Part shown: in pieces, positions 1 through 64,000 of the stretch | Layout: every line of letters begins with the position of its first letter | How positions within the stretch are numbered: the stretch's first letter is position 1 | Source: Eledone cirrhosa | Taxonomy: Eukaryota | Reading direction: 5' to 3' | Length of the DNA stretch: 64,000 nt | Assembly (NCBI GenBank): GCA_964016885.1 | Contig: OZ024745.1 | Location: 13,826,001-13,890,000 of the forward strand | The notes under the pieces: generated by a model | What the model was told of the DNA's origin: nothing | The model's input: only the letters and a program-made list of their open reading frames with translations | The model's database searches: none | Program-made: the position numbers and the translations under genes

Positions 1-51
1 ACTGACTCTAAACCTTACCCTAACCATTAACCCTAATCCTAACTCAATAGG

Positions 52-190
52 TAGTATGTCTTGCTCAGATTCACTTGACTCTCTGTTGCCATCCAATTCT
101 ATTGTTCATCATATTCAGCAGGTCAGAGAGATTGCAATTTATGTCATCACAAATCTGCTTGATATAGGTCTTGGCTTGTCGTCCTCTACT
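52..190 (-). mobile_element. Degenerate RTE-type LINE ORF2 C-terminal fragment
   Basis: Minus frame reads RGRQAKTYIKQICDD...LLNMMNNRIGWQQRV, the typical RGRP..TY...DR..W tail. Confidence 0.6.
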
Positions 191-1051
191 AGCTCTAAAC
201 CCTACCCTAAATGCTTACCATAAATTTTTCTTTTTACTTTTATCGGAGGGGGTTGCAAAGTGTAATTTCCAATGTTTGAAACAGAAATCCAAAGAAATTT
301 TCTTGAAAATAATATAAAAACCAAAAATAGTTATAAGAGACTGTCTGAAGGTTGGTTCTAATTTATTTAATTAGTAATTTGATCATCCACTGAGGCAATG
401 TCTTCTCCATCCTGATGACTAGGACCATGAGGCATTTTGTCGCTTAAAATATGCTGCTAAGAAGGCTAGAGTGAATATAAGTGTGGTGAAGACAAATGCA
501 TGTAGAATTCTAATTTTAAAAAAATAGTAAGTCAAATTCTTAAAAGATTGTAGCTTGCAATCCCGGAAACTAGCACAACTCATTACTTTTAGCCCAATCT
601 GATAACTACCAAACAGTGGCGGACTAGGTCTAAAAATATTGGTTACCAGGAGATAAAGGGGGCCCACCCACATATAGAATGCTATGATTTAATTTTTATA
701 ATGAATAAATAACATTTTCAAAAAATACATAAGTGAAAACAAAACAGTGCAATCAAATTTTTGCAGAACAAAATGTGTATTTTTTTTACTAATTTTAGTG
801 TATATATACTGTATATATTACTGGCAGTATACAGTAATACTAAATGTTAATACAGAATGTTATAATTGAATTTTTAAATAATTGTGAGTGTATAGTATAT
901 TGTTATTTAGAGTAGAGTGTGCAAGTGATCGTTGTTACCTTCTCCAATAAAAAATATAAAGTACCTTGCGAAATATATTCACCCACTCACTCAATATATA
1001 TATCTGGGAGTGTGTGTACATGTACATATGTATATATAGATTTATACATAC

Positions 1052-1160
1052 ATGTTTTCAACCTGTACAAGGGACTTTAGACTGAAGAACTGACCACTAA
1101 TTGATTTTGCATATGTCTTTAACACATTGATATCAAAATTATTTGGCCAACAGCTTGTGT
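1052..1160 (-). CDS. Possible internal exon of an unidentified divergent gene (TSCWPNNFDINVLKTYAKSISGQFFSLKSLVQVEN)
   Basis: Complex-sequence island between microsatellites, bounded by acatag and gtatgt on the minus strand, with an open frame. Confidence 0.35.
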
Positions 1161-1203
1161 CTATGTGTAAGTATATATATATATATATGTGTGTATGTGT
1201 AAG

Positions 1204-1240
<37 letters not shown>

Positions 1241-1519
1241 ATCCATGTATGCATACATGAATGAATACAGTAAGCTATAAATGTAGACAACCAGTGATTC
1301 CAACTGTTAGCACTATCATATACTTTGGTTTCTATTAATTCCTAGGGAATTGTTTGACCAAATGCTTTGCTTATTTGTTTATTTATTTTTTAAAATTTGT
1401 TATGCTTTTTCTAAGACTTTTTTTAAAAGATATTTTTTGAAAGCAAAGCATTGGCCCCTAAAATATTACAGTGGGCCTTGCAATGAGAACAATCTTCAGG
1501 CTTTATTTTATTACTTTTA

Positions 1520-3405
1520 CACCTACAACAAGGTAACTTTGGTACTCATTACTGTCAGAAACTCCTGCCTCACCTCCTCTACACATGTTATTGTGTATCT
1601 GGCACCACCTACACCGAGGTAACTTTGGTACTCATTACTGTCACAAACTCCTGCCTCACCTCCCCCACATGTTATTGTGTATCTGGCACTACCTACACTA
1701 AGGTAACTTTGGTACTCATTGCTGTCAGAAACTCCTGCCTCACCTCCTCTACACATGTTATTGTGTATCTGGCACCACCTACACCAAGGTAACTTTGGTA
1801 CTCATTACTGTCAGAAACTCCTGCCTCACCTCCTCTACACATGTTATTGTGTATCTGGCACCACCTACACCAAGGTAACTTTGGTACTCATTACTGTCAG
1901 AAACTCCTGCCTCACCTCCTCTACTCATGTTATTGTGTATCTGGCACCACCTACACCAAGGTAACTTTGGTACTCATTACTGTTAGAAACTCCTGTCTCA
2001 CCTCCTCTACACATGTTATTGTGTATCTGGCACTACCTACACCAAGGTAACTTTGGTACTCATTACTGTCAGAAACTCCTGCCTCACCTCCCCCACACAT
2101 GTTATTGTGTATCTGGCACCACCTACACCAAGGTAACTTTGGTACTCATTACTGTTAGAAACTCCTGTCTCACCTCCTCTACACATGTTATTGTGTATCT
2201 GGCACCACCTACACCAAGGTAACTTTGGTACTCATTACTGTCAGAAACTCCTGCCTCACCTCCTCTACACATGTTATTGTGTATCTGGCACCACCTACAC
2301 CAAGGTAACTTTGGTACTCATTACTGTTAGAAACTCCTGTCTCACCTCCTCTACACATGTTATTGTGTATCTGGCACTACCTACACCAAGGTAACTTTGG
2401 TACTCATTACTGTCAGAAACTCCTGCCTCACCTCCCCCACACATGTTATTGTGTATCTGGCACCACCTACACCAAGGTAACTTTGGTACTCATTACTGTT
2501 AGAAACTCCTGTCTCACCTCCTCTACACATGTTATTGTGTATCTGGCACTACCTACACCAAGGTAACTTTGGTACTCATTACTGTCAGAAACTCCTGCCT
2601 CACCTCCCCCACACATGTTATTGTGTATCTGGCACCACCTACACCAAGGTAACTTTGGTACTCATTACTGTCAGAAACTCCTGTCTCACCTCCTCTACAC
2701 ATGTTATTGTGTATCTGGCACCACCTACACCAAGGTAACTTTGGTACTCATTACTGTCAGAAACTCCTGCCTCACCTCCTCTACACATGTTATTGTGTAT
2801 CTGGCACCACCTACACCAAGGTAACTTTGGTACTCATTACTGTTAGAAACTCCTGTCTCACCTCCTCTACACATGTTATTGTGTATCTGGCACTACCTAC
2901 ACCAAGGTAACTTTGGTACTCATTACTGTCAGAAACTCCTGCCTCACCTCCCCCACACATGTTATTGTGTATCTGGCACCACCTACACCAAGGTAACTTT
3001 GGTACTCATTACTGTTAGAAACTCCTGTCTCACCTCCTCTACACATGTTATTGTGTATCTGGCACCACCTACACCAAGGTAACTTTGGTACTCATTACTG
3101 TCAGAAACTCCTGCCTCACCTCCCCCACACATGTTATTGTGTATCTGGCACTACCTACACCAAGGTAACTTTGGTACTCATTACTGTCAGAAACTCCTGC
3201 CTCACCTCCCCCATACATGTTATTGTGTATCTGGCACCACCTACACCAAGGTAACTTTGGTACTCATTACTGTCAGAAACTCCTGCCTCACCTCCCCCAC
3301 ATGTTATTGTGTATCTGGCACTACCTACACCAAGGTAACTTTGGTACTCATTACTGTCAGAAACTCCTGCCTCACCTCCCCCACATGTTATTGTGTATCT
3401 GGCAT
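1520..3405. repeat. 86-bp satellite, about 22 copies
   Basis: aggtaactttggtactcattactg recurs at 1531, 1617 and onward; copies are highly similar. Confidence 0.97.
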
Positions 3406-4712
3406 TACTTATATATCAATATGTTTACACTTTGCAGTTGATCATCTCTGTTTTCATATCAAAGGAGAGCATAACAATTTATGAGATGTTGAAGTGAGGA
3501 ATGGTGCAAAAAAGTTTGGGAACCACTGAGTTAGGAGCACTTGCTACCTTCTTGAGATGACTTCGTCTTGCAGTGAATAAATAATGTCTTCAATTTTAAC
3601 TTTGAATAGCCCAGAGTATTGGATGGGACCTTTCAACTTCAATTACTTTATTAATAGCAAGTGGAAAAATAAATAAATAAATGAACGTCACTACTATTAT
3701 ACTTTATGTTAATGCAAGAAACGGATATCTATTGTTTGCTTTAATAATTATTGATCTATTGTATGTCAGAACTTGTTTCCTCTCGTATTTAATGCGCCTC
3801 GTATGAATAATGCTGCTTTTCGGAATTCTATAGCAGGATGGCATATTGTCGTTGATCACCGTCAGGAGTACTTAATACTTCTAGTGATTGGCAATTGTGG
3901 GTGGATATTTAGATATGGAATAAAAAATATATCGTGTTTTATTTTCAATCACCTCAGCCGTTTATATTCTAGTAAGTACATCCAGCTTCTTCTGTTGCAT
4001 CTTTTTTTTTCGTTATTGGTTATGATTTTTTTTGTGTGTTTAGACGTTTATATATATATATGTATTTTTTTAAAAACATTACTGGAAATCACAATCCATT
4101 AATATCAGAGAGAAGCCGACTTTTAGGTACATGATAATATCATATAACCGGAATAAGATACAGCTACAAAGATCTAGTAGTTGTGTTTCTTACGTCAATA
4201 GCCTGAGGCCTGTCAGTTGAACCTAGTGCAGCTTTCTCTATAATTAGAATGTGCTGATAATTACCGTCTTTGTTTTTACGGGAAGAATATATTATTGTCT
4301 AATTATATCTTCTGCTTGGCGGATAAACACTTTTCATAACAATTGCTAACGGTAAATATAATTTTTTGTTAACATTTTACTCATTCTAAACATCCTTATT
4401 CTCATGTCCATATGTCTGTAGGTTGTAAGATTCTGTACATGCCAGACTGTTGTAGTGTAGGCGTTTAGGAGTAACATGATAGTCGGAGGTCGAGAATCAT
4501 AATGTTTAGTGGTCACATAAAAGTGTCGTCTATCTTAACTTGTGTCGCTTAATATATATATATAGAGAGAGAGAGAAATGGCTTCTACACGACTAGAACT
4601 GTTTCATTCAAAAGAAATCATCAGGAAATACATTTCTATATTAACATGATGTTAACACTCTAGTAATGTATTGAGTACCTTACTAACTGTGGTTACCCCG
4701 ATTGAACCTGCG

Positions 4713-4781
<69 letters not shown>

Positions 4782-5249
4782 CATATATACACACACACAC
4801 AGTTATTTTATTTGGCTGTTGTATCTAACGTTACACGGCAGCATTACTATCCAGTTTATGCCGTGGAAATATATCTCGGATATATATATAGAATATTCGA
4901 TTTTGCGGCGACACGACACTGAACCACCTATACCATCTGTTCGATCGATACGCAGGAGGGACATTTTTAGATCAGTGTCTGACAAGAAATTGGAAATCCA
5001 TTACCTATTAATCTATATGAAAATATATTTGACCTCAAGTCCCGGTTTAATATTTTAAATGAACACTTATAGATACATCGTCTGCATATGTTGTAAGTCC
5101 TTGCTATTAGTTTCTCTTTCTAAAAAAGAAAAAATTAAATTAAAATTAGTTGCATAAGTCAGATGTAGCCTTATTTTTAATAAATAGGAGGTGGAGGTCA
5201 TATATGGAATGTTCGACATCAATATTTCATATTGGTGAACGTCTGAGCA

Positions 5250-5935
5250 CCTTCTTCTTCTTCTTAAGAGAGTCGTGGAGGCAGAGCCCTCAAACACTCC
5301 TTCCAGAGGGTCCTGTCAGAAGCAACCATCTCCAATTGATCCGGGTGGATCCCCAAGCGAGACCAGCCAAGCTCATGGATGTTTTCCAACCATCTTACTC
5401 AGGGTCTACCTCTGGGTCTCCTGCTGGTTGCTTTTGCCTATAAAATCTGTCCAGCGATTCTTTCCTGAGACATTCTAAGCACATGCCCATAGTATCGGAG
5501 CTGTGATCTCTCAATTCGCAGAAGAGCAACTCTACCTGGAGTGACTCTGATCTCCGAGCTACGCACTCTATCGAGTAACGTTACTCCAAAGACCTTTTGG
5601 AGGAACCCCATTTCGGTCGCTTGTATTCGCGATCGTATTCTTTCGGTCATTAATCAAGATTCATGGCCATAGGTAAGGGTTGGCAGAAAAACCGAATTGA
5701 AGATAGCTAGTTTGGTTTTTACACCTACCTCCCTTCTTTTGATTACAGAATGCTGAAGCTGGCGTATTACTGCACGAGCACCTGCAATTTTTGCACTTAA
5801 TTCAGCCTCCTGCTTTCCATTACTAGCAAACACAGCCCCGAAATACTTGAACTCCTCCACCTGCTTCAGTGGAACTCCATTCACATGTAGGGTGCACTGT
5901 GCAGGCTTCCTTGAGAGGACGCGTGTCTCATATAA
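5250..5935 (-). mobile_element. 5'-truncated RTE-clade LINE (family without PHD finger), frameshifted
   Basis: LKQVEEFKYFG, FLPTLTYGHES, IQATEMGFL, QLRYYGHVLRM; (GAA)n tail. Confidence 0.88.
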
Positions 5936-7199
5936 CATGGCACCTCTATGTTTAATTCAACAGAAAATAAAATCACGAACGTTCTGTATGAAATAATCGG
6001 CATATTGGTCACCTAATATATGTAATTTGATTCCTGTCGGTGAATTTATATATTTTTATTTTCACACATGTACACCGTTTAATATTATTTATTATTTTGA
6101 TCTTGTTGAACACAAGATTAGCTGTTATTTAATCTGAGTAGCAGTGTTCCCGCACCACGATAAAAGAGTTATGCTCTTTAATTTGATAAATAATCAGTCT
6201 ATTCTAAATGCAAGTTGTATAACTAATTAACACACACACACATACACACATACATAGACACGAACACACATACATAGACACGAACACACATACATAGACA
6301 CGAACACACACTCACGCGCGCACACACGCACACACACACACACATTATAGATAAAGTTTGGCAGAGTCTTATTTTATGGTTCTGTTAAAGTGAAAGTGAA
6401 CTTATAGTGTGGATTGGACGCTTTTTGACGTCTCACCTACACGACCACTTTACAGTGGGCTGGGTGCTGTTTGTTGTGCCTCCATCTCGACTACTTTATG
6501 TCACTAGATCTATCTATCTATATATATATATGTATATATTGTGTGTGAGTGTGTGTCTGTGCGTACGTGAATATGTATATTATGTTTTCACACTTGTTGC
6601 TTCAAAATATCTGATTCGTGCTACCTTTCTCAGAACTATGACAACATTGCAAAAACATTTTTTTTTTTTAAATAATAATAATAGTTTATGATTTCGGCAA
6701 AGTACCAACAATTTGTCCCTGCATGCCTACATATATTATACACCAATCTACTATACTACATACATATATTGTATGTAGAGACATCTACTACATGTGTACA
6801 TATATACACACATTATATACATACACATAACTACTAATATGCTGCATACATACACACGTACATACATACATACGTCTATTGCATACACTCTAATATCTAT
6901 TACATAAACACATATACATTACAGCATGGAAAGTGGACATAAAATTATGACACACACATTACATATTTACACATGCATAAATACATTCACACACACACAC
7001 ACACTGTGTGACAGTTTTAATTCAATAGAATTTTCAATGCTACATTATAATTTGCTGAATGAGGTTTATATGTTCTGAAAGTTTTAGCTACTGTCAATAC
7101 AGTAGTATTATTTTGAACTCGATCTTCTTCCTTATTTTATAGTATTTATGTTGTTACACCTCCTCGTATTACATATTCAGGTTTCTGTTTGCTACTGGT

Positions 7200-7470
7200 A
7201 CCATGAAACCCAGTATGATCTGCTACATGGTCGAGTGGTCAGTGACTAAACTGGCTCCCCCACCAAACAATGGACTGACCAGGCTTCTCTCTGCAATTAA
7301 TACCATGTAACCCAGTATGAACTGCTTCATGGTCGAGTGGTCAGTGACTAAACCAGTTCCCCCACCAGACAATGGACTGGTCAGGCTTCTCTCTACAATT
7401 AATACCATGTAACCCAGTATGATCTGCTTCATGGTCGAGTGGTCAGTGACTAAACCAGTACCCCCACCAG
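7200..7470. repeat. 102-bp tandem repeat, about 2.7 copies
   Basis: ccatg..acccagtatga at 7201, 7303 and 7405. Confidence 0.85.
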
Positions 7471-8388
7471 ACCCCTGGTCTGGTGAGGAGGGTAAGTGAA
7501 ACCCCAGCAGCACAAAAAAAAAAAGACAAGAGCTTTAAAAAGGGAAGGTGACCTCCTCAGAGTTAACAGCCATCCACCCCAACTATGGGTTAAATAGCTT
7601 CACCAATCCACAATTGGCCAATATTGGCCTTGATATGACCAAACAGAAGGTGGTGGAGGTCAACCAGGGAGGGGTTCTTCCAACAGGAATGTGTAGACAC
7701 TGGATTAGATTGAATTTTAGATCTGATCTATATTGAAAACTGGTTTAATTTAGACTGGTTTATTTTAATTTTAAAAAAATGTTTGACTTACTTCATATGC
7801 AGAACAAAGGAAATGTAGACTCTTTCATCTAGCATTCGACCAGAAAACCTCTCTATTGTACCTATTCTAAAACTGAGCTGCATGCACTTATAATTACTAT
7901 TATATATACACAATTTGTATATAATAGTAATTAAATAATTAGTGTAATTATTTTTGAAATAACATGTTTAATTAATATGTTGACATGAGTTAACAAAGTT
8001 AATAAAATAAAGATTATATTTCCATCCGGTTTCTCTGAAGGATAGCAGCCTTTCATGTTTGTTACACATATAAACCAATACCTCTCAAAATGTGGTTATT
8101 TTATCAATAATATCTGCTCAAATTCCAGATCTATTTTATGTTCCACTTTAATCTAATATTATTTTTTTCTGTATTTCACTTCTTGTTTTTTTACCTTGTT
8201 ATTGCTGTATTTACCTGAAGTTCTGACAATTATTCCATATTTCAAACTTCCTTTGCAGGACTTCTGCAAAAGAATTAAGCCATCTGCATATAGGGAAATA
8301 TAGTATTGGGAGTGTAGTATTGAATTAAAGTGAAATGAAAATAAAAAGTTGTATTTTGTAGCAGATTTTTAGTTATTTGACTTATAAT

Positions 8389-9981
8389 TTAACTCTTAAC
8401 ATCCTGCAATGATTCAGCAGAAAATATCTAACTGTTCATCATCATCATCATCATCATCATCACCGTTTTACGTCCGTTCTTCCACGCTAGCATGGGTTAG
8501 ACGGGTTGTCCTGTTGTGGGCAGTGTCTGGTCGGCTGACCATGCCTTGCTCATACAGGAACTGATTCTGGCTTGATTTCTACAGCTGGATGCCCTTCCTA
8601 ACACCAACCTCATTTAGAGTGAGTGCTGGGTGCTTTTTCGTGGCGCCTACACGTCCACTTTACAGTGTGGGCTGGGTGCTTTTTTTTGTCGTGGCACCTC
8701 CACGACCACCTTGCGGTGGGGGGTGTGGGGGCATATTGTCTATATGCTTCAGCTTGTACCCATGGGAGGTCGGGTACTCTGTATTACTGCGTGACGCCAG
8801 AAGTCACGGTCGTGTGTCATTGCCTTTGAGAGGTGTAATTGGGTAAGGTCGGCTTTTATCACCTCATCCCAGGTCATCTTGGGTCTCCCCACTCCGCGGT
8901 TTCCATCAACTTCTAGTGCTCTGCACCTTTTTATGCAGCTGTCATCCTTCATACGCATCACATGTCCATACCAGCGCAACCGCCTCTCCTGCACACAGCA
9001 TTTGATTCCTCTTATGCTCAGTCTCTCTCTCAATTCATTTATGCTTTGTCGTTCACGTATATTACTGTTACACATCCATCGGAGCATGCAGGCTTCGTTT
9101 CTCTCTAATCTACGTAAGTCTTCCACCTTCAGCGCCCAGGTCTCACTACCATGCAACATTGCTGTTCGGATACACGCATCATACAGTCTGCCTTTCATTC
9201 TGAGGGAGAAGCCTTTTGCAGCTAGCAGTGGTAGTAGTTCCCTAAACTTCTTCCATCCCGTTCTTACCCTAGTTATTGTACTTTCTGAACACCCACCTCC
9301 GCTGCTAATTCGGTCACCTAGGTAGCAGAAGCTGTCTACTATTTCTACAGAGCCCTCCCAGAGATTGGTGGTACTTGTTTCCTGTGGCTGTTTGCTGCTT
9401 GCTGTCTCAGCACAGCTGCTGCATGTGAAGCCTACATTCTTAATTAAGCTTCCTGAGATCCTGCTACATCTCTTGTGTACCCATTGTTTGCATTTGGGGC
9501 AGAGAATGGAGTTCCTACCTACACCTTTCCTACATACTGAGCAAGGCCATTTCCCTGAGGGGATCTGGGTTCTGTTTTCTCGTCTACTTACAAGGACCTT
9601 AGTCTTTGTCATGTTGACTTTGAGACCCTTTCTTTCTAGTCCCTGCTTCCAAGTTTGGAATTTATTCTCTAGTTCTACCATAGATTCAGCTATGAGTGCG
9701 AGGTCATCAGCATACAGGAGTTCCCATGGGCATCCGGTCTTAAACTCCTCCGTTATTGCCTGCAGGACTATGATGAACAGGAGGGGGCTAAGAACAGAGC
9801 CCTGTTGTGTCTATTAATTCAAATATTTGTAGTATCTTTACTAGAGGACAGATTGTTGTAACAATTTGTAACAATAGAGTAAAGACTTTAATTTTTAATA
9901 TGATGCAGTCACACTGCTGTTTGTACTTTTCAAGAATGTCTTGCTAATGTGGTTTCATATGGTACAGGAAGTTAAGAGTTA
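8389..9981. mobile_element. TTAA-flanked MITE (piggyBac-like ends) split by an RTE insertion
   Basis: Ends ttaactcttaacatcctg ... caggaagttaagagttaa; an uninterrupted reverse-complement relative lies at about 34146-34370. Confidence 0.7.
8437..9811 (-). mobile_element. 5'-truncated RTE LINE with PHD finger inside the RT; (ATG)n tail
   Basis: QGSVLSPLLF, LLYADDL, then ORF 8749-9681 (VDSFCYLG, MLHGSETW, RRLRWYGHVMR). Confidence 0.92.
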
Positions 9982-10035
9982 AAGGTTAAAATATTTATTT
10001 TTATATTTTTCACCCTCAGTTTTAACATTTGAACC

Positions 10036-10227
10036 ATGTTTGGGTCTACTGTGTATCCACAAGTATCTGAATATAGTGAGAGAAGAATTCCTCTTCGGGG
10101 TGCTAAAGGTTTCTCATACTTAACCCCATGTCCTTCACTGATCCATCCCTGGAATCGTGGGACCAATCTACTTCAAGACTTTGTAATGGTTACCGAATTT
10201 TCTGAACTTGAAGGACCAAAACCATTA
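10036..10227 (+). CDS. SMCR8: SMCR8 coding exon 1 (MFGSTVYP...EFSELEGPKPL)
   Basis: ATG follows an upstream acceptor (ccctcag); donor gtaagt at 10228; phase 0. Confidence 0.9.
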
Positions 10228-11245
10228 GTAAGTATCTTTCTTTTAAAATTATAACAATAAAATTATTGCATTCATTTCTACTATAACCCTTTAGCATTTA
10301 AACCAGCCGTATCCGGCCAGAACGCTCTCACCCCTTTCTGTCCAAACTGGTTGTAACCGGCCACTCGTACTGTTAAGGTATTGTTCTCAATAAGTAATAT
10401 CAAAATGTCATAGATTTGATATTATATGAGATAATTATGTGAAGTAAAGCCTTTATTATGAAAATATAATAGTAAATATAGAGTAATGTAAATGCTAAAG
10501 AGTTTTTTAAAAATTATACATTCCCCAGTTACATATTCTTTTGATCTTTTACTGCTTTTGGTCACTAGACAGAATTGAAGGTTTTGTAGCTCCAGTAGAT
10601 AAGTCAAATATTGGTTTTTCATGTCATATTTTCATGAAAAAAAGTGCAACTTATACACATATTGTCATATTTAGTATCAGACAGATAATCTAGCAATGGT
10701 GCTATAGAATTAGATTAAATGAAAATTGTCAAATATTTAAGTTTGAAATATAAAAATTACGCTACTATTTATCAAATGCATTTGATAAATAGTAGTGTAA
10801 TTTTTATATTTCAAACTTAAATATTTGACAATTTTCATTTAATCTAATTCTATAACACCATTGCTAGATTATCTGTCTTAGACTAAATATGACAACAGAG
10901 AAGGCAAACCATTAAATAATTAGAAAAAAAAAATATTAACTCAAATTTGGTTAATTTCTTTAAAGTTTTCTTCAAGTTCTTCATTTTTTTATATGCATAA
11001 GACACACCTGAACTCTCCACCTTGACCCCCACTCCCTACGTGCCTACTCCAACCCCACCCCAGTTTTTTTTTTTTCAAAACTCCAATGTTCTGACTTTTT
11101 ATCTCTCTCTGGATTCTCCATTTCCTGAAGAAGGACTTATGTCCAAAATGTCAAACCCTCTTCTACTTTTTTCTAAGCGTGAAACTAATGAGACTGTGTT
11201 TTTTTTGTATCTCTGTGTTTGTCTTGTCATTTCTTGAACTATATA

Positions 11246-11310
<65 letters not shown>

Positions 11311-14300
11311 CATAAAACAGTTGAATTTATGTGTTTATTTTTCTAGTTTGTCCAGCCATCTGAAGGAATTGGTCCTTTTGATATCAATGCCTTTGCAGTA
11401 AAAATCATGTCAGTTGACCATCAGCCCCCAAAAAAGTAACTACAAATTTTTATAGCTTTCTAAAATAATCTTCAAAATAATTGTTATTACAATAGAATAG
11501 GGAAGAGGTGTGAATTGGCAGAATCGGTAGAGCATTGGACAATATGCTTTACAGCATAGAGTTATGGCCCTTTATGTTCTGATTTCAAATCCTGTCGAGG
11601 TTAGCTTTGCCTTTCATTCTTACTGGGTTGATAAAATAAAGCACCAGTAATGTACTGGGGTCGATTTAATCGACTTTCGTCTCTCCAAAAAATTGTTCGC
11701 CTAAAATAGAAACCAACTTCAATATTACATCAGGCAAAAAAAAAGAAAAGAAAAATCTGTGTCTCACCTCTTGTTACATTCCTTTGTAATCTCCTTTGTG
11801 TAATTCAACATCCTGGTGTTAACCTTCATCACCTCTGCCCTAATCTTCTTTGGTCTTCCTCTTTCACAACTTCCACTTGAAACTCAATTCTCCACATCCA
11901 AATCTATTACATGTCCATACCAACACAATCTTCTCTCTTGCAATATTTCACTCTTTTTATATTCAGTTTTTCCTTCAACTAATCTGTGTTTTGTCATTCA
12001 TGCAACACATCCAGCAAGAATGGTGGCTTTGTTTCTTTCTAACCTTCACACATCCTCTTTTTTTATTTGGTAGGTTTGAAGGAAGGGGCAGTGCCCATGG
12101 CCTTCACAATCCTTCTAAAACCAGAGAGATTGATGTTGTTAATGCTACATGCAAACTGTGGAAGGTTCACTCCTTTAGGAAATATATGAGCACTGGAGAG
12201 AGTTCTGGAGAGCCAATGTTCAGGGGAGGAAAGACTGGATATAGTGGTTAGTGTGGAGGTTTGAACACAACAGAGATGATGAGGGGGAGGAGAGATGAGT
12301 AAGTTGGAAGTGCCTAAGTGGAGGTGGCATGAGACAAGTAAAATCTGATGAGCATAGACTATAGTAGTACATTAAAAGTGACGGGGAGAAGACTGCTAAC
12401 TTGTGGGCACGAGGCAAGAGAGTCACTGGGAATAATTGTATACAGATTATCATCATCATCGTTGTTTAACACCCATCTATCACGCTAGCATGGGTTAGAT
12501 GAGTTGTCCCATTGTGAGACAAGTCAGATCAGATGACTGTGTCTTGCTCATACAGAACTGTTTCTGGCTTGGTTTCTATGGCTGGATGCCCTTCCTAACA
12601 CCAACTACATTTACAGTGTGTATTGGGAGCTTGGTTTCTATGGCTGGATGCCCTTCCCAACACTAACTACATTTACAGTGTGTATTGGGAGCTTGGTTTC
12701 TATGGCTGGATGCCCTTCCTAACACCAACTACATTTACAGTGTGTACTGGGAGCTTGGTTTCTATGGCTGGATGCCCTTCCTAACACCAACTACATTTAC
12801 AGTGTGTATTGGGAGCTTGGTTTCTATGGCTGGATGCCCTTCCTAACACCAACTACATTTACAGTGTGTACTGGGAGCTTGGTTTCTATGGCCGGATGCC
12901 CTTCCTAACACCAACTACATTTACAGTGTGTATTGGGAGCTTGGTTTCTATGGCTGGATGCCCTTCCTAACACCAACTACATTTACAGTGTGTACTGGGA
13001 GCTTGGTTTCTATGGCTAGATGCCCTTCCTAACACCAACTACATTTACAGTGTGTACTGGGAGCTTGTTTTCTATGGCTGGATGCCCTTCCTAACACTTA
13101 CTACATTTACAGTGTGTACTGGGAGCTTGGTTTCTATGGCTGGATGCCTTTCCTAACACCAACTACATTTACAGTGGGTACTGGGAGCTTGGTTTCTATG
13201 GCTGGATGCCCTTCCTAACACCAACTACATTTACAGTGTGTACTGGGAGCTTGGTTTCTATGGCTGGATGCCCTTCCTAACACCAACTACATTTACAGTG
13301 TGTACTGGGAGCTTGGTTTCTATGGCTGGATGCCCTTCCTAACACCAACTACATTTACAGTGTTCTGAGAGCTTGGTTTCTATGGCTGGATGCCCTTCCT
13401 AACACCAACTATATTTACAGTGTGTACTGGGAGCTTGGTTTCTATGGCTGGATGCCCTTCCTAACACCAACTACATTTACAGTGTGTACTGGGAGCTTGG
13501 TTTCTATGGCTGGATGCCCTTCCTAACACCAACTACATTTACAGTGTGTACTGGGAGCTTGGTTTCTATGGCTGGATGACCTTCCTAACACCAACTACAT
13601 TTACAATGTGTACTGGGAGCTTGGTTTCTATGGTTGGATGCCTTTCCTAACACCAACTACATTTACAGTGTGTACTGGGTCTTGGTTTCTATGGCTGGAT
13701 GCCCTTCCTAACACCAACTACATTTACAGTGTGTACTGGGAGCTTGGTTTCTATGGCTGGATGCCCTTCCTAACACCAACTACATTTACAGTGTGTACTG
13801 GGAGCTTGGTTTCTATGGCTGGATGCCCTTCCTAACACCAACTACATTTACTGTGTGTACTGGGAGCTTGGTTTCTATGACTGGATGCTCTTCCTAACAC
13901 CAACTACATTTACAGTGTGTACTGGAGCTTGTTTTCGATAGCTGGATGCTCTTCCTAACACCAACTACATTTACAGCGTGTACTGGGAGCTTGGTTTCTA
14001 TGGCTGGATGTCCTTCGTAACACCAACTACATTTGCAGTGTGTACTGGGAGCTTGGTTTCTATGGCTGGATGCCCTTCCTAACACAAAACTACATTTACA
14101 GTGTGTACTGGGAGCTTGGTTTCTATGGCCGGATGCCCTTCCTAACACCAACTACATTTACAGTGTGTATTGGGAGCTTGGTTTCTATGGCTGGATGCCC
14201 TTCCTAACACCAACTACATTTACAGTGTGTACTGGGAGCTTGGTTTCTATGGCTGGATGCCCTTCCTAACACCAACTACATTTACAGTGTGTACTGGGAG

Positions 14301-17300
14301 TCTGGTTTCTATGGCTGGATGCCCTTCCTAACACCAACTATATTTACAGTGTGTACTGGGAGCTTGGTTTCTATGGCTGGATGCCCTTCCTAACACCAAC
14401 TACATTTACAGTGTGTTCTGGGAGCTTGGTTTCTATGGCTGGATGCCCTTCCTAACACCAACTATATTTACAGTGTGTACTGGGAGCTTGGTTTCTATGG
14501 CTGGATGCCCTTCCTAACACCAACTACATTTACAGTGTGTACTGGGAGCTTGGTTTCTATGGCTGGATGCCCTTCCTAACACCAACTACATTTACAGTGT
14601 GTACTGGGAGCTTGGTTTCTATGGCTGGATGCCCTTCCTAATACCAACTACATTTACAGTGTGTACTGGGAGCTTGGTTTCTATGGCTGGATGCCCTTCC
14701 TAACACTTACTACATTTACAGTGTGTACTGGGAGCTTGGTTTCTATGGTTGGATGCCTTTCCTAACACCAACTACATTTACAGTGTGTACTGGGAGCTTG
14801 GTTTCTATGGCTGGATGCCCTTCCTAACACCAACTACATTTACAGTGTGTACTGGGAGCTTGGTTTCTATGGCTGGATGTCCTTCCTAACACCAACGACA
14901 TTTACAGTGTGTACTGGGAGCTTGGTTTCTATGGCTGGATGCCCTTCCTAACACCAACTACATTTACAGTGTGTACCGGGAGCTTGGTTTCTATGGCTGG
15001 ATGCCCTTCCTAACACCAACTACATTTACAGTGTGTACTGGGAGCTTGGTTTCTATGGCTGGATGCCCTTCCTAACACCAACTACATTTACAGTGTGTAC
15101 TGGGAGCTTGGTTTCTATGGCTGGATGCCCTTCCTAACACCAACTACATTTACAGTGTGTATTGGGAGCTTGGTTTCTATGGCTGGATGCCCTTCCTAAC
15201 ACCAACTACATTTACAGTGTGTACTGGGAGCTTGGTTTCTATGGCCGGATGCCCTTCCTAACACCAACTACATTTACAGTGTGTATTGGGAGCTTGGTTT
15301 CTAAGGCTGGATGCCCTTCCTAACACCAACTACATTTACAGTGTGTACTATGAGCTTGGTTTCTATGGCTGGATGCCCTTCCTAACACCAACTACATTTA
15401 CAGTGTGTACTGGGAGCTTGGTTTCTATGGCCGAATGCCCTTCCTAACACCAACTACATTTACAGTGTGTACTGGGAGCTTGGTTTCTATGGCTGGATGC
15501 CCTTCCTAACACCAACTATATTTACAGTGTGTACTGGGAGCTTGGTTTCTATGGATGGATGCCCATCCTAACACCAACTACATTAACAGTGTGTTCTGGG
15601 AGCTTGGTTTCTATGGCTGGATGCCCTTCCTAACACCAACTATATTTACAGTGTGTACTGGGAGCTTGGTTTCTATGGCTGGATGCCCTTCCTAACACCA
15701 ACTACATTTACAGTGTGTACTGGGAGCTTGGTTTCTATGGCTGGATGCCCTTCCTAACACCAACTACATTTACAGTGTGTACTGGGAGCTTGTTTTCTAT
15801 GGCTGGATGCCCTTCCTAACACCAACTACATTTACAGTGTGTACTGGGAGCTTGGTTTCTATGGCTGGATGCCCTTCCTAATACCAACTACATTTACAGT
15901 GTGTACTGGGAGCTTGGTTTCTATGGCTGGATGCCCTTCCTAACACTTACTACATTTACAGTGTGTACTGGGAGCTTGGTTTCTATGGTTGGATGCCTTT
16001 CCTAACACCAACTACATTTACAGTGTGTACTGGGAGCTTGGTTTCTATGGCTGGATGCCCTTCCTAACACCAACTACATTTACAGTGTGTACTGGGAGCT
16101 TGGTTTCTATGGCTGGATGCCCTTCCTAACACCAACTACATTTACAGTGTGTACTGGGAGCTTGGTTTCTATGGCTGGATGCCCTTCCTAACACCAACTA
16201 CATTTACAGTGTGTATTGGGAGCTTGGTTTCTATGGCTGGATGCCCTTCCTAACACCAACTACATTTACAGTGTGTACTGGGAGCTTGGTTTCTATGGCC
16301 GGATGCCCTTCCTAACACCAACTACATTTACAGTGTGTATTGGGAGCTTGGTTTCTAAGGCTGGATGCCCTTCCTAACACCAACTACATTTACAGTGTGT
16401 ACTATGAGCTTGGTTTCTATGGCTGGATGCCCTTCCTAACACCAACTACATTTACAGTGTGTACTGGGAGCTTGGTTTCTATGGCCGAATGCCCTTCCTA
16501 ACACCAACTACATTTACAGTGTGTACTGGGAGCTTGGTTTCTATGGCTGGATGCCCTTCCTAACACCAACTATATTTACAGTGTGTACTGGGAGCTTGGT
16601 TTCTATGGATGGATGCCCATCCTAACACCAACTACATTAACAGTGTGTTCTGGGAGCTTGGTTTCTATGGCTGGATGCCCTTCCTAACACCAACTATATT
16701 TACAGTGTGTACTGGGAGCTTGGTTTCTATGGCTGGATGCCCTTCCTAACACCAACTACATTTACAGTGTGTACTGGGAGCTTGGTTTCTATGGCTGGAT
16801 GCCCTTCCTAACACCAACTACATTTACAGTGTGTACTGGGAGCTTGTTTTCTATGGCTGGATGCCCTTCCTAACACCAACTACATTTACAGTGTGTACTG
16901 GGAGCTTGGTTTCTATGGCTGGATGCCCTTCCTAACACCAACTACATTTACAGTGTGTACTGGGAGCTTGGTTTCTATGGCTGGATGCCCTTCCTAACAC
17001 TTAGTACATTTACAGTGTGTACTGGGAGCTTGGTTTCTATGGCTAGATGCCTTTCCTAACACCAACTACATTTACAGTGTGTACTGGGAGCTTGGTTTCT
17101 ATGGCTGGATGCCCTTCCTAACACCAACTATATTTACAGTGTGTACTGAGAGCTTGGTTTCTATGGCTGGATGCCCTTCCTAACACCAACTACATTTACA
17201 GTGTGTTCTGGGAGCTTGGTTTCTATGGCTGGATGCCCTTCCTAACACCAACTATATTTACAGTGTGTACTGGGAGCTTGGTTTCTATGGCTGGATGCCC

Positions 17301-20300
17301 TTCCTAACACCAACTACATTTACAGTGTGTACTGGGAGCCTGGTTTCTATGGCTGGATGCCCTTCCTAACACCAACTACATTTACAGTGTGTACTGGGAG
17401 CTTGGTTTCTATGGCTGGATGACCTTCCTACCACTTAGTACATTTACAGTGTGTACTGGGAGCTTGGTTTCTATGGTTGGATGCCTTTCCTAACACCAAC
17501 TACATTTACAGTGTGTACTGGGAGCTTGGTTTCTATGGCTGGATGCCCTTCCTAACACCAACTACATTTACAGTGTGTACTGGGAGCTTGGTTTCTATGG
17601 CTGGATGCCCTTCCTAACACCAACTACATTTACAGTGTGTACTGGGAGCTTGGTTTCTATGGCTGGATGCCCTTCCTAACACCAACTACATTTACAGTGT
17701 GTACTGGGAGCTTGGTTTCTATGGCTGGATGCCCTTCCTAACACCAACTACATTTATAGTGTGTACTGCGAGCTTGGTTTCTATGGCTGGATGACCTTCC
17801 TAACACCAACTACATTTACAATGTGTACTGGGAGCTTTGTTTCTATGGTTGAATGCCTTTCCTAAAACCAACTACATTTACAGTGTGTACTGGGAGCTTG
17901 GTTTCTATGTTTGGATGCCTTTCCTAACACCAACTATATTTACAGTGTGTACTGGGAGCTTGGTTTCTATGGCTGGATGCCCTTCCTAACACCAACTACA
18001 TTTACAGTGTGTACTGGGAGCTTGGTTTCTATGGTTGGATGCCTTTCCTAACACCAACTACATTTACAGTGTGTACTGGGAGCTTGGTTTCTATGGCTGG
18101 ATGCTCTTCCTAACACCAACTACATTTACAGTGTGTATTGGGAGCTTGGTTTCTATGGCTGGATACCCTTCCTAACACTTACTACATTTACAGTGTGTAT
18201 TGGGAGCTTGGTTTCTATGGCTGGATGCCCTTCCTAACACCAACTACATTTACAGTGTGTACTGGGAGCTTGGTTTCTATGGCTGGATGCCCTTCCTAAC
18301 ACCAACTACATTTACAGTGTGTATTGGGAGCTTGGTTTCTATGGCTGGATGCCCTTCCTAACACCAACTACATTTACAGTGTGTACTGGGAGCTTGGTTT
18401 CTATGGCCGGATGCCCTTCCTAACACCAACTACATTTACAGTGTGTATTGGGAGCTTGGTTTCTAAGGCTGGATGCCCTTCCTAACACCAACTACATTTA
18501 CAGTGTGTACTATGAGCTTGGTTTCTATGGCTGGATGCCCTTCCTAACACCAACTACATTTACAGTGTGTACTGGGAGCTTGGTTTCTATGGCCGAATGC
18601 CCTTCCTAACACCAACTACATTTACAGTGTGTACTGGGAGCTTGGTTTCTATGGCTGGATGCCCTTCCTAACACCAACTATATTTACAGTGTGTACTGGG
18701 AGCTTGGTTTCTATGGCTGGATGCCCTTCCTAACACCAACTATATTTACAGTGTGTACTGAGAGCTTGGTTTCTATGGCTGGATGCCCTTCCTAACACCA
18801 ACTACATTTACAGTGTGTTCTGGGAGCCTGGTTTCTATGGCTGGATGCCCTTCCTAACACCAACTATATTTACAGTGTGTACTGGGAGCTTGGTTTCTAT
18901 GGCTGGATGCCCTTCCTAACACCAACTACATTTACAGTGTGTACTGGGAGCCTGGTTTCTATGGCTGGATGCCCTTCCTAACACCAACTACATTTACAGT
19001 GTGTACTGGGAGCTTGGTTTCTATGGCTGGATGACCTTCCTAACACTTAGTACATTTACAGTGTGTACTGGGAGCTTGGTTTCTATGGCTGGATGCCTTT
19101 CCTAACACCAACTACATTTACAGTGTGTACTGGGAGCTTGGTTTCTATGGTTGGATGCCTTTCCTAACACCAACTACATTTACAGTGTGTACTGGGAGCT
19201 TGGTTTCTATGGCTGGATGCCCTGCCTAACACCAACTACATTTACAGTGTGTACTGGGAGCTTGGTTTCTATGGCTGGATGCCCTTCCTAACACTTACTA
19301 CATTTACAGTGTGTACTGGGAGCTTGGTTTCTATGGTTGGATGCCTTTCCTAACACCAACTACATTTACAGTGTGTACTGGGAGCTTGGTTTCTATGGCT
19401 GGATGCCCTTCCTAACACCAACTACATTTACAGTATGTACTGGGAGCTTGGTTTCTATGGCTGGATGCCCTTCCTAACACCAACTACATTTACAGTGTGT
19501 ACTGGGAGCTTGGTTTCTATGGCTGGATGCCCTTCCTAACACCAACTACATTTACAGTGTGTACTGGGAGCTTGGTTTCTATGCCTGGATGCCCTTCCTA
19601 ACGCCAACTACATTTACAGTGTGTACTGGGAGCTTGGTTTCTATTGCTGGATGCCCTTCCTAACACCAACTACATTTACAGTGTGTACTGGGAGCTTGGT
19701 TTCTATGGCTGGATGCCCTTCCTAACACCAACTACATTTACAGTGTGTACTGGGAGCTTGGTTTCTATGGCTGGATGCTCTTCCTAACACCAACTACATT
19801 TACAGTGTGTACTGGGAGCTTGGTTTCTATGGCTGGATGCCCTTCCTAACACCAACTACATTTACAGTGTGTACTGGGAGCTTGGTTTCTATGGCTGGAT
19901 GCTCTTCCTAACTCCAACTACATTTACAGTGTGTACTGGGAGCTTGGTTTCTATGGCTGGACGCCCTTCCTAACACCAACTACATTTACAGTGTGTACTG
20001 GGAGCTTTGTTTCTATGGTTGAATGCCTTTCCTAAAACCAACTACATTTACAGTGTGTACTGGGAGCTTGGTTTCTATGGTTGGATGCCTTTCCTAACAC
20101 CAACTATATTTACAGTGTGTACTGGGAGCTTGGTTTCTATGGCTGGATGCCCTTCCTAACACCAACTACATTTACAGTGTGTACTGGGAGCTTGGTTTCT
20201 ATGGTTGGATGCCTTTCCTAACACCAATTACATTTACAGTGTGTACTGGGAGCTTGGTTTCTATGGCTGGATGCTCTTCCTAACACCAACTACATTTACA

Positions 20301-23300
20301 GTGTATATTGGGAGCTTGGTTTCTATGGCTGGATACCCTTCCTAACACTTACTACATTTACAGTGTGTATTGGGTGCTTGGTTTCTATGGCTGGATGCCC
20401 TTCCTAACACCAACTACATTTACAGTGTGTACTGGGAGCTTGGTTTCTATGGCTGGATGCCCTTCCTAACACCAACTACATTTACAGTGTGTATTGGGAG
20501 CTTGGTTTCTATGGCTGGATGCCCTTCCTAACACCAACTACATTTACAGTGTGTACTGGGAGCTTGGTTTCTATGGCCGGATGCCCTTCCTAACACCAAC
20601 TACATTTACAGTGTGTATTGGGAGCTTGGTTTCTATGGCTGGATGCCCTTCCTAACACCAACTACATTTACAGTGTGTACTGGGAGCTTGGTTTCTATGG
20701 CTGGATGCCCTTCCTAACACCAACTACATTTACAGTGTGTACTGGGAGCTTGGTTTCTATGGCCGAATGCCCTTCCTAACACCAACTACATTTACAGTGT
20801 GTACTGGGAGCTTGGTTTCTATGGCTGGATGCCCTTCCTAACACCAACTATATTTACAGTGTGTACTGGGAGCTTGGTTTCTATGGCTGGATGCCCTTCC
20901 TAACACCAACTACATTAACAGTGTGTTCTGGGAGCTTGGTTTCTATGGCTGGATGCCCTTCCTAACACCAACTATATTTACAGTGTGTACTGGGAGCTTG
21001 GTTTCTATGGCTGGATGCCCTTCCTAACACCAACTACATTTACAGTGTGTACTGGGAGCTTGGTTTCTATGGCCGGATGCCCTTCCTAACACCAACTACA
21101 TTTACAGTGTGTATTGGGAGCTTGGTTTCTATGGCTGGATGCCCTTCCTAACACCAACTACATTTACAGTGTGTACTGGGAGCTTGGTTTCTATGGCTGG
21201 ATGCCCTTCCTAACACCAACTACATTTACAGTGTGTACTGGGAGCTTGGTTTCTATGGCTGGATGCCCTGCCTAACACCAACTACATTTACAGTGTGTAC
21301 TGGGAGCTTGGTTTCTATGGCTGGATGCCCTTCCTAACACCAACTACATTTACAGTGTGTACTGGGAGCTTGGTTTCTATGGCTGGATGACCTTCCATAC
21401 AACAACTACATTTACAATTGTGTACATACAATACCTAAATCTAATCAGAATTAATTATTTGTATTAATAAGTTATGTTCTTTTAATAATTTAGTTATAGT
21501 ATATTTTAATATAGTAGTTATAGTATATATTATATTAATAATTTAGTTATAGTATATATTATATTAATAATTTATTCATAGTATATATTATATTATTATA
21601 TTAGTTATAGTATATTTTAACATATTAGTTATAGTATATTTTAATATATTAGTTATAGTATATTTTAACATATTAGTTATAGTATATTGTAACATATTAG
21701 TTATAGTATATTTTAACATATTAGTTATAGTATATTTTAACATATTAGTTATGTTCTTTTAACATATTAGTTATAGTATATTTTAATATATTAGTTATAG
21801 TATATTTTAACATATTAGTTATAGTATATTTTAATATATTAGTTATGTTCTTTTAACATATTAGTTATAGTATATTTTAATATATTAGTTATAGTATATT
21901 TTAACATATTAGTTATAGTATATTTTAATATATTAGTTATAGTATATTTTAATATATTAGTTATAGTATATTTTAATATATTAGTTATAGTATATTTTTG
22001 TATTTGTAAACACTTTCCTTTTCCTTTTTCTAGTATTTTATGCAACAATTTTACATTGATGGAAGATAAACAAGTTCTCTTCTCTGACATAGCAGAAGGT
22101 GTTTCAGCATATGTGAGTAAACTTGATCTATCTTATTTGATAAATATATTGTTATGTCAAGGAAATTATTGACAAAGTTACTGTTATATTTGGGGAGGTA
22201 CATGTTGTCCTAATATTGGCAAAAATAGTAAAACACATTTACTGTTTGGTTTGGTTTTTGCTTCAGAATATTTTTATAAATAATTTAGCTGGCAATCAAT
22301 GTTTATCATTGATTGAGTAACAGTTGAAATATAAATATGATTTATCATATCTATATAAATATGATAAATTTATCATATTTATATTTATATCTCAAAAACC
22401 TTCCAAAACAAATACATCGCTGTATTTTAAGTGTTGTATTCTTTCATATTGCATTACTTCTTTAGGAAGCCCTTCATTCATTCTATTGCAACTGTTTCAG
22501 TGACCAGGTTGCAAACAGTCTGAAACAAGTTTGACACCAAGAAATAAATGTTAAGGGAACTTAACACTTTTTGCATGTTTCTTTTTTTTTTTTTTTTTTT
22601 AAATGGCTAAAGTGTCTCTGTAATTGCTTTAGTTTCAACAAAGTCTCAGGTCAAGTCACTTGCCAGACACATACAACTCTGAAACTTACCAAAATAGTTA
22701 CCAATGCATGTCTGAACCTGTAACTCCTGAGAGAGTCATAGAGGTGTCATATTGACATACAGCATTTCATAGGACATTTAAAAAAAAAACCTGGTGGAGC
22801 CAATCTCCTCTGCAGGTCGGAATATAGTAGATTTCTTCCAGAAAAGGATAGAGAGAGTGAGATAATAGAAGTGAGAAAGAGATATAATGAAAGAATCGAC
22901 CCTAGTACTAGACTGGTACTTTTTTGTTGACCTTGAATGAATGAAAGACAAAGTTGAACTCAGAGAGCAGAGAACCAGAATAAATCCTACAAAGCTCTCT
23001 ATCCAACCTTCTTATACCAATTCACCACCTATATACAATATTATTACAATATTATAACAGCATATTTAAAACCTTAGAACTCTGTTATTTAGAGCTGTGT
23101 TATTTAGGAAATAATAGTGATGGACTGTACTATTATCTTCTATCATAACTCAACAAGTTATAGAAAGTTGCTTTAAATCACCAATTTTTATCAAATTATT
23201 ATGGTTGTGAGTTGGATTACGGCACCAATGTTTTGTATCTTGAGAATCTTATTTTGAATTTAGTTCTTATGAAAGGTCCTGGACTATATAGACATAATAC

Positions 23301-26300
23301 AATAGCAGGCTAAATGTATTGTAGCATTCTCTTATGTCTCTTTATATTCTGAGACCAAATTCCTACCAGATTTGATTTGGCTTTCATCTTTTGTTTAAGA
23401 TTGCTGAAATATTTGCCAGTAGAACAGCTGGATTGATAACATTATCTAACCCCCCCCCCCCCCCCCCCCCCTTACAAATTAACTGGATACCCTCCCCTTA
23501 CAAATTATCTGGACACCCTGCCCTTACAAATTATCTGGACACCCTGCCCTTACAAATTATCTGGACACCCTCCCCTTATTCATTATCTAGACACCCTTCC
23601 CCTCACAAGTTATCTACAAACTCTTTCTCCTTAAAATGATCTGGACATGTTCTTGTTTAGTTTAATGGCCCTAACAAACATGTATGCTATGGTGGTATGC
23701 ATGTTTGTTATATCCTATCAAACTCCAGTTTTTTAACACTTTTACTATTTCCAGTTGCCATCCCTTCCTCTCTCACTAGTTGCCACCCCTTCTTCTACCA
23801 CCAGTTGCCACCCTCTTCTTCTACCACCAGTTGCCCCCCCCCTTCCTCTACCACCAGCCCCCCCCCTCTCTACCACCAGTTGGTACCCCCTCCCTCTACC
23901 ACCAGTTGGCACCCCTTCCTCTACCACCAGCCAGTCAAACACCATTTAATCTCTCTTTAAGGGATAAAGCCTGAAACTTTACACCTATTTTTATTGGAGA
24001 TTCCTGAAACCCTGATTTTGAATAATTTGTTGTTGACAACACAAACCCTTACCATTCTTTCTGACTTCTCAATTTACCCTATCATTGAAGCTAATATTTC
24101 TGAGAATGTCAACTTATATTCTTAGTATCCAAAATGCACTCTGAGCTGTACTGGTGGTGTTATTAGTGTTGAATCACTGTAATTTTGATGTACAGTTGCT
24201 GTATTAGTGTTTATCATTGATTGATCAACAGTTACAAACATATATATAAATATAAATTCTCAAAGTTCTTTCATCACATATTTCTGTGACATTTTCAGTG
24301 ATTATTGCTGTTTTCACCCGTTGTGTTTCTATTACATTTTTTGTGGGGTGGTTGACTTTGTTTGTGCATGCAAAACAAATATATCGCCGCCAATAAGAAT
24401 TGTATAAGTTTTAAAATCTATTATTATTATTTTTCAGGTATATCATTTTCTTTTATATGATTTACAAGCCCGTGGCTATGTTAGACCATTTTGTATGGCT
24501 TACGTCTCCCCTGACTCCAAGTAAGTTCTGCTATTTTACAGATATAATAAACTATTAGTCTTAGATGTATATCAGTAATCAGTAACTCTTTTGGATGCTG
24601 GTTGGTTTGTTTTACCGTTTTGTGGGCCAACGTGAATAAAAGATGGAACCATGACCATACAAGGCTATGGAAACAACTTGTTTTCTAATTATTGTGTATA
24701 CTCGAATATAAGCTAAGGAATATGTGACCCCCCCCCCCCCCAAAAAAAAAAATCGCGGGGGGGGGTGTCTTATATTTGGGTCAATATTTTGGCAATTTTC
24801 ACCAACTTCCAATTCTATGTAAATAAGGTTGGGATTTATGCCCATTTCTCAGACATAAAATTAGTGGGGGTCACCTTAAATTCGAGTATATTTTTCATAT
24901 ATATTTTCAGATAAATTTTTCATTATAAGCATTTAACATTGAATACATGTTTTTTCAATAAAACAAATATTCTTTTGGTTCATTCGTTTTAGAAAATCAA
25001 AATATTTACTATATAAAATCTTGCACCTGGGCAAACAATTGAAAAAAAATTCCTTTTATTAATACATATAAATATGTATATATTAATATATATATTTATA
25101 TATACATATTAATATATATATATTAATATATGATATTGATTGATTTGAAGCTACTGCAAAATTGAATTGTTTTTTTAATATTGAGTTTTATTGTTCACTA
25201 ACCAAAGATAAAGAAAATAACACATTTTTGTATGCAATGTCACATATTTAATGATGACTACGGGCTGGATTTGGCCCTGGGGGCTACAGTTTGTCAACCT
25301 CTGATGTAAATACTGGGGGTGCGTAATTCCTTTATTGTAAACTTCCCCTGACTTTAAACAATCTGTGGTTGAGTAAATGGTACAGTTGGTTCAAAGATCT
25401 GTAACTCAGAAAATGATACAGTTGGTTCAAAGATCTGTGACTCAGAAAATGGTACAGTTGGTTCAAAGATCTGTAGCTCAAAAAATGGTACAGTTGGTTC
25501 AAAGACCTGTAGCTCAGTAAATGGTACAGTTAGTTCAAAGATCTGTAACTCAGAAAATGATACAGTTGGTTCAAAGATCTGTGACTCAGAAAATGGTACA
25601 GTTGGTTCAAAGATCTGTAGCTCAAAAAATGGTACAGTTGGTTCAAAGATCTGTAGCTCAGTAAATGGTACAGTTGGTTCAAAGACCTGTAGCTCAGTAA
25701 ATGGTACAGTTGGTTCAAAGACCTGTAGCTCAGTAAATGGTACAGTTGGTTCAAAGACCTGTAGCTCAGTAAATGGTACAGTTGGTTCAAAGATCTGTGG
25801 CTCAGAAAATGGTACAGTTGGTTCAAAGACCTGTAGCTCAAAAAATGGTACAGTTGGTTCAAAGATCTGTAGCTCAGTAAATGGTACAGTTGGTTCAAAG
25901 ACCTGTAGCTCAGTAAATGGTACAGTTGGTTCAAAGACCTGTAGCTCAGTAAATGGTACAGTTGGTTCAAAGATCTGTGGCTCAGAAAATGGTACAGTTG
26001 GTTCAAAGATCTGTAGCTCAGAAAATGGTACAGTTGGTTCAAAGATCTGTAGTTCAGTAAATGGTACAGTTGGTTCAAAGATCTGTGACTCAGAAAATGG
26101 TACAGTTGGTTCAAAGACCTGTAGCTCAGAAAATGGTACAGTTGGTTCAAAGATCTGTAGCTCAGTAAATGGTACAGTTGGTTCAAAGATCTGTAGTTCA
26201 GTAAATGGTACAGTTGGTTCAAAGATCTGTGACTCAGAAAATGGTACAGTTGGTTCAAAGATCTGTAGCTCAGTAAATGGTACAGTTGGTTCAAAGATCT

Positions 26301-29300
26301 GTAGCTCAGAAAATGGTACAGTTGGTTCAAAGATCTGTAGCTCAGAAAATGGTACAGTTGGTTCAAAGATCTGTAGCTCAGTAAATGGTACAGTTGGTTC
26401 AAAGATCTGTAGTTCAGTAAATGGTACAGTTGGTTCAAAGATCTGTGACTCAGAAAATGGTACAGTTGGTTCAAAGATCTGTAGCTCAGTAAATGGTACA
26501 GTTGGTTCAAAGATCTGTAGCTCAGTAAATGGTACAGTTGGTTCAAAGATCTGTAGTTCAGTAAATGGTACAGTTGGTTCAAAGATCTGTGACTCAGAAA
26601 ATGGTACAGTTGGTTCAAAGATCTGTAGCTCAGTAAATGGTACAGTTGGTTCAAAGATCTGTAGCTCAGAAAATGGTACAGTTGGTTCAAAGATCTGTAG
26701 CTCAGAAAATGGTACAGTTGGTTCAAAGATATGTAGCTCAGTAAATGGTACAGTTGGTTCAAAGATCTGTAGTTCAGTAAATGGTACAGTTGGTTCAAAG
26801 ATCTGTGACTCAGAAAATGGTACAGTTGGTTCAAAGATCTGTAGCTCAGTAAATGGTACAGTTGGTTCAAAGATCTGTAGCTCAGAAAATGGTACAGTTG
26901 GTTCAAAGATCTGTAGCTCAGAAAATGGTACAGTTGGTTCAAAGATCTGTAGCTCAGAAAATGGTACAGTTGGTTCAAAGATCTGTAGCTCAGTAAATGG
27001 TACAGTTGGTTCAAAGATCTGTGACTCAGAAAATGGTACAGTTGGTTCAAAGATCTGTAGCTCAGTAAATGGTACAGTTGGTTCAAAGATCTGTAGCTCA
27101 GAAAATGGTACAGTTGGTTCAAAGATCTGTAGCTCAGAAAATGGTACAGTTGGTTCAAAGATCTGTAGCTCAGTAAATGGTACAGTTGGTTCAAAGATCT
27201 GTAGTTCAGTAAATGGTACAGTTGGTTCAAAGATCTGTGACTCAGAAAATGGTACAGTTGGTTCAAAGATCTGTAGCTCAGTAAATGGTACAGTTGGTTC
27301 AAAGATCTGTAGCTCAGTAAATGGTACAGTTGGTTCAAAGATCTGTAGTTCAGTAAATGGTACAGTTGGTTCAAAGATCTGTAGCTCAGAAAATGGTACA
27401 GTTGGTTCAAAGATCTGTAGCTCAGAAAATGGTACAGTTGGTTCAAAGATCTGTAGCTCAGTAAATGGTACAGTTGGTTCAAAGATCTGTAGCTCAGTAA
27501 ATGGTACAGTTGGTTCAAAGATCTGTAGCTCAGTAAATGGTACAGTTGTTTCAAAGATCTGTAGTTCAGTAAATGGTACAGTTGGTTCAAAGATCTGTAG
27601 TTCAGTAAATGGTACAGTTGGTTCAAAGATCTGTAGTTCAGTAAATGGTACAGTTGGTTCAAAGATCTGTGACTCAGAAAATGGTACAGTTGGTTCAAAG
27701 ATCTGTAGCTCAGTAAATGGTACAGTTGGTTCAAAGATCTGTAGCTCAGTAAATGGTACAGTTGGTTCAAAGATCTGTAGTTCAGTAAATGGTACAGTTG
27801 GTTCAAAGATCTGTAGCTCAGAAAATGGTACAGTTGGTTCAAAGATCTGTAGCTCAGTAAATGGTACAGTTGGTTCAAAGATCTGTAGCTCAGTAAATGG
27901 TACAGTTGGTTCAAAGATCTGTAGCTCAGTAAATGGTTCAGTTGGTTCAAAGATCTGTAGCTCAGTAAATGGTACAGTTGGTTCAAAGATCTGTAGCTCA
28001 GTAAATGGTACAGTTGGTTCAAAGATCTGTAGCTCAGTAAATGGTACAGTTGGTTCAAAGATCTGTAGCTCAGTAAATGGTACAGTTGGTTCAAAGATCT
28101 GTAGCTCAGTAAATGGTACAGTTGGTTCAAAGATCTGTAGCTCAGTAAATGGTTCAGTTGGTTCAAAGATCTGTAGCTCAGTAAATGGTACAGTTGGTTC
28201 AAAGATCTGTAGCTCAGTAAATGGTACAGTTGGTTCAAAGATCTGTAGCTCAGTAAATGGTTCAGTTGGTTCAAAGATCTGTAGCTCAGTAAATGGTTCA
28301 GTTGGTTCAAAGATCTGTAGCTCAGTAAATGGTACAGTTGGTTCAAAGATCTGTAGCTCAGTAAATGGTTCAGTTGGTTCAAAGATCTGTAGCTCAGTAA
28401 ATGGTACAGTTGGTTCAAAGATCTGTAGCTCAGTAAATGGTACAGTTGGTTCAAAGATCTGTAGCTCAGTAAATGGTTCAGTTGGTTCAAAGATCTGTAG
28501 CTCAGTAAATGGTACAGTTGGTTCAAAGATCTGTAGCTCAGTAAATGGTTCAGTTGGTTCAAAGATCTATATTCTTGACATTTGGCATCAGTTCAAATTC
28601 TACTACTAGTAGTGTTCTTTATAATTTCTTTCATGCCTGTCTTTCTCTAAGTGAAAGTCCAACCCATGCTAGCATGGCAAATAGGACATAAAAATGGTGA
28701 TGATGCTTACTAAATATTTGTTTTTCAGGAAACTGATAACATTTTATAAAGAAATCCACAAAGCATTTTCTAAAGTAAGTATAATTTAAAAATTAATTAA
28801 TACACACTAATTAAATCCTAAAATTCAGTAAAAATATTAATTATTTGTTAAATTATTTATTTTTCAGGTGTTGAGGATAATAATAATAAAAAAACGGCTG
28901 TTATAATTTCAAATTATTATTATTATATTCAAACACATGACAAGCCATATTGATCTCATGTTGACAGAAGAGTCCATTATCAACAAATAATATAGATCAT
29001 ATGTTGATGGAATAGTCCATTATCGGCAAATAGTGTGGATGTCCTATTGATGGAACAGTCCACTATCAGCAAATAATACTGATCTTATATTGATGGAACA
29101 GTCCATTAATAACAAATAGTGTTGATGTCATATTGAGGGAACAACTCATTATAAACAAATAGTGTAGATGTCCTGTTGATGGAACAGTCCATTATCAATA
29201 ATTGTTTCTACTTTTGGCACAAGGCCAGCAATTACCCAGTGCATTACTGGTACTATAATGGTTGACTATACTAACAGAAGTGTTAGTTCTAGACATAGTA

Positions 29301-32300
29301 CTGGTGTCAGATAATGTATCTGGTCAGTTCAACTGTAACATTCACACATCTGGTCAGGCCAGCAATATTGACACATCTGGTCAGGCCAGCAACATTCACA
29401 CATCTGGTCAGGCCAGCAACATTCACACATCTGGCCATTTGCTCAATATGCTCCATTTTTGGCATGGTTTATGTAGCTGATGCCCTTCTTAAGGTCAACT
29501 AATTTACAGAGTTCGTTAGGCTCATTTTATTGTGACACTAGTCCTAGAAAGGTTGCCATGCTTTTGATGTGGTTAAAAGACCTTTCTGCCCTTTTTAGCT
29601 GGATGCCTTTCCTAATGTCTACTTCTTTACACAGTGTACATACACAGACATATACATATATATATATTTTAGAAAATGAGGTTTTTTTTCAAAATGAGTG
29701 AAAGTATAAGAGAAAAAAAAAGAAATTGAAAATGCAACTGGAGTCTTTTTAAGAATATTTATTTGTTCCTTTTACCGGTTTCACAGTTCTCACATCTGGT
29801 GCAAGAAAAACGACAAACCCTCCATCTCAATTCTACTTTTGAAAAGCTTAAGAATTGTGAAAACGGTAAAAGGAACAAATAAATATTCTTAAAAAGACTC
29901 CAGTTGCATTTTTGATTTCTTTTTTTTCCTTATATATATATTTTTTTTATTTTAAGATTTCCAGTGATTTAAAAATGGGAAATTTGAAATTATTTGCTTT
30001 AGAAATGAGTCACCAACTACAGGATCTTGAGTACAGCTTAAGTAAGTATCTTTAATTTTCGTTCTCTTTTCCAGAATGTTAGAAACGATTTTATGTAGTT
30101 ATGACTTTCTTTTTTTCTATTTTCTTAAGAGTTATTTAGCATTCCAAGTGAATCTAACTCCAGCATTTATACTTAATATCAACTATGAATAAATGAAAAA
30201 ATAAATCTCATCCATCATCCTCATAGTTGAGGGTCAGAGACCTCAGACATAACTGCCACACTTCTAACCATTCACTTTGTCTTCATGCTCTCTTCAGGAT
30301 GAGTGAGTTGGTGGATCCTCAGTTCTTTCTATTCCAATTTACTGTTGAGTTGATTCCCTTAGCCTTCACCTCTACACAGGTACTTGCAGGATGTACTTAT
30401 GCAAGGAATCATTATTATGTGTATGTATGTTTAGGGTGGTGGATTGGCATTATCGGTAGAGTATCAGACATGCTTTGCGGCATATATTTACATCCCTTTA
30501 TGTTATGAGTTCAAATCCTACTGTGGCTAGCTTTGCCTTTCATCCTTAAGGGGTTGATAAAATAAAGTACCAATAACAGTACTGAGCAGCAAACCTATCA
30601 AGTGCATGTCGGAGATCACCTTTCGACAAGTTATTTAGTACCATGTCAATCTACAAATTGAGCCATCTGATCCTACACCTGCCAGTCATGATACCACTTC
30701 CAGCCTGGCTGCACATGTCAATCCTGTTCATTAGATCACATTTCTTTACTATTCTTTCAGACTACTTAAATCAAAAGTCAGATGATTGTTCTGTTGTTAC
30801 AAGTGATACCACTGTTACCAATGTATCAGATACACCAACCATCACTGTACAGGGTCTCCAGTATCTCAGACAAGAAACTATCAATATTTTGGAAGCCTTA
30901 GAAGAATATAAGGTAAATTGAAACTTTTCCCTTTCAACATTATCATTATCATCATTAGTGTTTAACATCCGTCTATCATGCTAGCATGGGTTAGATGAGT
31001 TGTCTCATTGTGAGACAAGTCAGATCAGATGACCGTGTCTTGCTCATACAGAACTGTTTCTGGCTTGGTTTCTATGGTTGGATGCCCTTCTTAACGTCAA
31101 CCACATTTACAGTGTGAACTGGGTGCTTTTTATTGTGGCACCAATATGACCACTTTATAGGGTGGCCTGGGTGATTTTTGTTGTGTCTCCATCATGACCA
31201 CTTTATAGGGTGGCCTGGGTGATTTTTGTTGTGTCTCCATCATGACCACTTTATAGGGTGGCCTGGGTGATTTTTGTTGTGTCTCCATCATGACCACTTT
31301 ATAGGGTGGCCTGGGTGATTTTTGTTGTGTCTCCATCATGACCACCTTACATGGTGGAAAGGGTGCTCCTTTGTCATGTCACCAACATATATAGAAAAAC
31401 ACTGCTGTCATCTTTACACTTATTATGTCTTAGATGCCAGTATGTAGCCAGTGTTAAGGGGGTCATATCAATTTCATTTATTGTAATTATATTCACATAC
31501 AGTGACAACTGCTGAACTGTATCAATGGAACTAAAACAACAACAAAAACTATAATATTCATCATCATCGTTATTGTTTTAACGTCTGCTTTCTTTGCTAG
31601 CAAGGGTTGGACACGTCTACATATATCTGGAATTTATAAAAAAGGTCCTGAAATAAGTTCCTTGAAGTCTTGATTTTACAAACTTTTCTTCTCATGAGTT
31701 AAATTGTAACAGTTTCTTTTAGTACCAATATGTTCTAAAGTCTAGGGTCTGTCTCAAGCCCAGAGGCTGATAAGACCAGTGCATGAAGTGACTGACAGTA
31801 CATAACTCCCTCCTGGACATGATGCTAGTCCATCTCAGAGTTAAACTCCCAGCTGCTGCTGCTGGTACTCATTTCAATTGAGTATACTGGAGCTACATGA
31901 AATGAAGTGTTTTGCTCCAGAACACAACACACAACCCAGTCAGGGATCGAACCCACAACATTATGATTACCACTAGGCCATCCACCTCCATTGTGTTGCC
32001 CATTTGTAAGTTTTATAGTCTCTGTGTGATAGTTCATTATTTGATGTTTTTTCACAGTTACCCCAAAGTGTTTTTGGCATAGTGTTAAAAGGATTAACTG
32101 ATGTTTTGTGATTTTTTAATTGACAATGATGATGATGAATTCCTAATGAATTCCTGATGAATTATTATAACAAAATTTTTATCTGTTTTTATTCCAGCCT
32201 GAATTATTTACTGATTATTCTGTCTACAAATCTAAAGTTAACTTGAAATGTAATCCAACTTATAAAGATGTCAGCCATAGAGATGATGTGAGAGGAGAAG

Positions 32301-35300
32301 AACCAATAGCTTTAACAGAACAGACTAATACCAACAGTGATCACCTAACAGATCATCATAATGTCAATCATGATGCTGTTGTTGGGGATAATGAAAGCTG
32401 TAATGGCTCAAATATTGATAAAAAATATAAAATATCCAAAGACCTTTCGACAAATAATGTTGAACATGAAAAACATATCACCACTAACTCAACATCCAGT
32501 CACTCATTTCATCGAGGTCGCGTAAAATCTAAATATAAAGACTCTACTACCATAAATGAACAATATGTTGTTGTGAACAATGTTGACAGATCATTCTCTT
32601 GCTCTGATATTTCTTCTTTTGTTCATTTATCAAAAGAAACAAATAGTAGATCAGAAAGTTCTAGTCAATCATCAGAATCCGTCGTACCCTGCTCCAGTGA
32701 ATCTGAATTTTCTTTTGCATCTTCAAATTCTTTTCAGCATGATAATTCTTCTCAGGAAGACTCCACTTCAGTTATATTGGGTAAGTTTAACATTTATTAA
32801 TAAATTTCATCCAAATTTATACATGAATTGTGGAGTTTTATATCTTTTTTGCTGCTTCTACTTGCATGGGTTGGATGAGACATTTTGAAGAAGAATATTT
32901 CTATGATCAACACTCACCTGGATATTTTTTGTTTTTTACTTTGTTTTTGTTAATAAGCTATGGCCTAATGGTAAATGTGATAACTTATGATCATAATGTT
33001 ATGGATTTGATTCCTGAACTTAGTTGTTGTGTTCTTGAACAAAACACTTCATTTCACATTGCTCCAGTATATTCTTCATCCTGCCTCTTGGTCCTGGCTG
33101 ACAGGATGGAGAATACATTGCCCCAGAGGATGGTGAAGGAGACATGCTGGAACAGCTCTCCACCCCATGGGGCTCGCACCTGTGAGCAGCCAACTCCGCT
33201 TCACACAGCTATATATACAGCTATGAATTTAGATTATTCAAAAAAAGCAATGTTGAAGAGGTTGAAGGGGAATTTAATATAGATGGAGTCTTACTTGATT
33301 CACCAAATTAAATAATAGTATTTCTGTTGGTTTGGAAAAGATTCTATCACGAAATATGCAGATTCACAAAATCTGCATATGTATCCAACCTCAGCTTAGA
33401 AAATTGAGGATTTTGTTTTCTTTATTTTAATACTCTTTTTTGTTGTGACTTTTTAATGTAACTTTGGTTCTCAATTACTAATATTTTCACAATAATACCC
33501 ATTATTAACAACAAGATGGCATTTATTTCAACACTTAAACTTAGCCAGTGTTCTATTTTGTTACTGGGTGAGTATATCTGAGCTTTATGAGAAATTTATA
33601 GAAATTTACCATATATACTTGCATGGCATTAAGAAGGGCATCCAACCATAGAAACTAAGTCAGAAACAGTTCTGATCTGACTTGTCTCTCAACAGAACAA
33701 CTCGTCTAACCCATGCTGGTGTGGAAAAATGGACATTAAATGGTGATGATGATGATAAGTCAAACACTTTGGTGTTTATAACATTTTGACTTCATTATTT
33801 AATGGTGGCTTAGCAGAATTATTTGAGCATTAGAAATAATACTTTACAATGTTTGTTCTGGCTCTATACAATCTGAGTTCAAATTTTTCCCAAGTCAACT
33901 TTCCCTTTCATTCTTCTGGGATCAATAAAATTAAGCATTAAGCAAGTACTGAGGTTAATTTAATCAACGAAGCCCTACATAAATAAAAAAGAACTGCTAG
34001 TCTTGTGCCTAAATTATAAGTCATTATTTAACTCTTAATATGATGGCAGTGAATTGGCAGTATCGGTAGAGGGTCGGACGCCATGCTTTGACGCATAGAA
34101 TTACGGTCCTTGCCATTCTGAGTTCAAATCCTGCCGAGGTTAACTTTAACTCTTAATATCTTCTACTGCATAAAACCACATTAGCACAATATTCTTGAAA
34201 GGTACAAAAGAGAACTATGACTGCATCACATAAAAAAAATGAAGTCTTTACTTTAATACTGCAAATGTTTACAATGATCTGTCCACTAGCAAATACATTA
34301 TAGACATTTGAATTCACAAACTTTTTTTTAAATATTTTTGGCTAAACCATTACAGGATGTTAAGAGTTAATAGCTCAAACTCAAGAGCATGATTTGGTAA
34401 ATAAATTGCAACTTATCTATGTGTATATACAGTAATTTTCAATTTTTATCAAAGTATGTATTACTAGAAGGCTGGTAAAAATGTTATCTCTCTTATCTTA
34501 AGCTACTATAACCCCCCCCCCCCCCCCCCCCCCGACCACTTTAATAGGTTCTTACTAATACTTATAATACTTATTCTTGTTTGCCATTTAACAGACCAGA
34601 AATCTGAGAGAATTGGTCAACTACTTATCACTGATTACCCTTCCAACTACAAAGTAAGTATTTGTCTTCCTTCAGAAATAATCTTTACATTCCAGAGTTA
34701 CTCTAAGACAATATATTTCTAGAATTATTCATACAATATGTGTATGTATGTTAATTTGTTTTATAGATTACAACAACACAACAAACATTTTAAGGCATAA
34801 GTTTCCATCCATTCGAGGTCAATATAAAAAGTACCAGTCTTGTACTGATATCAATTCTTCCTCTATATCTCTTTCTTACTTCTATTCTCTCACTCTCTCT
34901 CATTCTCTGGAAGAAATCTGCTGTATTCAGACCTGGAGAGGAGATGGGTTTTGCCAGGTTGAAAAATGCCCTAGAAATGTTGTCTGTCAATATGGCTGCC
35001 ACAGGAGTTACAGGAACATACAATAGGATACATACTGACATAAGTGCTAATAATATACAAATTTGCTGATGCTACCACATTTTATGAGTTTATAAACCCA
35101 TTAGCTACGTATTACTGTGTGGTTGATCAATGATGTAGACATCTGATGAAACTCCAATTACAGTAAATGGCACTGGCACTTCACAGAGTGTACTGGGCAT
35201 ATTTTATTGTGACACCAGCACTACCACTTCACAGAGTGTACTGGGCATATTTTATTGTGGCACCAGCACTACCACTTCACAGAGTATACTTGGCATATTT

Positions 35301-38300
35301 TATTGTGGCACCAGCACTACCACTTCACAGGGTGTACTGGGCATATTTTATTGTGGCACCAGCACTACCACTTCAGAGTGTACTGGGCATATCTTATTGT
35401 GGCACCAGCACTACCACTTCAGAGTGTACTGGGCATATCTTATTGTGGCACCAGCACTACCACTTCAGAGTGTACTGGGCATATTTTATTGTGGCATCAG
35501 CACTACCACTTCAGAGTGTACTGGGCATATTTTATTGTGGCATCAGCACTACCACTTCAATAGGACTGTTTCTGTACTGGGTACATTTTATTGTGGTACT
35601 AACAGTTACAGGGTGTTGTGACTTTGGTAGGGCAACAGTAGACAGTAATGGGAGAGAGTAGACAATAGTATGATGGAGTAGGTACTGATAAGGGACCAGT
35701 GGTAGCTACATGTTTGTTACTAATAGAGAACAGAAGAGGTAGAGAGAGCAAGTGTTGGTGGTGGGTGTTGTTAGAAGTGGACTTGGTAAGGAGGTGTAAT
35801 GTCCAACTACACAATAGGAGTTGCTTGTTTACATGCCTATATATTAAAATAATAATAATTGTTTCTACTTTTTGGCACAAGGCCAGCAATTACCCAGTGC
35901 ATTACTGGTACTTTATTTTATCGACCCCGTAAGGATGAAAGGCAAAGTTAACCTCGGCGGGATTCGAACTCAGAATGGCAAGGGCCAAAACTCTATGCGT
36001 CAAAGCATAGCGTCCGACACTCTACCGATATTGCCATAATAATAATGAAAATTATTGTATACAGTGCTCAGGTGCACTACAACTCATCAAAGGTGTGTAT
36101 ATAGTACATAGAATAATGTACAATAGTCAAGAAAATGAACAGTGTATGAGTCATGAAATACACACACACACCACACATGTGTACGTGTGTATGGAGGGGA
36201 AATATCAGGTGTGATGTTGGGGAATTTCAGGAAGCATGGAAGTTTTCAAGGATCCAGTGTCTCGACATCTAACAACTGATGCAGATAGTTTGTTCCATCT
36301 TCAGCAACTCTGAGCATGAAAAAATGTTTCCAAAAGTCATGGGAACTGTACGTATTCAATGTCTATTTTATATATACATTCATACAATATCAGTTAATCT
36401 TGTATATATACAGATATATATATAAATATTGTTTTTTTCTTTACGCAGCCTAAATTATATAAACCCCCCAGTCGAAAACGGTTTGAATTTATGCTGCGTA
36501 AACTAGAATTGATGTGCCTCAATAGATATGATCAATGGAAACAATTAGAATTAATATACCAGGTAGGTTGATGTTGCTTAGTTTATTTCTTTTACGTTTT
36601 TTTGTTAATTTGTTTTTATCAAATAATATATATACAGAAATAACATTACATATTGCTCACAATTCTTTCAGAATAACATTACAGATATAATGTCATTGAT
36701 AAACACAAATATAAACACATATAATAAATACAATTAACGATTGCTAGGAACCTCACAAAAACAACAAAACACATGACCAGAGTAAGAGAAAGAAAGAAAA
36801 AAGGGGGAAGCAAAAAGAAACATAAATGACCAATTCACCACCAAGTGTGGCAATCAGCCGCACCCCATAAGGGTCAACAACGGAATATATTGAGGCAAGC
36901 CAATACACCATTACCACTATTACTTGTTATACTATTTCTACTTAACTTGAACCCTTTTGGTATCAAACAATCTGGAACTGTTCTTGGTTCTCATGATTCA
37001 CATCTACTTGTTTTAAAATGTTTATATCTAAAAAGATTGATTCCAACAATGGAAAGATCAATTAAAATATTCTTCCTTGGTCTGATTTGATGAATTCCAC
37101 TCTACTCGATAAGGAAATAAGGTTGAATCTTGTCGACCAATTCAATCAATTGGAAAATATCTAAAACCCTTCCATCATAATTTTATGTAAGAGCTTTTGT
37201 TAAGTTATGTTCCAAACTCCAACTTAAAAATGAGAAAGTTAGTTATATTATTATATCCCTCCAAATCTTTATTTTCAAAATTATTTGTTGGTCCCACAAC
37301 ATCCAGGCCGAAACAAATGAGATCGTGTAGGTGTCACGACAAAAAAACACACAGTCCACGCTGTAAATGTGGCCGTGTAGGCAACACGGTAAAAACCTCC
37401 CAGCCCCACACTGTAAATGTGGTTGGTGTTAGGAAGGGCATCCAGCTGTAGAAAACCCGCCAGACAGTCCACGCTGTAATGTGGCCGTGTAGGCAACACG
37501 GTAAAAACCTCCCAGCCCCACACTGTAAATGTGGTTGGTGTTAGGAAGGGCATCCAGCTGTAGAAAACCCGCCAGACAGTCCACGCTGTAATGTGGCCGT
37601 GTAGGCAACACGGTAAAAACCTCCCAGCCCCACACTGTAAATGTGGTTGGTGTTAGGAAGGGCATCCAACTGTAGAAAACCCGCCAGACAGTCCTATGCG
37701 AGCAAGACAACCACTCTTGCCTCAAGTGGGAAAACCCCCGTCCAAACCCATGCAAGCGTGGAACACGGACGCTAAACCTGATGATGATGATGATGATGAT
37801 GATTTGGCAATCATAAGTAATTAAACATATGTTAATGAAAGGTTGTAATTAAAAATATGTTAATGAAAGGTTGTAATTAAAAATATGTTAATGAAAGGTT
37901 GTGGCTATTTTATTTCAGTTGAGTTCCTTGTTAAATTGAACAAGGCAGAACTGCACAATGAAATATTTCAATATATGTTAGTTGATGTTTTTTAATTAAG
38001 TTCACCTGTGCCACCTTGTTCTCACTAATTATTCTTTGCAACAACAACAACCACAACAAACATTTTAACGTCATTTTCCCTGATAAAATGGGGCTGAGCT
38101 TTGTGGACTTCATAACAAGCTTCTCCATTTTAACCTATCTTCTACATTCCCCCTCATCAACCCTCTAGCTTCCACCCCCACCTCCCATCATCTTTAGCCA
38201 TGTCTCTTTAGGTTTCCCCCTTCCTTCATTTCTGTCCATATTCATTTTCACCACTCCTTTTACCCAACCACTTTCATCCTTCCTCAGCACATGACCTAGT

Positions 38301-39324
38301 CATCTCATTCCATTTCTTTTCACAACATTTATCATTAGCTCTATTTGTATCATCCTCTACAATTCATTGTTTATCTTCTTCGTCCTGAGCAATACTCCCC
38401 CTCATCTACTGAACCATTCTCACCCCCATACTTTCCATCTGTCTTCATCTTCATCATCCATGTCTCACTCCCATAAATAATCCCATTTCTCAGGTATGCA
38501 GCAAACACTAATTATTCCATAGTGCCATTGTTACCATCACCATTATCCACCACTGCTACCATCATCACCACCATTAACACCACCACTGTCACAATCACCA
38601 CCACCATCATCACCACCACTGCCACAATCATCACCACCACAGCCACAATCCTCACCACCACCACAGCCACCACTGCCACCATTACCATCCACCTCCACTG
38701 CCACCATCATCACCCCCCCCCCACACACACACATTCAACTCCATTTCCACAATCACCACTACTCAGCATTCTCACATACTTCAAATGATAATCTCATTCT
38801 TGTAAAATCTTAACATTCTCTTCTCAATGTCCATTTATATATATATATATATTTGTTTCTCTTCTATTCCAGTACTATAGCCAAGATTTAGCCATCTTGA
38901 AAATGCATCAATGGGAAAAGAATCTAACTGGTAAATTTCCTTATAATTATATTTAAAGCATGTTTGTGAAGTTGCTTGGCTTTTTTTAAATTCCTCCAAG
39001 CTAAATTCTGTGCTCAATCTTTTTTCCTGTAGGACTACATCTGAGTAATATTCTCTTGTTGGCCAGGCATGAATAATTTCAAACTGAATATTTACTGCTG
39101 CACTAATCTCATTTAGTCATCCCTATTTCCCGACCTTTCTTCCCAACAAACTTATAAAACTAGGAAAATGGAAATTATTACATTCATGTTTTTTCCTAAG
39201 GAAATTTATGATCTGAAAGAAATGAAAAGATTTGAATTATGTTTCAAAACTGTTGCAGACTCATTTAATTTTAGATACTTCCCAATACTCACTATGAATA
39301 TATATATATACATACATATGTATG

Positions 39325-39362
<38 letters not shown>

Positions 39363-42300
39363 GAGCAAGACACAGTCACCCAACCAATCTTGCCTCAAGT
39401 GGGACAAACCCGTCTAACCCATGCTACAGTGGAAGACAGACGTTAAACGATATATCATCATCATCATTTAACGTCTGTCTTCCACACTAGCCCATGCTAG
39501 TGTGGAAGACAGACGTTAAATGATGATGATGGGTTAGACAAGTTTGTCTCATTTGTATAGGACTGTTTCTGGCTGGTTTTCTGCCACTGGATGCCCTTCC
39601 TAGCGCCAACCACATTTACAGCGTGCTTTTTGCCATGTCTCAAACACAACCACTTATGCAGCAAAAATGTCTGTGAGAAGGAAGATAGAAAAAAGAGCTA
39701 ATTTACGATTTTTATTTATTTGTCATGATTCATGGACATAAGATGTATTGTGGTACCTTAGATTTCAATGCCTAGGTATGGCCACAACTGTACGCGGAGT
39801 TGTAACCATACCTAAGATAGTGTTATAAAATCTTACAGGTATCAATCATAATAATAAATGATATATATACATATATATATATATTAGGTATAGGATTACC
39901 CAAGATGTAGTAATGGTTAATTACTACACTGGATATGGTTGACGTACGGTGAGAGGTTACTCTACGAGTTATGGAAGAATTGTTGACGAACTTAGTTCCT
40001 GATCCTTCTGTATTCCGGAGTGTATATAAAGAATGAATAATAACAGGTAGACATCATAAAAAGGTAATTTATTCCGTGTGCTTACAAATGTTTCCACAGT
40101 GGTACTACAGCCTAGTTATGCTATGTGCTAATTTACAAGAATTTGCAGAACTCAAATATCCAATGCTGTGACCACTGTATCCTCAGAGCAGAATGGTAAA
40201 ATGTACAATGTAAATACCCTTAAGTGGGGTTGTTGGGAAAGATAGAGTAGAAAAGGAAGAGAGAAAAGTAGGGGAGAGGGAGAGAGAGAGAAAGATGTGC
40301 AGGGGTTGGAGAAGTAGGAGAGAGTGGTTTGTAGATATCTTAATCAAAATGTTATGGTAGGGGTTTTATTATACTGGTTACTTTTGGAGAGATGCGTTGA
40401 TAGTTAAGGTTGGAATTATTTATTGCCCCAGAGGGCAGGTTCATAGATGTGGAGAGGGAGGTAGGCCAAAGGCAAGAGAGAGAGAGTGTAATGGATGTAG
40501 AGACAGAGGCAGAGAGGGGACAGACGAAGTTTATGTGGTGAGTGAACTTTGGGTTTGTAGTAGTAATCTGTGAATTGCACTGAGTTACCATTTATAGTGA
40601 TAAACAGTGTATTGTCTTGTAGTGTGGGGGAAGAGAAGGTGGTTAGCTAGAAAGCGATGTTATAGTTACGGGTTCAAATGTTAAGTTATTTTATAGTGAG
40701 AGAATTTAGCTTTTAGTTTGTGGTTGCAGTATAATGATCGTTCAATTCTATCGTTAAGTAGTTTGTTTTTGGATTTTAATATGTAAAAGAGTTCAAGGTT
40801 ACATAACCTGCAGTATTTCAATCCACTCCGATATGCACTTGCGCTGGAAAGTATATCCCATTTTAAGGTGAACTGTTGGTTGCGTTCACGGAGTTGCCAG
40901 GTCTTGGCGAGCGTGGTCACAAAACGGTGCTTAGGATGTTTGATTGAGAATCGATGACGGTACCAGCGAGATTTAAACGAGGTGGTGGTAGATCCGATAT
41001 AATACCATTTCTGGTCGTTCGATTCAACCGTGCATTGGTAAACAATGTTGGACTTTAGGCATTCATTCTTCAATGGATATCTTTCAGGTAGATGGCAGTT
41101 ACATTCTTTGTTGTGGGTAGCGGGTATACCATGGATAGGTTGTGATAGCGGTACAGGTGGAATGTGTAATACCCGTCTCCCATTTAGTGGTTGGGAGGCA
41201 GATATTACGTTCTGCCCATCTGTTACTAAGATGTTTTGTTTTGTAGAGTTGTTTAATTGCCTTAAGTTAAGTTTTTTTATGTATGCTTCAAGGTTTGGTG
41301 CCGTGGAGTATGATAGTCTAATAGTTTTAGAGTTCAGAATTTTGCTGTATTTATGGGAACTAGGGAAATGTTTGTTGATTAACTTAAAGAATGAAAGAGA
41401 TAGTTTTGTACTAATCGAGGCATTAAAAATAGGATTGTACCAGATATACTTTCTACAACGTGATTTATTTAGTGGTGATTTTCTATTATTAGTATGTCTG
41501 GTAGTACTGTGTGTGTGCGCTTGTATTTTAGTCCCCCGGTTACGTATTCCTTAATTTCGTGTAGAGCTATGTGTGTTATGGAAATTCCTATCAATGTATT
41601 CTATTGTATCCCGGTGGTCGGCCTTCCTTAATGCATTATTGTAGTATTCAGCGTGTTCACTAAAAATATCAGAGTTAGACGATAGGCGAGAGATTCTAAG
41701 AGAAATACTCCGGGGAACTGATTTGATCATGGAGAGTGGGTGGTTTGAGTTAAAGTTAATATACGTAAGGTTCTCATTCATCTTGTGGAAGGGTCGTATC
41801 TGTCCGGTATATAAATTAAGAGTTACGTCCAGAAAGTTTACTACTTTAAGATTGTATTCGTATGTTATTTTTAGACCCAGTTCACTAAAAGATTTTCTAA
41901 TATTTTTCCGTAGCCTTTCAAGATTTTGGTTATTCATGTTATTAACTAATAAGAGCCCGTCATCTCTGTATATCCCCCCCTGTAGATTACTAAATTTACT
42001 ATGTAATATGTGGGCTATGTAAATTCCCACGAGATCCGTGACCTCCGCTGAGTCGTTGGAACCCATGGTAATGTCGAAATTTGTGGGTCTGTCCTTACGT
42101 TCCCAGTAGCAGTTATCAAACTTAATAATGGTTTTTCTAGCCTCGAGAATAATGTTAATTTCGTCCTCCGTTAGGTCGGAATTGACCCTAGCAAACGATA
42201 GGGCCTTACGTAAAGTGCTTGGTGAGATGGAAGAGTAGTATTCGTCTATGTCAAATTGTATAAAGTTTATACAATTTGACATAGACGAATACTACTCTTC

Positions 42301-44281
42301 CAGACGAATACTAAATTTAGTAATCTACAGGGGGGGATATACAGAGATGACGGGCTCTTATTAGTTAATAACTTGAATAACCAAAATCTTGAAAGGCTAC
42401 GGAAAAATATTAGAAAATCTTTTAGTGAACTGGGTCTAAAAATAACATACGAATACAATCTTAAAGTAGTAAACTTTCTGGACGTAACTCTTAATTTATA
42501 TACCGGACAGATACGACCCTTCCACAAGATGAATGAGAACCTTACGTATATTAACTTTAACTCAAACCACCCACTCTCCATGATCAAATCAGTTCCCCGG
42601 AGTATTTCTCTTAGAATCTCTCGCCTATCGTCTAACTCTGATATTTTTAGTGAACACGCTGAATACTACAATAATGCATTAAGGAAGGCTGACCACCGGG
42701 ATACAATAGAATACATTGATAGGAATTTCCATAACACACATAGCTCTACACAAAATTAAGGAATACGTAACCGGGGGACTAAAATACAAGCGCACACACA
42801 CAGTACTACCAGACATACTAATAATAGAAAATCACCACTAAATAAATCACGTTGTAGAAAGTATATCTGGTACAATCCTATTTTTAATGCCTCGATTATT
42901 ACAAAACTATCTCTTTCATTCTTTAAGTTAATCAACAAACATTTCCCTAGTTCCCATAAATACAGCAAAATTCTGAACTCTAAAACTATTAGACTATCAT
43001 ACTCCACGGCACCAAACCTTGAAGCATACATAAAAAAACTTAACTTAAGGCAATTAAACAACTCTACAAAACAAAACATTTTAGTAACAGATGGGCAGAA
43101 CGTAATATCTGCCTCCCAACCACTAAATGGGAGACGGGTATTACACATTCCACCTGTACCGCTATCACAACCTATCCATGGTATACCCGCTACCCACAAC
43201 AAAGAATGTAACTGCCATCTACCTGAAAGATATCCATTGAAGAATGAATGCCTAAAGTCCAACATTGTTTACCAATGCACGGTTGAATCGAACGACCAGA
43301 AATGGTATTATATCGGATCTACCACCACCTCGTTTAAATCTCGCTGGTACCGTCATCGATTCTCAATCAAACATGCTAATCACCGTTTTGTGACCACGCT
43401 CGCCAACAAGACCTGGCAACTCCGTGAACGCAACCAACAGTTCACCTTAAAATGGGATATACTTTCCAGCGCAAGTGCATATCGGAGTGGATTGAAATAC
43501 TGCAGGTTATGTAACCTTGAACTCTTTTACATATTAAAATCCAAAAACAAACTACTTAACGATAGAATTGAACGATCATTATACTGCAACCACAAACTAA
43601 AAGCTAAATTCTCTCACTATAAAATAACTTAACATTTGAACCCGTAACTATAACATCGCTTTCTAGCTAACCACCTTCTCTTCCCCCACACTACAAGACA
43701 ATACACTGTTTATCACTATAAATGGTAACTCAGTGCAATTCACAGATTACTACTACAAACCCAAAGTTCACTCACCACATAAACTTCGTCTGTCCCCTCT
43801 CTGCCTCTGTCTCTACATCCATTACACTCTCTCTCTCTTGCCTTTGGCCTACCTCCCTCTCCACATCTATGAACCTGCCCTCTGGGGCAATAAATAATTC
43901 CAACCTTAACTATCAACGCATCTCTCCAAAAGTAACCAGTATAATAAAACCCCTACCATAACATTTTGATTAAGATATCTACAAACCACTCTCTCCTACT
44001 TCTCCAACCCCTGCATACCTTTCTCTCTCTCTCCCTCTCCCCTACTTTTCTCTCTTCCTTTTCTACTCTATCTTCCCCAACAACCCCACTTAAGGGTATT
44101 TACATTGTACATTTTACCATTCTGCTCTGAGGAAACAGTGGTCACAGCATTGGATATTTGAGTTCTGCAAATTCTTGTAAATTTGCACATAGCATAACTA
44201 GGCTGTAGTACCACTGTGGAAACATTTGTAAGCACACAGAATAAATTACCTTTTTATGATGTCTACTTGTTATTATTCATT

Positions 44282-44336
<55 letters not shown>

Positions 44337-44415
44337 ATCATCATCATCATCGTTTTTACATCACTTTTTTCTATGCTTGCATGTATAAGCCAAACCTGTA
44401 AATAAGGCGTGTGTG

Positions 44416-44446
<31 letters not shown>

Positions 44447-44487
44447 TATATATATATATATTAGCGTGGAAGATGGACGTTAAACGA

Positions 44488-44521
<34 letters not shown>

Positions 44522-45245
44522 TCGTTTAACGTCTATCTTCCACGCTAATATATATATATATATATAAGACTGGCTTGAATTCTAAACCAGAGCTTAGAAG
44601 GACCATCACCAATGCTTAAAAACAATATAGATGATTACTATCAATTAATAATCACATATAACTGCATTGTCTTTTTTGTCTTGTTGATAACCTGTTTGTA
44701 TTTCTTAGAACCAACTTCATCTTTACTAACATTTGGAGGATGTGTTACAAGCAATTTCCTTCATGGAATGCATAGGTAAGAAGTTTCTACCTTCACATTT
44801 GTTTATATTCAATTTATGAAAACCTTTCTAAACCTGAGTTTGAAACCATTAAAACAGACACATTATTCCCTAAATACCTGTAGATAAGGTATATACTTGT
44901 GTATAAGTCACACCTGTAGATAAGGTATATACTTGTGTATAAGTCACACCTATAGATAAGGTATATACCCATATATATGTCACACTAGTAAAGGTATATA
45001 CTTGTGTACAAGACACACCTGTAGATAATGTATATACTCATGTTTAAGTCACACCGTTAGATGAGGTATATACCCATGTATAAGTCACACCTGTAGATAA
45101 GGTATATACCCATGTATAAGTCACACCTGTAGATAAGGTATATAGTCATGTATAAGTCAAACCTGTAGGTATGTTGCATCCTCATTTTACATACAACATT
45201 CTTATCACACTTATACATAAAAATATATATATATAGTACTTATAC

Positions 45246-45290
<45 letters not shown>

Positions 45291-48200
45291 CTATACATGA
45301 ATATATATATAGTACTTATACATGAATATATATATAGTACTTATACATGAATATGTATAGTACTTATACATGAATATACATATATAGTACTTATACATGA
45401 ATATATATATATAGTACTTATACATGAATATACATATATAGTACTTATACATGAATATATATATAGTACTTATACATGAATATGTATAGTACTTATACAT
45501 GAATATATATATATAGTACTTATATATATATATATAGTACTTATACATGAATATATAGTGAAGAGTTTAGCGTAAAAGTCGGCGTCCATCAGGGCTCTGT
45601 TCTCAGTCCACTACTATTTATTATTGCCCTTCAGGCTATAACAGAGGAGTTCAAGACAGGCTGCCCATGGGAACTCCTATACGCAGACGACCTGACACTC
45701 ATAGCGGAATCAATGGCCGAGCTAGAGAAGAAATTCCAAACATGGAAGCACGGCCTAGAGTCAAAAGGACTTAAAATTAACCTGGCTAAGACCAAAGTAC
45801 TAGTTTGTAGGAAAGAAAACAAGGCGGCGGTCCCTTCGGGGAAATGGTCGTGCTCGGTGTGTAGGAAAGGCGTAGGTAGAAACTCCATTTTATGTCCTAA
45901 ATGCAAAGTATGGGTGCATAAAAGATGTAGTGGGATCACAGGTAAGCTAACTAAGAACATAGATTTTACATGTGGCCGGTGCTCTGGTGCAATAAGTAGC
46001 AGCAAGTGCCCACAAACTACTAGCTCTTTCAATTGCGCAGAGGGTTCTATAGAAATAGTGGACAGCTTCCGTTACCTGGGCGATAAAATCAGCAGTGGGG
46101 GAGGGTGCTCTGAAAGTACTGTAGCTAGAGTCAGAACTGGTTGGAAAAAGTTCAGAGAGCTTATACCACTATTAGCTGCTAAAGGGTTCTCACTAAAAAT
46201 GAAAGGCAGGTTGTACGATGCCTGCATACGAACAGCAATGCTGCATGGCAGTGAGACCTGGGCATTGTGTGCAGAGGATATACGCAGACTAGAGAGGAAC
46301 GAAGCTTGCATGCTCCGCTGGATGTGTAACAGTAATATACGTGAACGGCAAAGCATAAACGAACTAAGGAATAAATTAGAGATAAGAGGGATCAGATGTT
46401 GTTTACTCGAGAGAAGGCTACGTTGGTATGGACACGTGATGCGCATGAAAGTCGATAGCTGTATAACAAAGTGCAGGGCAATAAAGATAGACGGTAGTCA
46501 CGGAATAGGCAGACCTAGAAAAACCTGGGACGAGCTGATAAACTCCGACATCACACACTTACACCTCTCCAAGACAATGTCACTGGACCGAGACCTTTGG
46601 CGGTACTCAGTAACAGAGAAGACCCGCCTTACCTAAATATATAGTAAAACCTACTCCAGCCAGTAGGCATCTCTAACAAAATACACCCCGTCCCACCACC
46701 CCCACCCCCACCCGATCCACACCACCCCGTTCTATGTAAAGTTATGTTGGTGCCGCGCCATCGAGGCCGAAACAAATGAGATCGTGTAGGTGTCACGACA
46801 AAAAAACACACAGTCCACGCTGTAATGTGGCCGTGTAGGCAACACGGTAAAAACCTCCCAGACCCACACTGTAAATGTGGTTGGTGTTAGGAAGGGCATC
46901 CAACTGTAGAAAACCTGCCAGACAGTCCTATGCGAGCAAGACAATCACTCTTGCCTCAAGTGGGACTACCCCCGTCCAAACCCATGCAAGCGTGGAACAC
47001 GGACGTTAAACGTTGATGATGATGATGATGATGATGATATATAGTACTTATACATGAATATATATAGTACTTATACATGAATATATATATAGTACTTATA
47101 CATGAATATATATATATATAGTGCTTATACATGAATATATATATAGTACAGTGAAGGCGTATGGCTGAGTGGTTAGAGAACTGGATTCGCAATCGTGAGA
47201 TTGTGAGTTCGATTCCTGGACCGGGCGATGTGTTACGTCCTTGAGCAAGACACTTTATTTCACGTTGCTCCTTCTACCTGGAGTTGCGACCGATAGATAG
47301 TATTAGCAATTGGAAAGACCAATGGAAACACTGTTTCCTCGGTCCGATTTGATGAAAGTCGATCGTTAGGAATCGTTAGGATATATAGTACTTATACATG
47401 AATATATATAGTACTTATACATGAATGTATATAGTACTTATAGTTGAATATATATAGTACTTTATTTCTTATGTGTGTTTTATAGTTTGGCCATGTAGAT
47501 TGTCTAAGATATAACTCAGTGATTCCCCTCCTATTTTCCAGGTGTTACTGTGAAAAAGAACGAGGAATAGCCAAACATCGACTTATATCAAACCATATGG
47601 AAAAAGTATCAGTTTCTGAAGATCAGCCTGTCCAAGTAAGTAAATTACTGAGAGTTTTTCATTGGAATATATTGGGTATCATCAACATCATCACCATTTA
47701 ATGTCCATTTCTCCACACTAGCATGGATTAATAAGAAACTGTAAACTTCTATTTTGCCCCACAACCATTTTGATTTTATAAAGATAACATTGATAATGTT
47801 TTCTGAGTACCAGTAACGCACTGGGGTTCAATTTAATCAACTTTTCCTTCCCCCAAATTATTGGCTTTGTGCCAAACGTAGAAACAATTATGTGTATGTC
47901 TATTAATGTGTGTGTGTATGTGTGTCTGTGTGTGCATGCGTGTGTGTCTGTGTTTTTACAATGTATTGTTGAGCTGTATCTACCCCATTCCTATTAGATG
48001 GTTTAAGTATTCCAAGTTTATACCTGCACATACACACATACATGCATATACATGCACATATACACACACCTGCATTCTTGTGTTATATTTCTAAGTATTC
48101 CAAACTAATACCTGCGCACACACACACTCACACATTCACACATCTGTCTTCTAATTCTATACTGTTTCTAAGTTTGTGACATTTTGCTAAAATACTAATC

Positions 48201-51099
48201 CTAATTGCATGTTTACCTATTTTATGAAAATATAGGCCCTATTGATGTACTATCCCCTGATTCCATCTTCAGGAAACATTTTTCAGTTACCAAATTATTT
48301 TTCAGTTCAGTTATACAGATAATGGTCAAGATATTCTTACCAGCTTCCTGCAGTACACTCTTGAAAACTTTGTATTTTTTATCAAACAATTAATTGTTAC
48401 CATTCCGGTTTGTAATTCCATTTTATGTCCTAAGGCTTGGTTTTTCTCAAATTTAATGAGTTTTATCTTATCTTTTAATTTCTGTCTATTTGGGATGTTT
48501 ATTTTCATATTTGAGGGTTTGAAATTCTATCTGGAATATTTTATTCTGTTTATCTGCTTTTTTAAAAAAAAATCTTTTCCTTTATTTTGGCCTGATTAAT
48601 GGTGTTTTAGTCTAATATTGGTGTTCTTTTTCTTCTTCTTCTTCTTCTACTTATTCCTGGGAGGATTTCAGGGGACAGAGTCCTCTTACACTCCTTTCAA
48701 CAGGTCCTGTCAGAAGCAACCATATCCAATTTATCTGGCTGGATCCCCAAGCAGGACCAACCAGCCAAGCTCATGGATGTTATTCAACCATCTACCTCTG
48801 GGTCTCTAGCCCTTTGGTTTTGCCCATAAAATCTGTCTCGTGATTCTAACCACATGATGTTTATTAAGAAAATATTCTCTTCTCCACTGTGATATCTTAT
48901 TTTCTCAACTGACACAATAGTCATGAGAACCAAGATATAAAATAAAATTATTTATAGAGAATGTTTTTATATAAAGTTCTTATGTTTTACTTGTATATAG
49001 GCTGAGAAATATGTGACAATATTTACCATGTATACTTGTATATAAGCTGTTAAATATAGGACAAAAAAATTGATGGTAAAATGGAGGTTAACTAATATTT
49101 GAGGTCAATATTTTGCTGATTTTCACCAACTTCAAATTCTCTGTAAATGAGGTGCTACAATATTTTCACTCTCAAAGTGAATATTACACTGGTTTCACTT
49201 TGGTTGCAAAATTATTTGTATTTTCTATTGTTTTTTTATATTTTGAATGAATATGGCCTTCAAAATAGTTGGAAATTGGTAAAATATCATTACCTAATGG
49301 TGTTCTGAAACAAAAACCATACTCTAAATGACACTTTAAGTATTTTAAATATTAACTATCAAAATATTAAAACTCATCGATATATTCTCCACTCATGAGA
49401 ATTTCAAAACATATTGTGTTGATTATCTGCCTCGGCTTATAAACAAGGTTGGGGGTTTTACTTATTTCTCAGACATAAAATGGGGAATCAACTTATATTT
49501 GGGTATATATGGTATATTTATTATACACTGGTATAGAACCCTATATGATATGAATTTTTACCCATTTCTCAGACATAAAATAGAGGGGTCAGCTTATATT
49601 CGTATCAGCTTATATTTGAGTATATACAGTACATCCACTATAGTGTGGTATAAAACCTTATATGATATTCAGTTCTTTACTTCAACTATTCAAAATATGT
49701 AGCATTTGTGATTAAATATAACATATAGCATTTACGATTAAATATAACATGTAGCATTTACGATTAAATATAACGTGTCTATGATTAAATATAACATGTA
49801 GCGTTTATGATTAAAAATAACACGTAACATTTATGATTAAATATAACACGTAGTGTTTATGCTTAAATATAACACGTAGCATTTATAATTAAATATAACA
49901 TGTAGTGTTTATGATTAAATATAACATGTAGTGTTTATGATTAAATATAACAATTGTGTTTCTATTTTATATTCTTAATTTTTCATTTGAAACAGATTTT
50001 GAAATTAATTTCCTCTTCCTGAAGTTTATGTCTGTTTTTTAATGTTTAACCTTTGTTACCATATTTCTTGTGAAAGACACTAATAATATGCTTTTAAAAA
50101 AATACTGAAAATAACCAAGAATTTGGAGAATTTGATAGTATAACTAACATTCTCATTAATAAGATAGTCTTTGAAACAGCATAACCCTTTAGCATTTACA
50201 TTATTCTATATTTACTATTGTATTTTCATTGTAAAGGCTTTATCTCACATAATATTGAATCTACGAGATTTTGATATTTATTTTGAGAACAATACCTTAA
50301 CATCAGTATGAGTGGCCGGTTACAGCTGGTTGGAACAGAAAGAAGTGAGAGAATTCTGGCCGGATATGGCCGGTTTAAATGCTAAAGAGTTAACCAATTT
50401 TCTTACATAAATTTATGATGGAAGGCTTTTTAGATAAATATAAACACTTTACAACAAACAGTTTAGTATCAGAGAACAAGGGCCAGTTTCAGGCAGTTTG
50501 GTATCAAATGGGTTAAACACCAACAAATTTCTTCAATAAATTCTTCCTTAACTTATAACATCCTGTAATGGTTTAACAGTAAATATCTAAAAAATGGATT
50601 TGTTAATTCAAATGTTTCTAACACATTTTCTATTGGACAGATCATTATGAAAATGCGAAATATTAGAGTAAGGACTTTAATATTTAATGAAATGACATCA
50701 TAGTTCTGTTGAAAATTTACACTGTTTAAATGTACAAAATATCTAGATATATAACAGCAAGTCGGTCTGTGTGTGTGTGTGTGTGTGTCTGTCTGTGTAC
50801 AAATACTAGGCTCCTTTTAACTTTTGAAGTACTAGGCCGATTTCAACCAAATTTGGCACACATATAGCTTATATGAAAAAATTGGATATTGGGGCCGAAA
50901 AATCGATTGTTTTTGTACAAGCTACCCCATGAATTGTTTTTATGTTGCTGTTTATTTCACTCAATCATGTCACTGTACACCCATTTTGTTAAACTTTTTT
51001 TTACAATTACATTTCAATTCTTTGCTCAACCTTTGGCTCTCTTTATACGGACAAACAGGCTGTCATTCATTTCCCGAGCAACGCCGGGTACATCTGCTA

Positions 51100-51139
<40 letters not shown>

Positions 51140-54100
51140 CGTAGTTAAGAAAGCCACAACAATGCAGAGGGAAATCTCGAGGTAGGAAGTGAAAGATAGA
51201 TAGGAAAAACAGGTGAAAGTGAAAATTGAGAGAGACAAAGATGAAAACAAAACAAAGGTAGAAGGGTTACCGTAGTGGAGATTTAATCCCAATATTTCGG
51301 GCTCACGCCCATCAACGGGGCAAAGTTCCAAAAGGGGGGGAACAGGCCAAGCGGAGAAAGTTGTGATGTCGTTAAGACAGGAATGCCGTTATGGGGAGAA
51401 AATTATTTAAAATTTAAACGAGGGAAAGAATGCGCGTGCGCGTGATAGGCTGTGGCAAAAGCTACTGACCAAATGGGTTAAATCAAGAGGGTGTGCTAGC
51501 GTGTGAAAGCCGTAAGATATGTGTGTGTAAATATATATGTGTGTGTAACTGTGTGTGTATAAGTGTAAGTGTGTATATGCGTGAGTGTGTGTGTGTGTGA
51601 AAGATAGTGGGCTGTAGAAGCTGGAAATCAAAGGGTGTGAAAGGTGGTAGGTTGTAAGACATGTGTGCGTGTATAAATATAGATGTGTGTGTGTAAGCGT
51701 ATGGGTATACATGTGTGTGTAACTGTGTGTGTATGTGTGAGTGCGTTTGTGTGTGAAAGATAGTGGGCTGTAGAAGCTGGAAATCAAAGGGTGTGAAAGG
51801 TGGTAGGTTGTAAAAACATGTGTGCGTGTATAAATATAGATGTGTGTATGTATGCGTATGGGTATGCATATACGTGCGTGTGTGTGAAGATAGCAGGCCG
51901 TAGGCTGTGAATGGTCACTATGGTTAAGTTAGCCATGTCAGCTCATTTCTCTCAGCCCGGTTGTTAAGTGGGGGTCTGAGGTTCTTAATAACAAGTGCTT
52001 CCTTTATCCTTAAGGATCCGATGCTGCGTTCAGTCGCTAGGACTGTGACCAAGGGTCTACCCTGTGGGTTTCCGCATTTAAGGATGTGTTTACGGAAGGA
52101 AGATGCGTTGGTGTTGATATGTTCCTTGATACGAACATGTAGGGGTCGGATGGTGCTACCTATGTAAAACTTGTTACATTTATCGCATTGAATCTTATAT
52201 ACGACATAGGTGCGTAGGCAATTTGCCCCCCGTATCGGGCAGTTGCTGAGGGAACACGTCCCATCTGACTCGTCGGGTTTGTTGGAGAGGCATCTTCGCA
52301 GCGAAGGTCCTGTGTGGGCCAAATGTATGTCAAGTCCCTCCGTCCGTATGGCCCTGCGGATGGCGTTCGTGGTATATTCACTCAGGTGGGGGATTTTAAA
52401 GAAGCACCTGCTATTATTTAATATTCTAGTGGGTGTCTGTCTATTGGGTCGGGGGTCTCTAATTCCGTTAATCAGTCGCTTGGGATAACCATTAGATCTG
52501 AGTAGATTACGGAATTGCGTGGTATGGGTGAGACCACCCATCGGGTCACTGCATCTGTTAGTGATCCGTGTCAATTCATTAAGGACATAGCCTCTCTTAG
52601 CGTTGTTGGGGAGGGCTTAAAATCCCCCACCTGAGTGAATATACCACGAACGCCATCCGCAGGGCCATACGGACGGAGGGACTTGACATACATTTGGCCC
52701 ACACAGGACCTTCGCTGCGAAGATGCCTCTCCAACAAACCCGACGAGTCAGATGGGACGTGTTCCCTCAGCAACTGCCCGATACGGGGGGCAAATTGCCT
52801 ACGCACCTATGTCGTATATAAGATTCAATGCGATAAATGTAACAAGTTTTACATAGGTAGCACCATCCGACCCCTACATGTTCGTATCAAGGAACATATC
52901 AACACCAACGCATCTTCCTTCCGTAAACACATCCTTAAATGCGGAAACCCACAGGGTAGACCCTTGGTCACAGTCCCAGCGACTGAACGCAGCATCGGAT
53001 CCTTAAGGATAAAGGAAGCACTTGTTATTAAGAACCTCAGACCCCCACTTAACAACCGGGCTGAGAGAAATGAGCTGACATGGCTAACTTAACCATAGTG
53101 ACCATTCACAGCCTACGGCCTGCTATCTTCACACACACGCACGTATATGCATACCCATACGCATACATACACACATCTATATTTATACACGCACACATGT
53201 TTTTACAACCTACCACTTTTCACACCCTTTGATTTCCAGCTTCTACAGCCCACTATCTTTCACACACAAACGCACTCACACATATACACACACATGTATA
53301 CCCATACGCTTACACACACACATCTATATTTATACACGCACACATGTCTTACAACCTACCACCTTTCACACCCTTTGATTTCCAGCTTCTACAGCCCACT
53401 ATCTTTCACACACACACACACTCACACATATACACACTTACACTTATACACACACAGTTACACACACATATATATTTACACACACATATCTTACGGCTTT
53501 CACACGCTAGCGCACCCTCTTGATTTAACCCATTTGGTCAGTAGCTTTTGCCACAGCCTATCACGCGCACGCGCATTCTTTCCCTCGTTTAAATTTTAAA
53601 TAATTTTCTCCCCATAACGGCATTCCTGTCTTAACGACATCACAACTTTCTCCGCTTGGCCTGTTCCCCCCCTTTTGGAACTTTGCCCCGTTGATGGGCG
53701 TGAGCCCGAAATATTGGGATTAAATCTCCACTACGGTAACCCTTCTACCTTTGTTTTGTTTTCATCTTTGTCTCTCTCAATTTTCACTTTCACCTGTTTT
53801 TCCTATCTATCTTTCACTTCCTACCTCGAGATTTCCCTCTGCATTGTTGTGGCTTTCTTAACTACGTATTTTACACATTTCACAATGCTTCAAGCAAACT
53901 TTAACACCCTCTTATATATATATATATATATACATACACACACAACAGTATGTCATTGACTGATGAGAGAAAAGAGTGGTCAATACCAAAGTAGAGTTTA
54001 AATATTCATTTATGGCCAAGTAGTGAGTCTTGTTACCTTTGAGTTTCAAATGCGTACTCTCAGGAACATCAGACAATATGTCATCCACCTTTGTCTCCTC

Positions 54101-54496
54101 CTCATCACCTTCATCATTATAATTTTGCATTGATTTTTCCAATGCATATGGTAAATTGTATTAAGTGGTTGCTTAGAGTCTGGAGAATAATATTTATTAC
54201 CAAGTAGATCCTATTACATCTATGTTTTGTGTTGTGATTTATTTTATCTAGAAGGAAATTGTGAACAAAGTTTCCAGTCTACCAGACCGATATCACACTT
54301 CTCAAGGATCCACAAATATAACACATCCCACAACATTAGCAATATCATCACAACCAACTGATGAATGGGACATCATTACATCTACTTCTGAAGGAGACCA
54401 TGATATTTCCATAGAAACCAGGTAATTATGATGAGAAACTATACAAGTTTCGGGTATGAAATTGGTGTGTATATGTTGTGGCCATGTTTTTAATGG

Positions 54497-54529
<33 letters not shown>

Positions 54530-57500
54530 TATTTTACATCTGTTTTTTCCATGTTGGCATGAGTTGGAGGGGTTCTCACAGTCCAAGACAAAACAGATTT
54601 GAGAAGTATGTCTTGGTTTCTACAGCTGGATGCCCTTACTAAGGTCAACCCACTTTTCAGAGTGTACTAGATGTATTCTACTGTGGTACCAACATTACCA
54701 CTTTACAGAGTGTACTAGATGTATTCTACTGTGGTACCAGCATTACCACTTTACAGAGTGTACAGGGTGTATGTTACTGTGGCACCAACACTACCACTTT
54801 ACAGAGTGTACTGGGTGTATGTTACTGTGGCACCAGCATTACCACTTTACAGTGTACAGGGTGTATGTTACTGTGGCACCAATACTACCACTTCACAGTG
54901 TACAGGGTGTATGTTACTGTGGCACCAATACTACCACTTCACAGTGTACAGGGTGTATGTTACTGTGGCACCAATACTACCACTTTACAGAGTGTACAGG
55001 GTGTACTGTAGTGTGTAAGGATGTCTGTTCATGGTGTGGAAAAGTGTTTTAGGAATTGTATGTAGATCTACCTGTGTCTGGTTTATCTCTGGTGTAGTGT
55101 GGTATATATATATATGTTTGTATGTCTGTATATGTCTGTGTGTCTATCTGTATATGTGTCTGTGTGTTGTGTTTATCTCTGGAGATAGTGTGGTATGTGT
55201 GTGTCTGTATCTGGGTGTAGTGTGGTATATACATATATATGTGTGTGTGTATATATCTATATGTCTATGTGTTTATCTCTGGGGATGGTGTGGTAAGTAT
55301 ATATAAGTCTGCATGTGTGTCTGTCTCAGGATGTAGTTGTGGTATATATGTGTATGTTTAACGAAGGGTATGAATAAGTAAGAAATAGTTAGATGTTGGA
55401 TGAGGTAACATAGTTATTAGATGAAATAACAAGTATAATAAGAATAGGTGTAATAACGAGAATATAAAGAATAAATGATTTGGTTTATATATAGTTTACT
55501 TCACGTGAATCAATTAAAAAGTACATATAAAACAGTTACCAAGAGTTGTTAATGTTGTTATTGTTGTTGATGTGAAAACAGCGAGCAAACAGATAATGTT
55601 GTTGTTGTTGGAGTCCGTGGTAATAGTTGAGGCCATAGTGAGTGAGAGAGGGTAATGGTTTGTATACCTCTGTTATGGTCTGAAATTGGTTGTAGACGAC
55701 TGTGGCTTGTACATGGTCTGTAGTAGTAGGGCTCCAATCTCTCTCTGTGTATCTGTAGACCTCATGGGGTCTGTTGATAGTCGTGAATCTTTCACATAGC
55801 TTGTTCTGTAGTGGGGTGCTCCGATGTCTATTTCTGTAGACCACTGGGGTCTGTTGATAGCAGTGAATCCTTACATAGTTAGTTGCTAGCGTAATGCTCC
55901 GATGTCTCTGGCTAAAGTAGGATGGTACAGGCTCTATATATAGCTGTCACTTCCTGTCTCCCACCTTGACGGGATAGCCAATGCATCAACCTGTTTACAC
56001 CAAAAGGGTGTTGACCTAGAATTTGACCTTTAGGTGTCACCCAAGGTTCAAGGCGCAGACAGATTTCGCTACATATGTATATCTATATACGTATGTATGT
56101 GTCTGTTAGTAATTGTAGTGGGTATATGTGTATGTATATCTGTATGTGTGTGTTATGTGTTTATCTGTGGAGGTAGTATGGTACACATATATGTGTGTGT
56201 ATATCTATATGTGTCTGTGTGAGTCTCTGATTGTTGGGTGGTATATATGTGTATGTATATCTATATATGTGTCACTGGTTGTCTCTCTTGACTCTCTCAT
56301 CTCTCTTATCTACCTTGTAGTTATGAAAGTACTTCCCTTTATTCAACATGCAGTGAACATTCTGATGAGATGCTCTGTGCTCTTTGCCAACACCCTAACA
56401 AAGATGCCACAGCTCCTGATGGTAGAATATTGTCTTCTATTATACTTTAATTATTGAATTAAAATTTGAAAATATGCGACTCCCAAATGGAGAAACTAAC
56501 TGAAATAACTATCACTATAAATAATAGTTTAGAAAATTGGGTAAATTACCCTAGAGACAGAAAAAAGAGAATAAAGCACCTATGGTGTCCATTTTCTTTT
56601 TTGTCTCTAAGGGTAATCTACCTATTTTTCTCAACTATTATCATTATTAATCAATTGTTATTTGTACCTGGCACAACAGATCTTCTCTTCCTTGTGATAC
56701 AGCTGTTGGAGAAGTACCTAGCTAAGAGTAGGCCATTATATTTTAAATTTTAGTATTTGAAACAGCTGCAAGAGAAGTACCTAGCTAACAATAAGCCACT
56801 GTATTTATATTTGTTTAGTATTTGAAGATCTCTAATGGCTTCAAATGAATCAGTGCTCTATATTAATACCTTTGTTAAAAAATGAAAGCCTACGCTGCTG
56901 CAGGTTTTTTTTAGCGGTAAATATTTTCTCACTTTACTAAATGAATAAAACACTGAAACATTTATTTTATTCTATTATGACCACTAGTATATAAGAGCTC
57001 TTATAGACAACATTTTGAATTCCTCTGTTATGTCCTGGAGGGCTATATTGAACAGTAAAGGGATGAGGACACAGCCTTGGTAGATTCCTACATACACACT
57101 ATACTATAGTAATCAACAGTTATTTTATCAGTTTAGGACGCTCACATTTTCAATTTTCAAAGGATTATTAAGTTGAATTAAAAAGATCTTTCTAAATACG
57201 TTATCCCAGAAGTTGGAAACATTTGAGAAAGGCAGACCAGATTAGAAATGTTTCTTTTTTTCTGCCTTCTGGACAAATAAGAAGTAAAAGCTTGATCATA
57301 CAAAGATATGAAGCAAACAAACTGAGTATTCCACTGACACGTATATCCTTAACATAATTCTGGAATCAGTGTTTCACAAGGTTGAACTTTTGAATTACCT
57401 GTCCTGTGCATTATTAAAAAGGCTTCCACACAATTTCTGTCTACCCAATTTCACCCATAAATCTTGATTCCACCCAAGTCTATAGTAAAAGACATTTGCT

Positions 57501-60500
57501 CAAGATGTCACACAGTATGGCTGAATCTAGGTCTTCATTTCCTCATACTTGCTTCCATTTTGTGTGTGTAAGTATGTGTGTATGTGTTTACATATACTCA
57601 AACACACACCATCACACTGAAACTTTGTTTTGTTTTGTTTTCTCTACAGGTTCTATAGGATCTCTTGAAGGCAGTGATGAAAGTTTTCATTCAACTTCTA
57701 GCGTCCAGTCCTTTCCTTGGTAGGTTGGTTTTATTAAATCTGAAATAGTGAAGATGTAATGAAGTGTTGTCAGAGGACAATATGGAAATTTTAGTTTGAA
57801 ATTATTAGTATTTCTTCTTCCTCGCCTACTATTTTCCTGGTAGGGATATTGGGGCAGAGTCCTCAAACACTCCTTCCAGCAGGTCCTGTCAGAAGCAACC
57901 GTCTCCAATCGATCCAGCTGGACCCCCAAGGAAGAGCAGCTGAGCTCATGGATGTTATCCAACCATCTTGTTTGAGGTCTACCTCTGGGTCTCCAGCCAG
58001 CTGGTTTTGCTTGTAAAATTTGTCCAATGATTCTTTCCTGAAACATTCTAACCACATGCCCATAGTTTCGGAGCTGTGATCTTTCAATTAGGAGAAGTAG
58101 AGACTCTACCTGGAGTGACTCTCTGATCTCCAAGTTACGCACTTTATCAAGTATTTATAATGGAAAATCACTTTTGAATTTTGATTTCTGTTTTAGTGGA
58201 AGCTCCAAATCAAACTCCAGTAAAAGGTCTTTCATGTTACTGGCTGATGTTATAAATTCTAAAAAACATCTTTTACAAGGTGAGTCCCTAATCTTTGCTT
58301 TTGTTTGTTTAAATATTTGAATTACAAAATGTTCAATATATGCTACAAGTTAATTTGAAGGTAAAATTATTGATGAAAAAACTGTAGTTTGATCATTATC
58401 ATCATCTGTCCACTTCCTAAAAAAGTATAGAACAGACTGCTCGCCTATATATGTCAGGGGTACCATCTCTCACTCATACATTCCAATGTTTGGCATGGTT
58501 TCTACAAATGGATGACCTTCCAAACACCAGCCACTTTACAGACTGTATTGGGGGTGAATTTTATTGACACCATCACTAGAGGTTGTCATGTCCTTGACAA
58601 GACTTAAATATTCTCTCTACTCTATGGTGTCTCCATTCAATTGTGAACTACCTTACAGAGTGTATTGGGTGCACTTTATCATGGTGCCAACACTAGAGGT
58701 TGCCTTTCCCTTACATAGCAAAATAGCCACCCTCATTCTACATCACCTCTGTTTCTTCAAAGAAAAAGTGACCATATTTTAATTAATCTTCTTAGTTCTG
58801 TTTTACTAGCTCTTCCATAGATTCAGATATAAGAACCAGTTAGTCAGCATACAGAAGTTCTCAAGGACAACCAGTCTTAAATTCTTCTGTTATGGCCTGG
58901 AACTGAACTGAACCCTAGGCAGCCAGTCTTAAACTCTTTAACTCTGTTAAACTGTGGAGGACTATAAATAAACAGGAATAGGCTGAAACTGAGCCCTGAA
59001 GAACACCTACCTGCACATTGAATTCCTTATTAAACTCTTTACCTACTCTCACCTTACTAACAACTCCTCAGCACATGGCTTGTACTGATCTTACAAGCCA
59101 TTCTACATTTAGTTTCCTTAAGGACCAGATTACATATTGTGGTACGCTGTCAAAAGCCTTCTCCAGATCAACAAAAGCTAGATGTGGTGGCTTACACTTA
59201 GCCAGGAACTTCTGTAGTTGACTCACTAAGAAGAGGGCATATGTGGTGCTCCTCTCTAGCACAAAACCAAACTGAAATAATTATGTAATAACTGTTTCTA
59301 CTTTTGGCACAAGGCCAGCAATTAGCCCAGTGTATTACTAGTACTTTATTTTATCGACCCCGTAAGGATGAAAGGCAAAGTTAACCTCGGCAGGATTTGA
59401 ACTCAGAATGCGTCAAAGCATGGCGTCCAACGCTCTACCAATACTGCCAATCCAGTACCCAGCAATAATTATGTAATAATGGTTTCTAATTTAGGCACAA
59501 GGCCAACAATTTTGGGGGGAAGGGAAAGTCGATTAAATTGACCCCAGTGAATTACTGGTACTTTATTTTATCGACCCTATAGGGATGAAAGGCAAAGCTA
59601 ACTAACCTTGGTGAGATTTGAACTCAGAATATAAAGGGCCATAACTATAAAAATGTTGATCATGATGATGATAATGAACTTTGTGGAATATATACCTTCA
59701 TTTTCAAAGTATCTTTTTTTTTTTTTTCAGCCAAAAATTTAATAAATTTTCTTAGTCAGTATGAAAATATCAATAATTTGGTAGCCAGTCTTTTGTCAGG
59801 CCGTACAGTTGCCGTGGTGGGATCATGTAATAGTGAGGAGAAGGTGAAGGGTATAGTTGAAGCACTGTCTCTCTTTGTTCCTGGAAACTTTATGTGAGTA
59901 TGAACACCTTTGACACAGACACATCACTTTTCTTCCTATTTCAACATTTTGACATATTTATTGATAACAACTATGGAAACTTCCACCGTTCTTGGGCCCT
60001 TGAACCACATCCCTGCTACCTGCTGGTACAAGCCCCATGAGGTGGATTGGGTCTCCCTTGCCATCCTCTGGGGCAATGTCTTCTCCATCCTGTTGGCTGG
60101 GACCATGAGGTGGAGTGGCTGTTCCAGCACATCTCCCTTGCCATCCTCTGGAGCATTGTCTTCTCCATTTTGTTGGCTGGGACCTCAAGGCAGACCGACC
60201 CTTAAGTCCATTTATGATGGTGGCCTGTGGAATAGATTTATTTCCATAAGAAATGAGCAGGTAAAGAAGTCAATAAACACTTTGTTATTCATTATTCTAT
60301 ATCACATTAAATGGCGTGATAAATTAAAAACCTTTAATAGCCATTTGGTTTCTGCAGTTAGTTTCAGCAGTCACCAAGACACCTTTTCCAAATATCTTTT
60401 AGATACCAATAAAAATTATAATAATATTTAAATGAAACAAAAAAAAAAGGTAAAAGAAAAAAGAGAATTAAGCAAGATTGAAAAAGATGAAGAGCTTGAC

Positions 60501-62800
60501 TCATGTTTCAGGTTACTGTTGGAACCATCATCAGAAACTGTCTATATTCCTCACTATCCACATAGAAACATGCAATTAAATACTTTACATAAAGCCCATC
60601 AAAAGTGGCAATAGCAACATATCTTCTTTGAAGAAGTAAAGCAATTGTAAAAATAGGAACATTATATGGATTTTTGAATAAAGTAGTATTGTTAATATGT
60701 GGCGGTGCATGGCCCAGTGGTAAGGGTGTTGGACTTATGATCATAATGTCATGGGTTTGATTCCTGGACTGGGTTGTGTGTTCTTGAGCAAACCATTTCA
60801 TTTTGTGTTACTCCAGTACACTCAGCTAAAAATGAGTACCAGCAATAGCTGAGGGTTTAACCCTGGCATCCTGTCCAGAGGGGGCATCTTGTACTCTCAG
60901 TCACTTCATGCCATGACAACTGGAATAAACACCATCCTGATGAGCCTCCTGGCTTGAGACAGACTTTAGTTAATATGACTGAGAAGTTCCAGAAAGCTGG
61001 TACAATGCAGTAGAAATATATAAAGGGCAAAGGATGACAAATAAAATAAAACAAAATAATGTTTTAGCCAGTATATTTCAACATGATATTTCAGGGCTAT
61101 TATCCTCTCTTCAAACGTGAAACAGAAACAGTTCAAAACAAAAATTAATGATTATGTTGAAACATACTGGGTAAAATATTACCTTGTTCTGTTTTATTTG
61201 TCATCCTTTGCCCTTTATATGTTTTTATCACATTCTACTGGCTTTCTGAAACTTAGTTATTTTCTAATAATTTTAATAAACTTTTCAGCTGAGATAAAAA
61301 TGATATATTTCTCGTATTTGTTTCTATTCATCAGAAATCACAAGAAAGTAGTCATACCTTGGCTGAAAAGACAGTTGCAGTTAAAAGATCTAACTAGTTT
61401 TCAGTTAGTTGGTCTTTCAAAAAGAAAAAATAATACAATACCACGTTCTATCATGGTGAGTAATTTATTTACCATATTGTAAGAAGTGTTTGTATATCTT
61501 ATTATGTATTCCAGCCAAGGCGCCATGCTGTTAACTTTCTCAGAAGAAGGCCTTTATCCATAAAATAGGGAAATATAGACTGGTTAACCCTTTTGATATC
61601 AAACTGCCTGAAATTGCCTCTGATTTCTGTGATGCAAAACTTGCTGGAGACAAAAACAATCTCTCTATAAGGGTAGGCTGAAAAGTTCATAGGCTAACTA
61701 TGAAGGAGTGATATTAGTGCTGTGAAATTTTGCTTGCATTAATTTCAACTCATCTTATTAATAGCTGCATTGTTTCTTTCCAGGGAGTATGTTAAAAACA
61801 ATAATCCTCATTTTATCATTCCATCTTGGTCAGCCTATGAACTTTTCAGCTGACCCTTGTAAAATGCCTTCAGCATAGCAACAATGTAGAGTAGAGAAGA
61901 CTGTTTAATTATGCCATGGACATGACAACCCTTTCATGTGTTGGTTCCACAAAATATACCCAGTATATTCTGTAAAGTGGTTGGCATTAAGAAAAGCATA
62001 CAGCTGTAGAAAACATGCCAAATATGGAACAAACCCATCTAAGAGAGCAATAACTCTGAAGGTATCCAGTCTAAGGATAATTTTCTGTCACCATTCACAA
62101 AGACCATGAAGAGGTTTTATAGACATCACCCCTCTTCTTCTGACTCTCATTAAAAATAATATTTGTTTCTGATTTAGACACAAGGTCAACAATTTGTTTC
62201 TGATTTAGACACAAGGTCAACAATTTGTATCTGATTTAGACACAAGGTCAACAATTTGTTTCTGATTTAGACACAAGGTCAACAATTTTTTGTGGGGTTG
62301 GGGTGGTGGGGTCTTTACTGATACTTTATTTTATCGACTCCGTAAGGATAAAAAGCAAAGCTAATGTCGCATGGGATTTGAACTCAGAATATAAAGGGAC
62401 ACAACACTATGCCAGAAAGTATGTTGTCTGCTACTCTACCTATTCTGCCATTCCAATAATAAGAGAAGAATTATTTTATTATTTTTGAAACTTTATTGTG
62501 AAAATGTATTTTCTTTTCCTTATTTTCAGAATTATGTTAGTATTTTGGACCTAGAAAAACGTGTTGTGTGTGCACCTGTTTATGAGGTAATGTGCTACAT
62601 TATTTATCTGTATTTACAACTTTATTGAAGGAGGACCCTTCAGTTGTGTCAAGGACATGACAACCTCCCTACTGTTCATGATCTACACAATAAACACACC
62701 CACTACATGCTGTAAAGGGGTTGCTGTTAAGAAGGGCATCCAACCATAGAAAGCTTGTCAATCTTAAATCTTCTACCTTATCTTAACTTCTTTGCCTTAC

Positions 62801-62837
<37 letters not shown>

Positions 62838-63837
62838 TATCATTATCATCATCTTCATCATCATTATCATCATCATCATTTTACATCTACTTTCAATGCT
62901 GGCATGAGTTGGTTATTAAGAGTTACATCCTTCTGGAATGGATTAGAAGAAGTACATCTCGCTTGTATGTCCCATTTTTGGCATGGTTTCTATAGCTCGA
63001 TACCCTTTCTAACACCAACCACTTTACAGAGTGTACTAGATGCATTGTATCATGGCACCCGCACTAGGGGGGGGGGGTCATGTCCTGGGCAGGACTGAAG
63101 AGTCCTCTCAAGGCTTGACATTTCTCCCTGTTTTAAATACTTCACCTTACTCTCTAACTAAACCTTCTTCATTTTATATCTTAATTCCTCCCCTTCGTTC
63201 TCTATATTAACTCCTCCCACCTTATTCTCTATCTTAACTCCTCCTTCCTTATTCTCTATCTTAACTCCTCCTTCCTTATTCTCTATCTTAACTCCTCCTT
63301 CCTTATTCTCTATCTTAACTCCTCCTTCCTTATTCTCTATCTTAACTCCTTCTCCTTACTCCCATTATTAACTCCCCCTCTTTATTCTCTATATTAACTC
63401 TCCCTACACACTCTCCCCTGACTCCTCCTCTTTATTCTATAGCCCCTCCTCTGTCTTTAGTTCTATTTTACATAGTTTTTACTCTGCTTCACATTGAAAT
63501 GTTTCTAATAATTGTTTCTACTTTTGGCACAAGGCCAGCAATTACCCAGTGCATTACTGGTACTTTATTTTATCGACCCCATAAGGATGAAAGGCAAAGT
63601 TAACTTTAGCGGGATTTGAACTCAGATCATAAAGGGGCGTAACTCTGTGCTGCAAAGCATAGCGTCTGACCCTCTACCGATACTGCCAATCCAACGCCCA
63701 AATGTTTCTAATAATATGACTGAGAGATAAAGTCTATATTTTTGTTCTATTCTCCAGGGTAAAATAGTGAATTCTTTGCTCCGACAGTTACAGCTTTTCC
63801 AGAACAATCCTGCTGCTTATCTTGCCTACATACACAG
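10036..63837 (+). CDS. SMCR8: SMCR8 homolog (longin/DENN protein, C9orf72-WDR41 complex), 21 coding exons, 3' end outside window
   Basis: Manually spliced GT-AG exons with consistent phases give 2546 nt of open frame. Peptides DFVMVTEFSELEGPKPL, FDINAFAVKIMSVDHQ, LYDLQARGYVRPFCMAYVS, SLLSGRTVAVVG, ALSLFVP and YVSILDLEKRVVCAPVY match, in order, SMCR8 motifs as I recall them (LYDLEARGFVRPFCMAYIS, SLLSGRTLVVLG, YTSILDLD). Confidence 0.93.
10284..10504. mobile_element. MITE with aaccctttagcattt / aaatgctaaagagtt termini
   Basis: Terminal inverted repeats; second copy in the opposite orientation at about 50182-50394. Confidence 0.7.
10662..10895. repeat. 234-bp spacerless near-perfect palindrome
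   Basis: Centre aaatg|cattt at 10778/10779; arms have only a few mismatches. Confidence 0.93.
11347..11435 (+). CDS. SMCR8: SMCR8 exon 2 (FVQPSEGIGPFDINAFAVKIMSVDHQPPK)
   Basis: ttctag acceptor, gtaact donor, phase 0 to 2. Confidence 0.9.
11506..11714 (+). mobile_element. tRNA-derived SINE (gcctttcatcc...gtcgataaaataaagtaccag core); about 10 copies in the window
   Basis: A-box/B-box-like head (tggcagaatcggtagag; g(t)ttcaaatcc). Relatives at about 30440, 33805, 34050 (+) and 22870, 35858, 59290, 59480, 62270, 63508 (-). Confidence 0.8.
12566..21417. repeat. 62-bp satellite, about 143 copies, derived from an RTE 3'-UTR segment
   Basis: Unit gcttggtttctatggctggatgcccttcctaacaccaactacatttacagtgtgtactggga; continuous with the element tail at 12451-12565. 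Confidence 0.98.
21465..21998. repeat. 24-bp AT-rich minisatellite
   Basis: Unit tattagttatagtatattttaa(c/t)a. Confidence 0.92.
22034..22112 (+). CDS. SMCR8: SMCR8 exon 3 (ILCNNFTLMEDKQVLFSDIAEGVSAY)
   Basis: ttctag / gtgagt, phase 2 to 0. Confidence 0.9.
24438..24520 (+). CDS. SMCR8: SMCR8 exon 4 (VYHFLLYDLQARGYVRPFCMAYVSPDS)
   Basis: tttcag / gtaagt, phase 0 to 2; contains the signature motif. Confidence 0.95.
25362..28568. repeat. 36-bp satellite, about 89 copies
   Basis: Unit aaatggtacagttggttcaaagatctgtagctcagt. Confidence 0.98.
28729..28774 (+). CDS. SMCR8: SMCR8 exon 5 (KLITFYKEIHKAFSK)
   Basis: tttcag / gtaagt, phase 2 to 0. Confidence 0.88.
29712..29928. repeat. Inverted repeat (about 78-bp arms, 60-bp spacer), MITE-like
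   Basis: atgcaactggagtctttttaagaatatttatttgttccttttaccg and its reverse complement. Confidence 0.88.
29957..30041 (+). CDS. SMCR8: SMCR8 exon 6 (ISSDLKMGNLKLFALEMSHQLQDLEYSL)
   Basis: tttaag / gtaagt, phase 0 to 1. Confidence 0.88.
30761..30912 (+). CDS. SMCR8: SMCR8 exon 7 (YLNQKSDD...LEALEEYK)
   Basis: tttcag / gtaaat, phase 1 to 0. Confidence 0.85.
30946..31347 (-). mobile_element. RTE 3'-tail element ending in four copies of a 48-bp repeat
   Basis: Same tail as 8437 and 12451; repeat at 31146-31347. Confidence 0.8.
32198..32780 (+). CDS. SMCR8: SMCR8 exon 8, long Ser/Asn-rich low-complexity segment
   Basis: ttccag / gtaagt, phase 0 to 1; in frame with ORF 32243-32800. Confidence 0.85.
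34595..34653 (+). CDS. SMCR8: SMCR8 exon 9 (QKSERIGQLLITDYPSNYK)
   Basis: taacag / gtaagt, phase 1 to 0. Confidence 0.8.
35171..35559. repeat. 46-48-bp minisatellite, about 8 copies, RTE-tail derived
   Basis: Unit cactaccacttcacagagtgtactgggcatattttattgtggcaccag. Confidence 0.9.
36449..36562 (+). CDS. SMCR8: SMCR8 exon 10 (PKLYKPPSRKRFEFMLRKLELMC...LIYQ)
   Basis: acgcag / gtaggt, phase 0 to 0. Confidence 0.88.
37300..37803 (+). mobile_element. RTE 3'-UTR copy with a triplicated 112-bp segment and (GAT)n tail
   Basis: Near-identical to 46760-47037; ggccgtgtagg at 37371, 37483 and 37595. Confidence 0.88.
38873..38930 (+). CDS. SMCR8: SMCR8 exon 11 (YYSQDLAILKMHQWEKNLT)
   Basis: ttccag / gtaaat, phase 0 to 1; needed to bridge the flanking phases. 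Confidence 0.8.
39885..42264 (-). mobile_element. Penelope-like element 1 (Naiad-like), left arm: partial RT, GIY-YIG endonuclease, 3' UTR/pLTR
   Basis: FDIDEYYSSI, FDITMGSNDSAE, GIYRDDGL, VNFLDVTLNL, IWYNP, CNC linker, IVYQCTV...YYIGST, CRLCNLE. Confidence 0.93.
40079..40190 (-). ncRNA. Minimal type I hammerhead ribozyme motif (PLE1 left arm)
   Basis: UGCU CUGAGGA UACAGUGGU...ACCACUGUG GAAAC auuu GUA AGCA; stems I, II and III are complementary. Confidence 0.72.
42266..44290 (+). mobile_element. Penelope-like element 1, right arm (inverted copy)
   Basis: ORFs 42373-42759 and 43237-43632 mirror 41551-42282 and 40681-41073. Confidence 0.93.
44123..44234 (+). ncRNA. Minimal type I hammerhead ribozyme motif (PLE1 right arm, sense to SMCR8)
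   Basis: TGCT CTGAGGA AACAGTGGT...ACCACTGTG GAAAC attt GTA AGCA. Confidence 0.68.
44709..44775 (+). CDS. SMCR8: SMCR8 exon 12 (PTSSLLTFGGCVTSNFLHGMH)
   Basis: tcttag / gtaaga, phase 1 to 2. Confidence 0.82.
44875..45170. repeat. About 36-bp minisatellite
   Basis: Unit cacctgtagataaggtatatacttgtgtataagtca. Confidence 0.85.
45558..47037 (+). mobile_element. 5'-truncated RTE LINE with PHD finger, inserted in a tatagtacttatacatgaa minisatellite
   Basis: VGVHQGSVLSPLLF, LLYADDL, ORF 45713-46636, (GAT)n tail; the same minisatellite is on both sides. Confidence 0.93.
47152..47290 (+). mobile_element. tRNA-head SINE with CORE-like segment
   Basis: tggctgagtggttagag...gagttcgattcc followed by gtccttgagcaagacactttatttcac. 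Confidence 0.75.
47542..47635 (+). CDS. SMCR8: SMCR8 exon 13 (CYCEKERGIAKHRLI...EDQPVQ)
   Basis: ttccag / gtaagt, phase 2 to 0. Confidence 0.8.
50742..51100 (+). mobile_element. Non-autonomous Helitron
   Basis: A|TC start, subterminal hairpin cccgagcaacgccggg, CTAG|T end. Confidence 0.72.
51133..52616 (-). mobile_element. Penelope-like element 2 (Neptune/Nematis-type Cys linker), left arm: RT thumb, GIY-YIG, 3' UTR
   Basis: ALPNNAKRGYVLNELTRI, LRSNGYP, CSLSNCP..C..YVVYKIQCDKCNKFYIGSTIRPLHVRIKEH, EALVIKNLRPPLN. Confidence 0.92.
52617..53912 (+). mobile_element. Penelope-like element 2, right arm (inverted copy)
   Basis: 52617-53873 is the reverse complement of 51133-52399; ORF 52694-53092. 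Confidence 0.92.
53686..53718 (+). ncRNA. Atypical minimal hammerhead-like motif (mirror copy at 51288-51320, minus strand)
   Basis: CC CCGTTGA T GGGC GTGA GCCC GAAA TA TT GGG; core deviates from CUGANGA at two positions. Confidence 0.4.
54252..54421 (+). CDS. SMCR8: SMCR8 exon 14 (KEIVNKVSSLPDRY...DISIET)
   Basis: atctag (NAGNAG with the following aag) / gtaatt, phase 0 to 2. Confidence 0.75.
54650..55005. repeat. 46-48-bp minisatellite within an RTE-tail element
   Basis: Unit ccactttacagagtgtacagggtgtatgttactgtggcaccaatacta; follows a (CAT)n tail at about 54498. Confidence 0.88.
55358..56073 (-). mobile_element. Probable solo LTR
   Basis: Flanked by a TATGT direct repeat; imperfect inverted ends ttaacgaa / ttcgctaca; TATA-like motif; interrupts a GT/AT-rich tract. 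Confidence 0.45.
56321..56421 (+). CDS. SMCR8: SMCR8 exon 15 (YESTSLYSTCSEHSDEMLC...APD)
   Basis: ttgtag / gtagaa, phase 2 to 1; bridges the flanking phases. Confidence 0.72.
57650..57719 (+). CDS. SMCR8: SMCR8 exon 16 (SIGSLEGSDESFHSTSSVQSFP)
   Basis: ctacag / gtaggt, phase 1 to 2. Confidence 0.78.
57811..58150 (-). mobile_element. RTE LINE 3' fragment (same family as 5250-5935 and 48625-48840)
   Basis: QLRNYGHVVRM...RPRGRPQTRWLD...DRTCW. Confidence 0.88.
58197..58279 (+). CDS. SMCR8: SMCR8 exon 17 (GSSKSNSSKRSFMLLADVINSKKHLLQ)
   Basis: ttttag / gtgagt, phase 2 to 1. Confidence 0.8.
58800..59275 (-). mobile_element. Degenerate RTE RT fragment
   Basis: HLAFVDLEKAFDSVP plus decayed QGS and LLYAD motifs. 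Confidence 0.8.
59731..59893 (+). CDS. SMCR8: SMCR8 exon 18 (KNLINFLSQY...SLLSGRTVAVVG...ALSLFVPGNF)
   Basis: poly-T cag / gtgagt, phase 1 to 2; cDENN motif. Confidence 0.92.
60699..60968 (+). mobile_element. tRNA-derived SINE with CORE-like domain (relative at about 31745-31985, minus strand)
   Basis: tggcccagtggtaagg...ggtttgattcc, gttcttgagcaa, tail cctgatgagcctcctggc. Confidence 0.75.
61335..61455 (+). CDS. SMCR8: SMCR8 exon 19 (NHKKVVIPW...FQLVGLSK...RSIM)
   Basis: catcag / gtgagt, phase 2 to 0. Confidence 0.9.
61668..61859. mobile_element. Mariner-like MITE
   Basis: TIRs aagggtaggctgaaaagttcataggct / agcctatgaacttttcagctgaccctt, TA on both sides. Confidence 0.8.
62530..62586 (+). CDS. 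SMCR8: SMCR8 exon 20 (NYVSILDLEKRVVCAPVYE)
   Basis: tttcag / gtaatg, phase 0 to 0. Confidence 0.9.
63758..63837 (+). CDS. SMCR8: SMCR8 exon 21 (GKIVNSLLRQLQLFQNNPAAYLAYIH)
   Basis: ctccag / gtactg, phase 0 to 2. Confidence 0.82.
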
Positions 63838-64000
63838 GTACTGATCATAGCTTTTCTCTGACTTTTCTGGGGGTGGGAGGTTTGTTTTATTTCTATATTC
63901 CTGCTGCCTACCATGACGACATGAAGGGTGTTTTTAGTTAACATTTGTACAGTGGGACAACATTTGACCCTGTATAGTGGGACAATATATTTGACCCTGT

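Follow-up and report, generated by a model that had tools for sequence, protein, structure and literature searches.

One tail per head-to-head pair of Penelope-like elements in the Eledone cirrhosa genome, and the possible double copying of one RNA

Organization of the two loci

The window, by which we mean the whole 64,000-nucleotide stretch of Eledone cirrhosa DNA that was analysed (contig OZ024745.1), carries two inverted pairs of Penelope-like elements (PLEs), PLE1 and PLE2 (Table 1). A sequence-only reading had described both as near-identical copies joined head-to-head with their 3' ends directed outward into (TA)n, and the arm alignments, the outward-pointing ORFs of both pairs and the TA runs that border all four outer ends agree with this description. 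The PLE1 arms (40023-42002 against inverted 44290-42308) share 99.1% identity over 1983 bp, with 15 substitutions and one 3-bp gap, and the PLE2 arms (51133-52399 against inverted 53873-52617) share 98.9%, with 4 substitutions and one 10-bp gap. The two families are indeed unrelated: blastn gave no match between PLE1 and PLE2, and the best blastp match had an E value of 0.014 (27% over 79 amino acids).

Unequal 5' truncation, proposed for both pairs, applies to PLE2, of which the left arm exceeds the right by 217 bp at the 5' end. It does not apply to PLE1, where both arms meet at one point in a palindrome and about 225 bp are missing from the right arm just beyond it. The two left-arm reading frames of PLE1 (41551-42264 and 40681-41550) are separated by a stop codon. 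One arm of each pair does have a 3' extension, of 138 bp (PLE1, left) and 39 bp (PLE2, right). Flanking DNA was rejected as its source, since the sequence recurs within the family in both cases. What the earlier reading overlooked is that the extension is the known PLE tail, and that the two arms of a pair are interdependent.

Table 1 Features of the two PLE loci (positions in the window)
Feature	Position	Strand	Remarks
(TA)n, outer end of PLE1 left arm	39871..39884	.	
PLE1 tail, 138 bp	39885..40022	-	left arm only; next tandem unit's 5' leader, upstream of ORF start
PLE1 left arm	40023..42264	-	partial RT, thumb, CxCx5C-type linker, GIY-YIG EN, 3' UTR/pLTR
PLE1 head-to-head junction	42228..42302	.	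75-bp palindrome, centre 42265; arms overlap 2 nt
10-nt duplicate of neighbouring sequence	42303..42312	+	borders ~225-bp gap of PLE1 right arm
PLE1 right arm	42308..44290	+	stops at short 3' end; no tail
Hammerhead-like motif, PLE1 pLTR	44123..44234	+	long stem II; mirror copy in left arm
(TA)n, outer end of PLE1 right arm	44285..44336	.	
(TA)17, outer end of PLE2 left arm	51101..51134	.	
PLE2 left arm	51133..52616	-	thumb, Cys linker, GIY-YIG with CCHH (ORF 51924-52616); 3' UTR containing ~150-bp repeats; pLTR; untailed, ending at short 3' end
PLE2 right arm	52617..53873	+	junction 52616/52617, overlap ~1 nt
Minimal hammerhead-like motif, PLE2 pLTR	53686..53719	+	mirror copy in left arm
PLE2 tail, 39 bp	53874..53912	+	right arm only; next unit's start, with ATG (53885) and first 9 codons
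(TA)10, outer end of PLE2 right arm	53913..53932	.	

Classification of the elements

From its protein motifs PLE2 is classed as a canonical C-terminal EN+ PLE, Nematis-like when compared by eye with printed rows. Its single ORF of 879 amino acids contains GPKF (209), DKG (326), YVDD, and CDKC (793) followed by two His (CCHH), all of which are shared with the canonical EN+ elements (Penelope/Poseidon, Neptune, Nematis), as are a tail with the first codons, partial tandems and an inverted 5'-truncated copy. Pfam searches with the intact ORF detected RVT_1 (E 9e-11) and GIY-YIG (E 3e-4; 8e-5 in the window arm) and no domain beyond these two; no RNase H domain was found. The linker is Cx4Cx6C, which differs from the CX2-5CxxC of Neptune and Nematis, and for this reason the family is placed no more closely than canonical EN+, Nematis-like. 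That the PLE2 tail is the start of the unit follows from the full-length tandem copies L144 and L157; a further tandem is L177. Of the features expected of EN+ PLEs, a single RT and GIY-YIG ORF, partial tandems that form pLTRs, and an optional unit-start tail were found. The Naiad/Chlamys type, which has an N-terminal EN, was ruled out by the C-terminal position of EN in both PLE1 and PLE2.

PLE1 is assigned, again on motifs, to the Hydra clade. Its RT has RWK (RVRWKAF) and DKT in place of DKG (KADKTSN; copy L094), YRDD and YIG are found in the protein, and copy L122 has a CxCx5C linker (CNCHLPEKC), no CCHH, and CRLC and CNH flanking the EN end; both window arms carry Tyr in place of one linker Cys. 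RWK, DKT, CxCx5C, absence of CCHH, CxxC/CxH near the EN end and a (TA)n target are shared with the Hydra clade, a clade in which Penelope-13_HM is recorded as having an inverted, 5'-truncated copy at the 5' end (PMC8557442). The same source gives a tail of 30-40 bp for PLEs and units of '<3 kb' for the Hydra clade, whereas the PLE1 tail has 138 bp and its unit, at 3.1 kb, is slightly longer. The GIY-YIG match of the right-arm copy is weak (E 0.0012, under the curated cut-off), and copy L122 gave no Pfam match at 0.01. In the partial tandem L094 the tail sequence lies after the pLTR and before the ORF. Another apparent PLE1 tandem (C1:52.92 Mb, L067/L068) was rejected as a local duplication.

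The putative hammerhead cores in both pLTRs were called by eye against the hammerhead consensus, with stem II present in the predicted fold (z -1.35 for PLE1, -0.81 for PLE2). The very long stem II of the PLE1 motif is unlike the description of the Hydra clade. An Rfam scan of 39000-55000 gave no hammerhead match, and otherwise just miRNA-like matches on perfect hairpins, every one below the gathering score.

Pairs, orientation and target in the genome

Inverted pairs make up 39 of 77 sampled PLE1 insertions and 35 of 66 sampled PLE2 insertions (about 44% and 51% with a rough correction for double sampling), which is too few for the default insertion mode that had been suggested. Chance does not explain the pairs: the ratio of head-to-head to tail-to-tail neighbours is 19:0, 28:0 and 19:2 for the three PLE families studied, as compared to 4:4 for an RTE 3' motif used as control (Fisher P 7e-4). 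TA runs of at least 10 nt adjoin 95 of 111 PLE1 and 88 of 101 PLE2 3' ends, versus 0.8% of random window positions, and PLE families share TA tracts, in which they accumulate. Target-site duplications (0/20; 2/23 against 2.1 in shuffles) showed no excess over the shuffled control and thus give no support to a single cut per pair. One candidate duplication, of 13-14 bp, borders copy L153.

One tail per pair and the relationship between arms

Each family has two discrete 3' ends, the short end and the tail end. Among pairs chosen by hand from the tabulated copies, exactly one arm is tailed in 38 of 39 PLE1 pairs (19.7 expected from the number of tails; P 4e-10), 33 of 35 PLE2 pairs (17.7 expected; P 5e-8) and 18 of 19 pairs of a third, Neptune-like family (9.7 expected; P 1.5e-4). 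Across the three clades this amounts to 89 of 93 pairs, where about half would be expected by chance. The exceptions are L103 (two tails), L221 (two, of unequal length), and L140 and L181 (none). Pairs collected separately by similarity search behave alike (7/7 for PLE1, 5/6 for PLE2), L033 in that set being tailless. We found no quantification of a one-tail rule for PLE pairs in the published literature. Tails occur about as often on the 5'-longer arm (36 pairs) as on the 5'-shorter one (32 pairs; P 0.72), with a preference for the longer arm in PLE1 alone (21 versus 9, P 0.04).

The arms of a pair also share their origin. At common variable sites they disagree in 11 of 495 comparisons for PLE1 (222 expected) and 2 of 352 for PLE2 (161 expected). 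This test took the place of a nearest-neighbour test, in which the partner arm was the closest relative in just 6/35 and 9/36 pairs of two families and which is weak on short overlaps. About a quarter of each arm's private changes are also present in its partner, and the stop codon common to both window PLE1 arms has two genome matches, both at the window locus. A possible higher mutation load of arm segments without a paired counterpart (265 versus 135 expected for PLE1; 50 versus 60 for PLE2) was dropped because thinner 5' coverage confounds the counts.

In PLE2 the 5' ends are linked as well. The arm ends are correlated (Spearman 0.86) and lie at most 4 nt apart in 10 of 33 pairs, where permutation gave a mean of 1.1 and never reached 10 in 100,000 trials; with a 5'-end hotspot removed, 7 of 30 pairs remain (P 1e-5). 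For PLE1 the excess of such mirrors is not significant (3/36, 1.0 expected, P 0.075). The 5'-end hotspots lie 255-263 nt (PLE2) and 162-172 nt (PLE1) upstream of the short end and are predicted to be sites of transcript initiation. In all five exact mirrors the arms form a palindrome with no spacer, in which they overlap by 2 self-complementary nt.

Origin of the pairs

A cut in (TA)n, with priming from either end and joining of the two cDNAs, remains the best fit, and an Anolis PLE indeed acts on both strands in vitro (PMC11167929). Each locus is probably the result of one insertion, in which both cut ends were primed on one RNA, with the pLTR end as one start point and the tail end as the other. 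Whether PLEs of at least three clades use an obligately asymmetric double priming, with one RNA copied twice per event from two start sites, is to our judgement an evenly balanced question. If they do, the tail, inverted pseudo-LTR and junction palindrome would all arise in this one step, which would be unlike LINE target-primed reverse transcription.

Such an event would start with a cut in the TA repeat, after which each DNA end would prime reverse transcription on a single element RNA. We infer that each start site is available once per RNA, which would force the two DNA ends onto different sites. The leading cDNA would be displaced by the polymerase that follows (the Pfam search having shown no RNase H), and both polymerases would reach the same RNA 5' end or fall off sooner. 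The cDNA 3' ends could then pair over 1-3 nt of microhomology, followed by fill-in, and extension of one end alone would leave a single arm. The pattern is probably obscured by later events, both gene conversion from arm to arm and deletions in the centre. Gene conversion could also explain the likeness of the arms, including the common stop codon and common private changes. We found no demonstration in the literature that a PLE copies one RNA twice.

Two unrelated RNAs are unlikely as templates, in view of the one tail per pair, the common subfamily and the matching PLE2 5' stops. Two RNAs from the same source locus, each primed by one DNA end in an asymmetric dimer of which the subunits use different start sites, would produce most of the same signs as double copying of one RNA: the single tail and common subfamily are accounted for, the correlated PLE2 5' ends fit, and the Anolis protein is predicted to be a dimer (PMC11167929). 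We nevertheless consider this explanation rather unlikely. It gives no reason for the exact common stops outside the hotspot, and parallel travel predicts an offset of about one tail, whereas 2 PLE2 pairs lie at +40/+41 against 10 near 0.

About as unlikely is self-priming, in which fold-back of a cDNA or antisense RNA leads to a hairpin or palindromic copy; EN would then resolve this copy at the pLTR/tail boundary, or it would anneal to the second TA end. Antisense RNA fold-back was proposed by Arkhipova 2013 (PMC3846280, Discussion), and EN resolution was suggested for the tail by Craig 2021 (PMC8557442). The common subfamily and private changes, including the window PLE1 stop codon, fit this model, as do the junction palindromes, the short 5' inversions on single arms (L076, L077, L081, L152) and the PLE1 preference for a tail on the longer arm. 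However, the copy must nest in its template, while in 32 of 68 unequal pairs it is the 5'-shorter arm that has the tail, among them the window PLE2 and some that differ by more than 1 kb; a tail that may be on either arm disallows simple fold-back. A strand that folds back on itself requires a loop; snap-back cannot make zero-spacer mirrors. Moreover, both 3' ends are true start sites in vitro (PMC11167929). Part of this evidence against self-priming could be masked by later central deletions.

Two independent insertions in one TA tract, or rearrangement after insertion, are very improbable even though (TA)n is the target of these families and their copies accumulate in common tracts, since no TA tract separates the arms (gaps of -15 to +50 nt), the orientation is exclusively head-to-head, and the pairs have one tail and one subfamily. 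An assembly or library artefact from fold-back chimeric reads deserves equally little credence: young PLE2 mirrors do have identical arms, and four runs each on 50300-54600 and 42170-42400 gave no window junction or empty allele among the listed contigs (other family copies predominate in these alignments, which are no evidence for or against the window junctions), but many pairs, including the window PLE1, show 0.7-5% arm divergence, outer ends differ by tail and flanks, one rule extends across 93 pairs, and a contig of a second sample (X4) that links 51209 to 53863 over 35 other letters reads as the head-to-head junction of another PLE2 copy.

Comparison with known systems

The head-to-head layout itself is no discovery and is not special to this lineage. 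An inverted 5'-truncated copy joined head-to-head at the 5' end was already published for PLEs (PMC8557442, Fig. 2 legend; PMC3846280; PMC2377424, Fig. 1C legend), together with junction palindromes, a tail 'often only at one end' and an AT or (TA)n preference (PMC8557442, PMC3846280, PMC2377424). These features were described in words and attributed to self-priming or EN resolution, whereas the present work counts the single tail in three clades and links it to a common source and common stops. The Anolis Poseidon protein cuts and extends both strands of an AT-rich target in vitro, and two internal RNA start sites bound the tail (Frangieh et al. 2024, PMC11167929). Those bulk data showed no strand difference in start-site use; inverted pairs and the coupling of sites per event are not treated. 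The origin of PLE inverted repeats and tails was stated to be open (Craig 2021, PMC8557442; Frangieh et al. 2024, PMC11167929).

The one-tail rule, common source and common stop points restrict the possible models, and give a yes/no prediction that can be tested in the existing in vitro assay. With about 1,000, 1,200 and 14,000 matches to their 3'-end motifs, the three families scatter long palindromes through the genome. Telomerase has the PLE reverse transcriptases as its sister group, which gives the mechanism wider interest. In the twin priming of L1, which Ostertag and Kazazian reportedly described in 2001, reverse transcription of one RNA is primed by both target 3' ends, and a microhomology join of the cDNAs yields an inversion. 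There the second primer acts far upstream and the pieces barely overlap, whereas in PLEs both starts would lie at the 3' end, separated by 39-138 nt, so that the whole copy is duplicated.

Structure and identity of the paired elements

The two Penelope-like element (PLE) pairs of the window, PLE1 and PLE2, are new members of known PLE clades, and their head-to-head layout is real, family-wide and already known. Self-alignment recovered both inverted pairs proposed in the sequence-only reading, with outward-pointing reading frames in the arms (the individual 5'-truncated copies) and TA runs adjoining all four outer ends; the two elements are also unrelated, as had been claimed: their DNA shows no similarity, and their proteins resemble each other only faintly. 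The centre of PLE1 is a 75-bp palindrome, the arms meeting at the same base with a 2-nt overlap, and next to it the right arm lacks about 225 bp beyond a 10-nt copied piece. In PLE2, one arm reaches 217 bp further at its 5' end than the other. Both PLE1 arms carry a stop codon between reverse transcriptase (RT) and endonuclease (EN) as well as six locus-private changes, and an exact 20-mer search of the whole genome (3.0 Gb) gave no other occurrence of this stop codon; either gene conversion between the arms or loss of the source copy would account for these shared features.

The PLE1 unit is 3137 bp long with RWK and DKT motifs (from the partial tandem L094), and copy L122 has CxCx5C, CxxC and CxH and lacks CCHH, which are the marks of the Hydra clade according to section 11 of Craig 2021 (PMC8557442). 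The PLE2 unit of 3444 bp contains, at locus L144, an intact 879-aa ORF with RT and GIY-YIG domains (Pfam); GPKF, DKG and CCHH are present. Its linker, Cx4Cx6C, does not satisfy the Neptune/Nematis formula. The 3' extension found on one arm consists of the first 138 bp of the next unit in PLE1 and the first 39 bp, including the ATG, in PLE2, and is the known PLE tail.

Positions of the paired elements and of other repeats in the window and in fetched loci (L-numbers)
Feature	Position	Remarks
PLE1 inverted pair	40023-42002 vs 44290-42308	99.1% identity
PLE2 inverted pair	51133-52399 vs 53873-52617	98.9% identity
Stop codon, PLE1 arms	41551-41553, 42757-42759	
Two 5'-truncated RTE-type LINEs with PHD-like finger	45551-47038, 8438-9810	5' ends at or near AT-rich repeats; non-PLE control
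RTE-type 3'-end pieces, about 30 bp, inverted	44442-44566, 39423-39531	TA run between pieces in 44442-44566; non-PLE repeat with small inverted pairs beside TA
62-bp satellite, 143 copies	12567-21425	Related to RTE 3' UTR at 46852-46914
36-bp minisatellite, 89 copies	25361-28568	Three long open frames, >1000 codons; probably non-coding
460-bp near-perfect palindrome, 99%	L110:5881-6340	TA at either end and at centre; many of the fetched loci contain relatives
Third PLE family, Neptune-like, Cx4CxxC linker	L110:3921-5690, L208-L227	Found in flanks

Survey of family copies

Exact searches with 3'-end 20-mers gave 1034 matches for PLE1 and 1154 for PLE2, and the first 100 matches per family on one contig (C1) were grouped into 78 and 67 clusters. 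After removal of repeats of one event (L068, L085, L160, and L159, whose junction and flank are common with L161) and with L097 entered once, 77 PLE1 and 66 PLE2 insertions were retained. Clusters were biased towards the head-to-head arrangement, with 19 head-to-head against no tail-to-tail clusters for PLE1 and 28 against none for PLE2, compared to four of each for the RTE 3' motif. After alignment, two outward 3' ends were present in 39/77 PLE1 and 35/66 PLE2 insertions, counts that take in L074, L121, L191 and L192, where the second arm is barely more than a tail piece, and omit L095 and L199, with tiny second arms; a rough correction gives pair shares of about 44% and 51%. In these six loci the second arm amounts to no more than a partial tail or a few nucleotides from the end of the pseudo-LTR (pLTR). 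Some of the insertions that look single may likewise carry a second arm of near-zero length: 12/34 free 5' ends in PLE1 and 14/29 in PLE2 touch TA.

TA repeats are entered by 95 of 111 PLE1 and 88 of 101 PLE2 3' ends (L159 still counted). Among loci L061-L207, 5' ends cluster 162-172 nt upstream of the short (tailless) 3' end in PLE1 (16/113) and 255-263 nt upstream in PLE2 (about 14/101), in both families immediately downstream of AT-rich boxes; these clusters are likely transcript starts within the pLTR. Pairs were also found duplicated together with their flanks: L159 and L161, 0.9 Mb apart, have one PLE2 junction in common, their flanks matching at 96.5% over about 100 bp, and the same was seen for L084/L085, L097 and L220/L221/L227.

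One tail per pair

The tail is present on exactly one arm in 38/39 pairs for PLE1 and 33/35 for PLE2, where random assignment of the same tails would give 19.7 (P = 4e-10) and 17.7 (P = 5e-8). Pairs seen whole in separate similarity searches had one tail in 7/7 (PLE1) and 5/6 (PLE2) cases. The third family, with 14,260 motif matches and 3' ends fixed at three positions (the short one, about +46 and about +58), has 19 head-to-head and two tail-to-tail neighbours among its first 100 matches. Twenty candidate pairs were fetched, one of which (L212) was unreadable, and 18 of the 19 readable pairs had one tail; since L220, L221 and L227 are related through local duplication, the number of independent pairs is nearer 17. 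The single exception in this family is a pair that uses two different tail ends; exceptions over all sets are L103, L140, L181, L221 and L033. In unequal pairs the tail lies on the longer versus the shorter arm in 21 versus 9 (PLE1), 7 versus 14 (PLE2) and 8 versus 9 (third family) cases.

Origin of the two arms

Partner arms cannot be treated as independent: of the common variable sites, 11 of 495 (PLE1) and 2 of 352 (PLE2) were discordant between partners, where other arms give 222 and 161. These counts come from the 28 and 38 pairs that offered enough sites, the window pairs and similarity-search loci among them. Alleles confined to two arms are commoner between partners by a factor of 30 to 100. 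Separate insertion of the arms is unlikely, as is an artefact. Gene conversion may add to the likeness, since about a quarter of the private changes per arm are common to both and the stop codon of the window's PLE1 is private to its two arms, but at the observed level it appears too weak to remove nearly all subfamily differences. The 5' stops of PLE2 arms lie at most 4 nt apart in 10 of 33 pairs and are identical in five, all with a 2-nt self-complementary overlap and zero spacer; for PLE1, stops within this 4-nt distance occur in 3 of 36 pairs, an excess that is not significant.

A PLE protein studied in vitro cuts and extends both strands, starts at two RNA sites bounding the tail, and is predicted to form a dimer (Frangieh 2024, PMC11167929). 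We consider it rather probable that both ends of one cut would prime on a single RNA, each at a different start site that can be used once, and that the two cDNAs would then join via 1-3 nt, in agreement with the junctions seen. Single use of each start site would leave one tail per pair, priming on one RNA would give both arms one source and a common stop at the RNA 5' end, and if one polymerase drops off, either arm can be longer. For the presumed single cut per pair, target-site duplications are unreadable within TA, and among the contigs listed for the window's junctions there was no spanning sequence and no empty allele. Two RNAs from the same locus, held in an asymmetric dimer, would account for all signs except the exact stops, which are left unexplained, and we give this possibility a small chance. 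About equally improbable is self-priming followed by endonuclease resolution, as in published ideas: it fits the PLE1 bias of the tail to the longer arm, the short 5' inversions and the private changes common to both arms, but a loop is required and the tail arm would have to contain the other arm.

Comparison with known elements

Our literature search, which reached few subscription papers, found no count of tails per pair (Arkhipova 2006 may cover the tail rule) and no proposal of double priming on one PLE RNA; inverted pairs are not treated in the main text of Frangieh 2024 (PMC11167929), and the search also covered PMC8969392, PMC13282606 and bioRxiv 2026.07.22.740005. The head-to-head arrangement was shown for Drosophila Penelope (PMC2377424) and described as the most frequent one by Arkhipova 2013 (PMC3846280), where self-priming was proposed. 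Craig 2021 (PMC8557442) describes an inverted 5'-truncated copy, insertion into (TA)n and a tail that is often confined to one end. What the present analysis adds is a strict, countable one-tail rule over three clades, which favours a particular mechanism that lends itself to direct testing.
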